A stretch of DNA of 64,000 nucleotides from Flavobacteriales bacterium (lineage in GTDB: Bacteria; Bacteroidota; Bacteroidia; Flavobacteriales_F; PHOS-HE28). The notes beneath the pieces were generated by a model. It ran no database searches, had not been told where the DNA came from, and saw only the letters and a program-made list of their open reading frames with translations. Numbering within the stretch: the stretch's first letter is position 1; each line of letters opens with the position of its first letter. The DNA is taken from contig JBGAJW010000001.1 of NCBI GenBank assembly GCA_044224725.1, positions 77,012 to 141,011 on the forward strand, in the 5' to 3' direction. Below, piece after piece: positions 1 through 64,000 of this stretch. The position numbers were made by a program, and so were the translations under genes.

Positions 1-39
1 AGGTCAGGACATTTTCTGATCATCTGATCGTCTGATCAT

Positions 40-1107
40 ATGGCCATCGATATCGACGCATCCAATTACGAGCACCGGGGCAGGAAGAGGATCGTGGCTC
101 GCAGGTACCGGTGCATAAATTTCCTTGTCATAGCGCTCGGATCGGCGCCGTGCTTCTCCACGCACGCTCATGGACAGGGCGAGGTGCGCAACGAGTTCAT
201 CGGCAGCTATTCATTGGAGATCGTTGATTCCCGCACCAACGACACCATCCATATGGAAGGCTGGAGCGATACAACGCAGGCCTTCCTGCGAATACGGGAG
301 AGGGGAAAAATCCAAGTGGTCTATTTCGGCGATCTCGAGCGCGACAGGGCCTTGCGCACGATGCGAGGTGACGCGCAACCTGAAATGTTGACTCCCGGCA
401 AGAAGGTGAGCATCGCCTCGGTTCCAGCGAGAACCGTTGCCTTGCCGGGCCGCCGCGAGCTGCTCGGTCATCGGTGCAAGGAATATCAGGTCGTTCGGCC
501 GGGGCAGGACACTGTGCACTACTGGGTCGCCGACTTCGGCGCTTCGCCTTTCCCGGACCTCTGGAAATGGACATCCAACAAATGGATGGGCGAATTGGGC
601 CACCTGCTCAAAGTGGACCGCCTTCGTGAAGGAGTTCCGCTGCTCATCAGCAACAAGGACCGAACGATCCGGGTGACCGCTTGCGTTGCAGGCCCGCAGC
701 CGCGGCCCCGCCTTTTCGAAGGAATGCGAGGCTCCGAACCATCACCACCGTCGCGCATCGATCCTATGCGTTCAGTAGCGGCCACACCTCCGGACTCCGT
801 GCCCGCTTGGATCACACTTCAAAGCCGGGTGCCTCACCTCCCCTTGCTCTATCATCCCGTCAAGCCCCCTCATGTCCCTGCATCCGGCGAGGCAGCCTTC
901 ATGTGCACCGTGTTGTACACCGGACAGATCGTGGCCTACGATGCGATACCCCTTGATGCGGATGGTCACTGGATGACGGATGCTCACACCATCACCCCGC
1001 TGGAAGAGCTCGCCTTGGGACTACTGCAGGACTTCCGTTTTGGAACCCTGTCTGACGGCAAGGAAGCCATGGTGGTCATCCGCTTCCGCTTCAATGCGTC
1101 ACCGTAG
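40..1107 (+). CDS. Hypothetical, probably secreted protein. It has an N-terminal hydrophobic segment and a proline-rich low-complexity central region.
   Basis: Long ORF co-directional with and 40 bp upstream of the pccB-like gene. No recognisable conserved motif, so function unknown. Confidence 0.4.
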   Translation: MAIDIDASNYEHRGRKRIVARRYRCINFLVIALGSAPCFSTHAHGQGEVRNEFIGSYSLEIVDSRTNDTIHMEGWSDTTQAFLRIRERGKIQVVYFGDLERDRALRTMRGDAQPEMLTPGKKVSIASVPARTVALPGRRELLGHRCKEYQVVRPGQDTVHYWVADFGASPFPDLWKWTSNKWMGELGHLLKVDRLREGVPLLISNKDRTIRVTACVAGPQPRPRLFEGMRGSEPSPPSRIDPMRSVAATPPDSVPAWITLQSRVPHLPLLYHPVKPPHVPASGEAAFMCTVLYTGQIVAYDAIPLDADGHWMTDAHTITPLEELALGLLQDFRFGTLSDGKEAMVVIRFRFNASP

Positions 1108-1149
1108 CACTTGAAAGTACGTATCCAACCTTCGTTGCAGCATATCCCC

Positions 1150-2790
1150 ATGGCAGAGAAGATCGACATCGAAGCATCCAAGAACGAGGACTTCAACAAG
1201 CTGAAGCTCTCCGACCTCAACAAGCGATTAAGCAGGATCCACGAAGGCGGCGGCGAGAAACGCATCGCCAAGCAGCACGAGCAAGGGAAATTGACCGCGC
1301 GCGAGCGCATCGACGCCCTGCTCGACCCCAAGAGCCCGCGCATCGAGATCGGCGCCTTCGCGGCCGACGGCATGTACAAGGAGCACGGCGGTGCGCCTTG
1401 CGCCGGTGTGGTGGTGGTGATCGGCTACGTGAGCAAGCGCCAGTGCATCGTGGTGGCCAACGACGCCACCGTGAAGGCCGGCGCCTGGTTCCCCATGACG
1501 GGCAAGAAGAACCTGCGCGCGCAGGAGATCGCCATCGAGAACCGCCTGCCCATCATCTACCTGGTGGACAGCGCCGGCGTGTACCTGCCGATGCAGGACG
1601 AGATCTTCCCCGACAAGGAGCACTTCGGAAGGATCTTCCGCAACAACGCCATCATGAGCTCCATGGGCATCACGCAGATCGCCGCCGTAATGGGCAGCTG
1701 CGTAGCCGGCGGCGCCTACCTGCCCATCATGAGCGATGAGGCCCTCATCGTGGAGAAGACCGGCAGCATCTTCCTCGCGGGCAGCTACCTGGTAAAGGCC
1801 GCCATCGGCGAGGACATCGACAACGAGACCCTCGGCGGCGCCACCACGCACAGCGAGATCAGCGGGGTGACCGACTACAAGTGCAAGGACGATGCGGACT
1901 GCCTGAAGAAAATCCGCGCCATCGTGGACAAGCTCGGCAAGCCCAAGGATGCGGGCTTCAGCCGCGAGAAACCCGCCGCGCCCAAGAGCGAGCCGAAGGA
2001 CCTCTACGGCATCATCCCCAGCGAGCGCGCCAAGCCCTACGACATGCGCGAGGTGATCGCGCGACTGGTGGACGGCAGCGAGTACACCGAATACAAGGAA
2101 GGCTTCGGCCAGAGCATCCTCACGGGCTACGCGCGCATCGACGGCTGGGCCGTGGGCATCGTAGCCAACCAGCGCAAGGTTGTGAAGAGCAAACGCGGTG
2201 AAATGCAGTTCGGCGGCGTCATCTACAGCGACAGCGCCGACAAGGCCACGCGCTTCATCGCCAACTGCAACCAGAAGAACATCCCGCTGGTCTTCCTGCA
2301 GGACGTCACCGGCTTCATGGTGGGCAGCCGCAGCGAGCACGGCGGCATCATCAAGGACGGCGCGAAACTGGTGAACGCCGTGAGCAACAGCGTGGTGCCC
2401 AAGTTCACCGTGATCGTGGGCAACAGCTACGGCGCCGGCAACTACGCCATGTGCGGCAAGGCCTACGACCCGCGCCTCATCGTGGGCTGGCCCAGCGCGC
2501 AGGTGGCCGTCATGGGCGGCGACCAGGCCGCGAAAGTGCTGTTGCAGATCGAAGTGGCCGCGCTGAAAGGCCGCGGCGAGGAGATCACCAAGGAGCGCGA
2601 AGAAGAGATCCTCGGCAAGATCCGCCGCAAGTACGAGGAGAGCATGAGCCCCTATTACGCGGCGGCACGGCTGTGGCTGGATGCGATCATTGATCCGTTA
2701 GAGACGCGGACGTGGATCTCGATGGGAATTGAGGCTGCGTCGCAAAGTCCGGCTACACACGAGTTCAATATGGGAGTGCTACAGACTTGA
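1150..2790 (+). CDS. pccB: Acyl-CoA carboxylase carboxyltransferase subunit (propionyl-CoA carboxylase beta / methylmalonyl-CoA decarboxylase alpha family). Start moved to M14 of the track ORF.
   Basis: Full-length carboxyl_trans fold signature with a glycine-rich region (GGA..AGV, GSCVAGGAY, GGVIYSDSADKA). Typical length of about 545 aa. The C-terminus is atypical (see findings). Confidence 0.9.
   Translation: MAEKIDIEASKNEDFNKLKLSDLNKRLSRIHEGGGEKRIAKQHEQGKLTARERIDALLDPKSPRIEIGAFAADGMYKEHGGAPCAGVVVVIGYVSKRQCIVVANDATVKAGAWFPMTGKKNLRAQEIAIENRLPIIYLVDSAGVYLPMQDEIFPDKEHFGRIFRNNAIMSSMGITQIAAVMGSCVAGGAYLPIMSDEALIVEKTGSIFLAGSYLVKAAIGEDIDNETLGGATTHSEISGVTDYKCKDDADCLKKIRAIVDKLGKPKDAGFSREKPAAPKSEPKDLYGIIPSERAKPYDMREVIARLVDGSEYTEYKEGFGQSILTGYARIDGWAVGIVANQRKVVKSKRGEMQFGGVIYSDSADKATRFIANCNQKNIPLVFLQDVTGFMVGSRSEHGGIIKDGAKLVNAVSNSVVPKFTVIVGNSYGAGNYAMCGKAYDPRLIVGWPSAQVAVMGGDQAAKVLLQIEVAALKGRGEEITKEREEEILGKIRRKYEESMSPYYAAARLWLDAIIDPLETRTWISMGIEAASQSPATHEFNMGVLQT
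2725..2790 (+). repeat. Repeat copy A: 3' terminus of pccB (GIEAASQ...GAGTTCAATATGGG..CAGACTTGA).
   Basis: A sequence of about 65 bp that recurs in diverged form at 3061-3124 and 3829-3904. Confidence 0.8.
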
Positions 2791-2794
2791 AGCC

Positions 2795-3058
2795 ATGAAC
2801 CGGGTCTATGCGGAGTCGCACTATACAACCGAGTTCTTCAACGACACGAAGGACGGTTGCGCTGGGTTGAAGCTGTTCAAGCAATATGTGCACAAGGATT
2901 TCATCGCTCTTGCAGGCGATGAAGTGAAGCACATAGCAACGGTGACGTATTGGGACGCCGTAGGCGACTTCACCGTTGAGACCCACGGCACCGATCTCAG
3001 CGCGACGATCTTACAAGAGCTGATCAATGAAGCGAAAGAACGCATCCGAACCAAATGA
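2795..3058 (+). CDS. Small hypothetical protein (87 aa) in a low-GC cargo cassette.
   Basis: ORF begins at MNRVY, 5 bp after the pccB stop. GC is about 52% against about 65% in the flanks. It is bracketed by repeat copies A and B. No motif recognised. Confidence 0.45.
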   Translation: MNRVYAESHYTTEFFNDTKDGCAGLKLFKQYVHKDFIALAGDEVKHIATVTYWDAVGDFTVETHGTDLSATILQELINEAKERIRTK

Positions 3059-3060
3059 AG

Positions 3061-3124
3061 GGCATCGAAGCGGCGAGCCAGGCAAGCAACGAGGGAGTTC
3101 AATATGGGTGTACTCCAGACTTGA
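3061..3124 (+). repeat. Repeat copy B: diverged duplicate of the pccB 3' terminus (encodes GIEAASQ, then frameshifted; GAGTTCAATATGGGTGTACTCCAGACTTGA).
   Basis: Direct alignment with 2725-2790, including the core GAGTTCAATATGGG, CAGACTTGA and the following (A/GA)GCCAT. Confidence 0.8.
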
Positions 3125-3142
3125 GAGCCATCACCATCTCAA

Positions 3143-3826
3143 ATGAGAGGCACTATCGCCATACTCACCGTCGCCATCCTTTTCGGCTGTGGCCGGGCGA
3201 ACAGCGCACAACCGAAAGTGCGTGACTTCTCACCTAGCGAGCAAGCGGCCATGGACATCGCGCAGATCGATACGGGTGTTGCGGCCGTGCTTCGCACTCA
3301 CGTCCCGGAACCCTTTTACCTGCACACACCAGAAGCGGACGATATCAATGCACGTAGTGGTTTCGCCGTGGCGAGGCATCCGTTTCGCGGTGTTGCCTTT
3401 AAGGTCCATCCCGATTCCACCATGGCACGCATCGAGTCCATAACCAAGCGCATCCGGCCAGAAGGCTATGCGATCTACCGCTCACGCATGGGCTTCGGCG
3501 GTGAACCGGATGAAGTATGCGTGCTGATGACCCAGCAACTGGACATGGTCATCTTGCGCTACGAACAAACGGATGGCATCAACTACGACATCACCACAGA
3601 CAGCCTGATCCAAGTACTTGAAGCCTGGGATCTGAAATTGACGGTCATCGGTGCTTCGAGCGATTGGATGGAAGCGAGCATTGATACCCCCGTGAGCGAT
3701 TGGAACGTGCTCGCGAGACAGGTCTACGCATTCTGCCCTGATGTGGTGGGTCAAGGAACGGGAACCGTTGAAGCATTGGCCGAGGAAATGCGCCGGACCA
3801 ATACTCTCTACTTGTGGTGGGACTGA
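3143..3826 (+). CDS. Lipoprotein of unknown function. Possibly DUF4253-like; it ends in YLWWD. Second cargo cassette.
   Basis: Signal peptide with a lipobox (ILFGC). GC about 56%. Bracketed by repeat copies B and C. The DUF4253 assignment is from memory of the family and is not verified. Confidence 0.5.
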   Translation: MRGTIAILTVAILFGCGRANSAQPKVRDFSPSEQAAMDIAQIDTGVAAVLRTHVPEPFYLHTPEADDINARSGFAVARHPFRGVAFKVHPDSTMARIESITKRIRPEGYAIYRSRMGFGGEPDEVCVLMTQQLDMVILRYEQTDGINYDITTDSLIQVLEAWDLKLTVIGASSDWMEASIDTPVSDWNVLARQVYAFCPDVVGQGTGTVEALAEEMRRTNTLYLWWD

Positions 3827-3828
3827 TC

Positions 3829-3904
3829 AAAGCGGCCAGCCATCCCCTGGTCAAATGCCCGGGGTCGGTGACGCGGGAGTTCAATATGGGGGTCTTCGAC
3901 GTAG
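3829..3904 (+). repeat. Repeat copy C: third, more diverged copy (AAAGCGGCCAGCCA ... GGGAGTTCAATATGGGGGTCTTCGAC).
   Basis: Shares the 14-mer GAGTTCAATATGGG and the upstream GCGGC(G/C)AGCCA block with copies A and B. It abuts the 3' end of the RAYT pseudogene. Confidence 0.65.
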
Positions 3905-4148
3905 GTCATCCCCTATTGAACCTATCCCCATTCCAATTCAACGGGTTGTCCTGGATGTATTTAGCGATGCGATCGTGTTCGCCATCGTCACGGATCACCC
4001 GGTCCCAATAATTGCGTTGCCATACGGGCGTGCCGTGCGGCACCAACCCATCGCGGTACGCCATGCGCGTAACCGCGGATTTGTACGACGCCACGATCTG
4101 CCCCAACGCACCACGCGGGATGCCCGGCGGTTTTGCGGTATCCCGTAG

Positions 4149-4168
4149 GGGCGCGTCATGACGCGCCC
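4149..4168. repeat. Perfect 20-bp palindrome GGGCGCGTCATGACGCGCCC (REP-like), copy 1, inside the RAYT pseudogene.
   Basis: Self-complementary. An identical copy lies 163 bp away at 4312-4331. Both encode ARHDAP in the respective RAYT fragments. Confidence 0.85.
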
Positions 4169-4311
4169 GCGTGTGTGGGCCGGGTGTGTCGGCCAACGAA
4201 CGGGATGGACCGCCGGGCATTTCGATACCGGAATCATCGGGTGTGGCGTCGGGGACGTTGTCGGCCAATCCATGCGCGTCCACCGCACCAATGCCGGGCG
4301 CGTTCGTTTCC

Positions 4312-4331
4312 GGGCGCGTCATGACGCGCCC
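4312..4331. repeat. Perfect 20-bp palindrome GGGCGCGTCATGACGCGCCC, copy 2.
   Basis: Identical to 4149-4168. Confidence 0.85.
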
Positions 4332-4819
4332 CTACCGCACGCACATCCGGCCCACCGCGCATCAACCGTTCCCGTATGATCACGATACCATGCACATGGT
4401 TGGGCATCACCACGAATTCCCCGACATCCACATGCGCCATGTGTTCCGGTATCGCGTCCCAACACCGTCGCACCAATTCACCGATGGGTGATGGATGCAT
4501 GATGCCATTCGCAATGTTCCCGAACCAATGTCGGCGACCATCGGTGCAGATGGTCAGGTAATACGCGCCGACGGTGACGTAATCGTAACCCGGTCGGCGA
4601 ATGGTGTGGCGTTGCGGCAGGTCGGCCATGGCAACCCGAATATCGCCTCAACGATCGAACCGGCCCATATTCCGGTCTGCTGCTCGCGCGAAACGCGACA
4701 TTGCGAATGATCGGTCATGGAAGGTTGGATCCGGAACTGGTAGTACAGTTGGCGCCGCAACGGTCGCGTTGCCAATTCGCCGGTCACCCCGGCCACGTGA
4801 CGCGGTTTGCCTGATGCCC

Positions 4820-6352
4820 TCACTCCTTCACGAACCGCCACCGCAGCCCACCCGCCTGCAGGATGTAGCTGCCCGCCGTTAGTCCGGCTACATCGATGCT
4901 GTTGTGGTCCTGCGTGGTGAGGAGCGTGCGGCCGTTGAGGTCCATGACCGTAACGACGGCACCGGCCTGCAGCCCGTTGGGCAAGTACAGCCTGTCCGTG
5001 GCCGGCACGGGGTACAGGAGCCCGCGCGGTGCTTCCGCCTCGGCCATGGCGGTGGACAATGGCGTCAGCTTCGCCACGAAGCCATCACCGGCCTGGCCGG
5101 TCAGCTGGGCGCGTCCGGCGAGATAGAGCGCCCCATCGTTCCCCATGACCATGGCGTTCACCTTGCTGCTTTGTGCCCCGGGCACGTTCCACGGCTGCCG
5201 GAAGAGCCGGGTGCCGGTGGTGTCATACTCGTAGAGATAGGATCCGATGTAGGCCGAGGCGATGGTCCAGCGATCGTCGTGCAGGAGCGCGTGGTCCATG
5301 TTGAGGCAGTAGTTGACGTTGCCACCGGTGAGCGTATCGGTCCAGAGCACGTTGCCAGCGCTGCTCAATTTGGCCGCGAGCAGATACGGTCCGGGGATGG
5401 ACGCTTGGTAAGGCCCCTCGCCGATCGCGTACACATCGCCCTGCGCATCGCAGCGGACATGACGAACACGACCGCTCGCACTGCTCAATCCGGGAAACCC
5501 GAAGTCGGTGCTCCAGAGGATCCCGCCTGCTGCGTCGAGCTTCGTCACATTGAACTGCTGGTTGCGTCCGCCACCGACCAGTACGTGCCCCAGCCCATCG
5601 GTGGTCATCGCGTTGTTGTTGTCCGTGCTGGTCACTTCAAGGTCCGTGGTCCAGAGGTGTACACCCGCCGACGAGTAACCGACCGCGGCGGAATAAGAAG
5701 TGCCGTTGCGTGTCCACATGACCACCACCGAATCGCCGATGGCCTCCACCGCCAGACCAATGCCGAAGCCGTTCCAGTTGGTGGGCAGCGGATGGGTGAC
5801 CCACCACGCCAGATCACCCGAAGCCGTGAGCCTGGCCAGCCCCGGCCTGGTGAGTCCATTGGCGGAGAAGGTACCGGTGAGGTAGACCTCGCCATCGGCA
5901 TCCATCGTTGCATCGCCGAAGTCATCGCCGGTGTTGGTACCTGCGGAGTTCAGCACGATCTCACCGGTCTGGGTCCCGCTCGCCGTGAAGCGCTGCACGA
6001 GCACATCGTTGGTGCCGGTCTGGTTCTCGTAATCGCCCAGCGCGAGCACGGAGCCGTCGTTCAGTTCGAAGATCTTCCACGCGCGTCCGATGCTGTCCGG
6101 TAGGCCATTGGTCCAGAGCGGTGCTCCCGTTCCATCGAAAGCCGTGACGAAGAACTCCGTGGTGGTGGTGGGCACGAACACACCGCTCGTGACCAGATCC
6201 CCGCTCGGCAGGAGCACCAGGTCCTCCGCGCTGTGGTAGCCCGTGAGCCCGTCGAAAAGGCTGATCCACTCCGTGTTGTATTGGGCGTGTCCATCGGCAG
6301 CCGCAACCAAGAGGACACCTGTAAGCAGGAAGGGTAGCGATCCGTTCTTCAT
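4820..6352 (-). CDS. T9SS-sorted secreted beta-propeller repeat protein (SBBP / delta-60-like repeats) with a type-A T9SS C-terminal sorting domain.
   Basis: Signal peptide. Repeated DG(S/D)..L(A/V)G motifs. C-terminal roughly 80 aa typical of the Por secretion CTD (LYPVPATDRLYL...GSYILQ). Confidence 0.8.
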   Translation of the reverse strand: MKNGSLPFLLTGVLLVAAADGHAQYNTEWISLFDGLTGYHSAEDLVLLPSGDLVTSGVFVPTTTTEFFVTAFDGTGAPLWTNGLPDSIGRAWKIFELNDGSVLALGDYENQTGTNDVLVQRFTASGTQTGEIVLNSAGTNTGDDFGDATMDADGEVYLTGTFSANGLTRPGLARLTASGDLAWWVTHPLPTNWNGFGIGLAVEAIGDSVVVMWTRNGTSYSAAVGYSSAGVHLWTTDLEVTSTDNNNAMTTDGLGHVLVGGGRNQQFNVTKLDAAGGILWSTDFGFPGLSSASGRVRHVRCDAQGDVYAIGEGPYQASIPGPYLLAAKLSSAGNVLWTDTLTGGNVNYCLNMDHALLHDDRWTIASAYIGSYLYEYDTTGTRLFRQPWNVPGAQSSKVNAMVMGNDGALYLAGRAQLTGQAGDGFVAKLTPLSTAMAEAEAPRGLLYPVPATDRLYLPNGLQAGAVVTVMDLNGRTLLTTQDHNSIDVAGLTAGSYILQAGGLRWRFVKE

Positions 6353-6498
6353 GATGTGGTCCATTAGCCAGCGTATCCAAGTTTACGACGGATCGTTCGT
6401 CAACCACATGCTGCACACCCACCAGGAAGGATGCATGCACAGCGGACCTGCTGGCCGTACACCGACCAACGGAACGCACGGTCGGTTAGCTTTAGACC

Positions 6499-7296
6499 AT
6501 GGCTACGGTCCTTCCCGCCAACCGTCATCCGCTGTTGTGGATGCTGTTCGTGCTGCCTTCTTCACTCCATGCCCAGGCGTACAACTACCCGAACGGTTCC
6601 ACGGTAGCGGACTTCACGGTGACCGATATCGAGGGCGACGTACACGACCTGTATGACCTGACCGCGCAGGGCAAGTACGTTCTCCTGGACTTCTTCACGC
6701 TGTGGTGCGTACCATGCCAGGAAACCGCGCCTTATTGGGCAGAACTCTACCAGACCTACGGTTGCAACGGTGCCGATATGGTCTGTCTTTCACTGGACTA
6801 TGAGAACAACACGGCGGCCGAGGTCCAAGCGTATTCCGATACCTATTGCGGACCATGGGCGCATCCGCCCGTGGTTTCCGATGCCCTGGCTTTGTCGGAT
6901 GTGTTCGGCGTGGGCACCGCGCCCAACTACTGCCTCATCGGGCCGGACAATGTGATGATCAACAACTTCATCTGGCCCGTTGCCTCCATGGCCGACTTCG
7001 TTGCGGCATTTCCGGTTGGCAGCGCGGTGACCCCGCAGGCCTGCGCCGTTGGCGTGGAGGAACGAGCGCAGGAAGCGCTGATCGCCTCTCCCAACCCCAC
7101 GACGGGAACCATCCGTATCAATGGCCCGAACGTCGCAAGCGTACATGCTTGCGACGCGATGGGCCGATACCTGACCACACGACCAATCATTGCCAACCAG
7201 CTGGACCTGCGAGGCAATGCACCGGGGTTGTATCTGCTGGAGCTCTTCAATGCGCGGGGCGCGGGCATGGGCAGGTTGCGTGTGGTCCTGGAGTAG
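6499..7296 (+). CDS. Thioredoxin-like (TlpA/AhpC-TSA family) thiol-disulfide oxidoreductase with a T9SS C-terminal sorting domain.
   Basis: Signal peptide, a WCVPC (CxxC) motif, and a C-terminal SPNPTTG...GLYLLEL T9SS CTD. Confidence 0.8.
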   Translation: MATVLPANRHPLLWMLFVLPSSLHAQAYNYPNGSTVADFTVTDIEGDVHDLYDLTAQGKYVLLDFFTLWCVPCQETAPYWAELYQTYGCNGADMVCLSLDYENNTAAEVQAYSDTYCGPWAHPPVVSDALALSDVFGVGTAPNYCLIGPDNVMINNFIWPVASMADFVAAFPVGSAVTPQACAVGVEERAQEALIASPNPTTGTIRINGPNVASVHACDAMGRYLTTRPIIANQLDLRGNAPGLYLLELFNARGAGMGRLRVVLE

Positions 7297-7471
7297 ATGG
7301 TTAGCCAGCACAGGCGATGCCGTAGTTCCACGCGGGTCGTGCAAGCTTGAGCGTCGGACGGCCTGCAGCGGCTGCATCCAATTACTCACTCATCATTCCG
7401 TGGTCGGCGTTCGATCCTCGCGGCCGCACGGATCGCTCCTTCCTGACCGCAAGGCCAGCGCTACGCTGCGC

Positions 7472-9262
7472 TCACTCCAACTTCCGCGACGGCGTGGTGC
7501 GGTCGATCATGAGCACCGCATCGAACTGCGTGGCCAGCACGGTGGGTTGCTCGAAGCCGAAGTCGAAGGCGCTGTAGCCGATGGAGCGCACAGGGCGCGG
7601 GTCGTGGATCCATGTGCTTGTGGTATCCGCTGCCAGTGCGCGCACGTCCAGCAGGAGCGCTGACGCGTGTGTGGGTAGTGCGCGGTGCATGGCCTCTTCC
7701 AAGCTGCCCAAGGGCGCGGGGAAGCAGCGGGCGTCCATCGGTCGGTGGTCCGCGAAACCGCGTGTGGCGCGGTAGCTTCCATCGTAGGTGCCAATGCCCA
7801 CCACACGCAACCGGTCGCCGAAGAGGCGCAGCATGTGGGCGCCCATGCTGGTGCCGCTGGCGAAGCCCGTGCGCCCGATGTGCCCATCATGTGCCCACAC
7901 GGCCATGCGCGTGCCTTCGGGCTGTTGCGCGAGCGTCCAGGCGATGTTGGCGGCCATGCAGCTGTCGCGGATCGAGGGGTTCCACGGATCATGGGCCTGC
8001 GCGGCGCACTGCACCACCACGCGCGCGTTCTGCAAAGCCCAACGGCGTTCCAACGCATTGTCCGGAGGCGTATCCAGCATGCGTTGCGCGATGAGTTCCT
8101 GCGCGCGCTCCGCGTTGGCCTGCCATAGCGCTCCCTCTCCTTCCGCCGGTCGTGGATAGTCGCCCTTGCGCCATGCTTCGCGATGCGGGGCGAGCAGTTC
8201 GCGCACCTGATCGGCGATGGCCGCGTCATGGCGGCGCAGGTAGGCCACCACGCTGTCCATGGGCTGTTGCGGATCCTGCATGTCGAAGCCCACGAACGAG
8301 AGCGGCTGCTTCGGTGCGCGCGCGTTGTAGGCGCGCATCCACTCGATCAGGTCCTTCACCTCCTGCTTGTACCACACCCCGAAGAGGCCGCCCATGGCTT
8401 TCTCCACCGTATCCGTCGCCCCGTTCACATACGCGTTGATGCGTTCCGTGGACAGCTGGTTGGCTTCGATGGCGAACACGGTGAAGCCTTTGCGTTCCAC
8501 CAGGTAGCGGAACAAGTGATGCTTGGCCACGAAGAACTCGTGTGTGCCGTGCGTGCTTTCACCCAAGGAGACCACCTGCGCCGGGCCAACGATGCGGTCG
8601 AACGCTTCATACCCCGCGGGCCATGGGCTGTCCAACGTTGTCGGAAGCTCCAGCACATCGATGGATGCGGCGTGTGCGCGCAAGGCCTCCAGGTCGGCGA
8701 TGGTCGGCGCGGTGCCGCACGGCAGTTCGGTGATCGGTCCTCCATCGGCCGTCAAGGTGAAGGCATCGAACCACACCGGGCCGCTGCTCAGGGCTTTCAC
8801 GGTGATCACGAGCTGGTAGTCGTTCGCATCGATGGGCAGCGCTAGTTCCGCCGACCGCCAGGTGGATGGATCCGTTCGGAGAAAGACCACGCTGTCCACC
8901 TGGCCAGGCTCACCCCAGGTATTGAGGTATACGCAGGCATCAGCCCCAGCGGAGTGGACCGTGAGCGCCACCCGCTTCCCTTGCAGCGATGCCGCAGGCA
9001 GCCGCATCATCATCGCGTGTGCAGGAGGCACCGTGCTGCTGTCCGCCGGTGGGAGGTCGAGCCGGAAACTGTACCGGCCTTCCATCACCGTGGTGCTGTC
9101 CAGGGTGCTGGTGCCCGCGTTCCACATCCAATGCGCTTCCCAACCCCACGGGCGATCGGTGCCGGTTACACCGGGCATCTCGAAGCCCAGGTTCAGCGGT
9201 TGCTGGGCAAGGCCTTGGAGCGCAAGCGCACCGGCAATGAGATAGGTCAATGATCGACGCAT
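7472..9262 (-). CDS. Erythromycin esterase family protein (EreA/EreB-like), secreted, with an extra N-terminal domain.
   Basis: Pattern LGESTHGTHEF...GFTVFAIEAN...YVNG...EWMRAYNA...FVGFDMQD matches the Ere family core. Start moved to MRRSLTY, which is followed by a signal peptide. Confidence 0.75.
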   Translation of the reverse strand: MRRSLTYLIAGALALQGLAQQPLNLGFEMPGVTGTDRPWGWEAHWMWNAGTSTLDSTTVMEGRYSFRLDLPPADSSTVPPAHAMMMRLPAASLQGKRVALTVHSAGADACVYLNTWGEPGQVDSVVFLRTDPSTWRSAELALPIDANDYQLVITVKALSSGPVWFDAFTLTADGGPITELPCGTAPTIADLEALRAHAASIDVLELPTTLDSPWPAGYEAFDRIVGPAQVVSLGESTHGTHEFFVAKHHLFRYLVERKGFTVFAIEANQLSTERINAYVNGATDTVEKAMGGLFGVWYKQEVKDLIEWMRAYNARAPKQPLSFVGFDMQDPQQPMDSVVAYLRRHDAAIADQVRELLAPHREAWRKGDYPRPAEGEGALWQANAERAQELIAQRMLDTPPDNALERRWALQNARVVVQCAAQAHDPWNPSIRDSCMAANIAWTLAQQPEGTRMAVWAHDGHIGRTGFASGTSMGAHMLRLFGDRLRVVGIGTYDGSYRATRGFADHRPMDARCFPAPLGSLEEAMHRALPTHASALLLDVRALAADTTSTWIHDPRPVRSIGYSAFDFGFEQPTVLATQFDAVLMIDRTTPSRKLE

Positions 9263-9415
9263 GGAGGCGCGACAAAATAACCTCGCTTGGGCGCGATTCG
9301 TCACCGCGATGGGTACAGCGCACGCTTGCGCCACGCGGATCAAGCCGATCCCAGTGATGGCGAGCATGCGCTCCATGTTCTCCGCATGTTCTGCGGAGAA
9401 CAGGGCGTGAGCTCC

Positions 9416-10054
9416 TCAGATCAAGCCCTCCCTTACCGCCAGGTTCACCGCGCTGGCCACGCCCTTCACCTGCAGCTTCTCGTAGATGTGGCTCACGTGC
9501 GTGTTCACCGTGGCGTAGCTGATGTTGCATCGCGCCGCGATGATCTTGTAGCTGTAACCCTCGGCCAGCAGCTTCAGGATCTCCAGTTCGCGCTCGCTGA
9601 GCTGGAAGTCGATGGCCTTGCTGTTGGAACCACGCTGCGCGAAGAGCTTCAGCACTTTCGCGGCGATCACCGGCGTCATGGGCGCACCGCCTTGGGTCAC
9701 CTCCACGATGCCCTCGATGAGCTTACCGGGTTGCGTCTGCTTCAGCAGGTAACCGTCCGCGCCGGCGAGGATGGACGAGAAGATGCGCGCGTTGTCCTCC
9801 AGCACGGTCTGCATCAGGATCTTCACGTCCTTGAACTGCTTGCGGATGAGGGTGACGCCCTCGATGCCGTCCACATGCGGCATGTCGATGTCCATGAGCA
9901 CCACATCGGGCGTGGTCTCCATCACGCGACGCACCACCTCGCGGCAATCGGGCCAGGCGCCCACGCAGGTCATGTTGTCCGTGCTGTCGATGAGCAGCTG
10001 CAGCCCTTCGCGGCGCTTGGCGTTGTCATCGAATACGGCTACGCGGATGCTCAT
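9416..10054 (-). CDS. Two-component response regulator, NarL/LuxR family (REC plus LuxR-type HTH).
   Basis: REC domain with D-box (VLMDIDMP) and a C-terminal LuxR HTH (LSERELEILKLLAEGYSYKIIAARCNISYATVNTHVSHIYEKL). Confidence 0.9.
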   Translation of the reverse strand: MSIRVAVFDDNAKRREGLQLLIDSTDNMTCVGAWPDCREVVRRVMETTPDVVLMDIDMPHVDGIEGVTLIRKQFKDVKILMQTVLEDNARIFSSILAGADGYLLKQTQPGKLIEGIVEVTQGGAPMTPVIAAKVLKLFAQRGSNSKAIDFQLSERELEILKLLAEGYSYKIIAARCNISYATVNTHVSHIYEKLQVKGVASAVNLAVREGLI

Positions 10055-10078
10055 CGCTGTTGTCCCTCGCGGGCAAAA

Positions 10079-13000
10079 CTATTCCGTCGCCGTGGGCGCG
10101 TCCGTCATTGCGTCCAATGATTTTGCGCGGCCATCGGGCACGAAACGTAGTTCGATGCGGGTTCCTTTGCCGACTTCGGACGTGATGGTGAGCGTAGCAC
10201 CGAGCTCCGCCGCGCGCTTGCGCATGTTGGGCAGGCCGTTGCCGCCACCGCTGGTGCTGTGCACGTGTGCGGTATCGAAGCCTTTACCGTTGTCGGCGAT
10301 GCTCAGGACGATCTGCGACCGGTCGCGCACCAGCGTCACGCGCAGCTCCTTGCAGCCGCTGTACTTCACCGCATTGTTCACCGCTTCCTTGAAAACGAGG
10401 TAGAGGTTCTTGCGCGCGGACATGTCCAGCGGCAGCGAGCGCAAGGCCGAATCGTGATCGAAGTGCAGCGCGCATCCACGCGTTTCGGTCATGCGCACGG
10501 CGTGGTCGACCATGCGCTTCACCAGGTGCTCCATGTCGTCGTTGTCGGCGTTCACGGCCCATACGATGTCGTTGATGGACTCCAGCACTTGCGTGGTACT
10601 CTCGCTGATACGACCTAGCAGTTCGTTCGCCTCGGGTGCCTTCTGCGCCACCTTCTTCTGCGCCACGGAGCTGTAGAGCGACACGCTGCTGAGCGTTGAA
10701 CCGATCTCGTCGTGCAGGTCGCGTGCGATGCGTTCACGCACGGCCACCACCTTCATGGCCTGCGCCAGCCGGTAGCGGTAGAACGCATAAAGACCACCGC
10801 CGATCAGTAGGAGCACCGCTATGCGGAACCACCAGGTGCCCCACCACGGCGGCTCGATGATCAGCTGGAGCGTGGCCCCTTGCTCGTCCCACACCTCGGC
10901 GCTGTTGCGGCCTTGCACGCGGAAGGTGTAGGTGCCCGCATCCAGGTTGGTGAAGGTGGCCTGGTGCGCAGTGCCCGCGTCAACCCAATCGGTGTGGAAG
11001 CCTTGGAGCTTGTAGCGGAAACGGTTCTTCTGCGGCACGGAGTGGTCCATGCACGCGAAGGAGATCGTGAGGGAGCGCTCGGAGTAGGGCAGTGAGATGC
11101 GCTGCAGGTGGTCCGGTGGTGCTGGGATGACGAAGGCCTTGTCCTCGCCGGCCGGTGCGCCATTCCACTTCACCGGCCTGTTGGCCAGGCCCAGCCCGGT
11201 GATCACGGTCGGGGAAGGAGCGGCCTCGCCGTACATCTCATCGGGATCGAAGTACGTGATGCCGTTCGTGCCGGCGAAGAAGAAGCGCCCGTCGTGGCCG
11301 ATGGCCGCGCTGTAGCGGTTGAACTCGGTGCTGGCGAGCCCATCGTTGCGTGAATACGTGCGTATCGTTCCGCTGCGGGGGTCGAAGCGGCAAAGCCCCT
11401 GATTGGTGCTGACCCACAGGTCGTGGTGCGCATCAGCGAGCATCGCGTAGATGGTGTTGTTCGGCAGTCCGTTCGCGATCGTCAAGGTGCGGCACTCGCC
11501 GCTGCGCATGTCCATCCGCGCCATGCCGCTCTCTTCGGTGCCCACCCAGATGGCCCCGCTCGGGTCGTCGGGATCGAAGCACAACGAGAAGATGCGATCA
11601 CTGGGCAACGAACGGGGATCAGCGGGATCGTGCGTGTGAACGATCCATTTCCCGGATCCCGGTCGCAGTTCGAGCAAGCCCTTGCGCGTGCCGAGCCACA
11701 CGGTGCCATCGCGCGCCAACAGCAACGCCGCCACCATGCGGTAGTCCGATACCGGCAGCGGGAACGGAAGCAGGTGCCGGCCGGTGATCCGTCGTGTGAT
11801 GGGGTCGAAGCGGAGCAGGCGATCGCAGTCGGTGCCTGCGCTTCCGTTCGCCAGGATCCACAGCTCCTCGTCATCGCAATTGATGAGCAGCAGCGGTTCT
11901 TCTTCCGGACCCAGCGGCATGATGTGGAGCCCATCCGACTCATCCGGCCCATGGTACATGAGGTGGTTCGCATCACCCCGCACAGTGACGCAGGCCCACC
12001 AGACACCCGATGCATCACGCGCTACCCCGAACCAACTGGCCATGTGCCCCGCTGCGTTCAGCGCCCTGCCGAAACCGGTCTCCTTTGCAACGCCATCGGG
12101 CGGGTTGATCCAGAGCATCTGCTCGGCCGCCAGGATATACCGGCCCTCGCGATCGGCTTTCAACAACAGGGCGCTCGAACCTTGGAGCATCTGGTGGAAC
12201 CGCCCGGTGAGCGTGCGATGCAATAGCGCGCCGTAGCCGATGGTACCCGCCCAGAGGTTCCCGCTGCGGTCCCTGGCGAAGTTGATGGCGATCGGTCCCC
12301 TCGGTAGACTTTCACCGCTCAGCGTTGCGAAGCGGATGCTTTCCATGGTGCCGTCAGCGAGCGACACACGCGTGGTGCCGGTCGATCCACCATAACCCAA
12401 CCACAGGTGTTCACCATCGAGCAAGTAGAAGCCGGGGTCGCTCTCGGTCAATCCGGTGTTGATGGTGTCCACCGCGCCGCGTGAAGCGGCATCGAAGGCG
12501 ATGATGCTGCCCTGCCGCACCAGCAACATGCGCGCCCGCAGTGTATCGGCGATCAGGCCTGCAGCGTTCGACGTGATGGGGGGGAGCACGATGCTTTTCA
12601 CCGTGGTCCGTGACAGGTCGCCTTTCATGGTCCAGATCACCAGCTCATCCGCGGCAAGGGCCCAGAGCTCATCGTTCGGAGCGAACGCCAGGGCCACGAT
12701 CCCCTCCGCCAGTTGGCCTGCCGGACCACCGTCTGCATGCACCCCGAATACGATCCCCTGTGCACCGAGCACCAGCATGTTCCCCTTGCGATCCTCGGCG
12801 AACTGCCGGATGGAGCTGTTCAGCCCCGGCGTGAGCGGATCCGGTCTGAGCACATGGGTGAAGGCTCCGGTTCGCGGATCATACCGGTCCACGGCTCCGC
12901 CCTCCGAACCGATCCACAGGTCGCCGGAGCGGCTTTCGTAAAGGCTGCTGATGTGGTTGGCGCAGATGCTTGTGCTGTCACGAACGTCGTGCCGGAAGAC

Positions 13001-13231
13001 CGCGTAGCCATAACCATCACTGCGCGCCAGGCCGTCCTTGGTGGCGAACCAGAGGTAGCCCGTGCGGTCCTGGAGTATGGCGCGCACCATGCCCTGCGGC
13101 AGGCCATCGTCCACGGTGATCCATTCCACCGGAAGCGACGTGGTACGCACAGCCACCTGCGCCGTGGATGGCACGGCGGAAAGGCCCGTGCTGATGGCCA
13201 GGATCCCGTTCAGCAGAGGGAGCGCACGCAT
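10079..13231 (-). CDS. Sensor histidine kinase with two-component-regulator beta-propeller domains, a Y_Y_Y domain, a TM helix, HisKA_3 and HATPase_c (Bacteroidota type).
   Basis: Long periplasmic propeller repeats, a TM segment (WWFRIAVLLLIGGGLYAFY), an H-box (DLHDEIGSTLS) and ATPase motifs. It sits directly upstream of the LuxR regulator. Start approximate. Confidence 0.85.
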   Translation of the reverse strand: MRALPLLNGILAISTGLSAVPSTAQVAVRTTSLPVEWITVDDGLPQGMVRAILQDRTGYLWFATKDGLARSDGYGYAVFRHDVRDSTSICANHISSLYESRSGDLWIGSEGGAVDRYDPRTGAFTHVLRPDPLTPGLNSSIRQFAEDRKGNMLVLGAQGIVFGVHADGGPAGQLAEGIVALAFAPNDELWALAADELVIWTMKGDLSRTTVKSIVLPPITSNAAGLIADTLRARMLLVRQGSIIAFDAASRGAVDTINTGLTESDPGFYLLDGEHLWLGYGGSTGTTRVSLADGTMESIRFATLSGESLPRGPIAINFARDRSGNLWAGTIGYGALLHRTLTGRFHQMLQGSSALLLKADREGRYILAAEQMLWINPPDGVAKETGFGRALNAAGHMASWFGVARDASGVWWACVTVRGDANHLMYHGPDESDGLHIMPLGPEEEPLLLINCDDEELWILANGSAGTDCDRLLRFDPITRRITGRHLLPFPLPVSDYRMVAALLLARDGTVWLGTRKGLLELRPGSGKWIVHTHDPADPRSLPSDRIFSLCFDPDDPSGAIWVGTEESGMARMDMRSGECRTLTIANGLPNNTIYAMLADAHHDLWVSTNQGLCRFDPRSGTIRTYSRNDGLASTEFNRYSAAIGHDGRFFFAGTNGITYFDPDEMYGEAAPSPTVITGLGLANRPVKWNGAPAGEDKAFVIPAPPDHLQRISLPYSERSLTISFACMDHSVPQKNRFRYKLQGFHTDWVDAGTAHQATFTNLDAGTYTFRVQGRNSAEVWDEQGATLQLIIEPPWWGTWWFRIAVLLLIGGGLYAFYRYRLAQAMKVVAVRERIARDLHDEIGSTLSSVSLYSSVAQKKVAQKAPEANELLGRISESTTQVLESINDIVWAVNADNDDMEHLVKRMVDHAVRMTETRGCALHFDHDSALRSLPLDMSARKNLYLVFKEAVNNAVKYSGCKELRVTLVRDRSQIVLSIADNGKGFDTAHVHSTSGGGNGLPNMRKRAAELGATLTITSEVGKGTRIELRFVPDGRAKSLDAMTDAPTATE

Positions 13232-13373
13232 CGCTTCTGCGGGAAACTTAGGCATTCGTGTACCGGCGGGAATCATTGGACCCAATGATGCCTGCCGAGG
13301 CCCGGCTCATTGGACACAAGGATTGATGGCCCCTGGCGAACGAAGTTGGTTTGCTCCGCTAGATCCAACGACC

Positions 13374-16300
13374 ATGCGCAGCGCATTCATCCTCCCTTTG
13401 TTCACGTCCATCGCACTGGGCACGCAAGCCCAACAGCTCGTGCAACCGCATGCGCACGATCATGTACAGCAACAGGAACGGACCGGTCCGGGCGGGCCGA
13501 TCGCCAGCTGGGCCGAGGTGCCCGAGTGGGTGCGGCTGATGTACAGCGAGCATCTCGAGGTGCTTCGGGTGATCGGCGCCTACGAGGCCTACTACCGCAC
13601 GCACCCTTTCGTGAAGAACAGCGACACGCAGCACTACAAGCGGTGGTTGCACGAACTCAGCCAGAGCGTGGAACCTATGGATCCTGCGGGGCGTGATGCG
13701 TACCGCCAAGGACTGCGGGACTATGTGGATGCGTCGGCGGCCTTGCTCGCGGAACGCTCGGCGAACTGGACCTGCATCGGGCCGTTCGATTACGACCATA
13801 ACGCGGCGGCCAAGAGCTACGCGGCCGGTGCGGCCCATGTGTACACGGTGGAGAAGAGCCCCGTGAACCCGAACCTGATCTGGGCCGGAACAGCGACCGC
13901 CGGCGTGTGGAAGAGCACGGACAACGGACTGACCTGGACCAACGCATCGAAGGAAGTGATGGGCAAATTCTGCCAAGCGTTGGAGCCGGATCCCTTCCAT
14001 GCGAACACGCTCTTTGCCGGCTTGGGGTCCGACCTGATGAAGACCACGGACGGCGGGAGCACCTGGACCGAAGTGGGTGGCGGTCTGTTCACCCCGGGCA
14101 TACGGAGGATCTTCGACATCGTCGTGCACCCCACGAACAGCCTGCGCGTGATGGCGGCCTGTACCGATGGCCTCTGGTGCAGTAGCGATGGGGGCGCCAA
14201 CTTCACCCAGTTGCAGACCGGCTATTGGCAAGAGATCGAATTGAAACCCGGCTCACCGGAAACCGTGTATGCCGTGAAGATGAACTTATACGGCACTGGG
14301 GGACCGACCTGGAACCGGATCGAGTTCTGGCGCGGCACCTCCTTCGGCGGTGGCACATGGACGAGCATGGGCGGGGGCTGGCCCAGTCCGCCAGCGATCG
14401 ATTCGCTGAAGACCATGTTGCGCGCGGAGATCGCTGTTTCGCCTGCCGCGCCCAATACGGTCACCGCGCTGGTCACCGGTTCGGCGAACGGCGGCAACGG
14501 GCTCTATGGTATCTACCGGAGCACGGATTCCGGAACCACGTGGGCCTTCCAATGCTGCGGAGCGGGTCCCGGTGGCGTGGCCTCACTGACCAACCCCAAC
14601 CCCATGGGGTACGAAAAGGACGGCACCGGCGATGGCGCACAGCACGATTACAACGTGGCCTTGAGCGTGGATCCCGCGAACGTGAACAAGGTGCACCTGG
14701 GCGGCATCATGCATTGGGTAAGCACCGATGGCGGGGCCTCATTCACCTGTCCTGCCAGTTGGAAAGAAAGTGGATCGCCGAGCTACATCCATTCGGACGT
14801 GCACGAGATCCAGCAATACGGGAACGACGTGTGGGTGGCCTGCGACGGCGGGATCTACTACAGCACGGATGGAGGCGCTACGTTCAACAAGCGGATGAAC
14901 GGCATCGCAGGCACCGACTTCTGGGGATTCGGCGCAGGCGGTTGGAGCGGAGCGCAGGTGATGGGCGGAGGTGCGTACCATAACGGCACCTTGCTGAAGG
15001 ACAACAACGTGTACACCACCGGTTGGGTGAGCACCGACGGCGGCGATGGATCACGCGGCATGGTGCATCCGCAAGATGATCGGCGCGTGTTGACGGACTA
15101 CGGGTACAAGGTGCTGAGCGGCGACCGCACCGTGAACAACGTGAACGCACCCTGGTCGGTGCTACCGAACACGGCTGCCCCTGCCGGTCGCACCAGCGAG
15201 GTGGCCTGGCACCCGAACCTGGCCTACACCGGCTATTTCGGCCATGGCGACAGTTTGATGCGGACCGACGACAACGGTGTCACCTTCAAAGTGGTCAAGA
15301 TCTTCGGCGGAGTGAAGCGGGTCACCAACGTGCAGGTGGCGTACAGCGCACCCGAACACATTTATGCGTGTACCGAATCGGTGGGGGTGCCGGGTGCTCC
15401 AGCGTCCGAGATCTGGCACAGCGCGGATGGCGGTGATACGTGGGCCCTGATCACCCCGGGGGCCGCGGTGCTCGCGCCCGATACCAACGATCAGGTACCG
15501 TGGGACATCGCGATCAGCGAAACGGCACCGCTCACGATCTGGGCGGCACGTGTTCCCTTCGGCGACGCCATCGCCTTGAACGGGAAGCTGGTGTTCAAGA
15601 GCACCAATGGGGGCAGCACCTGGTCGAACCTCTCCACGTTGCTGTTGAACACCGAGACACCGACGAACATCGTGCGTGCACGCGGCACGGTGGACGGCGT
15701 GTACCTGGGCACGCGCCGCGCCGTGTACTACCACAGCACGGCCACCTTCGGTTGGATCCTGAGCAACGCCGGCCTCCCGTTCAACACCTTCTCCACGTCC
15801 CTGAAGATCAACTACCGCCTGGGCAAGATCCGCAACGCCACCGACCATAGCGTGTGGGAAAGCGACCTGGAAGAAACGTTCACCCCGATCGCCAACTTCA
15901 GCGCCAGTACCGTTGAGCCCGCCTGCGGCGAACCCGTGCAGCTCTTTGACAACAGCGTGCTCTCGGAGAACGGCGCCTTCTGGGAATGGCATTTCCCCGG
16001 TGGCATTCCCGAATGGAGCTACGTGCGCAACCCGGTGGTCACCTTCGCCGGTTACGACCCCTACGATGTCACGCTCACGGTGACCGATGCGCACGGCACG
16101 AGCACGAAGACCATCACCGACTTCATCAAGCCGAAGACCACCAGCATGGCACCTCCGTTCTTGGAGCGTGGCGAAGGCCAGTTGGATGCGCCCTGGGGAT
16201 GGCGGTTGGAGAACCCGGACCAGTCCACCACCTGGGACAATGTCGGGCCGCTCCGGGATCCGATCTACCCGGCGGGGCATGCCTACAAGATCAACAACTA

Positions 16301-17417
16301 CCTCTACAATGCGCCAGGACAGGAGGATCGACTGATCACGCCCACCATCAACCTGGCGGGCAATTCAGGCACGCACCTGAAATTCTACCACGCCTACGCT
16401 CCCTATGGACAAGGCCTGGACGATGGGCTGCGCGTGGAGATCACCGGCACATGTGGGAACATTTGGAGCACGATCTACGAGGAGTCGGGCGCTGCCTTGG
16501 GCACCGTACCCACGACCACGGAGAGCTGGACGCCCACGGCCATCACCGATTGGGAATCGCATGACATCGACATCAGCGCTTACGACGGTGGGCGCATCGC
16601 GATCCGGTTCATCGGCGTTAACGGCTGGGGCAATAACCTCTACCTCGACAACATCCAGATCGAAAGCAGCGGTGTTCGCCTGGATGTGGCCGTAGCCCTG
16701 GAAGGCGCGATGATCCCCGCCCTCGGCCTCATGCGCGACGACCTGCGCGTTGCGGGCCTGCTGCCCAGCTTGGAGCCGTACACGGGTCTTGGCTTTTCCT
16801 CCTACCCCTTCGGTGGTGAAACGGTCTTCCCCACCGTGTTGCAGCGGTCCGACGATCAAGCGCCGGTGGACTGGGTATTGGTGGAACTGCGCAGCGCAGT
16901 AGACCCGAGCGTGATAGTGGATTCGCATGCGGGCCTGGTCACCCGCGACCTGCATGTGGTGGGTAATGATGGGACCTCACCGCTCTCCTTCCGCGCCGCT
17001 CCTGGCAACTACTACGTGAGCGTGCGGCACCGCAACCACTTGGGGTGCATGACCGCATCGCCCATCGCCTTGGGTACGGCAAGCGTGAACGCGGTGTCCT
17101 TCGTGGATCCAAGCACACCCACTTATGGCACCAACGCACGCAAGGACGTGAACGGCGGCGCCACCAAAGCGCTCTGGATGGGCAATGTGGTGAACAACGG
17201 CAACCTCAAGTACACGGGATCGGGGAATGATCGCGATCCCATCCTGCTCCGTGTGGGAAGTACGTTGCCCACGAACGTGGTATCCGGCTATCATGTGGAG
17301 GATTGCAACATGGACGGTAACGTGAAGTACACCGGCAGCGGCAACGACCGCGATCCCATCCTGATCAATATCGGTAGCACCACGCCGAACAACGTGCGGA
17401 CGCAGCAACTGCCGTGA
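13374..17417 (+). CDS. Giant secreted BNR/Asp-box repeat protein with a PKD domain. It has a C-terminal roughly 250-aa shared module that ends in tandem dockerin-like repeats and a terminal QLP.
   Basis: Signal peptide (MRSAFILPLFTSIALGTQAQ). Multiple S-x-D-x-G-x-T-W Asp-box motifs. PKD-like segment (VTLTVTDAHGTS). C-terminus ...KYTGSGNDRDPILLRVGS...DCNMDGNVKYTGSGNDRDPILINIGSTTPNNVRTQQLP. Confidence 0.8.
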   Translation: MRSAFILPLFTSIALGTQAQQLVQPHAHDHVQQQERTGPGGPIASWAEVPEWVRLMYSEHLEVLRVIGAYEAYYRTHPFVKNSDTQHYKRWLHELSQSVEPMDPAGRDAYRQGLRDYVDASAALLAERSANWTCIGPFDYDHNAAAKSYAAGAAHVYTVEKSPVNPNLIWAGTATAGVWKSTDNGLTWTNASKEVMGKFCQALEPDPFHANTLFAGLGSDLMKTTDGGSTWTEVGGGLFTPGIRRIFDIVVHPTNSLRVMAACTDGLWCSSDGGANFTQLQTGYWQEIELKPGSPETVYAVKMNLYGTGGPTWNRIEFWRGTSFGGGTWTSMGGGWPSPPAIDSLKTMLRAEIAVSPAAPNTVTALVTGSANGGNGLYGIYRSTDSGTTWAFQCCGAGPGGVASLTNPNPMGYEKDGTGDGAQHDYNVALSVDPANVNKVHLGGIMHWVSTDGGASFTCPASWKESGSPSYIHSDVHEIQQYGNDVWVACDGGIYYSTDGGATFNKRMNGIAGTDFWGFGAGGWSGAQVMGGGAYHNGTLLKDNNVYTTGWVSTDGGDGSRGMVHPQDDRRVLTDYGYKVLSGDRTVNNVNAPWSVLPNTAAPAGRTSEVAWHPNLAYTGYFGHGDSLMRTDDNGVTFKVVKIFGGVKRVTNVQVAYSAPEHIYACTESVGVPGAPASEIWHSADGGDTWALITPGAAVLAPDTNDQVPWDIAISETAPLTIWAARVPFGDAIALNGKLVFKSTNGGSTWSNLSTLLLNTETPTNIVRARGTVDGVYLGTRRAVYYHSTATFGWILSNAGLPFNTFSTSLKINYRLGKIRNATDHSVWESDLEETFTPIANFSASTVEPACGEPVQLFDNSVLSENGAFWEWHFPGGIPEWSYVRNPVVTFAGYDPYDVTLTVTDAHGTSTKTITDFIKPKTTSMAPPFLERGEGQLDAPWGWRLENPDQSTTWDNVGPLRDPIYPAGHAYKINNYLYNAPGQEDRLITPTINLAGNSGTHLKFYHAYAPYGQGLDDGLRVEITGTCGNIWSTIYEESGAALGTVPTTTESWTPTAITDWESHDIDISAYDGGRIAIRFIGVNGWGNNLYLDNIQIESSGVRLDVAVALEGAMIPALGLMRDDLRVAGLLPSLEPYTGLGFSSYPFGGETVFPTVLQRSDDQAPVDWVLVELRSAVDPSVIVDSHAGLVTRDLHVVGNDGTSPLSFRAAPGNYYVSVRHRNHLGCMTASPIALGTASVNAVSFVDPSTPTYGTNARKDVNGGATKALWMGNVVNNGNLKYTGSGNDRDPILLRVGSTLPTNVVSGYHVEDCNMDGNVKYTGSGNDRDPILINIGSTTPNNVRTQQLP

Positions 17418-17484
17418 ACAGAACGACCGCCCCGGCTTAACGGGTAAGGGCCGGTGCGGTGCATGCGCGGTCCCGCCCCGGATG

Positions 17485-17504
17485 CCCCGGATGAATCTCC
17501 GGGG
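17485..17504 (+). terminator. Candidate intrinsic terminator hairpin (CCCCGGA-tgaatc-TCCGGGG) downstream of the giant gene.
   Basis: Perfect 7-bp GC-rich stem about 70 nt after the stop. No U-tract, which is common in Bacteroidota. Confidence 0.35.
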
Positions 17505-17997
17505 TCCGGGGGTCGGGGCCGTTCGTGTGTTCGGCCGCGCTCACACCCGCGATCGAGTGTTCTGCGCCTGCTTCCAGCTAAAGGCTCAGGCCGCTACTGC
17601 GAGTTGTACCGAGGCCGCTTGGAAATACCATAGAGTTGGGACTGGATGGGTTCATTGGCACGCGCGAAAAACGCTAGTGTGGGATCGCAGCCTACTGCCC
17701 AGGACCGCATGCGCGGCTGCCCCTGTAGTGGCATGCTGGTGGCGGTTGTGCAGCCAGGCCCGCTTCATGTATCGGCGCCGACGCACTTCAAGAGTTCAAG
17801 GACTCTCGGGATAGCCCTTACGGCCTATCCTACAGGCAGGTTGGGCTACTTGTGTTCACGAGAGTCCCGTATGGCGTGCCTCCCAGATGGCCTACGCCTG
17901 CGCCCTCGAGGGTATTCCAGCCTGCCCATGGTGTCCGATCCATCCCAAGCAGCGCGACCGCGCCCTCCGTTGTCTACCTTGGTAGAAGCCTACCACC

Positions 17998-18912
17998 ATG
18001 CGCACCGTCACCCTCCCCATACTCCTGCTGTGCGGCGCAGCCGCATCCGCACAGACCTACGTGCCCTTCCCCACCGATACCGCGGTTTGGAACGGGCTCT
18101 ACCACTGGAACGGATCGCCTGACCCGGGTCAACAATACAGCATCCCCTACCAGTATGCGCTGGGCGGCGATACCGCATTCAACGGTACCAGCTACACCAA
18201 AGTGCAGTACAGCGAGGATGGTTCCACCTGGGCCTACTATGGTGCCTTGCGCGAGGATGCTTCGCGCAACATCTGGATCTTCCCGCCGGAATGGGCCATC
18301 GAGGTGGGTGAGGTAGCCCCACAAATACCCAACGACCAGGCGGAGACACTGCTCTACACCTTCGACAACCTCAGCGTGGGTATGCCGCTGAATCTGGGTG
18401 CGCAGACCAGCACGATCACCGTGACCGCTATCGACAGCGTGCTGGTGCAGGACAGCTACCGCAAACGCTACACGATCCAGAACTCCAATTTGCTGCAGCC
18501 GGATCATTGGATCGAGGGGATCGGCAGCACGGTGGACCTGCTCTCCCCCTTCCTCTTCGAATTCGAATGGGCCTTTACCACGCGCTGCTTCCAGGCCCCG
18601 GGCGTGTCTTGGGAAAATCCGGATGACGGGATGCTGGTGGAGTGTGATATCGTGATGTCCGCGCCGGAAGTCGAACCCGTGCTGTCCCTCATGGCCGCGC
18701 CCAATCCCGGAAGCGATTTATTGTACCTGAAGGGCCTCCCACCAGCAGCGCGAACCCTCGAACTGCTGGATGCCATGGGGCGCCTGGCGCTGCGCGTTCC
18801 TGCGCACCACACCGGGATGGATGTGAGCGGCGTACCTGCGGGTATGTACAGCATCCGCGTGCTCGGTCCACAGGGCCCGGAAGGGATGGTGGGCAAGTGG
18901 GTGAAGGAATAA
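17998..18912 (+). CDS. Hypothetical secreted protein with a type-A T9SS C-terminal sorting domain.
   Basis: Signal peptide (LLLCGAAASAQ). C-terminal APNPGSDLLYLKGL...GMYSIRVLG T9SS CTD. Confidence 0.7.
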   Translation: MRTVTLPILLLCGAAASAQTYVPFPTDTAVWNGLYHWNGSPDPGQQYSIPYQYALGGDTAFNGTSYTKVQYSEDGSTWAYYGALREDASRNIWIFPPEWAIEVGEVAPQIPNDQAETLLYTFDNLSVGMPLNLGAQTSTITVTAIDSVLVQDSYRKRYTIQNSNLLQPDHWIEGIGSTVDLLSPFLFEFEWAFTTRCFQAPGVSWENPDDGMLVECDIVMSAPEVEPVLSLMAAPNPGSDLLYLKGLPPAARTLELLDAMGRLALRVPAHHTGMDVSGVPAGMYSIRVLGPQGPEGMVGKWVKE

Positions 18913-18979
18913 GCGCGAGCGCTCATCTGGCGCGGGTCTTCGCTTTTGTCGGTTCGGGCGCCTGCCTGCCGGTGGAAGG

Positions 18980-19197
18980 TCAGGCGTGTGCAAGCCTGCA
19001 CTCTTCGAGTGCTGCGGGATCCCGGTAGCGCTCCACCACGATGCGCTCGCTCCCGTCGGCGTTGAAGTGGAAATCGTACGCAAGGTGCCGGTGTCCTTCT
19101 CCCGCGCAACGCGCATGTATTCTGCCGCGAGGCGTTCGAATTCGACCGATCTGCCCGGATGGATCTTCTGTCGGGCGATGCCTTGGATGCCGCTCAT
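18980..19197 (-). pseudogene. ABM (antibiotic biosynthesis monooxygenase)-like small protein with an apparent -1 frameshift. Its start overlaps the stop of the upstream VOC gene (ATGA).
   Basis: Frame 1 reads IARQKIHPGRSVEFERLAAEYMRVAREKDTGTL. The continuation YDFHFNADGSERIVVERYRDPAALEE is in the -1 frame. The combined sequence matches the ABM ferredoxin-like fold pattern. Confidence 0.35.
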
Positions 19198-19583
19198 TTC
19201 CGCAAGGGCTGAAGCATGCTCACCCGGTTGCCTTCGCTGTCCGTGAAGGCCACCCAGAGGCCGATGCCGGGGATCTCCTGCGGCTCGCCGATGATCTTGC
19301 CGCCCGCATCGCTCACCTTCTTCATCTGCGCGGTCAGGTCCTCCACGGCGATCACCACCGAGGGGATGCTCGGCTGATCCGCTGACCTGGCGAAGAAGCC
19401 GCCGTTGATGGTGCCCGGTGTCTTCACCATGTTGTCCGCGTCGGTCTCCGAGGTATGTGCCATAACATAGTGCCCCATTTCAGGGCCGGTCTCCAACATC
19501 TTCCAACCGAAGGCGGAAGTGTAGAAGTCGATCAGTCGTTTGCGGTCCTCGACCGGCATTTCGAAGTGTACGACGGGGTTCAT
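19194..19583 (-). CDS. VOC family protein (glyoxalase / bleomycin-resistance / dioxygenase fold).
   Basis: About 130 aa with the VHFEMPV...FGWK...GGKIIGEP pattern typical of the VOC family. Confidence 0.8.
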   Translation of the reverse strand: MNPVVHFEMPVEDRKRLIDFYTSAFGWKMLETGPEMGHYVMAHTSETDADNMVKTPGTINGGFFARSADQPSIPSVVIAVEDLTAQMKKVSDAGGKIIGEPQEIPGIGLWVAFTDSEGNRVSMLQPLRK

Positions 19584-19807
19584 GTTCGTGCTGTTCGTGT
19601 GCCGTGAAGGTAAAGCGGCGAAAGGCAGCCCGATCACCAGCCCCCCTCTTCAACTCGCTTTCCATCGCCCACGCGGGATCGCACGTGCTGAGGCAGCATC
19701 GCGACGGCGTTGTTCGTGACAGCTGCGGGATCGCTGGCGTTGCGAGCCTGTTGTTGGATCAGTGAGCGATGGACACATGATGTCCCCCATCACGATACCT
19801 TCACACC

Positions 19808-19993
19808 GTGCTCAATCCTGCCCGTCTGCGCATCCTGATCATCGTACTGATCATACTGATCATGACGAGTTGCACCGCGTCCGCGATCTTCGGTCTGAAG
19901 GCCGGCCATACGGCACGGGCGGCATCCACCTTCTTCGCGGGGCTGGCCTTCTCGATCCTCTTCTTGTCTCGGCTGCCGAAGAAGGCCGGGTGA
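19808..19993 (+). CDS. Small hydrophobic membrane peptide (61 aa). Hypothetical.
   Basis: Two predicted TM helices. It sits in an otherwise empty 490-bp intergenic region. The coding CTGATCAT repeats give LIIVLIILI. Weak call. Confidence 0.25.
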   Translation: MLNPARLRILIIVLIILIMTSCTASAIFGLKAGHTARAASTFFAGLAFSILFLSRLPKKAG

Positions 19994-20134
19994 GCCCTTC
20001 CCTGACCGCTTGGCGGTGATGACTTGGCAGACGCAGGGTTCGCACTGCATCGTCAACCCACCCGAGCTTCCGGTCTGACAGGGATCATAGGTGACCGAAG
20101 ACGCGTGCCCCACTTTGTGGCGAATGCGTTCGCG

Positions 20135-20746
20135 ATGAAAAAGCTCGACCTGAAGAAGGACCATGCCGCGCTGTACAAAGCCACGGCCAAACCGGTGAGC
20201 CTGAAGGTGCCCAAGCTGCGCTATCTGATGATCGATGGCGCTGGTGATCCGAACACGAGCAAGGACTTCGCGTACGCGACCACTGCGCTCTACGGTTTGT
20301 CCTACACCTTGAAGTTCATGATCAAGAACGGCCCGGAGGCCATCGACTATGGGGTGATGCCCTTGGAAGCGGTGTGGTGGGCCGATGACACAAGCGACTT
20401 CACGGAGGCGAACAAAACGAAATGGAAATGGACGGCCATGATCATGCAACCCTCCTTCATCGATCGCACATCGCTGAAAGCGGCGATCGCGGAACTGGTG
20501 AGCAAGAAGAAGGAACTGCCGTCCGTGGCGAAGGTGCGGATGGAGGTCATGACCGAAGGTGCCTGCGCGCAGATCCTGCACATCGGGTCCTATGCGAGTG
20601 AAGGTCCGACCATCGCGAATCTGCACGCCTTCATCCAAGAGCAGGGAAAGACGCTGCGCGGCAAGCACCGCGAGCTCTACTTGAGCGATGCGCGGTGCAC
20701 GGCCCCTGACAAGCTGCGCACCATCATTCGCCAGCCGATGGGTTGA
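20135..20746 (+). CDS. GyrI-like small-molecule-binding domain protein.
   Basis: Two-lobed GyrI-like pattern (YLMIDG...DFAYATTALY ... HRELYLSD). Start moved to MKKLDLKK. Confidence 0.75.
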   Translation: MKKLDLKKDHAALYKATAKPVSLKVPKLRYLMIDGAGDPNTSKDFAYATTALYGLSYTLKFMIKNGPEAIDYGVMPLEAVWWADDTSDFTEANKTKWKWTAMIMQPSFIDRTSLKAAIAELVSKKKELPSVAKVRMEVMTEGACAQILHIGSYASEGPTIANLHAFIQEQGKTLRGKHRELYLSDARCTAPDKLRTIIRQPMG

Positions 20747-20804
20747 GGATCGATCCGCCGGGGATCAGGGCAACTGCTCCACCTGTCTCCGGCAGGCAAG
20801 CCCG

Positions 20805-23800
20805 CTAGGGAAGCTGCTCTATTCGTGCGCCGTTCGGTGTGGTACTGCCAACGTTCACCAGGATGGGATCGCGGTCATTGCCGCTGCCCGCGTATTTCAC
20901 TTGGCCATTCATGTTCACATCCCGCGTGGAGTAGGCGGTAACGCTGTTGTTCGGTGTGGTGCTGCCCACAGTGGTCAGGATCGGATCACGGTCATTCCCG
21001 CTGCCGGTGTACTTCACTTCCTTGTTGAAAGAGACATCGCCGGCCCAGAGCGCCTGCACGGGAAAAGACCCGGTGATGGACTTCCGTGCGGCAACGCCGA
21101 AGGTGGCCGTCGTTGCGGAAGTGAAGTCCACCACGGTCGGTATCGTATTGAGTGCGACGTTGCCGTCGGTCATCGCCCCCAAGTGGTTCCGGTGCCGCAC
21201 CGCAACGTAGAACATGCCAGCGGACAGGGGGAACCTCACGGCAGAGCTTCCATCGGCGTTCACCACGTCCCCATCGCGCTGGAGCAGCGCGCTGCGTGTG
21301 GCCAGCACCGTTGCCGGATCGAAGAGGCTACGCAGTTCGACGACCACCCAATCCACGATGGCATCGCTTCCGGTGACAGCGAGCACCGCCGCAGTAGTGG
21401 TCTCTCCACCGCCGTCGCCTGCGTGCGCGTATCCCATGGCGGAATACGGTTCGAGAAAAGGCAGCAGACCACCGGCGCGCAGGGCGTCGGCCATCAGACC
21501 TGTGCCGCTGTTGTAAGGTCCATCCAGCACCACGCGCGGCGCTACCGCAACGAAGGGAGTCGTTACGGATATATCCACCTGGCCCATCACCGACCACGGG
21601 CCTCCGGCCCCGCTGTTGCCCTGATCATCGATGGTGATGGTGAAGTTGGTCGGGCCACCGAAGTCCGTGGCGGGCAAGAATGTCACCGTGTCAATGGCGG
21701 AATTGATATCGGCCAGCGTGCCGATGAAGGTCATGATCGCGTCCACACTGCCATCACCCACTGTGAAGACAAGGCCGTTCATGCCCGAGATCGTAAGCGT
21801 TCCGTAGGGCGCCGCCAAGGTGACCATCAACTCACCGGCCCCGGCGTCGACATCGATGATGGAAAGCGCGTTGCCGTTCGCCTGTGAAAGGATCAAGGGT
21901 GTGTTCATCGGCATGATCTGCTGCACCGGCCCCAGGTTTATCGGCGGATCGTTCACCGCGGCAACGGTGATGGTCACCACGTCCTCATCGCTCAAGGGCC
22001 CGCCACCGCCGGTGTGACCGAGGTCATTGGTAGTGATGGTCAGCGAAGTCGGGCCGGTGAAGTCCTGCGCCGGTATGAAGAGCAGACCATCCAAGCCCGC
22101 ATTGAGATACGCGATCGGACCGGTAAAGGTCATCGCAGCACTGCCATCGCCCCCCCCGGTGAAGGTGATCCCATTGGTGCTGCCCATGAGCAGGATACCC
22201 GTACCGCTCGTTACCGAAAGCGAGACCTCCACATCGGCCGGGCCCGCGTCCTGGTCACTGACGGTGAACATGGTACCGTCAATGCTGGAGAACATGATGG
22301 GCGTGTCCTCCTCCGTGATGGCCGGACCGGGTACCGAGTTCACCGGGGCCACATTGGCGATGAAGCCCATGGACGCCACGTCCTTGGCGGCGGAGAAGGC
22401 TGTACTGCCGCCGTTCACCGAAGCGTTCGCCGTGCTTCCGTTCGTGCCGGCTGTCATGTCCCACGCGCGGAACGTGAGGGCCGAGGGCAACGCGTTGCTG
22501 AAGCCCGGCGACGGCTGGAAATACACGCGAGTGCCCGCGTCCGCGGCCAGCAGGCGACTGAGCGTATTGCTGGGGATCCCCATCGGGTTCCAGCTCGTGC
22601 CGTTGTTCAGGGAGTAATACCAACTGCCGTTCGCGACGTAGGCCGCGGTGATCGCGATGCCATAGCTGCTCGCGCCGACGTCATGCAGATTGTCCAAGCC
22701 GCCGACCGTGCTGGCCGGATCGATGAGCGCGGAGACGAGTGTGCCCACCGGCCCTATGGGTGGAGGCGCGTTCGCGGCCACGTTGTTCAGCACCGGGCTG
22801 CGGCTATTGTCCAGCATGGGCGCGCTGTTGCGCAGCAGCCAGGCCACGGTGGCCGCCGCGCCGGCGTCCGCGGCGAAGGTACTGGCGGCCAGTGCGGTGT
22901 AGGGTCCGACTGTGCCGCCAGCGGTGCGGAACAAGTGGTTCACTTCCAAGGATACGCCGGCGATGTTGCTGCCGCTTGAAGCGCGATCCACGTCCTCGAT
23001 CGATCCCGCCGGTGGCGTCCATGTGACGGAATTCGCGAACTCGTGCAAACTCATGATCAATGCGGGGAATGCCGAGGGCAGGATCGCCGGCGCCGTGTGC
23101 GACAAGCTCGCTGGTGTGGCCTGCGACAAGGCGACCTGCACCGGACCGGGAGCAATGGAGTTGATGCCGGGCAACGCCATGGACGTGGCCACATAGGCCG
23201 TGCTGCCTCCCAGTGTCACGGTATAGGTTGGCTCAGAGGCGGTAACCACACGCCAGCCAGCCCACAGCCGACTGGTGGTGGTGCTGCTCTGCAACTGGTC
23301 CACCAGGGTGGTGAAATGCGAAGTGGTGATGGTCTGTGCCGTGCTGGTGGCGATGACCAGGAGCATCACGTCCCCGACCTGCTTCAAGGAAAGCGGCGGC
23401 ACCAGCAGGGTTGCACTGGCGGGAGAATTGGTACTGACCACCTGACGTACACCGAAGGCGTAGCACGTGGCGATATCCGTGGAGATCGAGAAGGCGGTCG
23501 TTCCCCCATTGGTCGTTGTGCTCACAATACTTCCGTTCGTGCCACTGGAGCGGTCCCACGCGCGGAACTCGATCGTGAGATCACCCGGTCCCGTGGTGGC
23601 ATTGAAGTACAGACGGGTGTTCGCATCCGCCGCCAATAGCAGGGACGAGGCACTGCTGACCGCCGGCACCACGGACCATGTCGCACAGTTGTTCGTAGTG
23701 AAATACCAGGTGCCACCGGTGCTGACGGCCGTAAGGGCGATACCGAGCTGGGCCCAGGCCGTCTCGTTTTCGGCCGCATCGGTGTCGAGCACATTGTCGA

Positions 23801-24053
23801 CGCCGTCCGCCGGATTGGCCGCATCCACGAGCAAGGCGATGGGTGTGCCGACCAAGCTGCCGTTCGCCGGTGGACCGAGCCCGGCGTACGTATCCAAGAG
23901 CACCGGGCTCTTGCTCACGTCGAGGATCGGGGCCTCGTTCTGGCCCAATGTGGGCAAAGGAAGCGCTGCGGCCCTTGTCCCCACGTTCGCGCACGTAAGA
24001 CACAGGCCACAGAGGGCCAGAACACGGAGAGCGATCGTGAAGGAGCGGCGCAT
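20805..24053 (-). CDS. Giant secreted adhesin-like protein with repeated cadherin-like / VCBS-type (VNDPP/NSVP) domains. It carries the same C-terminal roughly 250-aa dockerin-like module as 13374-17417.
   Basis: Signal peptide (MRRSFTIALRVLALCGLCLT). Repeated roughly 100-aa units beginning VNDPPINLGP / VNSVPGPAITEED. C-terminus ...VKYTGSGNDRDPILTTVGS...VNMNGQVKYAGSGNDRDPILVNVGSTTPNGARIEQLP. Confidence 0.8.
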   Translation of the reverse strand: MRRSFTIALRVLALCGLCLTCANVGTRAAALPLPTLGQNEAPILDVSKSPVLLDTYAGLGPPANGSLVGTPIALLVDAANPADGVDNVLDTDAAENETAWAQLGIALTAVSTGGTWYFTTNNCATWSVVPAVSSASSLLLAADANTRLYFNATTGPGDLTIEFRAWDRSSGTNGSIVSTTTNGGTTAFSISTDIATCYAFGVRQVVSTNSPASATLLVPPLSLKQVGDVMLLVIATSTAQTITTSHFTTLVDQLQSSTTTSRLWAGWRVVTASEPTYTVTLGGSTAYVATSMALPGINSIAPGPVQVALSQATPASLSHTAPAILPSAFPALIMSLHEFANSVTWTPPAGSIEDVDRASSGSNIAGVSLEVNHLFRTAGGTVGPYTALAASTFAADAGAAATVAWLLRNSAPMLDNSRSPVLNNVAANAPPPIGPVGTLVSALIDPASTVGGLDNLHDVGASSYGIAITAAYVANGSWYYSLNNGTSWNPMGIPSNTLSRLLAADAGTRVYFQPSPGFSNALPSALTFRAWDMTAGTNGSTANASVNGGSTAFSAAKDVASMGFIANVAPVNSVPGPAITEEDTPIMFSSIDGTMFTVSDQDAGPADVEVSLSVTSGTGILLMGSTNGITFTGGGDGSAAMTFTGPIAYLNAGLDGLLFIPAQDFTGPTSLTITTNDLGHTGGGGPLSDEDVVTITVAAVNDPPINLGPVQQIMPMNTPLILSQANGNALSIIDVDAGAGELMVTLAAPYGTLTISGMNGLVFTVGDGSVDAIMTFIGTLADINSAIDTVTFLPATDFGGPTNFTITIDDQGNSGAGGPWSVMGQVDISVTTPFVAVAPRVVLDGPYNSGTGLMADALRAGGLLPFLEPYSAMGYAHAGDGGGETTTAAVLAVTGSDAIVDWVVVELRSLFDPATVLATRSALLQRDGDVVNADGSSAVRFPLSAGMFYVAVRHRNHLGAMTDGNVALNTIPTVVDFTSATTATFGVAARKSITGSFPVQALWAGDVSFNKEVKYTGSGNDRDPILTTVGSTTPNNSVTAYSTRDVNMNGQVKYAGSGNDRDPILVNVGSTTPNGARIEQLP

Positions 24054-24159
24054 CGGAGCGGAGGAAGGCGCGGGCTGGAATTTAGGGACCTTCAATGATC
24101 CCGCGTCAATCCCTTCATGACGATCTTCACCCTTGGGCCATGGCCGACCGGCCGCAGCA

Positions 24160-24732
24160 TCACCGGGCCAGCCGTCCGTAGACCAAGGAATCGTGGAAGA
24201 CGCCTTCCCAGAAGATGTTCTCCCGAAAATGCCCTTCGCGCAGGAATCCATTCTTCTCCAAGGCACGGATCGAGCCCATGTTCTCCGGCCGCGTGAAGGC
24301 CTCCACCTTGTGGAAGCCGAGCGTGTTGAAGCCGAAGTCGACGACGGCTCCGATCGCTTCACTCATCAGGCCTTGGCCCCAATGCGCGCGTTGCAGGGAA
24401 TAGCCCAGTTCGGCGAGGTAGTGCTCCTTCTGCATCCGCCAGAAACCGATGATACCGATGAGGGAATCCGTTCTCCCGAGGGATCGGGACGACGACGACT
24501 TCAAGGTCATCGCCCATTGTACGGCATCCGTGGCGGCTACGGTGGTGGTGATCAGTTCGATCAAGGCTGAGGCCTCCTCTACGCTTCGTGCCAACGGACG
24601 GGACACATGTCGCATCACCAGCGGGTCTGAACGGAAGGCGAACACCTGCTCGGCATCCGAAGGCCGGAGTTCCCGCAATACCAGTCTTTCAGTCGCAAGG
24701 ACCGGGAAGGTGGGCAGGTGTATGCTGAGCAT
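24160..24732 (-). CDS. GNAT family N-acetyltransferase (RimJ/RimL-like).
   Basis: GNAT motifs (IGIIGFWRMQ...AELGYSLQRAHWGQGLMSEA). Confidence 0.85.
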   Translation of the reverse strand: MLSIHLPTFPVLATERLVLRELRPSDAEQVFAFRSDPLVMRHVSRPLARSVEEASALIELITTTVAATDAVQWAMTLKSSSSRSLGRTDSLIGIIGFWRMQKEHYLAELGYSLQRAHWGQGLMSEAIGAVVDFGFNTLGFHKVEAFTRPENMGSIRALEKNGFLREGHFRENIFWEGVFHDSLVYGRLAR

Positions 24733-24816
24733 GGGTCAGGCCCCTCAAGGTTGGCCACTTCCGCAAACCCGGTGTGCGCCTGCGGTTCCGGTGCGGAACA
24801 TGTGTCCGGATGCGGC

Positions 24817-25155
24817 TCACGCCTTCTTCACGAACTCGCTCTTCAACGCCATGGCCCCGAAGCCCTCGATCCTGCAATCGATGTTGTGGTCACCGTCCAC
24901 CAACTTGATGCCCCGCACCTTGGTACCGGCCTTCAGCGCTTTGGGCGCCCCCTTCACCGCGAGGTCCTTCACCATCACCACGTCATCGCCGTCCTTCAGC
25001 ACATTGCCGTTGGCGTCCTTCACCACCTTGGGTGCGTTCTCCGCATCCACTTCATCCTGGTTCCACTCGTGGCCACACTCGGGGCACATCCATGAAGTGC
25101 CGGTGGGGTATGCGAAGGTGGACTTGCAGTTCGGGCAGGCGGGTTGGTCGCTCAT
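24817..25155 (-). CDS. phnA: PhnA/YjdC-family zinc-ribbon protein.
   Basis: N-terminal CPNC...CPEC zinc ribbon followed by the conserved PhnA C-terminal domain (KDANGNVLKDGDDVVMVKDL...KLVDGDHNIDCRIEGFG). Confidence 0.8.
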   Translation of the reverse strand: MSDQPACPNCKSTFAYPTGTSWMCPECGHEWNQDEVDAENAPKVVKDANGNVLKDGDDVVMVKDLAVKGAPKALKAGTKVRGIKLVDGDHNIDCRIEGFGAMALKSEFVKKA

Positions 25156-25446
25156 GGGTCGTTGATATGAGCCAGCGTAAGCAGGCGGGCGCGAAGCTAT
25201 CCGATCGTCTGTGGATGCATGACCTCTCCTCGACCAGTGCAATAACACATCGCAAGTGGCGTGGGCCCCGGTGACCCGATGGCCTCACGGAACAACAGCC
25301 GCTTTCCCTCGGTTCCTCGATGGTAGAACTGGTGCCCCACAGGCCCTGGTCAGGCGTACGGACAGCCCGCATGACAGCGTACAAATAGACCGGCCGATCG
25401 CGAACTTCGCTCCCTCGCCTTCGCCCAAAACGCGTCGGCCAGCACG

Positions 25447-25956
25447 ATGGACCGCCCCTACCTCATCGATCAGCTCGCACGGCACCGCGTTGTGTTCGGT
25501 GCGATGTTCACCGGACTCACGCCTGAAGAGATCCGCTGGAAAGCCTCGCCCGAAAAGTGGTGCGCCCTGGAGATCATCTGTCACTTGTACGACGAGGAAC
25601 GGGAAGACTTCCGCGCACGGCTCTCTTACACCTTGGCCACACCGGAACAATCGTGGCCGAAGATCGATCCGCAGGCATGGATCACCGAGCGTAAGTACAT
25701 GGAACAGGACTTCGCCACGGTGCTGGGGAACTTCATCCAAGAGCGCGACAAGTCGGTCGAATGGCTACGTGGCCTTTCCGATGCGCCGTGGGCGAATGCC
25801 TACCTGCATCCGAAGGTCGGGCCGGTGAGTTGCGAGTTGCTGCTGACGAATTGGGTCGCGCATGACCTGCACCACATCCGACAGCTGAACAACCTGCGGT
25901 ATGGATACCTGAAGTCCATCAGCACAGTGCCGTTGGACTACGCGGGCACGTGGTGA
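25447..25956 (+). CDS. DinB/YfiT-family (DinB_2) metal-dependent protein.
   Basis: Four-helix-bundle DinB pattern with conserved His residues (HLYDEE...HDLHHIRQL). Confidence 0.75.
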   Translation: MDRPYLIDQLARHRVVFGAMFTGLTPEEIRWKASPEKWCALEIICHLYDEEREDFRARLSYTLATPEQSWPKIDPQAWITERKYMEQDFATVLGNFIQERDKSVEWLRGLSDAPWANAYLHPKVGPVSCELLLTNWVAHDLHHIRQLNNLRYGYLKSISTVPLDYAGTW

Positions 25957-26014
25957 ACCTCGCACGCGGCCATCCGGCACCGGCAGCTATCTTGGCGATA
26001 CGAACACGATCCGC

Positions 26015-26311
26015 ATGAACCCGATCCTCCGCAACATCCTCGCCGTCATCGCCGGTATCCTCATCGGTGGAGCGGTGAACATGGGCCTCATCTTGCTGGG
26101 CTCTTCCATGCTGCCACCGCCGGCAGGTGTGGACGTGAATGATGTGGCGAGCATCAATGCTCACATCGGCGAATATTCCATCGCGCAATTGCTCGCACCC
26201 TTCCTCGCGCATGCCTTGGGCACATTGGCGGGTGCCTTCTTGGTCGCCAAGCTGGCCGCTTCGCGCAAAATGGCCTTGGCACTGGTGATCGGGGGCGTGA
26301 ACCTGCTGTGA
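26015..26311 (+). CDS. Small multi-pass membrane protein, terminated by an in-frame TGA. The same frame continues to 26434.
   Basis: Hydrophobic helices on both sides of the TGA at 26309-26311. The downstream 41 codons in the same frame (GIMAVRMIPAAPLWFDVLDLGFAYVPMAWLGGRMG...) look like a natural continuation. Confidence 0.5.
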   Translation: MNPILRNILAVIAGILIGGAVNMGLILLGSSMLPPPAGVDVNDVASINAHIGEYSIAQLLAPFLAHALGTLAGAFLVAKLAASRKMALALVIGGVNLL

Positions 26312-26525
26312 GGCATCATGGCCGTGCGGATGATCCCTGCCGCGCCACTCTGGTTCGACGTCCTCGACCTGGGCTTCGCCTACGTGCCGATGGCATGGCT
26401 GGGCGGCCGCATGGGCGACGGGGCGGCCCGTTAGAGCCACGCGTTCACGCCAGCCACCTTATCACTGTGGTGATCACCCGCGTCGCAACGGCCGCGACAA
26501 TGTTCCGACCGATCATCTTCGCTCC

Positions 26526-27335
26526 ATGGAAGCGCGCGCACTCGGTGACACCGGGCTCTTGGTGCCGGTGATCGGCATGGGCACATGGAGCACCTTCAAC
26601 GTGAGTGGTGCGGCCGCCGAGGCGAACGTGCAGGCCGTCGTGAACAGCGCACTGCATTCGGGCACGCGCTTCTTCGACAGTTCACCGATGTACGGCAAGG
26701 CCGAGCGCCTGCTGGGCCAATGCTTGAAAGCCCAACGCACGGAGGCCTTGGTCGCCACCAAGGTCTGGGCAGGCAGTGACGCGGAAGGACGACAGCAGAT
26801 CGACAACGCTTTGCGCTGGTATGGCGGGCATGTGGACCTCTACCAGGTCCACAACCTGGTGCATTGGCGCAGCCACTTGGACACGCTCTCGGCATTGAAA
26901 GAGCAAGGTCGCATCACCGCGATCGGCGCAACGCACTACCAACCTTCGGCCTTCGCGGAGTTGATGACCGTGATGCGCACCGGACGGATCACCGTCATCC
27001 AGATCCCTTACAACCCGCTGGAGCGCGAGGTGGAGCGCGAAGTATTGCCACTCGCTGCGGAATTTGGCCTGGGCGTGGTTGTGATGCGGCCCTTCGGAGA
27101 GGGGGCCTTGGTGCGCAAGTCACCATCCGCTGCGGAACTGGAACCGCTCGAAGCGTTCGGTATCCGCACCTGGCCACAGGCCTTGTTGAAGTGGATACTC
27201 AGCGACCCGCGATGCCATGTGGCGATCCCAGCGACCAGCTGGCCGGAACGTGCAGCGGACAACGCCGCTGCGGGACGTGCGCCGTGGTTCGGAATACAGG
27301 AGCGCACTTACGTGGCCAAGCTGGCGACCAAGTGA
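26526..27335 (+). CDS. Aldo/keto reductase family oxidoreductase.
   Basis: AKR (alpha/beta)8 signatures (GMGTWS, FDSSPMYG, IGATHY, IQIPYNPLER). Confidence 0.9.
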   Translation: MEARALGDTGLLVPVIGMGTWSTFNVSGAAAEANVQAVVNSALHSGTRFFDSSPMYGKAERLLGQCLKAQRTEALVATKVWAGSDAEGRQQIDNALRWYGGHVDLYQVHNLVHWRSHLDTLSALKEQGRITAIGATHYQPSAFAELMTVMRTGRITVIQIPYNPLEREVEREVLPLAAEFGLGVVVMRPFGEGALVRKSPSAAELEPLEAFGIRTWPQALLKWILSDPRCHVAIPATSWPERAADNAAAGRAPWFGIQERTYVAKLATK

Positions 27336-27340
27336 TGCAC

Positions 27341-28669
27341 TCAGAGCCGCACCATGGTCCGGTTGGACATCATTCCGTCACCGCGTAACCGGACCACATA
27401 CGTTCCTGCAGGGAGATCATTCACAGGGACTTCGATACGCAACACCCCAAGAAGCTTCAAGGACCTCACTACGCGACCGGTCGCGTCGATGATCTCGACC
27501 GCAAAGGGACCGCTTTCATCCAAGGTGAGCGTGATCATATCCGTTGCCGGATTGGGCTGAATACCGAAGGACGCCCCCTCCTCTGCCGGAATGTCCATCA
27601 CGATGCCGTTCGTGCGCAGCGGCCGGATGTGCGTGGAGGCATAGCCGTGCGCATCATCGAAGAAATAGAGGTCGTAGATCCGGCGCGAATGATTGAACCC
27701 GCTCGTGCTGAATTGCTCATGCCAAGTTTCGCCATCATCATCGCTGATGAGGATGAGACCTTCTGTCCCATCCTGCCGGTAAGCGCTGGCGAAGCCCATC
27801 CCGTCGGGCCGGAAAGTGACGCTGGTGAGCACGTAGCTCCCTGAAATGCTCACCGATGCCGGTATCCATGTATCGCCCCCATCCATGGTGCGCAACATGG
27901 CCCCATCACTGCGCGAAGCGACACCGATGCTCTCGTTCAAGAAGGCCACGTCCGAGAAACCGGTGAGGTTGCTCGTGTGTACCAGTTGCCAATCCGCGCC
28001 ACCGTTGATCGTCCGATAGATCGCACCGCTATCGGCCAGTTGCACGCCGTTGTTCACAAGCCTCTTATACCCCCCGCACGCCGCGAAGCCTAATTGATCG
28101 TTCACGAAGTGCAGGCGTGAAACGGGTTGGCCGGGAAGCACCGCGATGTTCGTCCAAGTCGCGCCTGTATCGGTGCTCATATCGATGATGCCATCACCGG
28201 CGTTGTTCCCACCGGCAGCGAACGCCACAAGATCGTCGCGCATGCGGATAGCACGGTAGTAGCGCCCGATGCCGGTGCGCACACTGTCGAAACCCATCGG
28301 GTAGTCCGGGAACAAATAGGGACGCACCACCACGCTCCGGTCGTACAGCTCGTGGCCAGCAGCCATGTACAACGGCCTTCCGTTGGTGACCTTCACATCG
28401 ATGTCTTCCATGTTCGTGGAAGGCTCGTACCAGAGGTAATACCCACCGCTCAAATCCCCATTATCGGTGAGGATGAGGCCACCTTCGGTCGCGACAGAAT
28501 TCGGTCCGGGATTGTTGGCACCGTAGACGAAAAGGCCCGAATCCGGGTCCTGGAACGCGCAGGCCTGGAAGTGGATCGCGGTGGAGAACACACCACCGCC
28601 CACCCATTGGGCGTGCAGCGGGGTGAAGGGAAGGAAGAGCACGATGGGAAATGTCAAGGTCCGGTTCAT
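27341..28669 (-). CDS. Secreted BNR/Asp-box (Ycf48-/sortilin-like propeller) protein with a type-A T9SS C-terminal sorting domain.
   Basis: Signal peptide. Motifs DGGDTW, DTGATWT, NGGADWQ. C-terminal IQPNPATDMITL...GTYVVRL T9SS CTD. Confidence 0.8.
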   Translation of the reverse strand: MNRTLTFPIVLFLPFTPLHAQWVGGGVFSTAIHFQACAFQDPDSGLFVYGANNPGPNSVATEGGLILTDNGDLSGGYYLWYEPSTNMEDIDVKVTNGRPLYMAAGHELYDRSVVVRPYLFPDYPMGFDSVRTGIGRYYRAIRMRDDLVAFAAGGNNAGDGIIDMSTDTGATWTNIAVLPGQPVSRLHFVNDQLGFAACGGYKRLVNNGVQLADSGAIYRTINGGADWQLVHTSNLTGFSDVAFLNESIGVASRSDGAMLRTMDGGDTWIPASVSISGSYVLTSVTFRPDGMGFASAYRQDGTEGLILISDDDGETWHEQFSTSGFNHSRRIYDLYFFDDAHGYASTHIRPLRTNGIVMDIPAEEGASFGIQPNPATDMITLTLDESGPFAVEIIDATGRVVRSLKLLGVLRIEVPVNDLPAGTYVVRLRGDGMMSNRTMVRL

Positions 28670-28740
28670 GGTGCGAAGTTGGTGAGTGCGGTACAAGCAG
28701 ACGGGCATCGGGTTCAAAGGGCTGCCCCATCTTCGCGTCG

Positions 28741-29454
28741 ATGAGCAAAGCGACTTCCGTCCGCATCGAGCGCGCCACGCTCACCTTCCTGTCAGACCTC
28801 GAAAAGCACAACGAACGGGACTGGTTCACCGCGAACAAGGACCGCTACTTGAACGCTCACGCGAACATGGCCGCCTTCGCAGAGGCCTTGATCGCGCTCA
28901 TGAACAGGCACGACCGGATCTCCACCGCATCCGGCAAGGAAAGCCTGATGCGCATCTACACGGACCAACGCTTCCACAAGGACCGCCCGCCGTACGCACC
29001 ACGTTTCGGTGGACGGTTGGCGCGCGTGAAGCCCGAGCTGCGCGGGGGCTACTTCTTCCGCATCCAACCGGGGGGGCGTTCGCACATCACTTGTGGTTTC
29101 ATGGGACCTGATGCGGAAGACATGAAACGCATCCGCGCGGACATCGCCTATGACCACAAGACCTGGGAGCGACTGCTCAGGTCCAAGGCGATCAAGATGA
29201 ACTTCGGCGAGCTTTCAGGTGAGCGACTACGCAGCGCCCCACGCGGCTTCGCCAAGGACCACCCGGCCATCGGCCTTCTGGGGCACACGCAATTCCTGTT
29301 GCAGCATCCGTTCACGGACAAGGAAGTGCTGGCAGCGGACTTCCTCGAACGCGTGGACGGCATCTACAGGAGCGTGCGCCCCTTCTTCGACCACATGAGC
29401 GAGGTGCTCACCACGGATGAGAACGGGAACCCCTTGCGGCGCACGCGCCACTGA
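28741..29454 (+). CDS. DUF2461 / TIGR02453-family protein.
   Basis: Conserved N-terminal FLSDLEKHNERDWF...Y pattern and overall length. Confidence 0.7.
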   Translation: MSKATSVRIERATLTFLSDLEKHNERDWFTANKDRYLNAHANMAAFAEALIALMNRHDRISTASGKESLMRIYTDQRFHKDRPPYAPRFGGRLARVKPELRGGYFFRIQPGGRSHITCGFMGPDAEDMKRIRADIAYDHKTWERLLRSKAIKMNFGELSGERLRSAPRGFAKDHPAIGLLGHTQFLLQHPFTDKEVLAADFLERVDGIYRSVRPFFDHMSEVLTTDENGNPLRRTRH

Positions 29455-29541
29455 CGCGACCGGGCCATCGCTTGCGCACGTGCCGATCCTGTGCATCTTC
29501 GTGGCGTCCGGGGCACCAGCGCCCCGTACCTCCTGAGCGAC

Positions 29542-29922
29542 ATGAAGACCTCGATCCGCCCCGCCGGCAGCAACACGGAAGGCACACCTTACACACCCGC
29601 CGTGGAAGCTGGTGGATTCGTGTTCGTGAGCGGCCAGATCGCCAGCGTGGCAGGCACCCGGCAGCTGCGCACGGACAACATCACCGTGGAGACGCAGACG
29701 GTGATGGACAACCTCGCTGCCATCCTCGAAGCGGCCGGCCTGACCTTGGACCACATCGTGAAGTGCTCCATCTACATCAGCAACCTGCAGTTCTACGCGG
29801 AAGTGAGCCGGGTCTACCTGGCCTGTTTCAAAGGCGATCCCCCGGCGCGCGAAACGCTCTGCGTGAAGGAGATCCCGCGCGGCGTGAATGTGATGATCAG
29901 CGCCATCGCGGTCAAAGGCTGA
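29542..29922 (+). CDS. ridA: RidA/YjgF-family reactive-intermediate deaminase.
   Basis: YjgF fold signature (AGGFVFVSGQI...GLTLDHIVKCSIYISNL...PARETLCVKEIPRGVNVMISAIA). Confidence 0.85.
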   Translation: MKTSIRPAGSNTEGTPYTPAVEAGGFVFVSGQIASVAGTRQLRTDNITVETQTVMDNLAAILEAAGLTLDHIVKCSIYISNLQFYAEVSRVYLACFKGDPPARETLCVKEIPRGVNVMISAIAVKG

Positions 29923-29927
29923 GCCCT

Positions 29928-30797
29928 TTACTTCCCGCCCATCCACTGGAACGCACGGTACACCGCCAGGTGGAGGATAGTAGCGTGCGTCTCTTCAGGG
30001 AATTCGACATAGGCCCAACGCAAGGGCTCGTGCGCATGCTCTTTGAACGCTGTACGTACCCGGTCGATGTCATCCTGCATCATATCATCATCGCTCGCCA
30101 TGGCGATGTACACACTCTTGCTGGTGTCCGCGTGCTCCTTGCACCACTTGTCGGCCGTGGTGGAAAGTGAACCGTCATCCCACCAGAGGCTCGGGCTCAC
30201 GAGGATGAAGTTGTCGAACAGTTCCGGGCGGGTGAAGAGGATCTCCGTCCCCAGCAGCCCGCCGAGCGATTGGCCGATGAGCGTTCGCGAGCCATTGGTC
30301 AGATAGGTCTTCGCGATGAACGGCTCCACTTCGTCACCGATGAAGCGGATGAACTCCGCTGACCCGCCGCTGTTCGGCACCCACACCTTGTCACTATCAT
30401 TCTTCGTGGGATGCGTGAAGTCGTGCTTACGGTCCACATTGGCGATGCCCACGATGATGGCCGGTGGCATCAGGCCGTAAGTGGCCATGAACTGCGCCAT
30501 GCCCGCGATGTGCACGAAGTCCTCGTTCGCCGATCCATCCAGCACATAGATCACCGGATAAACCCTGGTGCTGTCCGGTGAGTAGCCATCGGGCAACAAC
30601 ACGTTCAGCGTGCGGTCCTGTTGAAGGATGGCCGATCGCAAGGTGCGCACCTCCCCGAAGACGAAGGGCCTGGGCGCCGCAGAGTTCGATGGCGCAGCTT
30701 CGGTCTTGGGTTTCTGCGGAACAGGCGGCTCATCATTCGAGTGACAAGCAACGAGCGCGAGCAAGGCGATCGCGGGAATGAACGCTGAACCTTTCAT
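29928..30797 (-). CDS. Alpha/beta-hydrolase esterase (putative esterase family). Lipoprotein.
   Basis: Signal peptide with lipobox (LLALVAC) and a GQSLGG nucleophile elbow. Confidence 0.8.
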   Translation of the reverse strand: MKGSAFIPAIALLALVACHSNDEPPVPQKPKTEAAPSNSAAPRPFVFGEVRTLRSAILQQDRTLNVLLPDGYSPDSTRVYPVIYVLDGSANEDFVHIAGMAQFMATYGLMPPAIIVGIANVDRKHDFTHPTKNDSDKVWVPNSGGSAEFIRFIGDEVEPFIAKTYLTNGSRTLIGQSLGGLLGTEILFTRPELFDNFILVSPSLWWDDGSLSTTADKWCKEHADTSKSVYIAMASDDDMMQDDIDRVRTAFKEHAHEPLRWAYVEFPEETHATILHLAVYRAFQWMGGK

Positions 30798-30859
30798 GAT
30801 CGTGTGGGAAAGCCTAAAGCTATGCGCACGATTCCGACCGCGAAGCCGTTCTTGGCGCA

Positions 30860-31201
30860 ATGCGGATCATGGCACGGCTGGTCTTGATGTCCTACGTCCT
30901 GGCGTTGTTCTGCGGCCTGGGCTATTGGTGGTATGTATGGCGGATGCACGATGGCATGCCGCCACCGGACGAAGACCTCGGCCGTTGGGCGATCGCGCAT
31001 CCTTGGGCGTTCGCGTTCAGCTTGAACCTGATCACGGCACAGATAACGTATCCGGTCTTCTGGTTGCTTACGCGCAGAATGACATGGGGCGGCTTCTGGG
31101 GGGTGCTGCGCATGGCACACGCCATACTTGTCGGTTCAGCGGTCCTTCTCTTGCTGATCCTGTTGCTGGCCACCCCGGATGTGAGCGGCTTCAAGAATTG
31201 A
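30860..31201 (+). CDS. Small hypothetical membrane protein.
   Basis: Three predicted TM helices. No motif recognised. Confidence 0.4.
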   Translation: MRIMARLVLMSYVLALFCGLGYWWYVWRMHDGMPPPDEDLGRWAIAHPWAFAFSLNLITAQITYPVFWLLTRRMTWGGFWGVLRMAHAILVGSAVLLLLILLLATPDVSGFKN

Positions 31202-31258
31202 CCCTGCGCTTTTACCAGTTCAACGACGGCAATGCCATCCGTGCCTGACTTTCGCAGC

Positions 31259-32296
31259 ATGGAATTCGGCATCTACACCTTCGTCGATCACACCCCGGAT
31301 CCGATCACCGGTGAACGCATCAGCGCCGCGAAACGCCACAGCAATCTGTTGGAAGAAGCGGAACTGGCGGACCAACTCGGTTTGGATGTGTTCGGCGTGG
31401 GCGAACACCATCGCGAGGACTTCATCGCCTCCGCGCCCGCTGTCGTGCTGGCCGCTATCGCCGCGCGCACCAAGCGTATCCGGCTGAGCAGTGCGGTCAC
31501 CGTGCTCAGTTCGGAGGACCCCGTGCGTGTCTTCCAACAATACGCGACGCTCGATCTGCTGAGCAATGGGCGCGCGGAGGTGATGGCGGGCCATGGCTCG
31601 TTCACCGAATCATTCCCGCTCTTCGGCTTCGACCTGAAGGACTACAACACGCTCTACGAGGAGAACCTCGATCTGCTGCTGAAACTGCGCGAGCAGAACC
31701 ACATCACGTGGAAAGGCCGCCACCGCGCGCAGCTGACCGGCCAAGGCGTCTTCCCGCGACCGATGCAAGAATTGTTGCCGGTGTGGATCGCCGTGGGCGG
31801 CACACCGGAAAGTGTGATCCGCGCCGGAACGCTCGGTTTGCCAATGGTGCTGGCGATCATCGGTGGAGAGCCTGCGCGATTCAAACCGTTCACCGATCTC
31901 TACAAGCAGGTCTGGCGTGAAGCCGGACACGAGCCAAGCAAATTCCAACTGGGCATCGGTTCACACGGCTTTATCGCGGACACTACGGAGGAAGCCGCCG
32001 AACTGATCTACCCGCGCTACGCGATGCAGATGGGTCGCATCGGCAAGGAGCGCAGCTGGGGACCGGTCGGGCGCGGCCAATTCGACTTCGAGATCTCGCC
32101 GAACGGGGCCATGCTCCTCGGCGATCCGGAGACGGTGGCGAAGAAGATCATTCGCGAGCACGAACTGTTCGGGTTCACCCGCTTCTCACTGCAGTTCAGC
32201 GTGGGCAGCGTTCCTCATGAGAAGTTGCTGCGGTGCATCGAACTCTACGCGACCAAGGTGGTGCCGATGGTGAAGGCGGCGATCGCATCTTCGTAG
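31259..32296 (+). CDS. LLM-class (luciferase-like) flavin-dependent oxidoreductase.
   Basis: TIM-barrel LLM pattern (LGLDVFGVGEHH...VVLAAIAARTKRIRLSSAVTVL). Confidence 0.85.
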   Translation: MEFGIYTFVDHTPDPITGERISAAKRHSNLLEEAELADQLGLDVFGVGEHHREDFIASAPAVVLAAIAARTKRIRLSSAVTVLSSEDPVRVFQQYATLDLLSNGRAEVMAGHGSFTESFPLFGFDLKDYNTLYEENLDLLLKLREQNHITWKGRHRAQLTGQGVFPRPMQELLPVWIAVGGTPESVIRAGTLGLPMVLAIIGGEPARFKPFTDLYKQVWREAGHEPSKFQLGIGSHGFIADTTEEAAELIYPRYAMQMGRIGKERSWGPVGRGQFDFEISPNGAMLLGDPETVAKKIIREHELFGFTRFSLQFSVGSVPHEKLLRCIELYATKVVPMVKAAIASS

Positions 32297-32330
32297 CGTC
32301 GCCTTCGCCCAAGGGCTTCGGCACCCGAAG

Positions 32331-32663
32331 ATGGACATCAGCACTGCCCGAGAAACCATCCTGCGCGACCTCCCCGCCGAGGAGTACGACCACTTCGGCA
32401 AGGTGGCCTTCCGCATCCGGCCGAAGAAGGCGGGCGGCAAACCCGGTCGCACGTTCATGACGTTGTGGATCGAGGACGGCTTCGCGGTGTTGATGCTCGA
32501 TGTGGACCTTCAAGCTTCCCTGCTCGATCACGCTTCGGGTGCCTTCGAGAAGCACCCGAGCAAATGGGGCGACAAGGGCGCGACTATCATGCGATTGGCG
32601 AAGGTGAACGCCAAGTTGTTCAGCGAAGCGGTGGGGATCGCGTTCACCTATGCTACGCGTTAG
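32331..32663 (+). CDS. Hypothetical cytoplasmic protein (110 aa).
   Basis: ORF with codon usage like its neighbours. No secure family assignment. Confidence 0.45.
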   Translation: MDISTARETILRDLPAEEYDHFGKVAFRIRPKKAGGKPGRTFMTLWIEDGFAVLMLDVDLQASLLDHASGAFEKHPSKWGDKGATIMRLAKVNAKLFSEAVGIAFTYATR

Positions 32664-32707
32664 GTCAGTACATCCGAGGAGCGATCGTTCACAATGCGGA
32701 TACCCGC

Positions 32708-33457
32708 TCACCGCCGGAAGAGCTGGCCCAACTTCCGCATGGGCTTGGCCACGATGATCAAGGGGCTCACCCGCTCACCGTTCAGCTTCCACGCCTTGTA
32801 CACTTCCAGGTTCGCACGCCAGATGTGCACGAGCGATCGGTTGCTCACCCCCCCGAGCCTGAAACGTACGAGCACCTTCGGCACGTAGCGGACGCGGATC
32901 CGGTGCTTGTACATGAAGCGGAACATGAGCTCGTAGTCCGCGCTCACCTTCAGGTCCTCGCGGAAGTGGCCGAAGCGATCATAGATGTCCTTGCGTATGT
33001 AGGTACCCAAATGCGGGGGCATCCAGCCTGAACGGAAATTCTCGCGGTCATAGATCCCTCCTTTCCAGAAGCGCTTGACCTTTTTGATGTCGTCCGGGTC
33101 CACCATATAGGCGTCCCCATAGATCGCGTCCGCATCGCCTTTTTCGAACTCGGCCGCCATTTCGGACACGCAGCTGCGGTGCACGATCATATCGCCCGCG
33201 TTCACGAAGGCGATCACTTCACCCGTCGCCGCGCGCAGGCCCTTGTTCATCGCGTCGTACACGCCCTTGTCCTTCTCGCTGGTGAAATGCGCGATCACTT
33301 CACGGTAGCGCTCGATACGTTGCTGCGTGCCGTCGGTGCTCCCGCCGTCGATCACGATGTGCTCGATGTCCTTGTGGTCCTGCATCACCACGCTGCGCAT
33401 CGTCTCGTCGATGTGCTCGGCGGCGTTGTAGCAGATGGTGATGACGGAGACCTTCAC
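32708..33457 (-). CDS. Family 2 glycosyltransferase.
   Basis: GT2 motifs (VITICYN, DGGSTDGT, AFVNAGD). Confidence 0.85.
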   Translation of the reverse strand: MKVSVITICYNAAEHIDETMRSVVMQDHKDIEHIVIDGGSTDGTQQRIERYREVIAHFTSEKDKGVYDAMNKGLRAATGEVIAFVNAGDMIVHRSCVSEMAAEFEKGDADAIYGDAYMVDPDDIKKVKRFWKGGIYDRENFRSGWMPPHLGTYIRKDIYDRFGHFREDLKVSADYELMFRFMYKHRIRVRYVPKVLVRFRLGGVSNRSLVHIWRANLEVYKAWKLNGERVSPLIIVAKPMRKLGQLFRR

Positions 33458-34083
33458 GACGGATCGATCACACGCTCGCGCACGGGCACGGCTGGATTGC
33501 CCTGGTAGATCATGTACGGCTCCAGATCCTTGGTGGCCACGCTGCCGGCGGAAAGCACACTGTGGCTTCGGAGCGTCACACCGAGCATCACCATGGCTCC
33601 CGCTCCTACCCAGCTACCATTCTCCAGAACCACGGGGCCGCTCATCGTGGGGTAATCCACCTTCTTGTAGTTGTGGCTGCCCTGGATGATCATGCCGCCT
33701 TGGGAGATCACCACGTTGTTGCCGAGCGTGAGCTGATCGATGTTGATGATCATGCCGCCTTGGGAGATCACCACGTTGTTGCCGAGCGTGAGCTGATCGA
33801 TGTTGTCCAACCAAGCACGCTGGCCGATCCAGCAGTGATCGCCGATGGTCAGCTTCCAAGGATACTTGATGTTGACGCCGGGATGGATCACGACCCCCTT
33901 CCCCACACGCGCGCCGAACATCCGCAACAGGCCCGGCTTCACGCTACGGAAAGGAAAGCAGGGATTCAGGAAGAACAGTGCATTGGTGAAATACCACAGA
34001 GTCATCTTCAGCGCGCCGGCCCCTTTCGGGAAATCAGCGTTACTGAAGCGGGAGAGATCCACGCGCTGGCGTTCTGCGCTCAT
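33454..34083 (-). CDS. Hexapeptide-repeat (left-handed beta-helix) acetyltransferase, WcaF/colanic-acid-acetyltransferase-like. Contains an internal perfect 60-bp tandem duplication.
   Basis: Hexapeptide repeats (IGDHCWIGQRAWL, LGNNVVISQGGMI repeated twice exactly). Its stop overlaps the GT2 start (ATGA). Confidence 0.85.
   Translation of the reverse strand: MSAERQRVDLSRFSNADFPKGAGALKMTLWYFTNALFFLNPCFPFRSVKPGLLRMFGARVGKGVVIHPGVNIKYPWKLTIGDHCWIGQRAWLDNIDQLTLGNNVVISQGGMIINIDQLTLGNNVVISQGGMIIQGSHNYKKVDYPTMSGPVVLENGSWVGAGAMVMLGVTLRSHSVLSAGSVATKDLEPYMIYQGNPAVPVRERVIDPS
33688..33807. repeat. Perfect 60-bp direct tandem duplication (2 x GATCATGCCGCCTTGGGAGATCACCACGTTGTTGCCGAGCGTGAGCTGATCGATGTTGAT) inside the acetyltransferase CDS.
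   Basis: Identical 60-mers are adjacent. They encode DNIDQLTLGNNVVISQGGMII twice. Confidence 0.85.
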
Positions 34084-35109
34084 CGGGTGAACAGTGCGAG
34101 GCTTCGTTCCACGGTGGCTGGATCGCCCAAATATCGCTTGCCCATGGCGAACGCCCCTTTGCTCCAACGATCGTACTCGGCCTGCTCGGCGCGTACCAAC
34201 CGCTCAATGGCGCGCACGAACAGGTTTCCCCCGTTCAACGGCAGGTCCCACCCGGCATGCTTCTCTTCCAGCCCTTTCCAAGGCGTTCGATCGCTGATCA
34301 ACAGCGGCAACCCGCTGGCAAGCGCCTCGGCCATCGTATGCCCGAAATTCTCGCCTTGGCTTGGCATGAAGAGCGCGTGGTATCCCGCAAAGAGCGCGGG
34401 CACCTTTTCCGGGTCGATCACACCCTTGTAGTTGACCTTGACGTTGGAAGGAAGAGCGGCGATGGCTTGTTCGCAGCGTTGCCAATACGCATTGTCATAG
34501 ATCGGCCCGTACAGGTCGAAGGTGATGTCACCGGCGAGGCGGTTCAACCGTTCGATCGCGAAGAGCGTGTTCTTCTCCACGGCGATGCGGGCCACGCTGA
34601 CCAGTCGCAGTTCACCGGGTTTCTTCTCTCGACGGGGCGGTTCCGATGCGCTCAGCTTGCGTCCGAGATTCGGGACTTCCACCGCGCTTCTTCAGGGCAC
34701 CATGCTTCATCATACCGCTCGCAAGCATACCGCGAACGGCGACGATCCGCTTCTGCTTCGAGCCGCGCAGCAACCACAGCGGAAGGATGCTGAACGCCCA
34801 CGCATAGATGCCGTTGATGTAGACCGCATCCCAGTCGCGCTCCTTCAACAAGCGCCTCCAGACATCCGCGTTGGCGGCACGCTGTGATGCATACCACACA
34901 CGCTCACCACCGGATAACGTGGTCCATGTGTCGGGTGTGATGCCTTCATAGGGCTTCGATTCGGTGTAGTCCGTAACCGAAGTGACGATGTGGAAGTCGA
35001 TGCGGTCGCGGAGATGATCGACCATGTTCACCAAGCTCCGCACCGGGCCGCCCGCTTTGAACCCGGGCGAGTACCAGCCTATGAAAACGAGCAAACGAGG
35101 CTTACGCAC
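34080..35109 (-). pseudogene. GT4-family glycosyltransferase split into two overlapping ORFs (N-terminal half 34612-35109, C-terminal half 34080-34682). This is a frameshift or a sequencing error.
   Basis: N-terminal ORF has the GT4 N-domain (LLVFIGWYSPGFKAGGPVRSL). C-terminal ORF has the glycos_transf_1 core (LRLVSVARIAVEKN...MPSQGENFGHTMAEALASGLPLLISD). They are in different frames. Confidence 0.6.
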
Positions 35110-36187
35110 GCGAGGTCCGGATGATGTCCATGAGCACCGCGGCCCAACGCTCCGGGCTCCAGCTCCGGCCGAGTTCCGAACTGGCGTAGCCCATGCCGCG
35201 CAATCGTTCGTCCGGCAGTGCGATGAGCTTGCGCAAGGAGGCCTTCAAGCTGTTCTTGTCGCCTGCCCGGAAGCGGGTGCCGTTAAAATCCTCCTTCAGG
35301 AAACGTTCGGCCGCGCCCACCGCGTCGCTCAGGATGAGCGGGAAGCCCGCGACAGCGTGCTCGTGCACCACCACGCCCCATGGCTCGTAGGTGCTGGGCA
35401 GGATGAACACGCCCGTGTGCTCCAGATAGCCATACATGCTCTCGGCCTGCACGAAGCCGATGTGCCGTATCCGTGGATGACGCCCGCCCGTCGAGCTCTT
35501 CACGGCCTCTTCCAGTTCGCCGGTACCGATGAACCAGAGTTCCCAGTCGCCGGCGGCACCTTCATCGCACAATTCCGCGAACGCATCACAGAGCAACTGC
35601 TGCCCTTTCGTCGCGATGTAGCGTGCGACACAGAGGAAGCGGTGCGGGAACCGCTGGGCCTTGGCGGCGGCGAACCGGTCGGCCAAGGGCTGGAAGCGTT
35701 CGACATCGGCGGAGTAGAAGCCGCGTTTGATGGCGAAGGGGGGAAAGCCGAGGAAACGGGCATAGGTGGCCTGGGCCTCGCCGGTGACCCAGGCGTGGCT
35801 GAACGTGCGACGGAGCCAGAAACGGGAAGTGCCCACAGCGGCCCACTGGCGAACATCGCCGCGCCAGGCGGTATCGCTGCACATGACCACGGGCACACCG
35901 CGCTTGCGGAAATCCCGGCAGACGGAGAGGTATCCCTTGTCCACCCAACCGCTGGCCAGCACAATGTCCGGATCGATCCGGTTGGCGAGGCGGTGCAGCG
36001 GCAATTCGTCCAGCCCGTTCCGATCGTACACCTTCACGCGGTCCGCGAAGCGCAGATCGAAGGGGGCCTCCTTGTTCACCGGCCATCGCACGATGTGGAC
36101 TTCCACATCGTGGTCCTTCACCAGCCGCTCCACGCAGGCCAGGAAATACGGGGCCAGCTCGGTGTAGAGGAATAGTACCCGTTTCAA
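35102..36187 (-). CDS. GT4-family glycosyltransferase. Probable TTG start overlapping the upstream stop.
   Basis: GT4 pattern (VLFLYTELAPYF...FILPSTYEPWGVVVHEHAVAGFPLILSD). The long N-terminal extension in the track ORF is a GC artefact. Confidence 0.75.
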   Translation of the reverse strand: MKRVLFLYTELAPYFLACVERLVKDHDVEVHIVRWPVNKEAPFDLRFADRVKVYDRNGLDELPLHRLANRIDPDIVLASGWVDKGYLSVCRDFRKRGVPVVMCSDTAWRGDVRQWAAVGTSRFWLRRTFSHAWVTGEAQATYARFLGFPPFAIKRGFYSADVERFQPLADRFAAAKAQRFPHRFLCVARYIATKGQQLLCDAFAELCDEGAAGDWELWFIGTGELEEAVKSSTGGRHPRIRHIGFVQAESMYGYLEHTGVFILPSTYEPWGVVVHEHAVAGFPLILSDAVGAAERFLKEDFNGTRFRAGDKNSLKASLRKLIALPDERLRGMGYASSELGRSWSPERWAAVLMDIIRTSRA

Positions 36188-37050
36188 TCGTTCAGTTTCA
36201 AGGCTCCGGCCGTGGACCAGTGGACTGTGCGCATCAGCTCCGCGAAGGTGGTGAAGGTGAAGTCGCGGAAGAGGGCGTGCATCTTCGGTTCGGTGGTCTT
36301 CATCCCGGTGTACGTCATGAAGCGGCGCTTGGGGCTCATGGGCAAACGCGGCTGTGCGGGATCGATCTCGCGCGGGTGCAGATAGAACACGGCCGGTCGG
36401 TCCTCGGCGAGCACTTGCCTCACCTTGTGCTTGATCAACGCGTAGGGGAAGAAGCGCAGATAGCCCCCACCGAAGAAGTACATCGGCCTGCCCGCGGTGC
36501 GCGCCAAGGAGATCGGGAACTCGACGAGGTCCCCGTGCTTGGTGGAGATGATGTGCGGAACGGGATGTGCGTTCGGCAGGCCTCCATGGCCGCGGCTTCC
36601 GGGAAAAACGCTGCTGTCGTAGCGATAACCGGCCTCCCTCACACGATCGAAGAACCAGGGCGTTCCCGTCGTCACGCTGAAACCCGGGCACCGGTAGCCT
36701 TTCACTTCCACACCGCCTGCGCGCTCGATGATGTCCTTCGCCTTGCGGATATCATCGAAGAACCGCTGCTCGCTGATGGTATAGACCAGTTCGTGCGCAT
36801 AGCCGTGGCTGGCGATCTCGTGCCCATCGTCCACGGCCTCCTTCACGAGATCCGGCCAACGCTCCACGACCCACGCGAGGAAGAAGAGCGTACACTTCAC
36901 ATCATGCTGCCTGAAGATGGCCAGCATGCGCCGTGTGTTCTTCACCACATCGCTCTGCAACGACGGCCATTGGTCCAGTCTCGGCGTGCACGGCAGATCG
37001 AGGATGTGGAACCAGTCCTCTACATCGAGTGTGAAAATGCAGGCTCGCAC
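36184..37050 (-). CDS. Polysaccharide deacetylase family protein (NodB-like with a DUF3473-type C-terminus). Resembles the PEP-CTERM-locus subfamily.
   Basis: NodB motifs (TLDVEDWFH, HGYAHE) and C-terminal DUF3473-like region. The subfamily assignment is from memory and needs confirmation. Confidence 0.8.
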   Translation of the reverse strand: MRACIFTLDVEDWFHILDLPCTPRLDQWPSLQSDVVKNTRRMLAIFRQHDVKCTLFFLAWVVERWPDLVKEAVDDGHEIASHGYAHELVYTISEQRFFDDIRKAKDIIERAGGVEVKGYRCPGFSVTTGTPWFFDRVREAGYRYDSSVFPGSRGHGGLPNAHPVPHIISTKHGDLVEFPISLARTAGRPMYFFGGGYLRFFPYALIKHKVRQVLAEDRPAVFYLHPREIDPAQPRLPMSPKRRFMTYTGMKTTEPKMHALFRDFTFTTFAELMRTVHWSTAGALKLND

Positions 37051-37053
37051 GCG

Positions 37054-39969
37054 CTACTTCTCCTCGTCGTAACCGAAGAGCTCCTTCTTGCTGAGTTTCC
37101 GCACGGGTCCGAGCTTCTCCAATGCCTTCATGTCCATGGCGCTCTCCTTGCCGATCACGCAATAGGTGTAAGGCCGGCCCTTGATCTCCTTGTCGAAGAA
37201 GGCCTTCATGTCCTGCAAGGTGATCTTGGGGATGCGCTCGTAGTTGTTCTTGCGAACATCATAGTCCAATCCACGGCGCTGGGCGGCGTCCCACTGCCAG
37301 TAGATGTTCTCCTTGGTGATGCGGGTGCTGGCGATCACTTTCAGCGCGCTGGCCTTGGCGCCTTCGAACTGGGCTTCGGCCATGGGCATGTCGTTCATGA
37401 GCTTCAGCATGGCATCGATGGCATCCGGCAGCTTGTCAGCCTGCGTACCGATGAACGCGCGGACATAGTGCGCATCCTCCTTTTTCGCGGGACTGGTGTA
37501 ACTGGCATTCGCGCCGTAGGCCAGCGCCTTCGCCTCGCGGATCTCCTGGAAGACGATGCTGCTGAGGCCGCTTCCGAAATACTCGTTGAAGAGCGAAGCG
37601 TAGGGCAGCTTCTCCACATCGAAGGGACCGGCCTTGCTGTTCAATACCATTTCGGTCTGCACCATGTCGTACTCCGCGAAGAGCACGCCGTTGGTGGTGG
37701 TGGGCAGCTCAGGATACTTCCGCTCGGCAGGGTAATCCTTCAAGGTGGCCGCTGTCTTGTGGTGTTTGGCCATCAGCGCGGCGATCTCATCGGCACCTTT
37801 CCGGCCGTAGTAGAAGACCTTGTGCTTGTACCCCGTCAGCGCGTGTATGCGGTCCACGAGTTCCTGGGCCTTTAGCGCGGCGAGCTGCTCGTTGCTCAGG
37901 ATGTCGTTGGTGGGCGTTACCGGTCCGTACTTGGCGTAGCTCACCAGGCCGCCGTTCAGCAAGGCGCCCTTGTTCTTCAACTGGTCCTGGCGGTTCTTGC
38001 GGATGTCGGCGACCAGTCCCGGCAGTGCGGCATCGTTCGGTTGGGCGTTCGCGAGCACATGCTCCAGCAGTTCGACACCTTTCTCCAGGTTCTTCTCCAA
38101 GCCGCTGAGCGTCACGTAGGAGCGATCGTCGCTGGCGAACACATCGATGCTCAGGCCGAGCTTGAAGAGTTCCTTTTTCAGGTCCACCGGGCTGTATTTC
38201 GAGGTGCCGAGGTAGTTCAGGTACTCGATGGCCACTTTCAGTTCGCGGTCATGGTTCGTGCCCATGTCCAGGATGTAGCGCAGGCTGAAAAGGTCGTTGG
38301 TGGGGTTCTTCACGCAGGCGAGTTCCACGCCGCTGGCCAAGGGCTTGCGCGTGATGGCGGTCTTGAAGTCGACGAATTCCGGGGTCATCGCAGCGCTCGG
38401 GGTTTTCTCCCATTCGGCGCGCCAAGCGCTCTTGCCGTCGCGCTTGATGTCGATGGCCGTGATCTTCGGCTTGGTCACTTTGTGGGCGTCCTTGTTCTCG
38501 CCGGTCCGCTTGAAGACGCAGACGTAGTTGTTGTCCAACCATTTCTTCGCGAATGCCGTCACCTGCTCCTTGGTGATCCTGCCCATGCGGTCGTACTGGT
38601 CCACCATGCTCTTCCAGTCCTTGCGCAGGATGAAGGCCTCGGTCATGGCGGAAGCGCGCAGGCTGTTGTTCTCGTTCCAGAAGCGGATCTGCTGTTGCTT
38701 GTTGTCGTTCACCACGGCTTGGATGAGCCAATCCTCGAACTCGCCACGCTTGAGCGCTTCGAGCTGTCCGAGCATCAGATCGCGCGCCTGCTCCAGCGTC
38801 TGCCCTTCGCGCGGTTCTACGCGCATGCCGAACTCGCTGTAATCGGTCTGCTCGCCGGAATAGGCGCGGGCATCCAGTACTTTCTGTTCCTGCAGGAGGT
38901 TCAGGTCGATCAGACCTGCCTTCCCGTTGCTCAGGATGCCGCTGATCAACTCCAGCATCAAAGGGTCCTCGCTCTTCGTTCCGTTGAAGCGCCAGGCCAT
39001 GCTCACCCATTCGCGGTCCGGCCCGAACACATCCGCGTTCACGGGGGACAGGATGGGGTCTTCCGGTTTGAAGGTGAATCCGGGCACTTCTTTCTTCACC
39101 CATTTGCCGAAGTGCTTGTCCACCATGGCGATGGTCTTGTCGTAGTCGATGTCTCCCGCGAGGATCACGGCCATATTGTTGGGCCTGTACCAGCTGTCGA
39201 AGAACTCATGGATCTTCACCATGCTGGGGTTCTTCAGGTGCTCCCCCGTCCCGATGGTGGTCTGCGTGCCGTAGGGGTGATTGGGGTAGAGCAACTGGTC
39301 CAGTTTCTGTGCCGCCTGCCGCCCATCGTTGTCCTGGCCGCGATTGAATTCTTCGTACACCGTTTCCAGTTCCGTGTGGAAGAGCCGGAGCACACACTCC
39401 TGCATGCGCTCGCTCTCGATCATCATCCACTTCTCCAGTTCATCGCTGGGCACATCGTTGATGTACACGGTGCGCTCGGTGCTGGTGTAAGCATTGGTGC
39501 CCCGCGCGCCGATGCTTTTGATCATCTTGTCGTACTCGTTCGGCACCGCGAGCGCTGCGGCTACGGTGCTCAAGCTGTCGATAACATGGTAGATGGCGTC
39601 GCGCTTGGCCTCATCCGTCGTGGTGCGGCGCAGTTCGTACTGGTCGCTGATCTGGTTGAGCACGGCGCTTTCCTTTGCCCAATCGCTGGTGGCGATCTTC
39701 GACGTGCCCTTGAAGAGCATGTGCTCCAGGTAGTGCGCCAAGCCCGTGGCGTCCGAAGGATCGTTCTTGCTGCCTGCACGCACGGCGATGTTGGTCTGCA
39801 CGCGTGGTGCGTCGGTGTTGCGGCTCAGCCACACCTGCAGGCCGTTGTCCAGCGTGTAGATGCGCGTTTCCAGCGGATCGCCCGGCACACTGGTGTAGGG
39901 ATACGTTTTCTGGGCCAACCCCGCATGGTTGAGGGTCAATGCTCCAACGAAAAGAAGTGTATGCCGCAT
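37054..39969 (-). CDS. M16-family zinc metallopeptidase (insulinase-like, tandem M16 plus M16_C units). Secreted.
   Basis: Inverted zincin motif HYLEHMLFKGT and the downstream E-rich region. About 970 aa with a signal peptide. Confidence 0.9.
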   Translation of the reverse strand: MRHTLLFVGALTLNHAGLAQKTYPYTSVPGDPLETRIYTLDNGLQVWLSRNTDAPRVQTNIAVRAGSKNDPSDATGLAHYLEHMLFKGTSKIATSDWAKESAVLNQISDQYELRRTTTDEAKRDAIYHVIDSLSTVAAALAVPNEYDKMIKSIGARGTNAYTSTERTVYINDVPSDELEKWMMIESERMQECVLRLFHTELETVYEEFNRGQDNDGRQAAQKLDQLLYPNHPYGTQTTIGTGEHLKNPSMVKIHEFFDSWYRPNNMAVILAGDIDYDKTIAMVDKHFGKWVKKEVPGFTFKPEDPILSPVNADVFGPDREWVSMAWRFNGTKSEDPLMLELISGILSNGKAGLIDLNLLQEQKVLDARAYSGEQTDYSEFGMRVEPREGQTLEQARDLMLGQLEALKRGEFEDWLIQAVVNDNKQQQIRFWNENNSLRASAMTEAFILRKDWKSMVDQYDRMGRITKEQVTAFAKKWLDNNYVCVFKRTGENKDAHKVTKPKITAIDIKRDGKSAWRAEWEKTPSAAMTPEFVDFKTAITRKPLASGVELACVKNPTNDLFSLRYILDMGTNHDRELKVAIEYLNYLGTSKYSPVDLKKELFKLGLSIDVFASDDRSYVTLSGLEKNLEKGVELLEHVLANAQPNDAALPGLVADIRKNRQDQLKNKGALLNGGLVSYAKYGPVTPTNDILSNEQLAALKAQELVDRIHALTGYKHKVFYYGRKGADEIAALMAKHHKTAATLKDYPAERKYPELPTTTNGVLFAEYDMVQTEMVLNSKAGPFDVEKLPYASLFNEYFGSGLSSIVFQEIREAKALAYGANASYTSPAKKEDAHYVRAFIGTQADKLPDAIDAMLKLMNDMPMAEAQFEGAKASALKVIASTRITKENIYWQWDAAQRRGLDYDVRKNNYERIPKITLQDMKAFFDKEIKGRPYTYCVIGKESAMDMKALEKLGPVRKLSKKELFGYDEEK

Positions 39970-40091
39970 GACAGTTGTTCGGAAAGGGTGCGTGAAGATG
40001 CGCAAACGGACATGAAACCTGTACCCCGGGAATCACCTTCCAGAAAGAACTTGACGAGGCCGCGTCCCTGCCCTGGCGGATCGACGCCCGA

Positions 40092-40796
40092 TCAGCGGAT
40101 GCGAACGTCCGCGATATCACGCACACGCGCGCCCTTCTCGAAACGTTTGCGGTAATACACCGATATCAGGGCGATGAGCGGCGCCCCGACGAGCGTAGGC
40201 CACAGCCATTGCAGCCAGACCGGCTTGATCATGGTCAGGTTCACCGCGCTGAACGCGCTTACCGTGGCGATGTAGCCGCCGAGCGTGCCGGAGATGTGCG
40301 CGAAGAACCACTCGCGCTTGTCGTGCTTGCGCTTATAGAAGCGCTGGATGTTGGTGAAGACCATCAAGCTGCCGATGAGGCCGAAGACCGCGAAGAGGAT
40401 GGCTTTCGTCTCCTTCTGCCCCATCAGGAGGTGCGACAGCCCCCAGATGAGCAGTCCCCCGTTCACCAGACCGGCCGACCCGTGCAACCACAGGTCCACG
40501 GAGGCCGGCTTCAAGCCCTCGTGCAATTTCTTCAGGTACAACGAACGATAGCCGCTGGCCACCATGTGGAAACTGAAAACGGCGACCAGCGCGAGCCAGA
40601 AATTCTGCGGATGGGCGATCGCCAGGAAGATGGCTGTGGCGCACACGCCGATCATGCTGTAGAAGAACACCTTGCCCCATCGCCGGTGCCAATCACCGCC
40701 TTTGCGCACCACCATGGCCAGGGGCGCCACGCCCAAAGCGATCGTACCGAGCGCGGCGTGCGCGCGCAGTATCCAGGGGATCAGGAATTCATCCAT
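40092..40796 (-). CDS. Hypothetical polytopic membrane protein.
   Basis: Six predicted TM helices. No secure family. Confidence 0.55.
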   Translation of the reverse strand: MDEFLIPWILRAHAALGTIALGVAPLAMVVRKGGDWHRRWGKVFFYSMIGVCATAIFLAIAHPQNFWLALVAVFSFHMVASGYRSLYLKKLHEGLKPASVDLWLHGSAGLVNGGLLIWGLSHLLMGQKETKAILFAVFGLIGSLMVFTNIQRFYKRKHDKREWFFAHISGTLGGYIATVSAFSAVNLTMIKPVWLQWLWPTLVGAPLIALISVYYRKRFEKGARVRDIADVRIR

Positions 40797-40896
40797 GTGC
40801 GGTGGTGGCCGGACAACGACGAACATAGGGGGTCCATGGTTGCCAACCCCGTGCATCACCCGAAAAGATCATGGAAATGGATGAACAGAGGTCCAG

Positions 40897-42303
40897 TCAG
40901 TGCTGAACGACGGTCTCGTAAGGCGAATCGGTCCCGTGGAAATAAGGATTACCGTTCTTTTCCACCTCCCGAACGAACTGGAGCACCTGCACTTGGCCGC
41001 TCGCCAGCACGGACGGAGGGGGCAGCTTGTCCGAGCAGACCAGCACCCGGCCCTGTTCCGCCCCGCGCACGGAGCTTCGCAGCAGTGTTTCCACGGGGAA
41101 TGCCCAAGAAACCTCCACGTCCCGTTCGCGGAGGCGCTGGCAGTCAACCATGCCGCGGGGAACGCCCTGTTGATCGGCGAGGGCGATCAGTTCCTCGGTT
41201 GCCGCATATTCTTTCGCGTACGGCCGGGAAGCGAACGATACGTCGCGCACCTTCACGAAAAGCACCAGCACGCACATGATCAGGGAAAGTGTCCGCAACC
41301 GGGGGCTCTCCGCACGGACGACCAAGGCGGCACCGCTGAGCGCGATGATGGTGGCCACAGGCAATATGCCCCGATCCTGCATCACGGCGGAATTGCCTGC
41401 GCTGAAGGTGACGAGGAAAACGAAAATGAAAGCCATCGCTCCACCGAACGTCAGCAACGCGAGCCTGCCTTTGTTCATCAAAGCCCATCCCGACACCACC
41501 GCTAAAAGCACCAGCAACGCGGGCAAATAGGTGGTCGAAGCGCTGAATGTGTGGATGGCGAGGAACTCCCACGAGCCCCAATGTGCGAAGGACCCCAAGT
41601 GCCGAAGCCCGGCAACGACCGCATCATATTGCTCCATCTCATAGCCCGTGGGCGGGAACAACCAGCGCCCGATCAACGGCCACGAGGCCGAGATGAGCAA
41701 TAGCGCCATCAGCATCCTCCCACGCAGCCAGCCGAGCGCGAACATGAACACGACGGCGAAGAGCATGACCATCCAGCCGACCGGGTGCACGACGAGCGGA
41801 ACCAGCAACAGGACGATGGCGATGGCCACATTCCGCCGGGGGATACGCTCCGCACGGGCGTTCCGCTCGATGAAGCCGATCAGCAGGAACGGGTAGCACA
41901 GCAGATAGTTGGCCTCCAGCACGGGGGAATAGAACGCGAGGCGGCTGCACAGCACCGCCGCTACGGCGCAACCGAACGCGGCCACCGGCGACTTCCATAC
42001 ATGCGCGCACAGCAGGTAGATGCCGTAGCCAACGAGCACATGCGCGAGCGAGGAAACAAGCAGCAACGTGCGCAGTTCCACCCCGATCAGCGCGAAGAGC
42101 TTCACGCACGCTTGCGGAACGATCGCCGTGTAGCGGTGCGCCTCGATGTCCCAGCCCGGCTGGCTGATCCATTGGAAGAGCTGGTAGGCCGTATCCCCGA
42201 ACGTGGAGCGGATGAGGGCGTACTTCCAAGCCAGGCCCACCAGCGCGAGGAATACGCCGTGGCCAAGGAGGAGCAGGGCTTGGCGATGGGGGCGTTCGCC
42301 CAT
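40897..42303 (-). CDS. Hypothetical polytopic membrane protein (about 468 aa). Translationally adjacent (2-nt gap) to the upstream T9SS cargo gene.
   Basis: Multiple TM helices. Its start is 2 nt after the stop of 42306-43751. Confidence 0.6.
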   Translation of the reverse strand: MGERPHRQALLLLGHGVFLALVGLAWKYALIRSTFGDTAYQLFQWISQPGWDIEAHRYTAIVPQACVKLFALIGVELRTLLLVSSLAHVLVGYGIYLLCAHVWKSPVAAFGCAVAAVLCSRLAFYSPVLEANYLLCYPFLLIGFIERNARAERIPRRNVAIAIVLLLVPLVVHPVGWMVMLFAVVFMFALGWLRGRMLMALLLISASWPLIGRWLFPPTGYEMEQYDAVVAGLRHLGSFAHWGSWEFLAIHTFSASTTYLPALLVLLAVVSGWALMNKGRLALLTFGGAMAFIFVFLVTFSAGNSAVMQDRGILPVATIIALSGAALVVRAESPRLRTLSLIMCVLVLFVKVRDVSFASRPYAKEYAATEELIALADQQGVPRGMVDCQRLRERDVEVSWAFPVETLLRSSVRGAEQGRVLVCSDKLPPPSVLASGQVQVLQFVREVEKNGNPYFHGTDSPYETVVQH

Positions 42304-42305
42304 CT

Positions 42306-43751
42306 CTAGTGGTTCGAAATGATCAAGGGCTGAGCCGTCCGAACACCCTTGTCCGAGAGCGTCACCAGCTGATACATGCCGTCGGAGAGCCCACGCAGGT
42401 CGAGGTCTTGGGGTACGGGCTGTTGCCATTCAAGAACAAGGCGGCCTTGGGAGTCGTGAAGCCGAACGGAAAAGAGACCTTGGATGGAGTTCAGATGCGT
42501 GCCGCCGTTCGCCGGATTCGGAAAGAACGCCAAGGGCGCGTCGGCAGTTCCTGGGACAACCACGCCAGTAGCATCGAACTGGGTTGTGATCACCTCGGTC
42601 GCTGTATCAACGACAGAGTCGCAGCGGATAACATAGACATCAGAATTTCCTGAACCCGACGAACGTGTGCTGCCGCACAGAACGAAACCATTCTCCGTTT
42701 CCGCGATGGAATGCCCAACGTCGTCCTCAACAAGCCCATAGGTGTGCTGCACGATGAAGGACCCGTCCGACTCGCTCAGGAGCGCGAAGAGATCCTTCGC
42801 ACCACCACCGGAGGTTTTGGTGTAACCGACAGTCGCGAACCGGCCTGAGAGCAGCTCAACGTGCTCCATGGCTTCCTGGTCATTGATCTGTCCGAAGTTC
42901 TGCGCCCAGAGACTATCACCCATCGCGGAGAGCTTGAAATGCAGATGCTCGTTCCATACGGAGTAGCTTCTCGTGGACCCGATCACTGAGAATCCCCCGT
43001 CCAGAGTCTCCAGAACATCCACCGCCAAGTCAGCGCTATCGCCGCCGATATGTTGCTCCCAGTCGAGAGCGCCAGTCTCATCCAGCTTGATGACCAGCGC
43101 ATCCTTGTCCCCCTCGTCATCATAGGTACCGGCGAGCACGAATCCACCATCACTTGTTTGAATGGCCGATCTCAGGTCATCCTCACCGATGCTACCGTAT
43201 GTGTTCGACCAAACCACGTCGCCTGAACTATTGGTGCGGAGCAGCCAACCATCCGAGGATCCGGCACCTTCGCTGTAGGTTGAGCCTGCCAACAGCCAAT
43301 CCCCATCGGCCAATGGTTCCACATCATAGAGAAAGTCCCATCCCTCGCCGCCATAGGATCTTTGCCAGAGGACCACACCATCCGCATCCGTCTTCATGAG
43401 CCATCCATCATATCCGCCATTCCCGCCTCCGTTCGTGTATCCGGCTATGAGAACGGATCCATCCGGGGCAATGCTCATTGAGGCACCCCTGTCGATCTGA
43501 GGGCCACCATAGGTCTTGGACCAAAGCAGCCCGCCATCCGGATCGATCTTCAAAAGGTAGACATCCGAGGATCCGAAACCGAAACTGCTGGTTGAGCCCA
43601 CGACCAGGTAATCACCTTCAGGTGTCACGCGCACACAGGCGCCTTCATCGGCATCATAGGCCCCGAAAGCCTTTCGCCAAGTAGGCTGTCCATGCGAGCA
43701 GAGAGCGATGAGCATTCCCGCGCATGCGACCGTCAAGTGTCGAATTCTCAT
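42306..43751 (-). CDS. Secreted beta-propeller repeat protein (SBBP / delta-60-like) with a type-A T9SS C-terminal sorting domain.
   Basis: Repeats (DG(S/G)..LAG.T....G..D) as in 4820-6352. C-terminal FFPNPANGGTHLNS...GMYQLVTL T9SS CTD. Confidence 0.8.
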   Translation of the reverse strand: MRIRHLTVACAGMLIALCSHGQPTWRKAFGAYDADEGACVRVTPEGDYLVVGSTSSFGFGSSDVYLLKIDPDGGLLWSKTYGGPQIDRGASMSIAPDGSVLIAGYTNGGGNGGYDGWLMKTDADGVVLWQRSYGGEGWDFLYDVEPLADGDWLLAGSTYSEGAGSSDGWLLRTNSSGDVVWSNTYGSIGEDDLRSAIQTSDGGFVLAGTYDDEGDKDALVIKLDETGALDWEQHIGGDSADLAVDVLETLDGGFSVIGSTRSYSVWNEHLHFKLSAMGDSLWAQNFGQINDQEAMEHVELLSGRFATVGYTKTSGGGAKDLFALLSESDGSFIVQHTYGLVEDDVGHSIAETENGFVLCGSTRSSGSGNSDVYVIRCDSVVDTATEVITTQFDATGVVVPGTADAPLAFFPNPANGGTHLNSIQGLFSVRLHDSQGRLVLEWQQPVPQDLDLRGLSDGMYQLVTLSDKGVRTAQPLIISNH

Positions 43752-43867
43752 CGCAACGAAAGTATCGAAGACCATCGAACGTCCTCAGGGAAGACGGTCG
43801 GGAACGATGATCCGCTGCCGCGACTGACCTTTACCCTGCCTTATTCCTTGTTTTGGCGGATTGAACC

Positions 43868-45118
43868 ATGACCTCACGCGGCATCTTCGGTTTCCTGGTG
43901 TTCACCGCCGTGCTGGTGCTCATCGACATCTACGCATGGAAAGGCATCAGTACGGCCTTGGGTGGCGCGGGGATCGGCACTCGGCGCTGGGTGCGCTGGA
44001 TCTACTGGGCCGAAAGCATCGGCATGATCGCGCTGTTGGTGTGGGTGAGCATCAGCATCCAGGAACTCCGGGCTAACCGCAACTACGCGTTCGTGTTCTC
44101 GCTCGCCGCGCTGCTGATCCTCTTCCTCTTACCGAAGCTGGTCATTGTGATCTTCCATGGTGTGGAGGACCTGCTGCAGGGCCTGCGCTGGATCTGGTAC
44201 AGGGCCGCACCCGGTGCGAATGCGGACGGCGAACCCATTTCGCGGATCCGGTTCATTTCGCAGGTCGGCCTGGCCCTTGCGGCGATCCCCTTCGGCGCGG
44301 TGCTCTATGGAGTGACCAAAGGACGGCGTGATTTCCGTGTGCAACGGGAAACGATCCGCTCCGCCAAGCTGCCCGCCGCCTTCGATGGCCTGCGCATCGT
44401 GCAGATCAGTGATATGCACTTGGGCAGTTTCCCGCTCAGTAGCGACATCGTACGCATCGGCGTGGACCTCATCAATGAGCAGGAGCCGGACCTCATCCTC
44501 TTCACCGGTGATATGGTGAATGACTTCAGTGAGGAAGCGGAGCCTTGGCTTGACACGCTCTCCACGTTGAAGGCGAAACTGGGCAAGTACTCCATCCTCG
44601 GCAACCATGACTACAGCGACTATGCCAGTTGGCCCGACAAGCAGGCCAAGTGCGACAATCTGGACCGTCTGATGGACCATCATCGGCGCATCGGTTTCCG
44701 GTTGCTGCTTGATGAGCATGTGCCGATCGAGAAGGACGGTGAACAGTTCAGTTTGATAGGTGTGCAGAACTGGGGCGTTCGTTTCCAGCAGTACGGCGAT
44801 CTCCGTAAAGCGGTAAGGGGTACGGACCCGTCAGCGTTCCGACTGTTGATGAGCCATGACCCTACGCATTGGGAAGCCCAAGTTCAAGAGCAGGGCATCG
44901 ACCTCATGCTGAGCGGTCACACGCACGGCGCGCAATTCGGCATCACCATCGCTGGCCAGACGTACAGTCCGGCACAGTGGGTCTACAAGCAATGGGCGGG
45001 CCGCTATGAACAGGATGGCATGCACCTCTATGTGAATCGGGGCTTCGGTTTCATCGGCTTCCCGGGAAGGGTGGGCATGCCACCGGAGATCACGGTCCTC
45101 GAACTCCGCAAAGCCTGA
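43868..45118 (+). CDS. Membrane-anchored metallophosphoesterase (calcineurin-like, YkuE-type).
   Basis: N-terminal TM helices plus phosphoesterase motifs (QISDMHLG, GDMVND, GNHD, SGHTHGAQ). Confidence 0.85.
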   Translation: MTSRGIFGFLVFTAVLVLIDIYAWKGISTALGGAGIGTRRWVRWIYWAESIGMIALLVWVSISIQELRANRNYAFVFSLAALLILFLLPKLVIVIFHGVEDLLQGLRWIWYRAAPGANADGEPISRIRFISQVGLALAAIPFGAVLYGVTKGRRDFRVQRETIRSAKLPAAFDGLRIVQISDMHLGSFPLSSDIVRIGVDLINEQEPDLILFTGDMVNDFSEEAEPWLDTLSTLKAKLGKYSILGNHDYSDYASWPDKQAKCDNLDRLMDHHRRIGFRLLLDEHVPIEKDGEQFSLIGVQNWGVRFQQYGDLRKAVRGTDPSAFRLLMSHDPTHWEAQVQEQGIDLMLSGHTHGAQFGITIAGQTYSPAQWVYKQWAGRYEQDGMHLYVNRGFGFIGFPGRVGMPPEITVLELRKA

Positions 45119-45129
45119 CCGTATGGATA

Positions 45130-46581
45130 TCACTGACCCATGTGCCGCCGGGTCAACATGATCAGTGAACCATCCTGATGCGAAACCTCCCAAGCTGGTT
45201 CGCGCAACAAACTGTCGAGCTTGAGATGGTAGGTAGCTGTGTCGAGCGGGTATGTACCCTCCTTCGGAAGCAGGAAGATCATATCGGCATCGCGCACGAG
45301 CGGGTATTGGTACACGCGCTCACGAAGTGCCAAGTGCGGAACCGCTGGTGATTGCGCGCTGACAACGAGATCCGGAGGAATGGTATCAATGACCGAACGG
45401 ACCAGATCGGTGTCGTACGAACGGCGGTAATGTTCCGCCTGATAGAACCGCATCCTCGACTTGTCATGGAAGGCGATCGTGTTGTCCATGGTCCGCACTG
45501 TGCAACAGGCCACGATCACCGGTGCGAGCCAGAGGATCCATGACCGGGCTCCGTCACGCGTCCATCGAGCGATGACCAAGGAAAAGGCGATGGCCACCAG
45601 TGGGGCGAACTCGATGCTGTACTGGCCGAACACGGCCCACTTGGCCGGCTCATTATGCCACATCTTCTGCGCGATCAAGGGCAACGCCATGATGCCCCAT
45701 CGCGGACGAACGGCCAAGGCCCATCCGCCCGACAATATCAGGATGGCCCAGAACTCCAGCTTGATCGCGGTTCCATCCTTCGCTCCGCTCAAGTCGATGA
45801 AAAGCCCTAGGAACAGGCTCCAGAGGGAGGTGCGTTGCTCCCCATCCGCAGGATGCAAGAGTCCAGAGATCAACGGATAATCGAAGTGGGCATATTGGCC
45901 ATCGCTCGCCATAGCGGGCATGATGAAGAGAATGACCAAGGCCGACCAACACAACGCGATGGCACCGAGCACCCGTGTGAATCGCCGCATCGTCATGGGC
46001 AGCATCTTATCCATGGCGAATACCAAGGTGACCGTGCCTACCCAAAGCCCCATGTTCTCCTTGGCCATCACCATGAACACGAAGAGTAGAATGGCACTTC
46101 TCTTCCTTCCGAGCATCAACGCCGTCAGGAGCCAAGGCAAGGCCATCGTGGCCACCACATTTGAATGATAGTCAAAAGCCGAAGCCGCGAATACTCCGAA
46201 GAAGCAAAGGAAGATGGCCATGCCGCTGACCGCCAGACGCTCACTTGAACCGCACGTCAGGAGAAAAGCGCGCACACCCAGCGCTCCTGCGATGATGGAT
46301 ATCCATTGGACCAAGGGAAGTGTCCAAGTGCCGAATATCAAGAGCAAAGGCGAGAACAGCACAAGAAGCAGGTCGAAGTGGTCCGCCAACATCGGTGCGG
46401 CCACTGCTTGAAAGAGCGTGCTGTCGTGGATCGTGCCATGCAGATAGTGCCACGCCGTGTGCGTGTAGAGCCCCAGGTCCAACGCGTAGGTGCGGAACAG
46501 ATAGTGGTTCGGGAAGGCGACCAGTGCGTGCAAAAGGGCACCGATACCCAGAACAACCCAAGTTGCGCGCTTACTCGTCAT
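45130..46581 (-). CDS. Large integral membrane protein, DUF2079-like (uncertain).
   Basis: About 12 predicted TM helices. The family call is from memory only. Confidence 0.55.
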   Translation of the reverse strand: MTSKRATWVVLGIGALLHALVAFPNHYLFRTYALDLGLYTHTAWHYLHGTIHDSTLFQAVAAPMLADHFDLLLVLFSPLLLIFGTWTLPLVQWISIIAGALGVRAFLLTCGSSERLAVSGMAIFLCFFGVFAASAFDYHSNVVATMALPWLLTALMLGRKRSAILLFVFMVMAKENMGLWVGTVTLVFAMDKMLPMTMRRFTRVLGAIALCWSALVILFIMPAMASDGQYAHFDYPLISGLLHPADGEQRTSLWSLFLGLFIDLSGAKDGTAIKLEFWAILILSGGWALAVRPRWGIMALPLIAQKMWHNEPAKWAVFGQYSIEFAPLVAIAFSLVIARWTRDGARSWILWLAPVIVACCTVRTMDNTIAFHDKSRMRFYQAEHYRRSYDTDLVRSVIDTIPPDLVVSAQSPAVPHLALRERVYQYPLVRDADMIFLLPKEGTYPLDTATYHLKLDSLLREPAWEVSHQDGSLIMLTRRHMGQ

Positions 46582-46608
46582 GACCCTATCGCGTATCCGT
46601 TGCTTTGG

Positions 46609-47475
46609 TCACGATGACGTCGGGAACACCTCCCCCGCCATCCGCACGCACCTCGCGAGCTGCTCCAGGTCCAGCCCCGTTCGCTCCTCGCGACTTTCCA
46701 TCTCCTGCACGAACAGTTCGGTCGTGAGGTTCCCCACGAGGTCATCTTCCGCCATAGGGCAGCCGCCGTAGCCGGCTATCGCATGATCGAACCGGCGACA
46801 GCCCGCGCGCCAGGCGGCATCGGTCTTGGGTTGCCAGTTGTCTTTACGGGCGTGCAGGTGGGCACCGAACTCAATGTGCGGCAATGCGGGTATCAATGCA
46901 GAGAACATCGCTTCGATATCATCGGGCTTCGCCACACCGACCGTGTCCGCCAGCGAGATGATGCGCACGCCGAGTTCCTTCACCAAACGGTCGGTCCAGT
47001 GCAAGGCCACTTCCGCGTTCCATGGATCGCCATACGGGTTGCCGAAGGCCATGCTGACGTAGACCACGAGCTCCTTGCCTGCGCCGTTCGCCAGTTCGGC
47101 GATGCGTGCCGTACGCGCCCAAGAACCTTCGATGCTCGTATTCGTGTTGCGCTGCTGGAAGGTCTCGCTGATGCTGAAGGGATAGCCCAAGTACGTCACG
47201 CTCTCCTGCTTGCATGCCTCCTCCGCGCCGCGCTCGTTGGCAACGATCACCAGCAACTTCGAGCGCGTGCCTGAAAGGTCGATCCGCGAGAGGACATCCA
47301 CTGTATCCGCCAGTTGGGGTATCGCCTTGGGGCTCACGAAGCTGCCGATGTCGATGGTGTCAAAGCCCACCTTCAGCAGTTCGTTCAAGTAGCGCACCTT
47401 CACCTCCGTAGGGATGAAGTCGTGCAAGCCTTGCATGGCGTCACGCGGGCACTCGATCAGTTTCAGCCTTTCCAT
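46609..47475 (-). CDS. Hydroxymethylglutaryl-CoA lyase (HMGL-like family).
   Basis: HMGL-like TIM barrel pattern (ECPRDAMQG...ISLADTVG...HLHAR). Confidence 0.8.
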   Translation of the reverse strand: MERLKLIECPRDAMQGLHDFIPTEVKVRYLNELLKVGFDTIDIGSFVSPKAIPQLADTVDVLSRIDLSGTRSKLLVIVANERGAEEACKQESVTYLGYPFSISETFQQRNTNTSIEGSWARTARIAELANGAGKELVVYVSMAFGNPYGDPWNAEVALHWTDRLVKELGVRIISLADTVGVAKPDDIEAMFSALIPALPHIEFGAHLHARKDNWQPKTDAAWRAGCRRFDHAIAGYGGCPMAEDDLVGNLTTELFVQEMESREERTGLDLEQLARCVRMAGEVFPTSS

Positions 47476-48488
47476 CTCACATACGCTTTGTTGATGCGGT
47501 CCAGTAAGGCCGGGCCTTCATAGACGAGCCCGGTGTACACCTGTACAAGATCGGCACCGGCAGCGAGTTTTTCCGTGGCCGCCTGCACGCTGTCGATCCC
47601 ACCGACACCGATGAGCACGAATGGTCGGGGCAACCGGGTACGCAGAAAGCGCAGGACGTCCGTGCTGCGCTGAAGCACTGGGGCTCCGCTCAATCCACCC
47701 GCACCCATGGCATCCAGCTCATTCTTGGGGGTCTTCAATCCGTTCCGGTCGATGGTGGTGTTGGTGGCCACCACACCCTGGATGCCGCTTTCCTTCACGA
47801 CGCTCACGACATCATCCAGCTGCTCGTTCGTGAGATCCGGCGCGATCTTCAGCAGGAGCGGCCTGCGATTGGAACGGGCGTTCAGTCTGCTCAACGTGGA
47901 AAGGATCTCCAGCAAAGGCCCCTTCTCCTGCAGTGCGCGCAAGCCCGGCGTATTCGGCGAGCTCACGTTCACCACGAAATAGTCGACGACCGGATCCAAC
48001 GCTTCGAAACACTTCACGTAGTCATCCACGGCCCGTTCGTTGGGTGTCACCTTGTTCTTGCCGATGTTGCCACCGACGATTATGCCGGGCACCCGCCTCT
48101 TCAGTCGGACCGACGCCGCCATCGCTCCTTCGTTGTTGAAACCCATCCGGTTGATCAGCGCACGGTCGGCCTTCAAGCGGAACAAGCGTGGCCGTTCGTT
48201 GCCGGGTTGTGGCAAAGGCGTTACCGTACCGATCTCCACATGCCCGAAGCCGATGCGCGCGAGGGCGTCCACATGCTTCGCGTCCTTGTCCATACCGGCT
48301 GCGAGCCCAACAGGGCCAGGGAATTCCAAGCCCATGACCTTCACAGCGGCAGCAATGGGCGGACGCCTGCCACCCACGATCGTCAATGCGCCGGGAATGT
48401 GCTTCGCGACCTCCAAGAGCGCGAAGGTGACCTTGTGCGCGCGTTCCGGGGAGAGCAGGAAAAGCAGCGGACGGAGGAGGGCGTACAT
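47463..48488 (-). CDS. pyrD: Dihydroorotate dehydrogenase (quinone), class 2.
   Basis: GLAAGMDK, MGFNN, GGNIGKNK and GVGGIDS motifs. The 13-nt overlap with the HMGL start indicates an operon. Confidence 0.9.
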   Translation of the reverse strand: MYALLRPLLFLLSPERAHKVTFALLEVAKHIPGALTIVGGRRPPIAAAVKVMGLEFPGPVGLAAGMDKDAKHVDALARIGFGHVEIGTVTPLPQPGNERPRLFRLKADRALINRMGFNNEGAMAASVRLKRRVPGIIVGGNIGKNKVTPNERAVDDYVKCFEALDPVVDYFVVNVSSPNTPGLRALQEKGPLLEILSTLSRLNARSNRRPLLLKIAPDLTNEQLDDVVSVVKESGIQGVVATNTTIDRNGLKTPKNELDAMGAGGLSGAPVLQRSTDVLRFLRTRLPRPFVLIGVGGIDSVQAATEKLAAGADLVQVYTGLVYEGPALLDRINKAYVRWKG

Positions 48489-48620
48489 CGGCGGTGCGAA
48501 TGTACCGGAGCAAGGCCACGCGCATGGCTCGGGCGATAGGCACGGGTACGAGCGCGTGCTAACAAATTTTCCCAGCCCCGAAGGCGGCCGTTCGCCTGAA
48601 CCCGGTCCCTTTGTGCACCG

Positions 48621-49388
48621 ATGCAGCGAGGCTCCAACAGACGAGCACATTCCCCGACCTGTTCAAGGCTGGCGCCCGCGGTCTTCTCTGTTTCCGTTTC
48701 AGCGTTTGCGCTCGGCCAACAGAACTTCTTCAATGTTCCCAGTTCGGAGATCACCTCCAAGGGGAAATTGTTCTTCCAAGAGCAGCTCAACATCGCGGAG
48801 CATCACCAACAGTCGAGCACGACGGTGGACTTCGGCCTGGGCCACGGCCTGGAAGTCGGCGCGAACTGCAACGGGCTCACCATCCTGGAAGACCGCGAAG
48901 CGCACCCGGTCTTCAACGACACGATCCTTCCCTACAACCCGTTCATCCTGGCCAACGCACAGATGCGGTTCGAACTCGGCGAGGAAATGGCCATTGCGGC
49001 AGGTGTACAGTATGGTGTGACGTCCACTGTGCACATCCGGGATGGCGTGATGACCTGGTGCAACTTCGTGTTCGGTCGCGAGGACATCGGCTTGAAGTGT
49101 GTGGCCGGACCTTACTACGCTTCGAAAAGCTACTTCGGCGAGGGCTCACGGTTCTTCAATGATGTGATCGGTGTGGAAGCCGGGGTGGAGAAATCCCTGA
49201 TCCCCGAGCGGCTCGTCGTGCAGACGGACTTCATCAGCGGCGAGCATGATCTGGGGGAGATCGTACCGGGTGGCGCGTACTACATCACCAGGCATTGGAT
49301 CCTCTCGGCGGGCTACCAGATCCCCACTTTCGGCAGTACCAGCACGCATTCGCTGGTCTTCGAGCTGACCTACAGCCCTGCTCCCTGA
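48621..49388 (+). CDS. Hypothetical protein, possibly an outer-membrane beta-barrel.
   Basis: Alternating amphipathic beta-strand pattern. The start is uncertain. Confidence 0.45.
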   Translation: MQRGSNRRAHSPTCSRLAPAVFSVSVSAFALGQQNFFNVPSSEITSKGKLFFQEQLNIAEHHQQSSTTVDFGLGHGLEVGANCNGLTILEDREAHPVFNDTILPYNPFILANAQMRFELGEEMAIAAGVQYGVTSTVHIRDGVMTWCNFVFGREDIGLKCVAGPYYASKSYFGEGSRFFNDVIGVEAGVEKSLIPERLVVQTDFISGEHDLGEIVPGGAYYITRHWILSAGYQIPTFGSTSTHSLVFELTYSPAP

Positions 49389-49393
49389 CGGTG

Positions 49394-50161
49394 TCAACCA
49401 GCAGGCGATTCACGCCGAACGAAGACCGGAGCACGGAATGAAAGACCGGCGCTGATGAACCAGCGCCGTTCGCCAAGGGAAAACCCGGAAGAAGCGTCCA
49501 AGAGCACATCCGGGCCTATGCGGAACACGGCACCGCCATCGAGCCGATGGTCCGCAGCGTCCGTGTCATTGATGTAGCCGTACGCTTCCACGAAAAAGCC
49601 CAACGTCCCCGTGGCCTCCGCACCCAAGGTGACCGTATAGATACCCGTGGCCACCGGGCGATCACCATCCCACTCGGCTCCGAGATTGTAGCCCAAGTTG
49701 AGGCGCTCGCTCAAGGTATGCTGCAGGGTGAAGCGGAAGTTCCCGAAAGCGGTGGCGGGCTTGAAAGGGGCCTCCGCCGTAAAGGGAAGTCCCACATGTC
49801 CGATCAGCGAGACGCACGGCACAAGTCCGAGCTCTTCCATCAGCCGGAATTTCGCGCCCACTTCCACCGGCAACAGGCGGTGCGCTGTGACCTGTCCTCC
49901 TTCTCCGACCAACGTCCGCGCGCGCTCGGTGATCACGCGCAACTCCGCCCACCGCGCCAGGCCGACCTTGCTCAACACCGTGGGCAGCGCTCCTTCAACC
50001 GCCCCATCGTTCCCAGCGCGTTCATGGGAACAGCCCCCCTCGAACTGGTACCAGCCCGCAGGCACGATGGCCGGTGATTCCGTCTGGTCGGGGCGGTCCG
50101 TTTCTATCGCGGACATCTGCGCGCTTGCCGGGAGAAGCACCCGCGCCATCGCGCACACCAT
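49394..50161 (-). CDS. Outer-membrane beta-barrel channel, MetA-pathway-of-phenol-degradation-like (transporter family). It is divergent from mntR.
   Basis: Signal peptide, the family-typical IETDRPDQTESP..VPAG N-terminus and a C-terminal aromatic residue. Family call from memory. Confidence 0.6.
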   Translation of the reverse strand: MVCAMARVLLPASAQMSAIETDRPDQTESPAIVPAGWYQFEGGCSHERAGNDGAVEGALPTVLSKVGLARWAELRVITERARTLVGEGGQVTAHRLLPVEVGAKFRLMEELGLVPCVSLIGHVGLPFTAEAPFKPATAFGNFRFTLQHTLSERLNLGYNLGAEWDGDRPVATGIYTVTLGAEATGTLGFFVEAYGYINDTDAADHRLDGGAVFRIGPDVLLDASSGFSLGERRWFISAGLSFRAPVFVRRESPAG

Positions 50162-50191
50162 CAAGCAACGGAGGTTCACCACGTACATATT

Positions 50192-50205
50192 TTAGACAAG
50201 TCTAA
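50192..50205. promoter_or_regulatory. Candidate DtxR/MntR-type operator. Inverted repeat TTAGAC-AA-GTCTAA in the divergent promoter region.
   Basis: Perfect 6-bp inverted repeat resembling DtxR-box half-sites (TTAG...CTAA). A Bacteroidota -7-like element TAcgTTTG lies at 50216-50223, 12 nt upstream of the mntR ATG. Confidence 0.4.
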
Positions 50206-50234
50206 TCTTTTTTCTACGTTTGCCTCAGAGAGCG

Positions 50235-50891
50235 ATGCTGACCCGCAGCGAAGAGGACCATATCAAGGCCGTGTACGCCCTGTTGCAGAGCGGTGAGAAC
50301 GCGTTCACGAAGGACATCGCCTCGCGCCTGCGCACCAAGGCGAGCAGCGTGACGGACATGCTGAAGAAACTGAGCGGGAAGAGCTTGCTGAAGCACGAGC
50401 CCTACTACGGTGTGAAGCTCACCGCCAAGGGCCAGGCCATCGCCCTGCAGCTCGTCCGGCGGCACCGATTATGGGAAACCTTCCTCGTGGACCGCCTTGG
50501 TTTCGGCTGGGACGAGGTACACGAGGTTGCCGAGCAGATGGAGCACGTCGCCAACGAGAAGCTCATTGACAAATTGGATGAGTTTCTGGGCCATCCGCAT
50601 TTCGACCCGCATGGTGACCCGATCCCGGACAGGCAAGGCAAATTGCGCACCCGCAAGACCCGGCGCTTGGATACATGCAAGCCCGGGGACAGCGTACGCA
50701 TCGCGGCGGTGAGCGAGACCACGGACGGCCTGCTGCGCCTGCTCGATTCAAAAGGCCTGCGCATCGGCACACGGCTGTCGGTGCAGGAAGTGCATGGGTT
50801 CGACGGGAGCATCGATATCAAACCGAAGAGCGGGGCGGCCTTCAGCCTGAGCAAGGATGTGAGCCACCACCTGCAAGTGGAGAACGCCTGA
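50235..50891 (+). CDS. mntR: DtxR/MntR-family metal-dependent transcriptional regulator with a C-terminal FeoA/SH3-like domain.
   Basis: wHTH plus metal-binding/dimerisation region (HRLWETFL...HPHFDPHGDPIP) and a C-terminal SH3-like domain. Confidence 0.85.
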   Translation: MLTRSEEDHIKAVYALLQSGENAFTKDIASRLRTKASSVTDMLKKLSGKSLLKHEPYYGVKLTAKGQAIALQLVRRHRLWETFLVDRLGFGWDEVHEVAEQMEHVANEKLIDKLDEFLGHPHFDPHGDPIPDRQGKLRTRKTRRLDTCKPGDSVRIAAVSETTDGLLRLLDSKGLRIGTRLSVQEVHGFDGSIDIKPKSGAAFSLSKDVSHHLQVENA

Positions 50892-50893
50892 GC

Positions 50894-52765
50894 ATGGACA
50901 AGCGCGAACACCGTTCATTGAGCGAAGTGCACGGCACGGTGAACGTGCCGGTCGCGAAGGGCTGGAGACGACTGCTGGCGTTCATCGGACCGGCCTACCT
51001 GGTGAGCGTGGGCTACATGGATCCGGGCAACTGGGCCACGGACATCGAAGGCGGTTCCCGTTTCGGTTACCAGCTGATCTGGGTGCTGCTGATGAGCAAC
51101 CTGATGGCGCTGCTTCTGCAAACGCTCTGCGCACGCCTCGGCATCGTGCGGGGCCTCGATCTGGCGCAGGCGAGCCGACATACCTACCCGCCGTGGGTGA
51201 ACCTTCCGCTCTGGGTACTCGCCGAGATCGCGATCGCCGCGTGCGACCTGGCGGAAGTGATCGGCATGGCCATCGGCCTGAACCTGCTCTTCGGCCTGCC
51301 CTTGCTGGAAGGGGTATTGATCACCGCCTTGGACGCACTGGTGGTCCTCTTCCTCATGCAGCGGGGCATGCGCGTGATGGAGGTGCTGATCATCTCCATT
51401 GTCAGCATCATCGGGTTCTCGTTCCTGGCCGAGATGTTCATCGTGCATCCGGACGCGGACCAATTGGTGCGAGGCTTCATACCGACCGCGTTGGACGGGA
51501 AGGCACTCTACATCGCCATCGGCATCATCGGTGCCACCGTGATGCCCCACAACCTGTACCTCCACTCCTCGCTGGTGCAAACGCGCAAGCACGGGCGGGA
51601 CAGCAAGGGCATCCGCGAAGCGCTGCGGTTCAACTTCATCGATACCAGTATCGCGCTGAACCTGGCCTTCTTCGTGAACAGCGCCATCCTCGTACTGGCG
51701 GCAGCGGCCTTCCACAGCCACGGTTTCGTCGAAGTAGCGAAGATCAACGACGCGCACGCCTTGCTGAAAGGTCTCTTCGGCGACCTCGCTCCCACCCTCT
51801 TCGCCATCGCGCTCATCGGCAGCGGGCAAAGCAGCACGATCACCGGAACGCTTGCCGGGCAGATCGTGATGGAAGGCTACCTCGACCTGCGCATTCGGCC
51901 TTGGCTAAGGCGGCTCATCACACGGCTCATCGCCATCATTCCCGCGCTTGTGTGCATCCTGTGGTTCGGTGAGGAACAGCTCGGTGACCTGCTCGTGCTG
52001 AGCCAGGTAGTGCTGAGCCTGCAATTGGGCTTCGCGGTGATCCCGCTCATCCACTTCACCAGCGACAAGCAGCGCATGGGCGAGCACGTGATCAAGCCAT
52101 GGGTACGCGCCCTGGCCTGGATCACCGCCACGATCATCGTGGTGCTGAACGCGCGACTGGTCGTGCAACAGGTGGGTGAATGGCTCGATGTTCTCGGGCC
52201 GAACGGTTTCTGGCTATGGTTGACCGTGGTACCCATCATCGCAGCCGCGTTCGCGTTGTTGCTGTTCATCACGTTCAAGCCGTTCATCAGACCGAGGCGG
52301 AAAGCGAAGGAGCATTTGCACGATCGTGTTCCTGAGCTGAAGGCACCGGCCCTTCATCACTACTCGCGCATTTGCGTGGCCGTGGATTTCAGCAAGGTGG
52401 ACCAGCGCAGCATCGACGCGGCGGTCGCACAAGGCGGTACCCACGCGGAGTACGTGCTTATCCACATCACGGAATCGGCGGCCGCACGCTACGCCGGCGA
52501 ATTGAGCACCGACCACGAAACGCAACGGGATGCGGAGAATCTCCAACGCTATGTGGACCGCCTGAAGGAATTGGGCTACCGCGCATGGAGCCGGACGGGC
52601 CAAGGCCATCCGGTGCGCGCCATCAGCGCCATCGTGAACACCAGCCAATGCGATCTGCTGGTCATGGGAGGCCATGGCCACCGGGGCATCAAGGACCTGG
52701 TTTTCGGCGCTACGGTGGATGCCGTGCGGCACAGGGTGAAAGTGCCGGTGCTTATCGTCCGCTGA
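50894..52765 (+). CDS. mntH: Nramp-family divalent metal (Mn2+/Fe2+) transporter MntH fused to a C-terminal universal stress protein (UspA) domain.
   Basis: Nramp signature GPAYLVSVGYMDPGNWATDIEGG and 11-12 TM helices. The C-terminal roughly 140 aa have the Usp fold (ICVAVDFS...LLVMGGHGHRGIKDLVFGATVDAVRHRVKVPVLIV). Confidence 0.9.
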   Translation: MDKREHRSLSEVHGTVNVPVAKGWRRLLAFIGPAYLVSVGYMDPGNWATDIEGGSRFGYQLIWVLLMSNLMALLLQTLCARLGIVRGLDLAQASRHTYPPWVNLPLWVLAEIAIAACDLAEVIGMAIGLNLLFGLPLLEGVLITALDALVVLFLMQRGMRVMEVLIISIVSIIGFSFLAEMFIVHPDADQLVRGFIPTALDGKALYIAIGIIGATVMPHNLYLHSSLVQTRKHGRDSKGIREALRFNFIDTSIALNLAFFVNSAILVLAAAAFHSHGFVEVAKINDAHALLKGLFGDLAPTLFAIALIGSGQSSTITGTLAGQIVMEGYLDLRIRPWLRRLITRLIAIIPALVCILWFGEEQLGDLLVLSQVVLSLQLGFAVIPLIHFTSDKQRMGEHVIKPWVRALAWITATIIVVLNARLVVQQVGEWLDVLGPNGFWLWLTVVPIIAAAFALLLFITFKPFIRPRRKAKEHLHDRVPELKAPALHHYSRICVAVDFSKVDQRSIDAAVAQGGTHAEYVLIHITESAAARYAGELSTDHETQRDAENLQRYVDRLKELGYRAWSRTGQGHPVRAISAIVNTSQCDLLVMGGHGHRGIKDLVFGATVDAVRHRVKVPVLIVR

Positions 52766-52823
52766 AGATTGGTCCGCCGGGCACCAGCCCGGCTAGCTGG
52801 ACCGTGCTAGTGCTCGACGGCCA

Positions 52824-54473
52824 TCAGTCCAGAAGCCCAAGCGCGTCCTCCTTCTTGGACGGCACATAGAAGCGATCCTCGCGTACGACATTGCCGCTCG
52901 CATCATAGTCGACCCGCACGCCGATGAGCCTTCCCTGCGGATCGAGCCGGGCGATCTGTTTGATCGGGCCGACCAACTCCTGGTTGTCCATGTACCTTGA
53001 GTAGGGCTGCAACAGGAATCGCAGGAACGGAGCATGATAGGCAAGCTGGAGATGATCCTGCTTGGCGGACGTGAATCCGAACAGATCGACCATCCTGTCA
53101 TCGCGGTACACCACGTGCATGGAATCGTAGCTGGCCGTCAGTTCCAGATGATCGTAGCTGGCGATGTTCGCGTAGAGTTCGGTCCCGAAGTGCATGTACC
53201 CCAGCGCGAACAGTCCTTCTCGGCTTGGCGTGGAACCTTCGCTCAGTGGGCGATGCAAGTAGTCCTTGTAGTACACCCACTCTCCTTCCTTCTTGTACTC
53301 CACCAGCGTGTGTGAGCCGGGCAGTTGTTGATGCGACACATCCTGATCGAACCACGGAACGTTCACACCTTCTTCGGGGCGTGGTGCGCCATCACGCGCG
53401 CTTATGGCGAAGGAATTGAGCGCCGTCAACTCGATGTTCTGGAACCACAACAATCCCTCAGGATTGTGGATGCGCTCCTTCCCGGCTGCGATCAATGCGC
53501 CTTCTGTGGTGAACACCTCCGTGTAGACCGTTGCGGAGTCGATGGGGCTGCGGACCCAGCGGAGGGCTTTGTCATGATCGATGTTCGTCTTGGTCACCGC
53601 CTGTCCGTTCTTGAAGAGGATGGTCTCGATCACCTTGCCTTCGCGGTCATAGCGCGTGCGGATGCCGTTCAGCTTGTCATCCCGCCAGTGCTCTGTGCGG
53701 CAGAGTTTGTCGGTGCCCTTGTAGTATTCCTTCCAGCGGCCAGAGCGTTTGCCGTGCTCGAAATAGCCGACGATCCAAGGCAATGTGCTCGAGTAGTTCT
53801 GTTCCCAGCGGCCGTGCAGGTCACCGCCTGATCCTTCTCCAAAACACCAGACCTTGTCCTTTCCGTCGAAGTAGCGCACCACCTGCTCGGGCTTCTGGGG
53901 CACCTCGTACTTGTCCGGCAAGAGGAAGGCGTCCTGGATGTAGAAGTCATACGCACCTTGTATCAACTTCAGTTCCTCCAAGCTGAATCCTGATGCGTCT
54001 TGCCAAACAGCGAGCCCGGGGTCATCGATCTCCCGCACCCACCCGTAGTTGTTGGCGGCTGCGATGCGCTGGGCCATGGCCTCTTGGCCTGTCTGTCGCA
54101 TCAGATGACCGACCGCGCAGTGGGTGTCGTGCTCATCGATGAAGACCGGTATTCGTTCATGCCGATAATAGTTCAGCGGAAAGCGGCCTTCCCGTGCATA
54201 GTCCGCGAGCACAACCATGAGTTCTTTGCGGGAAGCCCGCTGCTCATCGGTCAGTTGACTGATAGGCGCATCCGACAGGACGCCAAGAACCGCAGCGAGA
54301 TGTGCCCGCACGTAATCGACATCGTTGTGGATAGCCTTGGCCTCGACGCCCTCCAGTGCCGCTCGGTGGTCTTCCCAATACGGATTGAAAGCGCGGAGCT
54401 GGACGTAGAGGGTGGTCGCTTGGACGTGCGCGGCCAATAGCAGGAAGGCAAGGGTACCGATGAGTGTTCTCAT
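52824..54473 (-). CDS. Secreted MORN-variant repeat protein (YwqK-family-like repeats).
   Basis: Signal peptide. Repeated G.W..Y...GK...E..W.D.KL.G motifs. Confidence 0.65.
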   Translation of the reverse strand: MRTLIGTLAFLLLAAHVQATTLYVQLRAFNPYWEDHRAALEGVEAKAIHNDVDYVRAHLAAVLGVLSDAPISQLTDEQRASRKELMVVLADYAREGRFPLNYYRHERIPVFIDEHDTHCAVGHLMRQTGQEAMAQRIAAANNYGWVREIDDPGLAVWQDASGFSLEELKLIQGAYDFYIQDAFLLPDKYEVPQKPEQVVRYFDGKDKVWCFGEGSGGDLHGRWEQNYSSTLPWIVGYFEHGKRSGRWKEYYKGTDKLCRTEHWRDDKLNGIRTRYDREGKVIETILFKNGQAVTKTNIDHDKALRWVRSPIDSATVYTEVFTTEGALIAAGKERIHNPEGLLWFQNIELTALNSFAISARDGAPRPEEGVNVPWFDQDVSHQQLPGSHTLVEYKKEGEWVYYKDYLHRPLSEGSTPSREGLFALGYMHFGTELYANIASYDHLELTASYDSMHVVYRDDRMVDLFGFTSAKQDHLQLAYHAPFLRFLLQPYSRYMDNQELVGPIKQIARLDPQGRLIGVRVDYDASGNVVREDRFYVPSKKEDALGLLD

Positions 54474-54720
54474 GAGCTTGATTGTGCCGAGCGGTACACA
54501 CTGGCGTGGAGGAAGTTCATGCGAGTGCTCGTTTGACTTTGGAGGCCACGGCAAATCACTTCTCAAAGCTCCTCACTGGAGATCCGCCGACGCCCGACCT
54601 CCTTTATATTCGACTTCTGCTGCGAGACACCAGCAGCATGCCCGCGGCTATTTGCACCCATCTTAGCACTAAGGTCATCGGCAGTACCCTCGCTGACCAA
54701 GTCAGGAAATTGACCCAACA

Positions 54721-55215
54721 TTGGCAACAACCGATAAGTTAGACCGCACAAGACACGTCGTGCATCAATCCGAGCCGGAGGTTGTTCAATCCGCCACGCT
54801 GATTATTTCTGGCGGCGACTTTGATCCCGCCGAAGTAACCAGCATGCTTAGCCTACGCCCCAACCAGGCGTGGAGGAAAGGCGAGCGAAAGTCTCTCACC
54901 CTTGCGGATGGGACAAAGCGCCTCTTTGACTCTGTACACGAATTGAGCGGATGGAAGATGTGGCTCGACGAACCGGAGCGCTCGCGATCACTTTCCGATC
55001 AATTGGAGCATTGGGATGAACTGCTCAGAGCACGGTCCACAGAACTTGCGCAGCTACGCGACCGAGGGGCGAGTATCGTGCTGGATTGCTGCGTGATCAC
55101 TTCTACGACCGCGAAGGTGCATACCTCCCCGGCAATTCAAGCTGCATTCTCCGACATGGGTATCCATCTCGACATAACGTTCTACGCTCATGATGACCCG
55201 GACGGCGCGGCCTAA
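54721..55215 (+). CDS. DUF4279-like small protein (uncertain). Lower GC (about 55%) than the surroundings.
   Basis: N-terminal ATLIISGGDFDPAEVTSMLSLRP matches the remembered DUF4279 core. Not verified. Confidence 0.45.
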   Translation: MATTDKLDRTRHVVHQSEPEVVQSATLIISGGDFDPAEVTSMLSLRPNQAWRKGERKSLTLADGTKRLFDSVHELSGWKMWLDEPERSRSLSDQLEHWDELLRARSTELAQLRDRGASIVLDCCVITSTTAKVHTSPAIQAAFSDMGIHLDITFYAHDDPDGAA

Positions 55216-55370
55216 TCGGCGGTTGACCGCCATTCCGCCAAGGCCCTGACCATCGTTCAACACCGAATGACCTAGATGATGGGCAGCACACGATGCCCTT
55301 GGCGAATCCGGTCCGCCTCGCCTCCCTCCCCCCTTTGCTGCATCTTCGCCCTCCCGCTTGAGCCGGGACG

Positions 55371-55826
55371 ATGACGATGACGGCCCCTGTAATGCCCGAA
55401 GTGAAGAACCGACGCGCGTCGTTCGAGTACTTCTTCCTGGAGACCTACGAATGCGGCATCCAGCTGGTGGGCAGCGAGGTGAAGGCCCTGCGCCTGGGCG
55501 ATGCCAACATCACGGACGCGTTCTGCACCTTCGAGGGCGACGACCTGGTGCTGCGCAACATGACGATCCAGCCGTTCGAGAAGGCGAAGAACTACGCGCA
55601 CGAGCCCAAACGCGACCGCCGCCTTTTGCTTCACCGTACCGAATTGAACAAGCTGCAACGCAAGCTGAAAGACCAAGGGGTGACGATGGTGCCGGTGCGG
55701 GTCTATTTCAATGCCAAGGGCCTGGTGAAGGTGGAAGTGGCGCTGGCGAAGGGCAAGAAGACCTACGACAAGCGGGACAGTTTGAAGGAGAAGGACATCA
55801 AACGGGACATGGATCGGGGGGAGTGA
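55371..55826 (+). CDS. smpB: SsrA-binding protein SmpB.
   Basis: Full SmpB signature (NRRASFEYFFLETYECGIQLVGSEVKALR...LLLHRTELNKL...GKKTYDKRD). Confidence 0.9.
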   Translation: MTMTAPVMPEVKNRRASFEYFFLETYECGIQLVGSEVKALRLGDANITDAFCTFEGDDLVLRNMTIQPFEKAKNYAHEPKRDRRLLLHRTELNKLQRKLKDQGVTMVPVRVYFNAKGLVKVEVALAKGKKTYDKRDSLKEKDIKRDMDRGE

Positions 55827-55976
55827 GCAAGGGAGAAACGCAGAGTCGCGGAGGGGCGCGGAGGAACGCAGAGAAAGAGAAAACACAGACACGCGGGCTC
55901 GCTGCGCTCGCTCAGAGAACGCAGAGGAATGCAGACCAACGAAGAACAGGGACCGGGTTGGCGCGAACGGCTCGAA

Positions 55977-57947
55977 ATGAGCACGGCCACATTCCTGCCA
56001 ACTACACTTCTGGAACGCGTCACCTTGTTCCTGCTCCTGCTACTGGCCCTGGTCCTGCGCTTCTGGGGCTTCCCTGACATACCGTATACGCACGACGAGA
56101 TCAGTGCCTTGGTGCGCGTGGACTTCCCGACGCTCGGCGATGCGATCAGCAAGGGCGTATGGAACATCGATACGCACCCGCCGGGCACGCATGCCTTCCT
56201 GTGGTACTGGACACGTCTCTTCGGTTTCGGCGATGGCGCGGTGAAGGCACCGTTCATATTGATGAGCGTGGTGGCGCTGTTCTGCTTGTACCGTTTCGCG
56301 CACGCTTGGGCAGGCGCTTCCGTGGCGGTCATCACTACCGCATTGCTCGCCACGATGCAGTACACGGTGATGTACGGCCAGATCGCACGGCCCTATGCCA
56401 TGGGCCTCTTCACCACGGCGCTGTTGGCGGACCAACTCACGCGCTTCATCGGAACGGGTCGCCGATCGAACCTGGTCGCGATGGTGATGGCCGCGGTCCT
56501 CAGCGCGTACACCCACCATTTCGCGTTGATGCTCGCCGCCTTCATGTGCGGAACGGGCTTCTTCCTCATCGACCCGTCACGCCGCAAGTCCTACCTCATC
56601 GCCCTAGCGGTATCCGTTGCGTGCTACCTGCCGAACCTGCCGTTGTTTTTCGCACAGCTCGGCTGGAAGGGACTGGACGAGTGGCTCACGGCCCCTGCGC
56701 CGGACTGGACCCTGAACTACCTCTGGTGGATCGGGCATTGCTCGGTGCTCTTTGCGGGATTGTTGGTCCTGCTGGTCGGTGCTGCGGCCGGTTTCCGGAT
56801 CGTGCGCAAGGGCAGCTCGAAGCCATTATGGGCGATCGCGTTGATCTGGGGCCTGCTTCCGTTGGTGGTCGGCTATACATACTCCGTGCTGCGTTCTCCG
56901 GTCCTCCAGTACAGCGTTGTGTTGTTCTCCTTCCCTTATCTCCTCGTGGGCGTGTTGGCGGGTTTGCGCCATTTGACCGTGACGCAGGGGGGCGCGGTCG
57001 CGGTCGTTTCTGCGGCCGTGTCGACGTTCACGCTGATCGATGTCAGGCAACACTACGCCGTCTTCAACCACAGCAAGTACGAAGCGATCGTGCGCGGCAC
57101 ACAGGAAGCCGAGGCGACCGGTGCGCTGGCCATCGTGGATCTGCCGCCTGAAGTGATGGCGTTCTACAGGAAGCTCTGGTGCATCACACCCTCGCAAGCG
57201 CCGTTCGTGAACCTGCGTTTCGGGACCGCCTCCATGCTGGACAGCACCTTGATCGCAACGAAGGTCAGCAGTGTTTTCTACGGGCAGACCACACAGGCGG
57301 AACCGGAGAACGTGGCGAAGGTGCAAGCGCGATTCCCGTTCCTGCTGGAGCGCCATGACCGCTACGAGGGGCAGACCTTCGTTTTCGCCGCTCGGCCTGA
57401 TGGAGAAGCACTTGACGACCTTGGTACTTCACAGGTAAAAACGCCCGAAGTGTTGCAGGCGGATGGTTGGGAGGTGGACGCCAAGATCCCGTTGATCGTC
57501 GATACCACTGCGGGCGGTTATGGCGGCATGGCCCCGAAGCGATGGGACTTTACCGGGCACGAGTACGGCGCGGTGTACGACGGACCGGTCTACCAATTGG
57601 CGAAAGGCCCGAACGATGTGATCGAAGTGCGTGCCGACTTCACCTCCGTGGACCCCGCCAGCGACATGTCGCTCGTGGTGGAATTGAAGAAAGGCGACAT
57701 CACCCGATTCTACCGCGCCGCACAGATGACGGATGCGTTGAATTCGGGGAACAACGTGTCGCTCATTACTGCGGTGAAACTGGCCGACATCCCCGGACAC
57801 GGCGAGGGCCTGCGCCTGCGCACCTACCTCTACAACCCTGCGCGCAAGAAGGCGCTGATCGGTTCGCTCGGCCTGCGCGTACGCGAAGGGAACCCCGTGC
57901 TTTACGGGCTGTTCCAGCCGATCACGGGGAAGTGGAAATACAAGTAG
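55977..57947 (+). CDS. Family 39 glycosyltransferase (ArnT/PMT-like polyprenyl-phosphate-sugar-dependent membrane glycosyltransferase).
   Basis: N-terminal multi-TM domain with a DE motif in the first loop (YTHDEISAL) and a large C-terminal soluble domain. The start could also be 55929. Confidence 0.7.
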   Translation: MSTATFLPTTLLERVTLFLLLLLALVLRFWGFPDIPYTHDEISALVRVDFPTLGDAISKGVWNIDTHPPGTHAFLWYWTRLFGFGDGAVKAPFILMSVVALFCLYRFAHAWAGASVAVITTALLATMQYTVMYGQIARPYAMGLFTTALLADQLTRFIGTGRRSNLVAMVMAAVLSAYTHHFALMLAAFMCGTGFFLIDPSRRKSYLIALAVSVACYLPNLPLFFAQLGWKGLDEWLTAPAPDWTLNYLWWIGHCSVLFAGLLVLLVGAAAGFRIVRKGSSKPLWAIALIWGLLPLVVGYTYSVLRSPVLQYSVVLFSFPYLLVGVLAGLRHLTVTQGGAVAVVSAAVSTFTLIDVRQHYAVFNHSKYEAIVRGTQEAEATGALAIVDLPPEVMAFYRKLWCITPSQAPFVNLRFGTASMLDSTLIATKVSSVFYGQTTQAEPENVAKVQARFPFLLERHDRYEGQTFVFAARPDGEALDDLGTSQVKTPEVLQADGWEVDAKIPLIVDTTAGGYGGMAPKRWDFTGHEYGAVYDGPVYQLAKGPNDVIEVRADFTSVDPASDMSLVVELKKGDITRFYRAAQMTDALNSGNNVSLITAVKLADIPGHGEGLRLRTYLYNPARKKALIGSLGLRVREGNPVLYGLFQPITGKWKYK

Positions 57948-58040
57948 GAACCCGGAAGCGACAAAGCCCAAGCTTCAGGCCCCAAGCTCCGACACGGAAA
58001 CTTTGAGCTTGAAGCTTGAGCCTTTTGTCTTGAAGCTTGC

Positions 58041-59018
58041 TCAGAGCTTGAACGACAGCCCGATGCCCAGCGTTTGTTTGAACTGCGTGCCGGGACCGGG
58101 TGCGGGTACCTTGGTGGTCACCCCTCCGATCGTTTCATCCTTCAACTTCGGTACGTCGATGTCGTGGTCGTAGAGGAGCAGGGTGTTGAAGGAAGCGCCG
58201 AACCAGCTGTTGATCTTCAACGTCCACAGGGTTTCCCATGAAACGTCGATGTTCTGCGGGTTCCGGAGGTAGTTGCTGTACAGGTCGCCACGTGTGAGGA
58301 AGGTGAAGTTCTTGGTGATGTCCTTCTTGTATTGCGCGCGGAGGTAGGCTCCAACCTCGACCTCGGTGGTACTACCGGCCTTCACACCGTAAACACGGAA
58401 GTCCGACGCGGCGCTATCAGGGAAGAGGCTCTTGTCGTTGACCATGGTCAGTTTCATGGCGGCAGGCGAAACGAAGACCGAGAAATTGTCGCTCGGACGG
58501 TAGTCGAATCCTGGCGCCAGGATGAGGTAGGCCGGCGCGAACAGGTTGGAGATGCGGTTGCCGGAGCCATCGAAGCCTTCCGTGAACTGGGTCTTGAACT
58601 GGCCCAGCATCGAGAAGTACCACGGCCCCTTCAACTCATGGCCCCACTTGCTGTTCACCTCGATGCGGTCATCGGTCTTCGATGGCGCGCCGTCAGCGAA
58701 GCTGTAGCCCTGTGGCGCCTGCAATTGGCCACCGAAGGCCAGGATGAGCGAATTGTCCCAAACATTCTTGCCGTTGTGGCGGTTCGCGAACCCGTTGAAC
58801 AGCATGATCCCGCCAAGGCTGTTGTTACCACCAGCAGCCCAGTTGGTGAGGCTCACCTGCGTGATGTTGATATTGAACGTGGCGCCTTTTGTCCAGATCT
58901 TACCTGAAGAATCGGCTGCGGACAAGGGTGCGGACTCGCGGATGACCTTGGTGGCATCCTGCGCTTGGGCGTTACCTAATGTCAGGAGGAAGGCAGAGAG
59001 GGGGATCAGGCGTTTCAT
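58041..59018 (-). CDS. DUF3078-family outer-membrane beta-barrel protein.
   Basis: Signal peptide and the family-typical INITQVSLTNWAAGGNNS motif. Confidence 0.7.
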   Translation of the reverse strand: MKRLIPLSAFLLTLGNAQAQDATKVIRESAPLSAADSSGKIWTKGATFNINITQVSLTNWAAGGNNSLGGIMLFNGFANRHNGKNVWDNSLILAFGGQLQAPQGYSFADGAPSKTDDRIEVNSKWGHELKGPWYFSMLGQFKTQFTEGFDGSGNRISNLFAPAYLILAPGFDYRPSDNFSVFVSPAAMKLTMVNDKSLFPDSAASDFRVYGVKAGSTTEVEVGAYLRAQYKKDITKNFTFLTRGDLYSNYLRNPQNIDVSWETLWTLKINSWFGASFNTLLLYDHDIDVPKLKDETIGGVTTKVPAPGPGTQFKQTLGIGLSFKL

Positions 59019-59056
59019 GATCGGGTGTTCAATGTTGGCGTTGTTCAGGGTGGAGA

Positions 59057-59881
59057 TCAGTTGATGTTGCGCACGAGCATTTCCTTCTGCGGGCCTTTCA
59101 CGTTCGCGGCATTGAGTGCATCACGGCCCTTCTCATAGGTACCGAAGTACACATCCCAGTAGTGGGCAGGATCGCACCAGGGGCGAACGGCCAATTCAAC
59201 ACCGTCCATGGTGAGTTTGCTCACGGTCACGGAGGGCGCAGGTTCCTTCAGCACGAGCGGATCCGCGGCCATGGACGCGTTGAGCACATCGCGCACTTTG
59301 GTGATGGACTCCTCGTTGCCCACCATGAAGGAGAGGTCCACGCGCATCTTGCCGTCCGCGCTGTAGTTGATGATGTTACCGTTGGCCATGGCCCCGTTGG
59401 GGATGATGGCGGTCTTGTTCTCCGGAGTAAGCAGGATGGTGGTGAAGATCTGGATCTCCTTCACGTTGCCTAGCACACCTTGCGCCTCGATGAGGTCGCC
59501 GAGCTTGTAAGGTTTGAAGAGCAGGATGAGGGTTCCTCCTGCGAAGTTGGCCAAGGTGCCCTGCAACGCCAGACCGACGGCCAAGCCCGCCGCCCCGATG
59601 ATCGCCACGAAGCTGGTGGTCTGCACACCCATCATCTGGATCGCTGTAATGAACAGCAGAATGCGCAAGGAGATGGTAACGAGGCTGTGCAAGAAGCGCT
59701 TCAATGTGGGTTCAACCCCACGTCGGTCGAGCACACGTCCCAGCACTTTGGCCAGCATGCGGATCAGCATCGAGCCGATCCACAGGACAACGAGCGCCAT
59801 GATGACCTTGGGCGCGTACTCCATCGCGAGGTCCATGGCCTTCTGGCCATAGATGTTCATCTGGTCGACCTGTTGGTTCAT
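59057..59881 (-). CDS. mscS: Small-conductance mechanosensitive channel (MscS family).
   Basis: Three TM helices plus the MscS beta-domain (KPYKLGDLIEAQGVLGNVKEIQIFTTILLTPENKTAIIPNG). Confidence 0.85.
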   Translation of the reverse strand: MNQQVDQMNIYGQKAMDLAMEYAPKVIMALVVLWIGSMLIRMLAKVLGRVLDRRGVEPTLKRFLHSLVTISLRILLFITAIQMMGVQTTSFVAIIGAAGLAVGLALQGTLANFAGGTLILLFKPYKLGDLIEAQGVLGNVKEIQIFTTILLTPENKTAIIPNGAMANGNIINYSADGKMRVDLSFMVGNEESITKVRDVLNASMAADPLVLKEPAPSVTVSKLTMDGVELAVRPWCDPAHYWDVYFGTYEKGRDALNAANVKGPQKEMLVRNIN

Positions 59882-59929
59882 ACGAGGAGGGTGTGAATAT
59901 CGCGTTCGTCTATCGCCCGGTCGTCAATG

Positions 59930-60754
59930 TTATTCTACAGCGTCCAACACTTCTATGCGTTCCGTCATGAGCTGGCGCGTCGGTAACAGGACCAGCCGGT
60001 CGCTGGTGCGAAGGGCGATGCTCACGCTATCGATCTTCTCGATCACGCCCTCATCGGCCCCGATGCGCAGCCGCATGCCGGGCTTGAAGCGCTCTTTCCC
60101 ATAGTAGCTGCCCAGCATGTTCGCCAGAATATCGCGGGAGGCCATTCCGTAGGCTACGCTGAACGCGACGAGGATGCCGCCTACGAGCAACAGGATGTTG
60201 GACGTGATCAAGGTGGTATCCACCCCTGCCATATTCAAGGCGGTGATGGACATGAAGAGCACGATCACGGCGAAGAAGATGCGACCGAGGATCCTTCCGC
60301 CTATGAGCCCGACACTGCCGCTAAGGTTGGTGGCCAGATTCTGGACGCGCTCCCCGAGCCACACACCGAAAACGAAAATGCCCACGGAGGTGAGCAGCAC
60401 GGGCACGTAGCTGAAGAAGCTGTGGATGGCTTCCGTGATGATGGCCAGGTCCATCACCTTGGCCGAGGCCAGGATGAAGAACAATTGCACCAGCCAATAG
60501 GCCAAGGTGCTCACCACGACGGAGATCCCGCCCAAGCGACCGAACACACGGTCCACACCGCTTCGCTCAGCGGCTCCATGCAGACCGGTCTTCTTGAAGA
60601 TCCGGTCCACGAGCAAGCGGAGCAGCCGGGCGAGCCCCCAGCCGACAAGCAACAGCAGGAGACCCGCACCGATAGCAGGAAGTGACTGGAGTATCCCGCC
60701 GAGGTACTCGTTGAAAGCCTGCGAAACGCGTTCGGTGAAGTAGGAGAGATCCAT
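59930..60754 (-). CDS. Mechanosensitive ion channel family protein (conserved-TM-helix-repeat type).
   Basis: Repeated TM-helix motifs and an MscS-like C-terminal beta domain (GMRLRIGADEGVIEKIDSVSIALRTSD). Confidence 0.7.
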   Translation of the reverse strand: MDLSYFTERVSQAFNEYLGGILQSLPAIGAGLLLLLVGWGLARLLRLLVDRIFKKTGLHGAAERSGVDRVFGRLGGISVVVSTLAYWLVQLFFILASAKVMDLAIITEAIHSFFSYVPVLLTSVGIFVFGVWLGERVQNLATNLSGSVGLIGGRILGRIFFAVIVLFMSITALNMAGVDTTLITSNILLLVGGILVAFSVAYGMASRDILANMLGSYYGKERFKPGMRLRIGADEGVIEKIDSVSIALRTSDRLVLLPTRQLMTERIEVLDAVE

Positions 60755-60765
60755 GGGATGGGGGG

Positions 60766-60969
60766 TCAGGTCTTCTTGGGTGGGCGTCGCTCACCATCAT
60801 CTCCGATGATGCGCACGTTGTTGAACAGGGTCATCGCGTAATCGGCCATGAAGAGTTGGGCGAACCGCATGAGGAGCATGACGAACTTCACGCTGCCGAC
60901 CACCTCTTCCCGCAGTTGGGGAGGTGGTTCGTCCGTGGACCGGATGAGCTTGAATGGATTCTCGCTCAT
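60766..60969 (-). CDS. Small protein (67 aa) co-transcribed with the ECF sigma factor (4-nt ATGA overlap). Candidate anti-sigma or sigma-associated factor.
   Basis: Position and overlap only. It has an amphipathic helix. No motif. Confidence 0.35.
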   Translation of the reverse strand: MSENPFKLIRSTDEPPPQLREEVVGSVKFVMLLMRFAQLFMADYAMTLFNNVRIIGDDGERRPPKKT

Positions 60970-61550
60970 GGTTCCTCGGGAAAAAGTGAGCGGTACTTCA
61001 CCAGCGCGCGTTCCCGGGCGCGGAGCAAACGCATCTTCACGGCGCTCTCGCTCAGGCCGAACGCGTCCTGTATCTCGCTGATGGCGAGTTCGTCGTCATA
61101 CTTCATCAACAGCAACGCGCGGTCGGCCGGATCGATCTCATGGAGAACCCGCTCCAGACGCTCGGCACGCAACCCCAAGAGCATCGCTTCGCTGGCCTCG
61201 TCCGTCACCCCACCACCCTCGTTCCGCTCGTCTATATCATCCTCCCGGTGGCGCTGGCTCTTGCGCAGGCTGTCAAGGCAATAGTTGTAGGTGATACTGT
61301 ATACCCACGTGCCGAACTTGCTACGGTGGTCGAACTTGACGAGGTTCAAGAAGACTTTCAGGAAGATGTCGTGGGTAAGGTCCTTCGCCAAGTCGCGATC
61401 GCGCGTCATGCCAACGCACTTCTGGAACACCTTGGATGAGTAGCGATCGTACAGCACGGCAAAGCGTTCGGTATCCATCTCCTTCTGGAGCAGGGACACC
61501 AACTCCTCGTCGGTCAGCGACTGGTCCTTCTTCGCCCTGCTCTTGAACAA
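60966..61550 (-). CDS. RNA polymerase ECF-type sigma-70 factor.
   Basis: Region 2 (DLTHDIFLKVF...FGTWVYSITYN) and region 4 HTH (LAISEIQDAFGLSESAVKMRLLRARERA). Confidence 0.85.
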   Translation of the reverse strand: MFKSRAKKDQSLTDEELVSLLQKEMDTERFAVLYDRYSSKVFQKCVGMTRDRDLAKDLTHDIFLKVFLNLVKFDHRSKFGTWVYSITYNYCLDSLRKSQRHREDDIDERNEGGGVTDEASEAMLLGLRAERLERVLHEIDPADRALLLMKYDDELAISEIQDAFGLSESAVKMRLLRARERALVKYRSLFPEEP

Positions 61551-61603
61551 CTGGGTGGACAGTTGGTGCCGTTGGGACGGGGGAGCGTCATAGGGGTCAC
61601 AGT

Positions 61604-62125
61604 TCAGGGCTGGACAGTGAAGTCCTGGCCCGTAAATCGGTTATCTACCGGGATGCGCATCCGCAATTCAGGGTGGCCTGTAACGCGGTGGCAGCTATTG
61701 CATGTATTGATGAGCGCTTCATAACGGTCGCTGAACTCCTTCAAGCCGTCCGTGGCGAGCTGCTCTTTCAGCGCGTCGATGGCGCGGATGCCATAGACCT
61801 TCATGTGGTCGCTCACAGGTACGCCATCGGCCACCACGTTCCCGTTGGCCACGACCTCCATCTCTTCCTTGATCTCATGGCGATAGAACTTGGCCAGTTC
61901 CAGATTTCCAGCTTGGCCCGCCCACCAGAGTTTTTCCGCGTGATGCTGGATGCGGGCCATGTAGTGTGCCACCTCAATGGGTTCACCTGCAGGAGCTGAG
62001 GCCACCACGGAGCCGGTACCGGGTTTGGCCCCTTTCTTCAGTTCCTCTTGGAGCGAGTTCTGACGAACGAAAACGACAAAAACGCCGACCAAGGCGATCA
62101 CAGCGAGTACGGTGGAACGGTCCAT
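61604..62125 (-). CDS. Membrane-anchored putative c-type cytochrome (single CxxCH).
   Basis: N-terminal TM anchor and a CNSCH heme-binding motif near the C-terminus. Confidence 0.45.
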   Translation of the reverse strand: MDRSTVLAVIALVGVFVVFVRQNSLQEELKKGAKPGTGSVVASAPAGEPIEVAHYMARIQHHAEKLWWAGQAGNLELAKFYRHEIKEEMEVVANGNVVADGVPVSDHMKVYGIRAIDALKEQLATDGLKEFSDRYEALINTCNSCHRVTGHPELRMRIPVDNRFTGQDFTVQP

Positions 62126-62520
62126 GAGGAACAAGGCCCCGGCCTGGGGAGCAGCTCGGGTCGCCTTCTGAGGCAGTGGACGCTACTGGAGCCTCGCCAG
62201 ACTCAGTCCACCATCACAGAGGCACGCCGGTCGCGGGTTTGCCGGGGTCGGGGAAGTTGATTTTCGCTGGTTCTGTCCCGTCTGAGTGCCGATGGCTAGG
62301 ACGGGGACAATAGTAGCCACTTCTGTCGTCACTGTAAGGTCAAATCCGGTCCCGGCCCTTCCCCCGATCGACCAAAAACCAGCCTCCCGGGGATGGACAT
62401 CCCAATAGTGTCCCCACGTCTCACCGTGGAGACAACCGTTCTTCCAAGGACAAGTTTTCTACTTTGCTCCCAACCAATCTCTTGGCGTCACTATATTCGC
62501 CGATCATGTGACGGATTTTT

Positions 62521-64000
62521 CGTCGATCTCATGAACCGCGCTATAGAACACGCGATCGACCAGCTCGGGTACAGGCAGGAGCCCACCTTCTACCACCATG
62601 AGGATAGCGCGCGCTGGAGCGAACTACCCCGCCGCACTTTGCGGACTCTAGAGGAGTTAAAGCCATATGCCTTCCTGTGCATTGATGAACGCCCCTTCAT
62701 TGTCTTTTTCGACACCGGAGGGAGCGACACGGAGACCATCCGGATCAACCAATCCTGCTGGAACGCTCAAATACCGGTCGTTCTGCTCTTTCACCAAGAA
62801 CAGGTAACGATATACAATGGGCTACGCTTGCTTTCGGGAAAGAAAACGCTGGATATTTTAACAATTCATGGGTACGATGATCTTACCCTATCCAATATTC
62901 AATCCCAGCCATTTTGGGACAAGTGCTTCATTGCGGATGATACGCTGGACGCATTGCTGCTGGACAATATTAAGAGCATCACAAATAACCTACGTGCGAA
63001 TGGCCTGCGTGAACATGCAACCAGAATAATCCTTCGCCTCATATTTATCCGATACCTGGTCGACCGAGGAATCAACTTCAACTTCTTTGGATTTAACGGA
63101 AATCGAAATCAGGATCGAGAGCTACTCAAGGAAATAGTCACGAACAAAAACGAACTATACGATCTCTTTGAGTACCTCCAAATCAAGTTCAATGGTGGAA
63201 TGTTCGCAGTTCAACCGGGTGAACTTGAAAGCCTAACCGATCGGCACCTGCTGGACCTTTCAAGCTTCATCAGTGGAGACATCAATCTCCGCACTGGACA
63301 GAAGAGCTTCTTTGACCTGTATGATTTTCGGATACTCCCGATTGAACTACTCTCGGCTATCTACGAGAAGTTCATTGGGGCTGAAACCCAACAGGAGGAT
63401 AAAGCATTCTATACACCGCCATACTTAGTCGAGCACATTCTCGACAAGCTCTTTGCTGGCAAGAACATCCAACGAGCGAGGGTATTGGACCCTGCTTGTG
63501 GAAGTGGCGTATTTCTAGTGGAAGCCCTGCGCCGCATCATTGAACAGTACCTGCAGTCGGGCGATCGCCATCTCGATCCGAACCTCCTGAGAGTACTCGC
63601 CGAAACGGCTGTCACGGGCGTTGACCTGAATCCAGAAGCCGTTGCTGTCACCAAGTTCTCGATTTGCGTTCTGCTTTTGGACTACGTGGATCCCAAGCAT
63701 CTCCTGCTGTTCAAAATGCCTGAACTCCAGCGGAACATCATCCGGTCAGACACGTTCCGGGAGGATCTTCCCTTCCAATTGCTCTCCGACGGACACTTTG
63801 ATTACATCGTCGGCAATCCGCCCTGGGGCAACAAAGGCGGATCCCATTTGGAGTACTGCACCAACCGCGGAATACCACAACAATACCACGAAATATGCAG
63901 AAGTTTCATTGCTCGAACAAGGGATTTTTCAAGCCCTGAAACGATATGTTGTCTGATTATTGCCAGTAAAATACTTTACAACAAGGCTGGTGATGCACCA
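62521..64000 (+). CDS. Gamma-class N6-adenine DNA methyltransferase, type IIG restriction-modification enzyme / BREX PglX-like. 5' part only. The ORF is open at the window end and is not in the supplied ORF track.
   Basis: Own translation: 493 codons without a stop. It has motif X-like AFYTPPYLVEHIL, motif I VLDPACGSGVFLVEA, and motif IV DYIVGNPPWG. GC is about 48% against about 65% genome background. Confidence 0.75.

Follow-up and report, generated by a model that had tools for sequence, protein, structure and literature searches.

How does a housekeeping gene come to be followed by pieces of its own 3′ end, each with another gene behind it? The question is raised by a pccB-like gene in a 64-kb stretch of Flavobacteriales DNA (the window), where diverged copies of the pccB terminus alternate with two small ORFs as far as a RAYT-like gene (Table 1). 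The original prediction saw in this arrangement serial site-specific integration at an attachment site in the 3′ end of the gene.

Table 1. Features of the pccB array and its distal flank in the window.
Feature	Position	Strand	Description and evidence
pccB-like gene	1150..2790	+	Acyl-CoA carboxylase carboxyltransferase beta subunit, AccD1/MCCase-beta type, 546 aa; conserved anchor of the array
Tail copy 1	2644..2790	+	Functional pccB 3′ end, last ~49 codons; AT-rich third codon positions
14-mer core, copy 1	2761..2774	+	Exact match
Cargo 1, ORF87	2795..3058	+	87 aa, without known family; starts 4 nt past the pccB stop
Stub c2	3059..3124	+	Truncated former pccB 3′ end, ~last 22 codons, stop codon retained; nhmmer 3059-3123, E 3e-10, profile positions 73-139
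14-mer core, stub c2	3095..3108	+	Exact match
Cargo 2, DUF4253	3143..3826	+	Predicted lipoprotein with DUF4253 domain, 227 aa; Pfam DUF4253, E 2e-21; lipobox LFGC
Stub c3	3826..3905	+	pccB 3′ end remnant with expanded linker and decayed end GTCTTCGACGTAGG; nhmmer 3863-3896, E 0.0017
14-mer core, stub c3	3877..3890	+	Exact match
RAYT-like gene	3906..4629	-	HUH/Tyr transposase gene, frameshifted, constant distal flank; weak NCBIfam REP_Tyr_transpos matches, below cutoff
Inverted-repeat pair	4145..4335		Perfect, 25 nt, each with palindrome GGGCGCGTCATGACGCGCCC, inside the RAYT ORF; repeat search

The 14-mer GAGTTCAATATGGG, which spans the codons E-F-N-M-G, occurs at exactly three sites in the window, all of them at the pccB locus. 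No further match appeared in the 64 kb with up to two mismatches allowed, and three matches were reached in 0 of 100 shuffles. A repeat search grouped the three copies into one family, with identities over the last 30 nt of 100, 90 and 63%. Both downstream copies, which we call stubs as they are decaying fragments of the pccB 3′ end, were also found with nhmmer using a profile built from the last 140 nt of pccB. Exact matches and profile search together confirm the diverged direct repeats that had been predicted. Stub c2, whose left edge touches the ORF87 stop, translates as GIEAASQASNE and then, after a frame shift, as EFNMGVLQT and a stop; a linker 2 nt shorter than that of copy 1 puts it out of frame. 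Stub c3 translates as LIKAASHPLVKCPGSVTREFNMGVFDV, directly abuts the RAYT stop codon and is the oldest remnant in the window array. Its decayed ...TTCGACG... ending is also present in RAYT-side stubs of four other loci (L116 c2, L100 c2, L102 c2 and L113 c3).

A dispersed, genome-wide REP family was considered as the source of these repeats and rejected, as the 14-mer and the 30-mer occur in the window only at the pccB locus. By REP/REPtron criteria, the tail repeat is found only behind pccB, is not palindromic, and its stubs also occur without a RAYT. Many relatives have an interspersed repeat after the stop codon, which was likewise dropped as a REP candidate; it does not fold, and the window lacks it.

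The pccB product matches Pfam Carboxyl_trans (E 8e-150), and among solved structures it is closest to AccD1 and MCCase beta (E 1e-163 to 1e-155). Its C-terminus had been thought atypical, which is wrong: ...GIEAAxxxPxxxxFNMGVLQT followed by a stop is the conserved family ending throughout Flavobacteriales (about 70 of the 80 loci scanned) and, as far as the alignments extend, aligns with the ...APIExxxFGVFRM ending region of solved MCCase beta subunits. The accompanying inference that the native 3′ end was replaced nevertheless holds, not because the protein ending is unusual but because the GC content at third codon positions (GC3) falls from 0.93 in the body of pccB to 0.66 in the last 50 codons, the sole outlier among 22 long ORFs. 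The gene is intact and its end foreign in composition, as with elements that restore the 3′ end of their target. Overall GC is likewise below background, as predicted (0.52-0.585 across 2700-4000 against 0.62-0.70 in the flanks), and the cargo genes have a GC3 of 0.65-0.68. Tail copy 1 is thus foreign by composition and probably came in with ORF87; tails of this low-GC3 type also occur in L001, L108 and L111. The 14-mer contains an AAT codon although the GC3 of the gene is 0.93, and it was invariant in 26 of the 29 functional tails of our first survey.

Both predicted cargo ORFs were borne out. ORF87 gave no match in Pfam or NCBIfam and has just four homologues in 5.8 billion proteins; L131 has a copy with 90% identity and other cargo behind it. 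The AF2 model of the DUF4253 lipoprotein has a pLDDT of 90 with uninformative PDB neighbours, and our literature search on DUF4253 gave nothing functional. Its homologues occur in two other pccB arrays (L121 and L128), in one array separate from pccB (L127) and immediately behind methylmalonyl-CoA mutase (L125). These findings do not support a functional pairing of the two genes, as ORF87 has other partners in L131 and DUF4253 occurs without ORF87 in L128, L121 and L125. The cargo ORFs lie on the pccB strand, start 0-20 nt past a tail stop codon and end at the next stub. They probably lack promoters of their own; no terminator-like sites were found in 2400-5000, although neither the terminator scan nor the promoter scan was informative, and the promoter model is unsuited to Bacteroidota.

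On the distal side the RAYT is degraded, as had been predicted. An extra C at 4310 shifts its frame relative to the intact 240-aa RAYT of L089, which shows HVH and QRNYWDR motifs. The 25-nt inverted repeats inside this ORF lie outside the cassette array. Wherever a high-GC-clade locus extends far enough, a RAYT adjoins pccB. Maribacter (L024) and L002, which are an independent case, have stubs but no RAYT nearby.

We then compared the window with related loci. Stubs were present in 18 of 34 non-redundant high-GC Flavobacteriales loci, one to five in each and 31 in all. Like the window, the 17 further loci have the full-length gene followed by its own 3′ fragments, each with its own downstream gene, and the cargo differs in nearly every contig. 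It is heterogeneous, comprising ParE TA, SMI1_KNR4, PPIase, Rce1-like and DUF4253 proteins and many without a family, and several families (ORF87, DUF4253, TonB_C, ORF74 and ParE TA) recur in different orders. The stubs, which are former or foreign pccB ends, are 36-240 nt long. On the left they begin anywhere from profile position 1 to position 97; on the right, 26 of the 31 end at the stop codon and five at profile positions 126-131. Some cargo ORFs extend into the stub. A larger defence-type island, with genes of 344, 1018 and 413 aa, lies behind pccB in L115. The site is empty in L094, where the pccB and RAYT stops are only 4 nt apart, so that an insertion sparing both genes would have almost no room outside the pccB tail.

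These comparisons bear directly on whether the array arose vertically, by tandem duplication of the pccB end through replication slippage with the intervening genes as old operon residents. Consistent with this, the three-copy array is stable within the species, recurring in at least 10 metagenome samples. However, close relatives (L001 and L029, pccB 92-95% identical) carry different genes at the site, L128 and L131 hold the two cargo genes separately and in other combinations, and both the cargo and the current tail have a foreign GC3. A vertical-only process is contradicted by these observations, and we regard it as extremely improbable. The locus is not a conserved syntenic operon, and the predicted serial insertions, each bringing a replacement 3′ end, are upheld by the foreign composition of the current end and by relatives with different cargo or none.

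We could place just three crossovers, each at a different position. L111 equals L120 with the addition of a divergent tail and ORF333: from alignment column 250 on, the second tail of L111 and the DNA downstream are identical to the only tail of L120 and its downstream DNA, and the first tail of L111 differs from the L120 tail on both sides of the 14-mer. This crossover lies about 90 nt upstream of the 14-mer. In L128 DUF4253 immediately follows the functional tail, across the spacer GAGCCAnCAnCATCTCAA that window stub c2 also has; the right part of c2, the 18-nt spacer and the start of DUF4253 are orthologous to the functional tail, spacer and DUF4253 of L128. L131 shares the ORF87/stub junction with the window and has other cargo after it, and the switch from agreement of the window with L131 to agreement with L128 occurs 6-9 nt 3′ of the 14-mer. 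The third crossover, for the TA cassette, falls between 'IEAT' and the 14-mer core. The DUF4253/stub junction TGGTGGGAyTGATCrArGC is identical in the window, L128 and L121; at the mutase locus L125 the DUF4253 gene ends in TAA with no stub. Crossover positions vary between strains, and individual junctions are inherited as units.

The comparisons of L111 with L120 and of L128 with the window, together with the GC3 of tail and cargo, imply that a new tail and a new gene arrive together and that the old end is kept behind them. We find it reasonably probable, and the best reading of the array, that it was built by sequential displacement through pccB homology, by ordinary recombination rather than by a new mobile element. 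The site would be a hot spot for recombination where the strongly conserved pccB and a rapidly evolving RAYT converge, in a high-GC, mostly uncultured clade of Flavobacteriales. The unit gained would be a pccB 3′ end with its promoterless, same-strand cargo. The left side of the incoming segment would recombine through pccB homology and its right side would be joined inside the resident pccB tail. The first cargo-stub junction may have been created by an illegitimate join at short microhomology, and later joins could be homologous recombination between tails, either a linear tail-cargo-tail fragment entering through two crossovers or an excised circle through one. With the new tail in place pccB would stay intact, and the old tail, trimmed on its left, would shift one place downstream with everything behind it. 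In the window, c3 would then be the ancestral tail that once abutted RAYT, c2 would have come with DUF4253 and c1 with ORF87. Dependence on a RecA-type pathway, co-transcription of the cargo from the pccB promoter, the route of DNA entry and the absence of a dedicated enzyme are presumed parts of this scheme.

The homology available is indeed one-sided, with pccB 82-92% identical between lineages at the nucleotide level and RAYT 37-73% at the amino acid level, which makes the anchor side of a homology-facilitated join plausible. The DUF4253 end in L125 shares about 5 nt (GGGAT) with the arrays, at the sole joint that can be compared with an un-joined allele.

In the case of a site-specific mechanism, a recombinase and a fixed site might be expected. 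We found no integrase and no tyrosine or serine recombinase in the scanned ORFs of the window or in any array (about 34 loci), and RAYT is the sole transposase-like gene. The search comprised Pfam on 30 ORFs (143-529 aa) beyond 8 kb and on array neighbours, precomputed neighbourhood Pfam and a crude motif scan, so that it applies to ORFs of at least 120 aa and, beyond 8 kb, of up to about 530 aa. Two pattern scans of viral contigs and BLAST against phage and plasmid collections returned only an ordinary carboxyltransferase gene. The window has no tRNA or tmRNA genes, and positions 1-9000 no Rfam families. With variable left edges and crossover positions, and no integrase or phage or plasmid copy in the ORFs and collections scanned, the attachment-site and integrase mechanism of the original prediction is not supported.

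One form of that mechanism invokes decayed integrative islands, each stub being the attR of an integrase-bearing element at the pccB 3′ end whose integrase and most of whose cargo were later deleted. Islands that target gene 3′ ends classically leave a regenerated gene end and, downstream of it, a partial direct repeat, and larger defence-type islands do lie behind pccB at some loci, such as L115. Against this, an integrase was found in 0 of about 34 loci and 0 of 31 stub-flanked segments, the segments measure just 0.3-1.3 kb and hold one or two ORFs close against the repeats, the repeats vary in length, and no copy of the tail pattern was found in the viral and plasmid sequences scanned. We therefore hold decayed islands to be improbable.

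A second form would be an integron-like system, in which the right part of the tail around GAGTTCAATATGGG serves as the att site for a recombinase acting in trans or for the HUH enzyme of the adjacent RAYT, and cassettes of tail-right, cargo and tail-left are excised and inserted there. The packed, one-strand, promoterless cargo between repeats, the near-invariant 14-mer, the strongly conserved right parts of the stubs with left halves mostly of one type, the crossover mapped 6-9 nt from the core, the cargo families recurring in varied orders and the RAYT beside every high-GC-clade array would all suit such a system. However, the missing recombinase and phage or plasmid carrier (in the ORFs and collections scanned), the crossovers elsewhere (L111/L120 and the TA cassette), stub left edges that are not fixed, with some cargo ORFs entering the stub, and the stubs of L002 and Maribacter without RAYT speak against it. 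Furthermore, the tails fold as single-stranded DNA no better than shuffles (z -0.52 and +0.15). A hairpin at the copy-3/RAYT end is marginal (z -1.75), and the matching junction in the empty site L094 is not significant. An attC-like or other structured site was rejected, the repeats being collinear fragments of the pccB coding end with no fold beyond shuffles, and on reading them we saw no inverse attC core of the RYYYAAC...GTTRRRY type. Overall we consider an integron-like system unlikely.

Displacement does not account equally well for every feature of the stubs. If the stubs are old, neutral decay should have left their last ~45 nt less well preserved than they are, which counts against displacement. 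Stub left halves are mostly of one GC-rich type even beside an AT3-rich functional tail (19/29 vs 14/34, Fisher p 0.08), and this pairing is not predicted by simple displacement. The two-type (A/B) classification of tail halves that we used to locate crossovers gives a trend that is no more than suggestive, and its ungapped scoring mislabels indel variants. These patterns hint that the stubs travel with the cargo or are under constraint. The near-invariant 14-mer and the constant neighbourhood of RAYT, an HUH nuclease, in the high-GC clade also point away from displacement. An integrase-free cassette platform, in which the ~45-nt right half of the stub (CCGGCGACGCGG-GAGTTCAATATGGG-GGTGTTGCAGACnTGA) is recognised and nicked by RAYT or by an enzyme in trans, seems to us unlikely too, and slightly more doubtful than the integron-like system. 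If true, it would make the Flavobacteriales arrays a functional analogue of integrons on the 3′ end of a housekeeping gene.

If displacement through pccB homology is correct, ordered, additive cassette arrays can form without an integrase, given only a very conserved gene beside a permissive site, and the stubs are a readable record of the order of acquisition. The clade then offers dozens of natural variants, from empty and single to five- or six-fold occupied sites, with which to measure the homologous and illegitimate recombination that builds flexible islets in uncultured Bacteroidota. For annotation, it explains puzzling short 'carboxyltransferase' pseudogene fragments and marks the genes between stubs as accessory, recently acquired and probably driven by the pccB promoter.

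Several known systems resemble the array in part. Islands at the 3′ ends of tRNA, tmRNA and protein genes likewise regenerate the end of their target, leave a partial direct repeat downstream and form repeat arrays by serial insertion. However, they encode a tyrosine or serine recombinase of their own and cross over at a fixed core; at pccB we saw neither, and the units are just one or two genes. Integron arrays and CALINs share with it short promoterless ORFs on one strand between repeats (36-240 nt at pccB), a similar cargo repertoire (toxin-antitoxin pairs, SMI1/KNR4, small secreted or unknown proteins), entry at the promoter-proximal end and the same cassettes in varied orders. They differ in IntI, which we did not find here and which may also be absent in CALINs, and in their attC hairpins; the pccB repeats are coding pieces without R''/R' cores, and the crossovers are not fixed.

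In the minimal mobile elements of Neisseria and other replacement-type flexible genomic islets, cassettes are swapped between conserved genes by transformation and homologous recombination, with no dedicated enzymes. These are replacements between two conserved flanks, with no duplicated gene ends. The pccB array shares with them the different cassettes at one site, but its homology is essentially one-sided and its insertions are additive.

The closest parallels in architecture are rhs 'orphan' tips, the CDI orphan cdiA-CT/cdiI modules and the T6SS effector-immunity arrays of Vibrio cholerae (PMC5361080 and its references 43-46). There too a gene is followed by its own 3′ fragments with their former downstream genes, and new modules of 3′ end plus downstream gene are acquired horizontally and displace the older ones further downstream. 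Homologous recombination on the conserved side with an illegitimate or short-homology join, and no integrase, has been proposed, as we do for pccB; specifically, homology-facilitated illegitimate recombination was put forward for T6SS effector-immunity arrays and rhs C-terminal displacement (PMC5361080). A point against our reading is that this process does not usually give illegitimate joins in which part of the anchor is duplicated. Furthermore, the pccB anchor is a housekeeping metabolic enzyme whose C-terminal peptide (...EFNMGVLQT) stays unchanged, without toxin tip or cognate immunity, its cargo is functionally unrelated to the anchor and to each other, and the distal flank is a RAYT. 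As the tail is conserved in place of variable toxin tips and the cargo is heterogeneous, the pccB array works like this displacement family and is not a member of it.

The 14-mer GAGTTCAATATGGG, the core of the pccB tail (codons E-F-N-M-G), occurs in the 64-kb window only at 2761, 3095 and 3877, and three matches were obtained in none of 100 shuffles. Together with profile matches to two decaying 3'-end fragments of pccB (stubs c2 and c3) and a fall in GC to 0.52-0.585 over approximately 2700-4000, this confirms the repeat array described in the original prediction. The top relatives of the pccB protein among solved structures have E values of 1e-163 to 1e-155.

Layout of the pccB array in the window
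Feature	Position	Strand	Description
pccB	1150-2790	+	546-aa carboxyltransferase, AccD1/methylcrotonyl-CoA-carboxylase-beta type; Pfam Carboxyl_trans E 8e-150
ORF87	2795-3058	+	start 4 nt past pccB stop codon; own stop abuts c2
Stub c2	3059-3124	+	66-nt piece of pccB end; profile of pccB end E 3e-10
DUF4253 lipoprotein gene	3143-3826	+	227 aa; start 18 nt past c2; stop abuts c3
Stub c3	~3826-3905	+	second pccB-end piece, more decayed than c2; profile E 0.0017
RAYT-like gene	3906-4629	-	stop codon one nt beyond vestigial stop of c3

The C-terminus of pccB had been thought atypical. It is of the native type, since the ending ...W(I/V)S(M/L)GIEAAxxxPxxxxFN(M/L)GV(L/I)Q(V/T)* is found clade-wide, in about 70 of 80 Flavobacteriales pccB loci. 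The DNA coding for this native-type ending is foreign in composition. Codons 1-496 have a GC3 of 0.93 and the last 50 codons one of 0.66, a drop of 0.28 that makes pccB the sole outlier among the 22 long high-GC3 ORFs of the window (mean drop 0.02 ± 0.08), and the GC3 of the cargo genes (0.65-0.68) equals that of the pccB tail. The proposal that the native 3' end had been replaced therefore holds, on the grounds of GC3 rather than of the protein ending.

Related loci were found by a genome scan and a pattern scan of metagenome contigs, and the retrieved clade consists of high-GC Flavobacteriales with pccB 82-97% identical to that of the window. The window arrangement is unchanged in at least 10 samples and is thus fixed in its species. 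The pccB 3' site is hypervariable over the clade as a whole. One to five stubs are present in 18 of 34 non-redundant loci (31 stubs in total, three of these from locus L127), and the genes between stubs differ in nearly every contig. In two loci, L001 (pccB 95% identical) and L029 (92%), the interval from pccB to the same RAYT holds wholly different genes, and L094 is an empty site, with the RAYT stop 4 nt from the pccB stop. Cargo of known family includes a ParE toxin-antitoxin pair, SMI1/KNR4, DUF2971, a Rce1-like protease, DUF4468, a nucleotide cyclase, a PPIase, T9SS-sorted proteins, TonB_C and OmpA, alongside many small secreted or membrane proteins without known family.

Several loci have features of their own. 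Between pccB and RAYT, L029 has a T5orf172/MUG113 nuclease-like gene (1465-2235, minus strand) that includes a 'homing endonuclease associated repeat'; no other cargo has a plausible role in DNA cutting. At L127 (8684-12517, on a contig shared with L123) four or more pccB stubs and a DUF4253 cassette form an array, and the 10 kb upstream of it contain no pccB. Ahead of this array come a 707-aa TPR-cyclase gene and many small genes in succession on the same strand; either the array has separated from its anchor or a large stretch of DNA has been inserted. At L121 (2640-4039) pccB is called in two pieces (373 + 113 aa), which suggests that the anchor gene is frameshifted or misassembled; this array holds five to six tails, with two tandem RAYT copies at its distal end (7575-8395). 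An interspersed repeat (…GGGCGTGCCCCCTCGCAAAGCCTCGGGGTCCGGCC…) starts at or beside the stop codon of pccB or of the last stub in L029 (1352-1440), L098, L101, L105, L106, L108, L110, L115, L118 and L120, the stop codon there being TAG in most copies. This repeat folds no better than shuffles and is absent from the window. Elsewhere in the window, a perfect 60-nt tandem duplication lies at 33685-33804, within a hexapeptide-repeat transferase ORF (33454-34167, minus strand).

Stubs retain 36-240 nt of pccB, their left edges falling anywhere from profile position 1 to 97. On the right, 26 of the 31 end with the stop codon and five end at profile positions 126-131. Cargo ORFs are nearly always on the pccB strand, starting 0-20 nt past a tail's stop, often with an ATGA overlap, and ending at the next stub or a few nt into it. 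No terminator-like sites were seen between cargo genes, and from spacing and strand we infer that read-through from pccB drives expression of both ORF87 and the DUF4253 gene. In the RAYT-side stubs of the window, L116, L100, L102 and L113 a decayed ending ...TTCGACG... replaces ...TTGCAGACG..., and those of the window, L116 and L100 pass directly into the RAYT 3' end. Given the common ending and this direct run, the RAYT-side stub looks like an old common relic of a tail that formerly abutted RAYT.

The core of c3 and the RAYT 3' end form an imperfect inverted repeat, GTTCAATATGGGG / CCCCTATTGAAC (window 3879-3921), in which pccB codons E-F-N lie opposite RAYT codons R-F-N; its fold is marginal (z -1.75) and the equivalent junction of the empty site L094 folds non-significantly. 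Within the RAYT ORF the palindrome GGGCGCGTCATGACGCGCCC occurs twice, as perfect 25-nt inverted repeats (4145-4169 and 4311-4335), in frame, with the HUH motif (MPNHVHGIV) on one side of the pair and the Tyr motif (QRNYWDRVIR) on the other. Both copies encode ARHDAP and the L116 pair encodes ADHDRP, hence the two copies co-vary. The length of this linker differs greatly from locus to locus, with RAYTs ranging from 201 to 279 aa. Relative to the L089 contig, to which it is otherwise 99.86% identical, the window carries one additional C at 4310, splitting the 240-aa RAYT ORF into two frames, either as a real pseudogene or through an assembly error.

Comparison of individual loci bears out serial insertion that regenerates the gene end, as originally proposed. 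The second tail of L111 and the 239 nt downstream are identical, from alignment column 250 on, to the sole tail of L120 and its downstream sequence. About 20 positions, lying to either side of the 14-mer, distinguish the first L111 tail from the L120 tail; the first L111 tail is followed by ORF333, which L120 lacks. At L111, then, a new tail came with a new gene, the old tail being retained and the crossover lying away from the 14-mer. At L128 (GCA_035912095.1) the DUF4253 gene lies immediately behind the functional pccB tail, and the spacer between them, GAGCCAACATCATCTCAA, matches the window's c2-to-DUF4253 spacer, GAGCCATCACCATCTCAA, which indicates that c2 is a former functional end. L131 has a 90% identical copy of ORF87 with the same ORF87/stub junction as the window (CCAAATGAnGGGCATCGAAGC), followed by other cargo, including one gene that also takes first place among the cargo of L102. 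In a three-way alignment the window equals L131 up to 'GTAC' and L128 from 'TCCAGACTTGAG' on, a switch that places the crossover 6-9 nt 3' of the 14-mer.

The DUF4253/stub junction (TGGTGGGAyTGATCrArGC) is common to the window, L128 and L121, and the DUF4253 homologue of L125, behind methylmalonyl-CoA mutase, ends TGGTGGGATTAA without a stub. The junction was therefore probably made once, at a short common GGGAT, and has since been inherited, or has moved, as a single unit. The ParE toxin-antitoxin cassettes of L002 and L120 share a stub left edge and an 'IEAT' signature, and their right halves differ. At L125/L126 (4980-5700) the DUF4253 homologue is 64% identical and its start overlaps the stop of the 1080-aa mutase (ATGA), so that a second housekeeping gene also has this cargo family at its 3' end; no mutase stub was seen behind it.

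ORF87 has no family and only four homologues among 5.8 billion proteins, all at pccB arrays wherever the context is readable. For the DUF4253 protein, which carries a lipobox, 45 homologues were found, and its confident AF2 model (pLDDT 90.3) gave no informative structural neighbour. As the two genes occur independently in other arrays they represent separate acquisitions, and not the toxin/immunity pair that had been suggested.

Relative to the 14-mer, crossovers lie at about -90, between -45 and 0, and at +6 to +9. Since these positions scatter and stub extents vary, recombination appears to be driven by homology and not by a site-specific enzyme, and the att/integrase-type insertion first envisaged finds no support. 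Four observations point towards a dedicated recombinase acting at pccB tails: the right ~45 nt of stubs are far better preserved than the left parts, stub left halves are mostly of one GC-rich type (19/29, versus 14/34 functional tails; a suggestive trend, p 0.08), an AAT codon is kept in the 14-mer despite a gene GC3 of 0.93, and a RAYT lies beside every array of the high-GC clade. We consider it unlikely: no integrase was found in any array or among the window ORFs scanned (the array's neighbours and 30 ORFs of 143-529 aa beyond 8 kb), the tails have secondary structure no better than shuffles, and the collections searched held no viral, phage or plasmid copies of the tail. In addition, L002 and the Maribacter locus L024 have stubs without a RAYT. 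L024 (Maribacter sp., a low-GC genus; 7535-9540) is an independent case: a 579-aa minus-strand gene, sharing 35% identity with the gene next to it, has been inserted there, and behind it is a 100-nt pccB stub only a couple of positions off the functional tail.

The evidence thus favours sequential displacement through pccB homology over a new att/integrase system. Nucleotide identity of pccB between lineages is 82-92% whereas RAYT protein identity is only 37-73%, and this contrast explains the one-sidedness of the process. With the ancestral stop codons nearly touching, as in L094, an insertion sparing both genes could hardly fit anywhere but in the pccB tail, and would usually leave a stub. 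Once a tail-cargo-stub unit had formed, its two tails could serve as portable homology arms, allowing transfer into any strain with a tail, loss via tail-tail recombination, and shuffling. Such a view fits the mosaic tail sequences, and also the presence in the window and in L128 of one and the same stub variant, lacking 2 nt, behind different cargo. The closest published model is the sequential or C-terminal displacement at rhs, CDI and Vibrio T6SS effector-immunity loci, for which homology-facilitated illegitimate recombination has been proposed (PMC5361080). The pccB array would then be a variation on a known type of process, with an unusual gene as its anchor, and one well sampled in nature.

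Follow-up and report, generated by a model that had tools for sequence, protein, structure and literature searches.

Layout of the locus

The window, a 64-kb stretch of Flavobacteriales DNA, carries on its minus strand a transposase-like gene whose two halves lie in different reading frames. The N-terminal half is found in an ORF of 131 aa (4629..4234) containing MPNHVHGIVII, and the C-terminal half in an ORF of 138 aa (4322..3906) containing WQRNYWDRVIRD and YIQDNP. A perfect 20-bp palindrome, GGGCGCGTCATGACGCGCCC, is present in two copies, at 4149-4168 and 4312-4331, with a start-to-start distance of 163 bp and 143 nt between them. No further match was found in the 64-kb window, even with up to three mismatches, and the number expected by chance is 0 (100 shuffles). 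Both copies translate as ARHDAP, each in its own ORF. The original prediction of a 20-mer placed twice, 163 bp apart, inside an HUH/Y1 gene with out-of-frame halves thus holds for this assembly. The features of the locus are as follows.

4629..3906, minus strand: RAYT/TnpA_REP (subclass 2.4-like) gene; 724 bp in the window, 723 bp (240 aa plus stop) in four other assemblies
4375..4407, minus strand: HuH motif MPNHVHGIVII; fits NH[IFV]H and aligns with the VVLPEHMHCIWT region of 4er8
4312..4335, minus strand: REP1; 5' sense foot GTAG (4332-4335) followed by the palindrome (4312-4331); translated (V)GARHDAP
4310..4311, no strand: extra-base site; CC in the window (sense GG), a single C in four independent assemblies
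4169..4309, minus strand: variable inter-REP linker; encodes protein in the C-terminal frame (ETNAPGIGAVDAHGLADNVPDATPDDSGIEMPGGPSRSLADTPGPHTR); relatives have homologous linkers that are in frame
4145..4168, minus strand: REP2; palindrome (4149-4168) followed by sense CTAC (4145-4148; GTAG on the plus strand); translated ARHDAPL
3987..4022, minus strand: WQ motif region WQRNYWDRVIRD; conserved, not the catalytic Tyr
3942..3959, minus strand: Y motif YIQDNP; catalytic Tyr at 3957-3959, aligned with Y115 of 4er8, its N with the metal ligand N119

Read in the sense direction with its flanks, the arrangement is GTAG-REP1-143 nt-REP2-CTAC, in which the two 25-nt arms are 100% complementary and REP1 and REP2 are mutually inverted with their GTAG feet facing outward. 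In the predicted minimum free energy fold of the single-stranded DNA, REP1 pairs with REP2 (-70.1 kcal/mol, z = -6.1). No REP lies beside the gene in the window, nor is there any other GGG...CCC hairpin across the 64 kb. A separate 12-nt inverted repeat at 3879-3890 and 3910-3921 (GTTCAATATGGG and CCCCTATTGAAC; 92% complementary, 19-nt loop) spans the RAYT stop codon and is not REP-like.

The gene product has the motifs and predicted fold of a HUH/Y1 enzyme

H78, H80 and N174 do not vary in the family alignment, and conservation at Y170 is 90% or higher. The Y motif YIQDNP agrees with the YIxNNP of TnpA_REP subclass 2.4 at five of six positions, and the NHVH and WQ motifs of that subclass are also present. 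The segment WQRNYWDRVIRD had been taken for the catalytic Tyr region, which is incorrect: it is the WQ motif, since it is the Y of AKYIQDNP that aligns with Y115 of 4er8 and the N of the same motif that aligns with N119.

A 186-aa construct of the gene scored 17.6 bits (E 0.0044) against Pfam PF01797 (Y1_Tnp), below the 23-bit gathering cut-off; this model was matched at E <= 0.01 by nine of 25 family members. Its sole NCBIfam match was NF047646 (REP_Tyr_transpos), at 49.3 bits and E 4.7e-13, short of the curated cut-off of 80 bits. Because both scores fall below the curated cut-offs, the family assignment rests on motifs, profile and fold. The protein search returned 647 homologs (E <= 1e-5), of which the named best matches listed were Flavobacteriales MAG proteins, and several homologs carry the JGI label "REP element-mobilizing transposase RayT". 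Among solved structures, a profile built from 25 homologs matched E. coli TnpA_REP (4er8_A) best, with the HuH strand and Y115 both aligned. An AlphaFold model from the 25-sequence alignment reached a pLDDT of only 41.5, and a 76-sequence alignment was used instead; the resulting model has a mean pLDDT of 80.4 and a pTM of 0.75, with values below 50 in the REP-coded loop (residues 89-108). The top 30 Foldseek hits in the PDB were all TnpA of IS608, ISDra2 or IS200, or 4er8 (E 1.4e-6 to 7.7e-5, target TM 0.55-0.72). The modelled fold is that of a HUH/Y1 enzyme, and the product is predicted to be a single-strand DNA endonuclease-ligase. The identification of a RAYT/IS200-like HUH-Y1 gene is therefore borne out by the motifs, the profile match to 4er8_A and the fold. 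As regards an IS200/IS605 insertion sequence, the window contains one copy of the gene and no tnpB-like neighbour, and the syntenic position is conserved, all of which argue against that classification.

A single extra base separates the two halves

An exact look-up of the C-half ORF of the window returned no record, but neighbouring genes did match the same DNA elsewhere, and other assemblies of this DNA were reached through the neighbouring window proteins. Four of them were compared over the gene: L146 (ENA ERZ27293230), L147 (SRR14932661), L149 (SRR33394500) and L150 (SRR9586080). Over window positions 3827-4820 (994 bp), the comparison with these four assemblies gave 0 mismatches and one gap. 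The gap lies directly after REP1, where the sense strand reads GCGCCC-GAAACG in the others and GCGCCC-G-GAAACG (GCGCCCGGAAACG) in the window; the extra base is one of the two plus-strand C's at 4310-4311 and does not sit in a long homopolymer (G becomes GG). In all four assemblies the REP spacing is 162 bp and the gene is called as 240 aa with an uninterrupted translation. Against a further assembly, L145, the window shows three substitutions over 8.1 kb, and the extra base is the only gap.

Since four assemblies of otherwise identical DNA are without the extra base, the split is a private 1-nt indel. The halves are out of frame in this assembly, as had been noticed, but the cause is one base beside REP1 and not the 163-bp segment. 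The gene of the population is an intact 240-aa ORF, whether the base is an error or a mutation.

The sequence between the REPs is a linker shared with relatives

According to the original prediction, a 163-bp insertion or duplication bounded by REP-like palindromes had recently split a 186-aa transposase gene and left a pseudogene. Removal of one palindrome together with the spacer (4169-4331) in silico does give an in-frame ORF of 186 aa, which encodes a plausible full-length Y1 protein, and the resulting junction, GTAGGGGCGCGTCATGACGCGCCCCTAC, is natural in L155. Short homologs with a single REP exist: L155 (P0113) has the identical 28-bp double-foot form, and L154 has one 20-mer. Additionally, dimer and double-foot forms are interconvertible via central deletion (Quentin et al. 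2018, PMC6006769). However, the two copies share a codon phase, so that restoration of the frame is arithmetically automatic and provides no independent evidence for an insertion.

The homologs speak against this scenario. They are mostly 216-300 aa long, not 186 aa, and read in one frame as ...VGARHDAP-[40-100 variable residues: PGIGAG...DDPGTGMPGGDPD...HTR]-ARHDAPLRDPRKPPGIPRGALGQIV..., and translation of the window spacer in the frame of the C-terminal half (PETNAPGIGAVDAHGLADNVPDATPDDSGIEMPGG...PHTR) gives a sequence homologous to this linker. The linker protein of the window (PETNAPGIGAV...DDSGIEMPGG...HTR) has homologous, in-frame counterparts in most close relatives. At the DNA level, the N- and C-terminal parts share a frame across the linker in 11 of 15 gene-bearing relatives; nearly all of them have the exact 20-mer as REP2 with a CTAC-type foot, and most also have a GTAG-footed REP1. 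Among 80 more distant metagenome relatives (~35-70% identity), the linker is in frame in 79, of which 62 contain a hairpin with arms of at least 7 nt, mostly GGG...CCC-footed; many of these distant hairpins are GTAGGGG...CCCCTAC with quite different cores. A[RD]HD[AR]P motifs were scored among the best 120 of the 647 homologs, with two in 63, one in 36 and none in 14, the remaining seven being unscorable.

Thus, most close homologs share the spacer as in-frame coding sequence, and identical DNA elsewhere has the 162-bp spacing and an intact 240-aa ORF; the claim that an inserted or duplicated segment broke the gene fails, and we regard such an event as extremely improbable. Any conversion between dimer and double-foot forms is then ancient and left the gene undisrupted, because the linker is in frame in relatives and the ORF is intact elsewhere. 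A pair of REPs is the native arrangement in this Flavobacteriales clade, and the one that the majority of its members show. Short matches (I5, I6, I19) had raised the idea that the spacer was copied in inverted orientation from flanking gene sequence; it was dropped, as the homologs show an ordinary conserved linker.

Origin of the extra base

Frameshifts within the linker were found in three of seven long-read or hybrid assemblies and in one of 88 short-read assemblies (Fisher p = 0.001, with the technology inferred from contig names). Because of this enrichment, a consensus error is favoured over a recent mutation, and the extra base is probably, though with considerable room for doubt, an error made at a perfect palindrome in the source assembly of the window.

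It is nonetheless a serious possibility, at somewhat less than an even chance, that the base is a real and very recent private mutation, in which case the strain would hold a freshly inactivated RAYT pseudogene, or would express fragments only, whereas its close relatives keep an intact gene. The three substitutions in 8.1 kb relative to L145 mark the window as a distinct genotype, and REP1 lesions are seen in relatives, with a loss of one base at the 5' edge in L011 and a scrambled REP1 in L035 and L062. Perfect palindromes are mutational hot spots, and the window is without dispersed REPs, both of which would agree with a recent mutation. On the other hand, three Logan assemblies, each from a different run, agree with the window over 2.2-3 kb in all but the one base, the lesions of the relatives occur mainly in long-read or hybrid assemblies, and the gene shows no second disabling change or decay.

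Frameshifts or rearrangements at or near REP1 were noted in L011 (~5965-5990), in the linkers of L035 and L062, and in L143, mostly long-read or hybrid assemblies. L055 has a frameshift in the C-terminal domain, not at REP1.

A function for the frameshift was also considered, either as a programmed +1 shift at CCC-GGA or as reversible indels at the REP1 foot that would act as an on/off switch of the RAYT and might be footprints of self-cutting. CCC-G is a slippery context for tRNA-Pro, and the REP1-edge lesions in the window, L011, L035 and L062 are independent of one another. Yet neither the position nor the sign of the lesion is conserved, the gene is simply in frame in 79 of the 80 metagenome relatives and in all four assemblies of the same DNA, and the association with long reads points to a technical origin; we therefore give this reading almost no credence. 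Programmed +1 frameshifting at CCC-GGA was rejected, as identical DNA elsewhere is without the extra base. A related proposal is that the REP1 foot is a genuine hot spot of +/-1 indels, which would arise when a hairpin is extruded or when the RAYT nicks its own gene, and through which the enzyme would switch itself off and on. The cases in question are the window (+1, 3' edge), L011 (-1, 5' edge) and the rearranged L035 and L062. We consider this very unlikely; if true, it would amount to self-limiting feedback for a domesticated transposase.

Taken as a whole, the locus is very likely a RAYT/TnpA_REP gene of subclass 2.4 (RAYT group 4) with native intragenic REPs, split by one extra base.

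Genomic neighbourhood

The gene is surrounded by an 87-aa ORF and by genes for a carboxyltransferase, a DUF4253 protein, a T9SS-sorted protein and a peroxiredoxin. The gene had been thought to mark the distal edge of a cassette array; no array was seen, and these neighbours are syntenic genes of housekeeping type. The RAYT adjoins the carboxyltransferase gene in 12 related loci, and this conserved adjacency fits a single-copy, vertically inherited, domesticated gene.

In L001 (2-556), L005 (192-785) and L061 (3119-3570), a second RAYT paralog of ~50-60% identity lies in tandem beside the main gene. Its linker contains another double-foot palindrome, either GTAGGGGCGGCGAATTCGCCGCCCCTAC or GTAGGGGCCGCGAATTCGCGGCCCCTAC, which differ from each other by compensated changes in the stem. 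Between the carboxyltransferase and the RAYT, the final ~57 residues of the former are present a second time, in diverged form (59-65% identity), in L042 (3847-4032), L050 (4691-4876) and L055 (1522-1749).

A dispersed REP family in relatives

The exact 20-mer occurs in 63 loci of a species-level genome collection, ~46 of them in Flavobacteriales/Bacteroidota MAGs; by our estimate, about one match would be expected by chance in 596 Gb of uniform composition. At least five MAGs have the same 20-mer inside the RAYT and on two or three other contigs. The 31 dispersed copies have asymmetric flanks, GTAC (15), GTAA (6) or GCAC (5) on the 5' side and CAAC (23) on the 3' side. They usually lie just past a stop codon, and the first ATG follows the REP at a distance of 14-24 nt. 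The dispersed copies in relatives are single intergenic REPs, and the doublet was seen inside the RAYT only. In L001, L042 and L050, REPs flank the gene as GG(G/A)CCGATCATGATCGG(C/T)CC.

By eye, the same REP, with GTAC/GTAA...CAAC flanks, appears to recur at the same, apparently orthologous intergenic sites across species-level Flavobacteriales MAGs. One site lies between groES and groEL (L004, L030, L047), and another is in an arsenic-type operon, where the REP stands between a gene ending ...CC* and a gene starting MNTAQETKDLVRAKYAEIA (L014, L016, L017, L019, L025, L029, L036, L058, L063, L064). Further sites that look shared are those of L009 and L032, and of L046, L048 and L056. At the shared sites the orientation is constant and the upstream stop triplet is usually within ~12 nt.

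The REP is also found in frame, as VRARHDAPPRD, in a PKS-like ORF of three MAGs (L024, L043 and L044, at about aa 547, 264 and 668); this ORF is open for 700-1000 aa, and the REP falls in the linker just before a ketosynthase-type IAIIGMSGRFPG. Single 20-mers with a GTAG or CTAC foot occur in unrelated phyla as well (L002, L006, L054 and L060; Oscillospiraceae and Chloroflexota MAGs).

These observations agree with the original view of the palindrome as a REP of the kind on which such enzymes act: it belongs to a dispersed family, is GTAG-footed and lies within the RAYT in relatives. The link between REP and RAYT comes from the relatives and not from the window genome, because no REP flanks the gene or recurs in the 64 kb. 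At the low density seen in relatives, the absence of further copies in the window is uninformative.

Two subfamilies can be distinguished in alignment A1, and they differ both in REP type and in the residues that directly follow the linker: ARHDAP (GGGCGCGTCATGACGCGCCC) is paired with KPPGIPRGALGQIV, and ADHDRP (GGGCCGATCATGATCGGCCC) with MPIVPHGSLGRIV (for example P0030, P0033, P0054 and P0082 versus P0001 and P0003). On this sequence pattern, the co-variation could reflect co-evolution of REP and RAYT.

A possible mode of action

By analogy with E. coli TnpA_REP and IS608, the enzyme would bind a GTAG-footed REP hairpin together with its foot on single-stranded DNA, and would cleave and rejoin the strand beside the hairpin. 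As is usual in this subclass, the gene carries its own putative cognate REPs within its coding sequence, as an inverted pair bracketing a variable, low-complexity stretch. In the structural model, VGARHDAP-linker-ARHDAPL is predicted to be translated as a disordered loop that joins the HuH strand to the helix after it and lies at a distance from the active site. The intragenic copies may be tolerated because they encode this peripheral loop. Changes in the length of the linker probably arise when REP half-sites, for example GACGCGCCC, slip or recombine with one another.

Implications

REPs have already been reported inside the RAYT genes of this subclass, and the system is of a known kind; in-frame REPs in subclass 2.4 RAYT genes having been published in 2018, the locus carries little biological weight in itself. 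It does bear on annotation. A "split transposase with duplicated palindromes" in the subclass 2.4 family should not be taken as an insertion, and single-base frameshifts beside perfect palindromes call for comparison with independent assemblies before a pseudogene is declared. In addition, this Flavobacteriales clade offers a clean, low-copy REP-RAYT pair (perfect 20-bp palindromes, apparently orthologous intergenic sites and an in-frame PKS copy) that could help studies of group 4 RAYT function.

Comparison with known systems

The closest described group is TnpA_REP subclass 2.4 of Quentin, Siguier, Chandler & Fichant 2018 (BMC Genomics 19:475, PMC6006769), which corresponds to RAYT group 4 of Bertels et al. 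2017 (PMC5581495). The subclass is characterised by the motifs NH[IFV]H, WQ and YIxNNP, an 8-aa insertion at the end of helix alpha-B, REPs flanking the gene, and a range that includes Cyanobacteria and Bacteroidetes. The coding sequence of its members contains a variable insertion and in-frame REPs, located after the HuH motif and before the Tyr motif; the REPs have the foot GT[AG]G and a stem with three G-C pairs at its bottom, and double-foot variants (GTAG...CTAC) occur (PMC6006769). The 16-mers flanking group 4 genes are of low abundance, ~14 per replicon (Bertels et al. 2017, PMC5581495). The present gene resembles this subclass in its NH[IFV]H/WQ/YIxNNP-type motifs, the lack of a C-terminal extension, its occurrence in Bacteroidetes and its low REP copy number. 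The REPs are likewise similar, reading GTAG-GGGCGCG...CGCGCCC-CTAC, with three G-C pairs at the stem bottom, a GTAG foot and double-foot forms. In-frame REPs are found in the family and in the same DNA of four assemblies, whereas the window copy is broken by a private 1-nt frameshift. It also differs in its Y motif, YIQDNP, with D for the first N, in the lack of flanking REPs and of any dispersed within 64 kb, and in the GTAC/GTAA feet of the dispersed copies in relatives, which are not the canonical GT[AG]G.

The REPs of E. coli are imperfect, bulged hairpins that flank the gene and number several hundred copies, whereas those described here are perfect 20-bp palindromes, intragenic and low in copy number. 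With E. coli TnpA_REP itself (PDB 4ER8; Messing et al. 2012, PMC3479197; Ton-Hoang et al. 2012) the gene product shares the predicted HUH/Y1 fold (Foldseek E 7.6e-6), aligned HuH and Y115/N119 residues and, by analogy, a substrate of the GTAG-footed REP hairpin type. However, the identity is only ~14%, and the GTAG-reading C-terminal domain of the E. coli enzyme is absent.

The inverted REP1/REP2 pair, brought together in the predicted single-strand fold, recalls the REPINs (Bertels & Rainey 2011, PMC3116915). Unlike REPINs, the dimer lies within coding sequence and is translated, and its spacer of 141-143 nt is variable; the dispersed copies in relatives are singlets and not copies of the dimer, which separates this family from REPINs. 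Intragenic GTAG REPs and REP dimers have been described in frame in flexible parts of proteins, where they are tolerated (Di Nocera et al. 2013, PMC3733652). The present REPs are similarly in frame, as is the copy in the PKS linker of three MAGs, but here the host gene is the REP transposase.

What the first reader, a model, noticed from the sequence alone, without database searches (positions are those of the whole stretch)
16650..17417. Shared, unrecognised C-terminal module with tandem dockerin/EF-hand-like repeats and a terminal QLP in two giant secreted proteins that lack the T9SS CTD
Proteins 13374-17417 (BNR/PKD) and 20805-24053 (cadherin/VCBS-like) have unrelated bodies. Their last roughly 250 aa are nevertheless alignable (GLLPxLEPY...VDWVxVELRS...VRHRNHLGxMT...). 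Both end with two copies of D-x-N-x-D/N-G-x-VKYTGSGNDRDPIL followed by GSTTPN...QLP-stop. The D-x-N-x-DG-x-V spacing is that of calcium-binding dockerin or EF-hand loops. Five neighbouring secreted proteins use a canonical type-A T9SS CTD, but these two do not. This module may therefore be a distinct export, anchoring or cohesin-binding signal. The two genes flank a propeller-type sensor kinase, a LuxR regulator and a secreted erythromycin-esterase-like gene.
Basis: seen in the sequence. Interest (0 to 1): 0.65.

Follow-up and report, generated by a model that had tools for sequence, protein, structure and literature searches.

The report
Divergent X-dockerin module ending two secreted proteins
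The shared ~250-residue tail of these two large secreted Flavobacteriales proteins is a real, very widespread and unannotated module, a beta-sandwich fused to a strongly diverged dockerin, which most likely plugs secreted proteins onto cohesin-bearing partners rather than acting as a secretion signal.

Summary
The last ~250 aa of protein A (13374-17417, +) and protein B (20805-24053, -) align at 49% identity (E 6e-67), while their bodies are unrelated. Neither tail matches any Pfam or NCBIfam model, including the T9SS type A and B CTDs and Dockerin_1.

The module is not confined to two paralogues. A profile search finds 13,017 cluster representatives, almost always with the module at the extreme C-terminus. 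Some uncultured Flavobacteriales MAGs carry at least 7-8 such genes, attached to many different passenger domains.

AlphaFold2 gives one compact unit (pLDDT 93): a ~155-aa beta-sandwich plus a duplicated ~40-aa loop-helix unit.

The module is homologous over its whole length (hhalign probability 100%, E 2e-53) to relatives in Ignavibacteriae, Calditrichia, Rhodothermales and Bacteroidales. In those relatives Pfam calls the second half Dockerin_1 above threshold. About one in six of them also carry an N-terminal cohesin, and two members of the window's own subfamily carry a cohesin-like domain just below Pfam's threshold. The window's version has a 4-residue insertion (YTGS) in each calcium loop.

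The terminal QLP, together with a conserved Trp, fits the published dockerin Trp-Pro "clasp".

Best reading: an X-dockerin-like docking module. The route across the outer membrane is unresolved. This is a new variant of a known kind.

The parts
13374..17417 (+). Gene for protein A (1347 aa). It has a signal peptide, Sortilin/BNR propeller repeats, a PKD domain, a choice-of-anchor J domain and the C-terminal module.
   Evidence: ORF. Pfam Sortilin-Vps10 at 2e-17 and PKD_4. NCBIfam choice_anch_J at residues 936-1096, 44.2 bits against a cutoff of 30. The exact protein is present in the public collection. The signal peptide MRSAFILPLFTSIALGTQAQ was read by eye.
16671..17141 (+). Protein A, beta-sandwich (X-module-like) half of the module. 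It contains the motifs LEG..GLM.D.LR, EPY, VDWVLVELR, and RHRNHLG.
   Evidence: AF2 model with pLDDT 93.4; strands at model residues 20-161. Invariant residues D85, W86, R92 and R139 in 111 sequences. The best fold matches are weak: Ole e 1, transthyretin-like domains and X-dockerin chains.
17142..17414 (+). Protein A, diverged dockerin half. It consists of two loop-helix repeats: loop 1 at 17181-17246 (degenerate) and loop 2 at 17301-17363 (DCNMDGNVKYTGSGNDRDPIL). The terminal QLP lies at 17406-17414.
   Evidence: Helices at residues 206-213 and 245-252 start straight after the invariant D205 and D244. hhalign against relatives' C-terminal halves gives P 8.8e-7, with a 4-residue insertion in each loop. 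The full-module hhalign gives probability 100%.
20805..24053 (-). Gene for protein B (1082 aa). It has a signal peptide, a body of bacterial cadherin-like / tandem-95-type repeats, and the C-terminal module.
   Evidence: ORF. Pfam Cadherin_4 at 7e-5. NCBIfam tand_rpt_95, a weak match. The exact protein is present in the public collection.
21084..21554 (-). Protein B, beta-sandwich half of the module.
   Evidence: BLASTP alignment to protein A. The motifs VDWVVVELR and RHRNH are at the expected positions.
20808..21083 (-). Protein B, diverged dockerin half. It contains DVSFNKEVKYTGSGNDRDPIL and DVNMNGQVKYAGSGNDRDPIL and ends in EQLP.
   Evidence: 64% identity to A's C-terminal half.

Best explanation
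Each protein ends in one copy of a two-part docking module. A ~155-aa beta-sandwich, analogous to the X-module of type II/III dockerins, packs rigidly against a ~90-aa duplicated calcium-loop/helix unit. That unit is an evolutionarily diverged dockerin: each 12-residue loop is lengthened by four residues (YTGS), the exiting helices are short, and only the second loop keeps the full D-x-N-x-D-G ligand set.

The module is appended to many unrelated passenger domains. Its most likely job is to attach those passengers to cohesin-bearing proteins, non-covalently and probably in a calcium-dependent way. Some of those partners carry the same module themselves and so could act as adaptors or chain-formers. 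This would build surface-associated protein assemblies in uncultured Flavobacteriales and other FCB-group bacteria.

The invariant terminal Pro of QLP, with the conserved Trp two residues before the first loop glycine, most likely forms the dockerin intramolecular clasp. That explains why the reading frame always ends there.

Shown here: homology, architecture, distribution and the cohesin fusions. Inferred: calcium binding, cohesin binding, the clasp and surface location. Unknown: how these CTD-less proteins cross the outer membrane.
For: 1. Real, shared module. The two tails are 49% identical, E 6e-67.
2. Large family. 13,017 representatives match at E<=1e-3 and 4,644 at <=1e-30. In nearly all of the best 150, the match ends at the last residue. 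99 of 120 close homologues end in QLP and the rest in Q[IVM]P or similar.
3. Modular use. Passenger domains are diverse (MAM, PKD, PA14, P_proprotein, DUF5122, Kelch, Laminin_G). Homologous passengers occur with either the module or a type A CTD. In protein A the module directly follows a choice-of-anchor J domain.
4. One compact fold. pLDDT 93.4, pTM 0.89. The best PDB matches include the X-dockerin chains 2b59_B, 4u3s_B and 4wi0_B (E 0.03-0.1).
5. Full-length homology to FCB relatives. hhalign probability 100%, E 2.1e-53, 203 columns spanning both halves.
6. Dockerin identity of those relatives. Their second half is Pfam Dockerin_1 above the gathering cutoff: P0304 32.7 bits, P0346 32.5 bits, P0367 26.0 bits. 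Their C-terminal halves align to the CelD/CelS dockerins at P 5e-6.
7. Cohesin partners in the wider family. About 20 of 120 such relatives are signal peptide + Pfam Cohesin + module. The cohesin profile hits only solved cohesins in the PDB (1g1k_A at 3.8e-6).
8. Cohesin partners in the window's subfamily. P0196 and P0125, with KYTGSGNDRD-type loops and a QLP end, also start with a cohesin-like domain. Pfam gives 23.2 and 17.6 bits against a cutoff of 24.1. A family-specific cohesin HMM built from the distant relatives gives 2.5e-15 for P0196.
9. Clasp residues. W187 is present in 109/111 sequences, G189 in 110/111 and P266 in 111/111. A Trp(-1/-2)-Pro clasp that stabilises dockerins is documented in PMC3821032.
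Against: - The window's own sequences do not reach Pfam Dockerin_1 or the EF-hand models even at E<=10. Pfam does detect a canonical dockerin elsewhere in one family member, P0055.
- Direct hhalign of the window subfamily's C-terminal half against three dockerins is not significant.
- The C-terminal half modelled alone (pLDDT 80) gives only noise in Foldseek against the PDB.
- No cohesin was found in the window or in about 1.2 Mb around module genes in 80 related loci.
- A word-index search and a metagenome scan with the P0196 cohesin found nothing.
- The first loop lacks a position-3 ligand across the family.
- The beta-sandwich is more conserved than the dockerin half and has a striking RHRNH strand. 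This hints at a function of its own.
- No route across the outer membrane is identified.
Confidence: 0.55

Rival explanations
1. The module is a third, lineage-specific class of T9SS C-terminal secretion signal. Its dockerin ancestry would be incidental. The translocon or a shuttle protein recognises the module, which replaces the type A CTD on these cargoes.
For: - The module is strictly C-terminal with an invariant last residue.
- Its carriers are Sec-signal-bearing, adhesin-like proteins of a T9SS phylum with no other CTD.
- The same passenger types and the same gene arrays use either a type A CTD or the module.
- T9SS components and cargo are encoded nearby: a PorE-like gene in 7 loci and Por_Secre_tail neighbours.
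Against: - There is no similarity to the type A or B CTD models. A crude hhalign against 8 neighbouring putative CTDs, one of them a false positive, gives probability below 1%.
- The last domain is not a 70-100-aa beta-sandwich.
- One relative, P0197, carries three tandem copies. That is typical of a binding module, not a signal.
- The conserved C-terminal end has a simpler explanation, the dockerin clasp.
- No PorP/SprF-like or other dedicated partner gene recurs next to module genes, within the limits of the neighbour survey.
Confidence: 0.15
2. The module is a cohesin-independent anchor or adhesion domain. The conserved beta-sandwich (RHRNH strand, D85/W86/R92) and the calcium loop bind a cell-surface or environmental glycan or anionic polymer. 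This would resemble the many non-cellulosomal dockerin-like modules that have no cohesin partner.
For: - The sandwich half is the most conserved part and is rich in invariant Arg, His, Asp and Trp.
- Cohesins were not found near module genes in the Flavobacteriales loci.
- Triple tandem copies in P0197 resemble cell-wall- or glycan-binding repeats.
- Weak similarity to transthyretin-like/CarboxypepD_reg and Y_Y_Y sandwiches.
Against: - The recurrent fusion of the module to bona fide cohesins (about 1 in 6 of the distant relatives, and two near-threshold cases in the window's subfamily) argues for a cohesin-dockerin system.
- There is no match to any carbohydrate-binding family.
Confidence: 0.2
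3. The similarity reflects a recently duplicated, lineage-private domain of no general significance.
For: None beyond the fact that both copies lie within 8 kb of each other in the window.
Against: - The two copies are only 49% identical, and each is closer to homologues from other genomes (up to 58-61%).
- 13,017 clusters match across several FCB phyla.
Confidence: 0.01

Closest known systems
X-module-dockerin dyad (type II XDoc) of Clostridium thermocellum CipA/ScaA (PDB 2B59, 4U3S, 4WI0, 4FL4)
   Same: - An Ig-like beta-sandwich lies directly N-terminal to a duplicated calcium-loop/helix dockerin and is predicted to form one rigid unit with it.
- The unit sits at the C-terminus of the carrier.
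- It has an aromatic N-terminal residue and a C-terminal residue suitable for a clasp.
- These chains are among the best PDB fold matches.
   Different: - The fold match is weak (E 0.03-0.1, TM 0.37-0.52).
- There is no sequence similarity of the sandwich to clostridial X-modules.
- The loops are 16 rather than 12 residues long, the helices are about 8 residues, and the first loop is degenerate.
- The host is a Gram-negative, T9SS-bearing bacterium, and the passengers are adhesin-like rather than glycoside hydrolases.
Non-cellulosomal cohesin- and dockerin-like modules (Peer et al. 2009, FEMS Microbiol Lett; cited from my own knowledge, the paper is not in the library) and Pfam Dockerin_1 (PF00404) / Cohesin (PF00963)
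   Same: - Distant relatives of the module reach PF00404 above threshold and are fused to PF00963 cohesins.
- The concept of cohesin-dockerin pairs outside cellulosomes is established.
   Different: - The window's subfamily is not detected by PF00404.
- The obligatory conserved sandwich (LEGPY, VDWVxVELR, RHRNH) has no Pfam or NCBIfam model.
- I found no paper describing it.
T9SS type A CTD (Por_Secre_tail, PF18962 / TIGR04183)
   Same: - Found at the extreme C-terminus of many unrelated secreted or surface proteins of Bacteroidota.
- Present in multiple copies per genome.
- Interchangeable with the module on homologous passengers.
   Different: - There is no sequence or fold resemblance.
- The module is three times larger.
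- Its last subdomain is alpha/beta rather than a beta-sandwich.

Membership tests
Dockerin (Pfam PF00404; type I-III dockerins) | Two tandem segments, each a calcium-binding loop followed by a helix | tested here: met
   The unit G-[DN]-x-x-x-[ND]-G-x-[LVI]-K-Y-T-G-x-x-N-D-R-D-P-I-L is duplicated. Helices at 206-213 and 245-252 start right after the invariant D205 and D244.
Dockerin (Pfam PF00404; type I-III dockerins) | Canonical 12-residue EF-hand-like loop with ligands at positions 1, 3, 5 and 12 in both repeats | tested here: not met
   Both loops carry a 4-residue insertion (YTGS) before the position-12 Asp. Loop 1 has no conserved position-3 ligand. Loop 2 keeps D229, N231, D/N233 and G234.
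Dockerin (Pfam PF00404; type I-III dockerins) | Score at or above the curated cutoff of the family model (22.9 bits) | tested here: not met
   No hit for A, B or any of 111 close homologues on the module, even at E<=10. Homologous relatives P0304, P0346 and P0367 do pass, at 26-32.7 bits.
Dockerin (Pfam PF00404; type I-III dockerins) | Profile-level homology to bona fide dockerins | tested here: inconclusive
   The direct comparison gives P 0.063. The transitive route is stronger: window subfamily to FCB subfamily at P 8.8e-7 for the half and E 2e-53 for the full module, then FCB subfamily to CelD/CelS at P 5e-6.
Dockerin (Pfam PF00404; type I-III dockerins) | Fold match to solved dockerins | tested here: inconclusive
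Dockerin (Pfam PF00404; type I-III dockerins) | A cognate cohesin encoded by the same organism, and binding to it | tested here: inconclusive
   Cohesin + module fusions exist in the family, and two near-threshold cases (P0196, P0125) occur in the window's subfamily. None was found in the window or in the 80 loci. Binding cannot be tested with these tools.
X-dockerin dyad (type II/III) | Beta-sandwich module immediately upstream of the dockerin and packed against it | tested here: met
   A single high-confidence unit with pTM 0.89 and no low-pLDDT linker. This rests on a predicted model only.
T9SS type A CTD | Match to PF18962 / TIGR04183, and a 70-100-aa beta-sandwich as the last domain | tested here: not met
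   No hit at E<=1 in Pfam or NCBIfam. Neighbouring genes do hit. The last subdomain is a helix-containing repeat. A crude hhalign against local putative CTDs gives probability below 1%.
T9SS type B CTD | Match to TIGR04131 / PF13585, and an adjacent porP/sprF-like gene | tested here: not met
   No hit in Pfam or NCBIfam. No recurring PorP/SprF-like neighbour was seen in 80 loci. Only clusters 2-9, 11 and 15 of the recurrent neighbour clusters were scanned with Pfam.
T9SS cargo in general | T9SS-dependent export and CTD removal | not testable with these tools
   All carriers come from uncultured MAGs, and no proteomic data were available.

The most novel reading that the evidence does not exclude
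FCB-group bacteria, including uncultured Flavobacteriales, would run a large, undescribed cohesin/X-dockerin network that displays adhesins and enzymes on a Gram-negative surface. In this network the X-dockerin module itself would substitute for the T9SS CTD. It would do so either as a new class of secretion signal or by piggy-backing on cohesin-bearing, CTD-tagged carriers through the translocon.
Probability: 0.15. Interest if true: 0.8.

Novelty: new variant of a known kind. Interest (0 to 1): 0.5.

Why it matters
A module present in more than 13,000 protein clusters has no Pfam or NCBIfam model, and its carriers are annotated as 'hypothetical' or, misleadingly, 'hemagglutinin'.

Recognising it as an X-dockerin relative, and finding it fused to cohesins, points to cohesin-dockerin assembly as a common way of organising surface proteins in Gram-negative FCB bacteria. 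These bacteria are abundant in activated sludge and sediments. Until now T9SS CTD sorting has been the only framework for such proteins.

It also raises a concrete, testable question for the T9SS field: how do large, CTD-less, adhesin-like proteins leave the periplasm?

A family model would improve annotation at once. The module and its cohesins could also provide new orthogonal docking pairs for protein engineering.

Tried and rejected
1. Pfam and NCBIfam scans of both tails and of 111 homologues found nothing on the module.
2. A PDB sequence-profile search with the module alignment gave only one chance hit.
4. The dockerin-like half was modelled alone and searched with Foldseek against the PDB. 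It returned only RRM/PII noise, so a structural dockerin match could not be claimed.
5. Direct hhalign of the window subfamily's C-terminal half against a 3-sequence dockerin alignment was not significant.
6. A search for a conserved partner gene around 80 loci found none. Neighbours are other secreted proteins, PorE-like genes, Reg_prop kinase/LuxR pairs and housekeeping genes.
7. A cohesin HMM search of the window and all loci was negative. The only exceptions were the known fusion proteins and a non-significant hit (E 0.037) just before the CTD of a giant protein in L083. Pfam did not confirm that hit.
8. A word-index protein search and a metagenome scan with the P0196 cohesin both came back empty.
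9. P0265 looked like module + type A CTD. Its contig is frameshift-ridden, and another frame reads ...LSTQVP-stop, so I do not use it as evidence.
10. Four literature searches found no description of this family.
11. 'Recent duplication' and 'chance motif' were rejected on the numbers above.
Full report
**Observation**

The window encodes protein A (13374-17417, +, 1347 aa) and protein B (20805-24053, -, 1082 aa). Both exact sequences are called genes on a 143,456-bp NCBI contig, and a 652-aa member of protein A's cluster is annotated as coming from a Flavobacteriales MAG.

BLASTP aligns only their last ~257 residues, at 49% identity and E 6e-67. The bodies are unrelated:
- A has Sortilin/BNR repeats, a PKD domain and a choice-of-anchor J domain.
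- B has cadherin-like / tandem-95 repeats.

The diagnostic motifs (VDWVxVELR, RHRNH, GSGNDRD twice, QLP-stop) occur only at these two places in the window. No Pfam or NCBIfam model hits either tail at E<=1. Neighbouring genes do match the T9SS type A CTD model: 27344-28717 at 32.3 bits and 4823-6364 at 26.6 bits.

The D-x-N-x-D-G part is intact only in the second repeat. The kinase, LuxR and esterase genes lie to the left of A, not between A and B. Only two to three of the five claimed CTD neighbours could be verified.

**Distribution**

With A's last 266 aa as query, 948 proteins were found, and the best 120 are 47-58% identical (71% for one partial sequence, P0010, over 67% of the query). 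All 120 carry the module at the very C-terminus. 99 end in QLP and the others in QIP, QVP, QMP and similar.

An exhaustive profile search of 1.84 billion representatives gave 13,017 hits at E<=1e-3 and 4,644 at <=1e-30. In almost all of the best 150, the match ends at the last residue of proteins of 319-3228 aa.

The best 80 are all in uncultured Flavobacteriales/Bacteroidota MAGs. Several loci come from the same genome, and module genes often sit in same-strand arrays. For example, JBGAGX01 has at least 8 module genes in 4 loci.

Passenger domains are highly diverse. Homologous passengers occur with either the module or a type A CTD. This is the behaviour of a portable C-terminal targeting or docking module, not of a lineage-private duplication.

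**Structure**

AlphaFold2 with 111 sequences gives one compact unit (pLDDT 93.4, pTM 0.89). It has a beta-sandwich at residues ~20-161 and then two repeats of strand, 8-residue helix and strand.

Foldseek against the PDB finds nothing at E<=1e-3. The best weak matches are Ole e 1, the X-dockerin chains of type II cohesin-dockerin complexes (4wi0_B, 4u3s_B and 2b59_B at E 0.03-0.1) and transthyretin-like domains.

The C-terminal 91 aa modelled alone (pLDDT 80) gave only noise. On structure alone, then, the dockerin idea is not established.

**Homology route to dockerin**

One hit of the profile search, P0197, carries three tandem divergent copies whose loops look canonical (DINLSGIVTVGD). Searching with one of those copies found 276 proteins. 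Where a source names the organism, they come from Ignavibacteriae, Calditrichia, Rhodothermales, Bacteroidales and 'Bacteroidetes' MAGs.

These proteins share the same sandwich motifs (LEGPY, VDWVLVELR, RHRNHLxIMS). In three of them Pfam calls the following segment Dockerin_1 above its gathering cutoff: P0304 at 32.7 bits, P0346 at 32.5 and P0367 at 26.0.

The profile-profile comparisons were:
- Window subfamily against this subfamily, full module: probability 100%, E 2.1e-53, over 203 columns spanning both halves.
- Window subfamily against this subfamily, C-terminal halves alone: P 8.8e-7.
- The relatives' C-terminal halves against the cellulosomal CelD/CelS dockerins: P 5e-6. The dockerin sequences were verified against the PDB.
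- Window subfamily directly against those dockerins: not significant.

The alignments show that the window's version differs by a four-residue insertion (YTGS) in each loop.

Column statistics show loop 2 keeping D229 (111/111), N231 (97/111), D/N233 and G234. The invariant 'NDRD' supplies the position-12 Asp. Loop 1 has lost the position-3 ligand. The predicted helices begin directly after D205 and D244, as the exiting helix of an F-hand does (the comparison rests on my own knowledge).

**Cohesins**

About 20 of the 120 distant relatives are ~385-aa proteins made of a signal peptide, a Pfam Cohesin domain (25-33 bits, cutoff 24.1) and the module. A profile of these N-terminal domains hits solved cohesins and known cohesin-like domains of sialidase and NagJ in the PDB (1g1k_A at 3.8e-6, 2vn5_A at 4.6e-6).

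Two members of the window's own subfamily also begin with a cohesin-like domain. P0196 and P0125 have KYTGSGNDRD-type loops and a QLP end. Pfam gives them 23.2 and 17.6 bits, both below the 24.1 cutoff. The family-specific HMM built from the distant relatives gives 2.5e-15 for P0196. P0196 sits next to Por_Secre_tail and SprB/PKD genes.

In a 5.64-Mb circular contig, the cohesin-module gene P0270 lies between two giant HYR/PKD proteins. The upstream one ends in a type A CTD.

No cohesin was detected in the window or in about 1.2 Mb of Flavobacteriales loci around module genes. Two further searches with the P0196 cohesin found nothing. The partner in the window's organism therefore remains unidentified.

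**The terminal QLP**

Slutzki et al. 2013 (PMC3821032) showed that dockerins are stabilised by an intramolecular clasp. In ScaADoc this is a Trp just before the first loop glycine stacking on a C-terminal Pro. They found related clasps in other dockerin structures, including a Trp at position -2 in the C. thermocellum type II dockerin.

The module has L186-W187-x-G189 (104, 109 and 110 of 111 sequences) and an invariant last residue P266. The distant relatives have an aromatic residue in the same place and end in QVP. This is the most economical explanation for why the frame always stops after QLP. It is inferred from sequence only, because I could not inspect the model's coordinates.

**Mechanism and rivals**

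The best-supported reading (confidence about 0.55) is an X-dockerin-like docking module that ties diverse secreted passengers to cohesin-bearing proteins.

The T9SS-signal rival (about 0.15) rests on strict C-terminality, the absence of any other CTD, and interchangeability with type A CTDs. It has no similarity support. It also fits poorly with triple tandem copies and with the dockerin ancestry.

The cohesin-independent binding rival (about 0.2) draws on the very conserved, Arg/His-rich sandwich and the lack of nearby cohesins.

How these proteins cross the outer membrane is unresolved.

No recurrent dedicated neighbour gene exists. The Reg_prop kinase and LuxR next to protein A recur in about five other loci, probably through synteny.

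**Novelty**

The kinds involved are known: dockerin, X-module and non-cellulosomal cohesin-dockerin pairs. This large FCB family, its conserved sandwich and the loop-insertion variant in Flavobacteriales are not covered by Pfam (2025 copy) or NCBIfam (2026). I found no description in four literature searches.

I rate it a new variant of a known kind, with interest 0.5.

Noticed in passing
Related proteins P0016, P0020, P0038 and P0040: These short secreted proteins consist of a signal peptide, 2-7 tandem 'F/Y-x-GG-x-GRGD' repeats and then the module. The repeat is unexplained.
   Followed up: no
Related proteins P0013, P0024 and P0034: These ~315-aa proteins have a small N-terminal unit ('SAGG...SWSIGE...TQGFQQP') followed directly by the module. 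NCBI names P0034 'hemagglutinin protein', which looks like a legacy name with no support here.
   Followed up: no
Related protein P0055: This protein carries a canonical Pfam Dockerin_1 domain at its N-terminal end (residues 11-60, 24.5 bits) and the module at its C-terminus. That makes two dockerin-type units in one protein.
   Followed up: partly
Related protein P0197: This protein has three tandem copies of a divergent version of the module at the C-terminus of a 1083-aa protein. It is the only multi-copy case among 392 proteins examined.
   Followed up: partly
Window 9416-13285 (-), and loci L025, L040, L052, L054 and L070: A Reg_prop/Y_Y_Y hybrid histidine kinase lies close to and divergent from a module gene in the window and in about five other loci. 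In the window a LuxR-type response regulator sits next to it. This could be synteny or regulation.
   Followed up: partly
Window 27344-28717 (-): This 458-aa protein has BNR/Sortilin-type repeats, the same passenger class as protein A, but ends in a type A T9SS CTD (Por_Secre_tail, 32.3 bits). The window therefore holds both C-terminal solutions for one passenger type.
   Followed up: partly
Seven loci, for example L026 1106-3112 (+): A PorE-like gene (TPR + PD40 beta-propeller + OmpA) lies within 1-6 genes of a module gene in seven loci.
   Followed up: no
L083 1-21149 (5.64-Mb circular contig): The cohesin + module gene P0270 sits between a 5972-aa and a 7834-aa HYR/PKD protein. The 5972-aa protein ends in a type A CTD, and the region just before that CTD gives a non-significant cohesin-HMM hit (E 0.037). 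Pfam does not confirm the hit.
   Followed up: partly
Window 7475-9376 (-): This 634-aa protein has an erythromycin-esterase domain at residues 293-627 and an unassigned ~290-aa N-terminal region.
   Followed up: no
L084 3001-4200: P0265 appears to read from the module into a type A CTD-like sequence. An alternative frame, however, gives '...LSTQVP-stop', and the region is full of short broken ORFs, so an assembly frameshift is likely.
   Followed up: yes

What the first reader, a model, noticed from the sequence alone, without database searches (positions are those of the whole stretch)
62270..64000. Abrupt GC drop and an unlisted long ORF for an N6-adenine DNA methyltransferase (type IIG / BREX PglX-like): edge of a defence island
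From about 62270 the GC falls from about 65% to about 48%. From 62521 a single frame stays open for 493 codons to the window end, so it is absent from the supplied ORF track. The product has AFYTPPYLVEHIL, VLDPACGSGVFLVEA (AdoMet motif I) and DYIVGNPPWG (motif IV). These occur in the order, and after a roughly 280-aa N-terminal domain, characteristic of Eco57I/MmeI-type bifunctional enzymes and of BREX PglX. A large MTase with foreign composition next to an ECF sigma module suggests a horizontally acquired restriction-modification, BREX or other defence island. Most of it lies beyond this window.
Basis: seen in the sequence. Interest (0 to 1): 0.66.

Follow-up and report, generated by a model that had tools for sequence, protein, structure and literature searches.

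The report
Two-gene restriction system on tRNA-Val island
The open frame at the window's end is the first half of a 957-aa adenine DNA methyltransferase that is always paired with a small, unnamed nuclease gene; the pair sits on a mobile island inserted in a tRNA-Val gene, and the island can also carry a complete BREX phage-defence system.

Summary
The open frame has the phase of 62522, not 62521, and is open from 62300. The called start is ATG 62531. GC falls from 0.61 to 0.50, not from 65% to 48%. All three motifs are present.

Metagenome contigs 99.9% identical to the window extend it. The gene encodes a 957-aa gamma-class N6-adenine MTase with a fused target recognition domain (TRD). A 217-aa gene follows 2 nt later, with an invariant PD-(D/E)xK set (E42, D85, E106-x-K108).

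The MTase N-terminal domain has no conserved catalytic residues across 71 homologues. In 74 of 76 evaluable genomes the small gene lies directly behind such an MTase. One pair of systems swapped the TRD while keeping the nuclease at 82-97% identity.

I therefore read it as a two-subunit restriction-modification (RM) system whose nuclease acts in trans and borrows the MTase's specificity. It is not a single-chain Type IIG enzyme and not PglX.

Syntenic relatives have an intact tRNA-Val(GAC) and msrB at this site instead. Here a 15-nt repeat at 62176-62190 marks an insertion. The short form is about 5.4 kb: the pair plus an integrase. The long form adds a nested element of about 31 kb carrying BrxA, BrxB, BrxC, PglX and BrxL.

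The "edge of a defence island" reading is right.

The parts
61604..62125 (-). Last core-genome gene before the island. It encodes a 173-aa protein with a CxxCH motif and no family hit. In relatives it is followed by tRNA-Val and msrB.
   Evidence: ORF list. The exact protein occurs on 23 contigs. Syntenic orthologues are in L033 and L037.
62176..62190 (-). Left island border: a 15-nt direct repeat (GTGGACGCTACTGGA), identical to the 3' end of tRNA-Val(GAC). The intact tRNA lies at the far end of the island, next to msrB.
   Evidence: Homology to relative L037 ends at 62190. Relatives have an intact tRNA-Val here. The same 14-15 nt close the intact tRNA-Val in L038 and L040. Contig L006 breaks at 62190.
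62191..62530 (.). Island-side leader upstream of the MTase gene. No sigma-70-like promoter was found and its function was not determined.
62531..62935 (+). MTase aa 1-135: N-terminal alpha/beta domain. It is conserved across the family (F59, W77-N78, P82, N96-G97) but has no D...(D/E)xK set. I propose it is the docking domain for the nuclease subunit (inferred).
   Evidence: AlphaFold model with pLDDT 84. Conservation over 25 and 71 homologues. Foldseek found nothing significant.
62936..63340 (+). MTase aa about 136-270: helical connector domain with the conserved IFIRYLxDR and FNGxxF motifs. It weakly resembles the MmeI helical region.
   Evidence: (5hr4, probability 0.72, not significant).
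63341..64000 (+). MTase aa about 271-490: first part of the gamma-class N6-adenine MTase domain. Motif X (YTPP) is at 63404-63442, motif I (DPACGSG) at 63482-63526, and motif IV (NPPW) at 63800-63829. The gene runs on to virtual position 65404 (957 aa).
   Evidence: The full gene is L001 6722-9595(-), and L001 is 99.9% identical to the window over its last 9 kb.

Best explanation
The ORF encodes the M~S subunit of a conserved two-gene restriction-modification (RM) system.

The 957-aa protein has four parts: a non-catalytic N-terminal alpha/beta domain, a helical connector, a gamma-class N6-adenine methyltransferase, and a C-terminal TRD. It recognises a specific sequence and methylates adenine to protect the host.

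The gene 2 nt downstream encodes a 217-aa PD-(D/E)xK nuclease. This nuclease has no specificity of its own. It is recruited in trans by the MTase and cuts unmethylated DNA at sites chosen by the MTase's TRD. Docking through the N-terminal domain is inferred, not shown. Functionally the system is a Type IIG enzyme whose R domain has become a separate subunit.

The pair is cargo of a small integrative islet, about 5.4 kb with its own tyrosine integrase, inserted in the 3' end of tRNA-Val(GAC). In some strains of this population a second integrative element of about 31 kb has inserted at a 26-nt tRNA-like att site between the nuclease gene and the integrase. That element carries a PrimPol-like gene and a BREX type-1-like operon. 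The result is a composite defence island.

Shown: gene content, linkage, conservation, and the island borders. Inferred: the physical R-M~S complex, cleavage activity, and anti-phage function.
For: Extension beyond the window
- L001/L018 are 99.9% identical to window 55000-64000.
- Cluster records place the 957-aa protein, the partner P0121 and the window's neighbour genes on one 143-kb NCBI contig.

MTase
- Pfam N6_Mtase and Eco57I both score above their cut-offs.
- PADLOC PDLC03603 matches aa 5-750 at 5.5e-102.
- The motif order is gamma-class.

Partner nuclease
- Homologues directly follow the MTase in unrelated contexts L012 and L014, E about 1e-12.
- An exhaustive search finds 164 clusters of stand-alone proteins of about 220 aa.
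- E42, D85, E106, C107, K108, G124, R127 and Y133 are invariant in 50 sequences.

Obligate linkage
- In 74 of 76 evaluable genomes from many phyla, the MTase lies immediately upstream on the same strand. In 71 of these the N-terminal domain is detected 2.9-3.1 kb upstream.
- The genes abut or overlap in all 68 intact pairs.

No nuclease site in the MTase
- In aa 1-140 only L12, A47, F59, W77, N78, P82, N96, G97 and L107 are at least 85% conserved.

The partner is not the specificity determinant
- The L047 and L048 MTases are about 90% identical except aa about 640-880, which are 17-45% identical. Their partners stay 82-97% identical.

Joint decay
- In L011 the MTase lacks its first 175 aa or so, and only a 78-aa remnant of the partner follows.

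Island
- Relatives L033 and L037 have the 173-aa gene, then tRNA-Val, then msrB.
- The 26-nt core occurs once in the short configuration and twice in the long one.
- BREX proteins were confirmed by PADLOC.
Against: - There is no experimental evidence and no interaction prediction, because a multimer model could not be run.
- Across the family, the TRD-containing region and the partner co-vary overall (r = 0.86). Only one clean TRD swap and two partial ones were found.
- The role of the N-terminal domain as a docking site is pure inference.
- Continuity of the long configuration rests on overlapping contigs from sister samples. A gap of about 4 kb (end of pglX, pglZ) is not covered.
- Which configuration the window's own genome has is unknown.
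Confidence: 0.6

Rival explanations
1. Classical Type II RM system. The 217-aa protein is an independent, sequence-specific restriction endonuclease, and the large MTase merely protects the same site. The N-terminal 270 aa of the MTase would serve some other purpose, such as regulation or oligomerisation.
For: Small stand-alone PD-(D/E)xK REases paired with gamma-class MTase-TRD fusions are common, for example the TaqI type (review PMC4081073). The partner is a complete, well-folded protein. The partner and the TRD-containing region co-vary overall.
Against: The TRD cassette swap between L047 and L048 left the partner 82-97% identical. That would be lethal for an independent REase of fixed specificity. 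The partner family is linked almost exclusively to one MTase family that includes its N-terminal domain (74 of 76 loci). Classical REases are not tied to one MTase architecture in this way. The N-terminal domain and the partner decay together in L011.
Confidence: 0.2
2. Single-chain bifunctional Type IIG/IIL enzyme of the Eco57I/MmeI type, with the nuclease in the N-terminal domain. The downstream gene would be an accessory or unrelated.
For: The best PADLOC model is named REase_MTase_IIG and covers aa 5-750. The size, about 960-1050 aa, and the domain order resemble Type IIG. The best structural hit, though weak, is MmeI.
Against: The reviews define Type IIG by an N-terminal cleavage domain with a PD-(D/E)xK site. 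No such residues are conserved here: D52 is only 66% conserved and there is no ExK. The intact catalytic set is in the obligately linked partner.
Confidence: 0.06
3. The MTase is the PglX of a BREX system, or the MTase of MADS or DISARM.
For: There are weak local hits to PglX, MAD2 and DrmMI models over the MTase core. A BREX operon lies in the same island in the long configuration.
Against: NCBIfam scores are 50 against 400 for BREX-2 PglX, 27 against 500 for BREX-1, and 46 against 720 for MAD2. The BREX operon has its own PglX at 1173 bits. The pair occurs without BREX in the short configuration and in over 70 other genomes. BREX lies in a separate nested element bounded by its own att repeats.
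Confidence: 0.02
4. Not a defence system: an addiction or epigenetic module. Here the MTase would act as a regulatory orphan-like methylase, and the nuclease would serve post-segregational killing or element maintenance only.
For: The pair sits on mobile elements: the islet here, plasmids pCLD and Sagittula p5, and next to recombinases in L012. RM systems are known to behave as selfish modules (established knowledge).
Against: This is not exclusive with restriction. The architecture, TRD diversification and co-location with BREX are typical of defence.
Confidence: 0.1

Closest known systems
Type IIG/IIL restriction-modification enzymes (Eco57I, MmeI, BpuSI)
   Same: A gamma-class N6A MTase with a helical connector upstream and a fused C-terminal TRD, about 1000 aa in all. 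One TRD presumably directs both methylation and cleavage. TRD cassettes swap within the family.
   Different: In Type IIG the PD-(D/E)xK R domain is part of the same chain at the N-terminus (PMC3874165, PMC4081073). Here the N-terminal domain has no catalytic residues, and the nuclease is a separate 217-aa protein encoded immediately downstream.
Type IIB BcgI/BsaXI (RM + S subunits), and Type I / Type III systems
   Same: These are multi-subunit enzymes in which a nuclease without its own specificity is harnessed to an MTase/TRD module.
   Different: BcgI splits off S, not R. Type I and Type III R subunits are large ATP-dependent translocases or helicases. Here R is a minimal 217-aa nuclease with no ATPase, and M and S are fused.
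Heterodimeric Type IIS/IIT nucleases with a small catalytic subunit (for example R.BspD6I: a large recognition subunit plus a small subunit)
   Same: A small catalytic subunit that cannot find its target alone and relies on a large sequence-recognising partner (reference list of PMC4081073; otherwise my own knowledge).
   Different: The large subunit there is a nickase, not a methyltransferase, and protection comes from separate MTases.
Haloferax volcanii HVO_A0006 / HVO_A0237 (hypothesised split Type IIG)
   Same: A roughly 219-aa PD-(D/E)xK protein proposed to complement, in trans, a Type IIG-like MTase that lacks a nuclease domain (PMC4389544).
   Different: That case is a transposon-severed fragment, homologous to the N-terminal domains of fused enzymes, rare, and not adjacent to its proposed partner. 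Here the arrangement is an ancient, conserved operon found in at least 232 species. The nuclease is encoded downstream, and the MTase keeps a distinct non-catalytic N-terminal domain.
BREX type 1 (BrxA-BrxB-BrxC-PglX-PglZ-BrxL)
   Same: It is present in the same island in the long configuration. PglX is also a gamma-class MTase with a helical N-terminal region.
   Different: It is a separate nested element with its own PglX. The window's MTase does not reach any PglX model's cut-off.

Membership tests
Gamma-class N6-adenine DNA methyltransferase (Pfam N6_Mtase / Eco57I) | Motif order X (YTP), then I (DPxxGxG), then IV (NPPY/F/W) | tested here: met
   AFYTPP at 63404, DPACGSG at 63482 and NPPW at 63800. 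All are 98-100% conserved in 71 homologues.
Gamma-class N6-adenine DNA methyltransferase (Pfam N6_Mtase / Eco57I) | Score above the Pfam gathering threshold | tested here: met
   PF02384 scores 63.5 against 20.4, PF07669 52.9 against 25.3, and PF20473 28.3 against 27.
Type IIG (single-chain R~gammaM~S) | Nuclease catalytic domain, PD-(D/E)xK or equivalent, in the same polypeptide N-terminal to the MTase | tested here: not met
   No conserved D/E/K set in aa 1-270 across 25 and 71 homologues. No significant nuclease fold match.
Type IIG (single-chain R~gammaM~S) | Fused C-terminal TRD that diversifies by cassette exchange | tested here: met
   The C-terminal 420-470 aa are present in all 68 systems. 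There is a localised swap at aa about 640-880 between L047 and L048.
Type IIG (single-chain R~gammaM~S) | Match to a profile built from REBASE Type IIG entries | tested here: met
   PADLOC PDLC03603, 5.5e-102, aa 5-750. This is name-level only and does not show nuclease activity.
BREX PglX | Score above the NCBIfam PglX cut-offs | tested here: not met
   50.4 against 400 (BREX-2), 27.1 against 500 (BREX-1) and 31.4 against 900 (BREX-6).
BREX PglX | Encoded within a brxA/B/C-pglZ operon | tested here: not met
   The operon further along the island has its own PglX at 1173 bits. The pair exists without BREX in the short configuration and in 74 other genomes.
MADS MAD2 | NCBIfam equivalog cut-off | tested here: not met
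   45.7 against 720 bits.
PD-(D/E)xK nuclease superfamily (217-aa partner) | Conserved catalytic D...(D/E)xK, with an upstream E | tested here: met
   E42, D85, E106 and K108 are invariant in 50 sequences.
PD-(D/E)xK nuclease superfamily (217-aa partner) | [quoted passage not shown] | tested here: met
   The model (pLDDT 90) has H42-54, E65-69, E86-90, E103-110, H114-129 and E139-146.
PD-(D/E)xK nuclease superfamily (217-aa partner) | Significant sequence or structure similarity to a known member | tested here: inconclusive
tRNA-integrated genomic island | Insertion at the 3' end of a tRNA gene, with a direct repeat at the distal border | tested here: met
   The 15-nt repeat at 62176-62190 equals the 3' end of the intact tRNA-Val in L038 and L040.
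tRNA-integrated genomic island | Absent from syntenic relatives (empty site) | tested here: met
   L033 and L037 have the 173-aa gene, then tRNA-Val, then msrB, with no insert.
tRNA-integrated genomic island | Integrase next to the tRNA, and atypical base composition | tested here: met
   int408 scores 46.7 bits on PF00589 and lies adjacent to tRNA-Val. GC is 0.50 against 0.61.

The most novel reading that the evidence does not exclude
This gene pair represents an undescribed organisational class of restriction-modification enzyme, R + M~S. A minimal, specificity-less PD-(D/E)xK subunit docks on a degenerate N-terminal domain of a Type IIG-like methyltransferase-TRD protein. The class is widespread: at least 232 of about 186,000 species, across Bacteroidota, Bacillota, Acidobacteriota, Planctomycetota, CPR and others. 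In current annotation the nuclease is 'hypothetical protein' and the MTase is mislabelled as a bifunctional Type IIG enzyme. Like the MmeI family, its specificity could be reprogrammed through the TRD alone, but with a detachable nuclease.
Probability: 0.45. Interest if true: 0.6.

Novelty: new variant of a known kind. Interest (0 to 1): 0.5.

Why it matters
If the trans-acting model is right, many proteins that PADLOC-type pipelines call "Type IIG" are not bifunctional enzymes. Their true nuclease is an unannotated neighbouring gene. That would change how RM content and orphan MTases are counted in genomes.

It would also add a missing organisational variant to the series that links Type I, IIB and IIG enzymes: R separate, with M and S fused.

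A small detachable nuclease directed by a swappable TRD would be an attractive scaffold for engineering.

The locus is also a clean natural example of nested defence-island assembly. A minimal integrase-plus-RM islet sits in a tRNA gene and itself supplies the att site for a BREX-carrying element. Both states are captured in one population.

Tried and rejected
- The first scan of representative genomes with the window fragment found no relative. The word-index search gave at most 47% identity and did not return the protein itself.
- The word-index search with the 217-aa protein returned only itself. The exhaustive HMMER search was needed.
- Foldseek against the PDB gave no significant match for either model.
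- The partner-family profile had no hit among PDB sequences.
- hhalign of the partner family against the MTase family found nothing, so there is no sign that the N-terminal domain is a decayed paralogue of the partner.
- I looked for a second copy of the 26-nt att core, or of the tRNA fragment, near the left border or within the first 9 kb of the island. None was found there. The copies turned out to lie at the far end.
- No tRNA gene is present in the window or in contigs L018-L020 and L024.
- No sigma-70-type promoter was found upstream of the MTase.
- The partner family has no match in phage records.
The NCBI copy of int408 (P0304) is not in the contig index, so the configuration in the window's own assembly stays unknown.
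- Literature searches found no description of this architecture. The library holds only open-access papers and not REBASE, so absence is weak evidence.
- Organism names could not be obtained. Bacteroidota is inferred from DUF3078 and T9SS-type neighbours only.

Full report
**1. Checking the observation**

The open frame is one base to the right, in the phase of 62522. It is open from 62300 to the window end, 567 codons.

The three quoted motifs are all there, in gamma-class order: AFYTPPYLVEHIL at 63404, VLDPACGSGVFLVEA at 63482 and DYIVGNPPWG at 63800.

GC is 0.612 up to 62269 and 0.499 from 62270. This is the lowest 1.7-kb stretch of the window, more than 5 sd below the mean.

**2. Extending the window**

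An exact-protein look-up of the neighbouring 173-aa gene returned metagenome contigs (L001/L018 and others). These are 99.9-100% identical to window 55000-64000. The conversion is: window x = 72126 minus the L001 coordinate.

Cluster records show that the window's neighbour genes, a 957-aa MTase and the next protein all lie on one 143-kb NCBI contig, presumably the source of the window.

The gene starts at ATG 62531. Homologue N-termini support this start. It encodes 957 aa.

Virtual coordinates beyond 64000:

| Feature | Virtual coordinates |
|---|---|
| MTase | to 65404 |
| 217-aa gene | 65407-66060 |
| 26-nt att core | 66128-66153 |
| int411 | 66319-67554 |
| HNH_5-like 339-aa gene | 67674-68693 |
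| 149-aa gene | following, coordinates not computed |
| 164-aa gene with a UVR motif | following, coordinates not computed |
| PrimPol/VirE-N-like 506-aa gene | 70397-71917 (-) |
| BrxA | 74308-75096 |
| BrxB | 75083-75652 |
| BrxC | 75649-79068 |
| 309-aa gene | 79071-80000 |
| PglX | 80004 onward |

**3. What the MTase is**

Pfam N6_Mtase and Eco57I both score above their thresholds. PADLOC's best model is PDLC03603, named "REase_MTase_IIG". It scores 5.5e-102 and covers aa 5-750 of the protein.

The PglX and MAD2 equivalogs are far below cut-off: 50 against 400 bits, and 46 against 720.

The closest solved relative by sequence is the orphan MTase CamA, and the match covers the MTase core only.

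**4. The downstream gene is the key**

The 217-aa protein has no Pfam, NCBIfam or PADLOC hit. However, it is homologous to the genes that directly follow MTase homologues in two unrelated contexts, L012/L013 and L014, at E about 1e-12.

An exhaustive HMMER search found 164 clusters of stand-alone proteins of about 220 aa. In an alignment of 50 of them, E42, D85, E106, C107, K108, G124, R127 and Y133 are invariant.

**5. The MTase's own N-terminal domain is not a nuclease**

The N-terminal 300 aa fold confidently (pLDDT 84) into an alpha/beta domain (aa 1-135) plus a helical connector.

Across 25 and then 71 homologues, the only residues in aa 1-140 that are at least 85% conserved are L12, A47, F59, W77, N78, P82, N96, G97 and L107. 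No acidic or lysine set is conserved.

Structural matches are insignificant. The best is the MmeI helical region, at probability 0.72.

[quoted passage not shown] They list only R~M fusions, with S either fused or separate. That defining feature is not met here.

**6. Obligate linkage and the source of specificity**

Scanning one genome per species with the partner profile gave 232 loci, of which 80 were fetched.

- In 74 of the 76 loci with enough upstream DNA, an MTase of this family lies immediately upstream on the same strand.
- In 71 of these the N-terminal domain is detected, starting 2.9-3.1 kb upstream.
- In the 68 intact pairs the MTases are 961-1057 aa and the genes abut or overlap.

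The hosts span Bacteroidota, Bacillota, Acidobacteriota, Planctomycetota, Spirochaetota, Campylobacterota, CPR and others.

The MTases of L047 (Parabacteroides) and L048 (Butyricimonas) are about 90% identical. The exception is a cassette of about 240 aa, at aa about 640-880, which is only 17-45% identical. Their partners remain 82-97% identical. An independent sequence-specific REase could not survive such a swap, whereas a specificity-less subunit could.

In a decayed copy (L011) the N-terminal domain and the partner are both lost.

RefSeq annotates the pair on plasmids as "N-6 DNA methylase" plus "hypothetical protein".

**7. Mechanism proposed**

This section is inferred. The M~S protein recognises a site through its TRD and methylates adenine. 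The small nuclease is held in trans, probably through the conserved non-catalytic N-terminal domain and/or the helical connector. It cuts DNA when the site is unmodified.

In effect this is a Type IIG enzyme with a detached R subunit. The 2-nt spacing between the genes suggests translational coupling.

**8. The island**

Two syntenic relatives share the gene order SmpB, PMT_2, DUF3078, MscS and the 173-aa gene (L033 also has the second MscS-like gene, the 67-aa gene and the ECF sigma factor, which were not called in L037). They are L033 (about 76% nt identity) and L037 (about 80-89%). Both continue with tRNA-Val(GAC), msrB, a TonB-dependent receptor and FA_hydroxylase. Neither has the MTase.

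In the window, only the last 15 nt of the tRNA survive, at 62176-62190, and homology to the relatives stops at 62190. In the same metagenome the intact tRNA-Val lies next to msrB at the far end, followed by a tyrosine integrase, int408 (PF00589, 46.7 bits).

Two configurations exist in the metagenomes:

- **Short.** Four contigs from different runs show tRNA-Val, int408, the 26-nt core, the nuclease gene, the MTase gene and then the direct repeat. This form is about 5.4 kb.
- **Long.** The 26-nt core (GGGGTTCGAATCCCTCCGGGCTCACT, resembling the T-arm and acceptor end of a tRNA) is duplicated. The two copies flank an element of about 31 kb. The element begins with int411 and carries the PrimPol-like gene, BrxA, BrxB, BrxC, a 309-aa gene, PglX and then BrxL, an IS1595 fragment and an HTH_17 gene.

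Several contigs break exactly at this core or at 62190, as expected where strains differ.

The stretch of about 4 kb between the end of pglX and brxL is not covered. PglZ was seen only in a related MAG, L026, whose BREX genes are 87-88% identical at the nucleotide level. Which configuration the window's own genome has is unknown.

**9. Comparison with known systems and novelty**

The module works like a Type IIG, Type IIB or Type I relative, but it fails the Type IIG membership test because there is no R domain in cis. It is not PglX.

The nearest published idea is the one-off Haloferax HVO_A0006 hypothesis of a split Type IIG enzyme.

I found no description of a conserved R + M~S family. However, REBASE could not be consulted, and only open-access literature was searched.

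I rate the module a new variant of a known kind, of moderate interest. The island structure itself is ordinary biology, but unusually well resolved.

Noticed in passing
L029 4947-5876 (virtual window about 79071-80000); compare L026 18190-18996: In this population's BREX operon an unannotated 309-aa gene sits between brxC and pglX. In the related MAG (L026) pglX follows brxC directly, and an unannotated 268-aa gene sits between pglX and pglZ. Neither extra gene hits any PADLOC model.
   Followed up: partly
L019 4671-4696; L038 7930-7955; L041 1389-1414: A 26-nt tRNA-like sequence, resembling a T-arm plus acceptor 3' end but not part of any detectable tRNA gene, lies just after the int408 stop codon. 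It serves as the attachment site for the BREX-carrying element, so one island nests inside another.
   Followed up: yes
L011 6001-9185 (Planctomycetaceae MAG, GCA_031279215.1): A decayed copy of the system is inserted inside a cobalamin (cbi) operon. Its MTase lacks the first 175 aa or so, and only a 78-aa remnant of the nuclease gene follows. It looks like a system on its way to becoming an orphan MTase.
   Followed up: partly
L012 545-5959 / L013: Here the closest homologous system (42% identity) is preceded by an 81-aa HTH_3 protein, which resembles a C-type controller. Its MTase is split into 764 + 197 aa. A large serine recombinase follows.
   Followed up: no
L001 3433-4452(-), 2351-2845(+), 209-1729(+) (virtual window about 67674-71917): The BREX element also encodes three other notable proteins. 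One is a Cys-rich 339-aa protein with a weak HNH_5 hit. One is a 164-aa protein with a UvrB/UvrC-type UVR motif. One is a 506-aa BT4734-like/PrimPol protein (PADLOC RTasVirE-PriCT2, 4e-14).
   Followed up: no
window 59057-61550: The core neighbourhood holds an ECF sigma factor (60966-61550, -) overlapping a 67-aa ORF (60766-60969, -) that could be its anti-sigma factor. Two tandem MscS-like channel genes follow (59930-60754 and 59057-59881, -). The sigma factor, the 67-aa ORF and both channel genes recur in relative L033; in L037 only one MscS-like gene was called.
   Followed up: partly
window about 54600-55370; L033 7060-9241; L002 9261-9716: There is a second strain-variable spot just upstream of smpB. 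Relative L033 carries a tyrosine integrase plus a Macro-domain gene there. One contig of this population (L002) has a DUF4279 gene called there. The window has a 164-aa ORF at 54721-55215.
   Followed up: no
L038 14433-14801: A DDE_Tnp_IS1595 transposase fragment (122 aa) lies between brxL and the int408-proximal genes of the long configuration.
   Followed up: no
L026 4500-5080 (GCA_002482775.1): In another MAG a closely related BREX cassette (87-88% nt identity) sits behind a different integrase, only 27% identical. It lies next to another tRNA-like fragment with a 17-nt direct repeat (GTGCCCAGGACTGGACT). This suggests the BREX cassette moves between different integrative backbones.
   Followed up: partly
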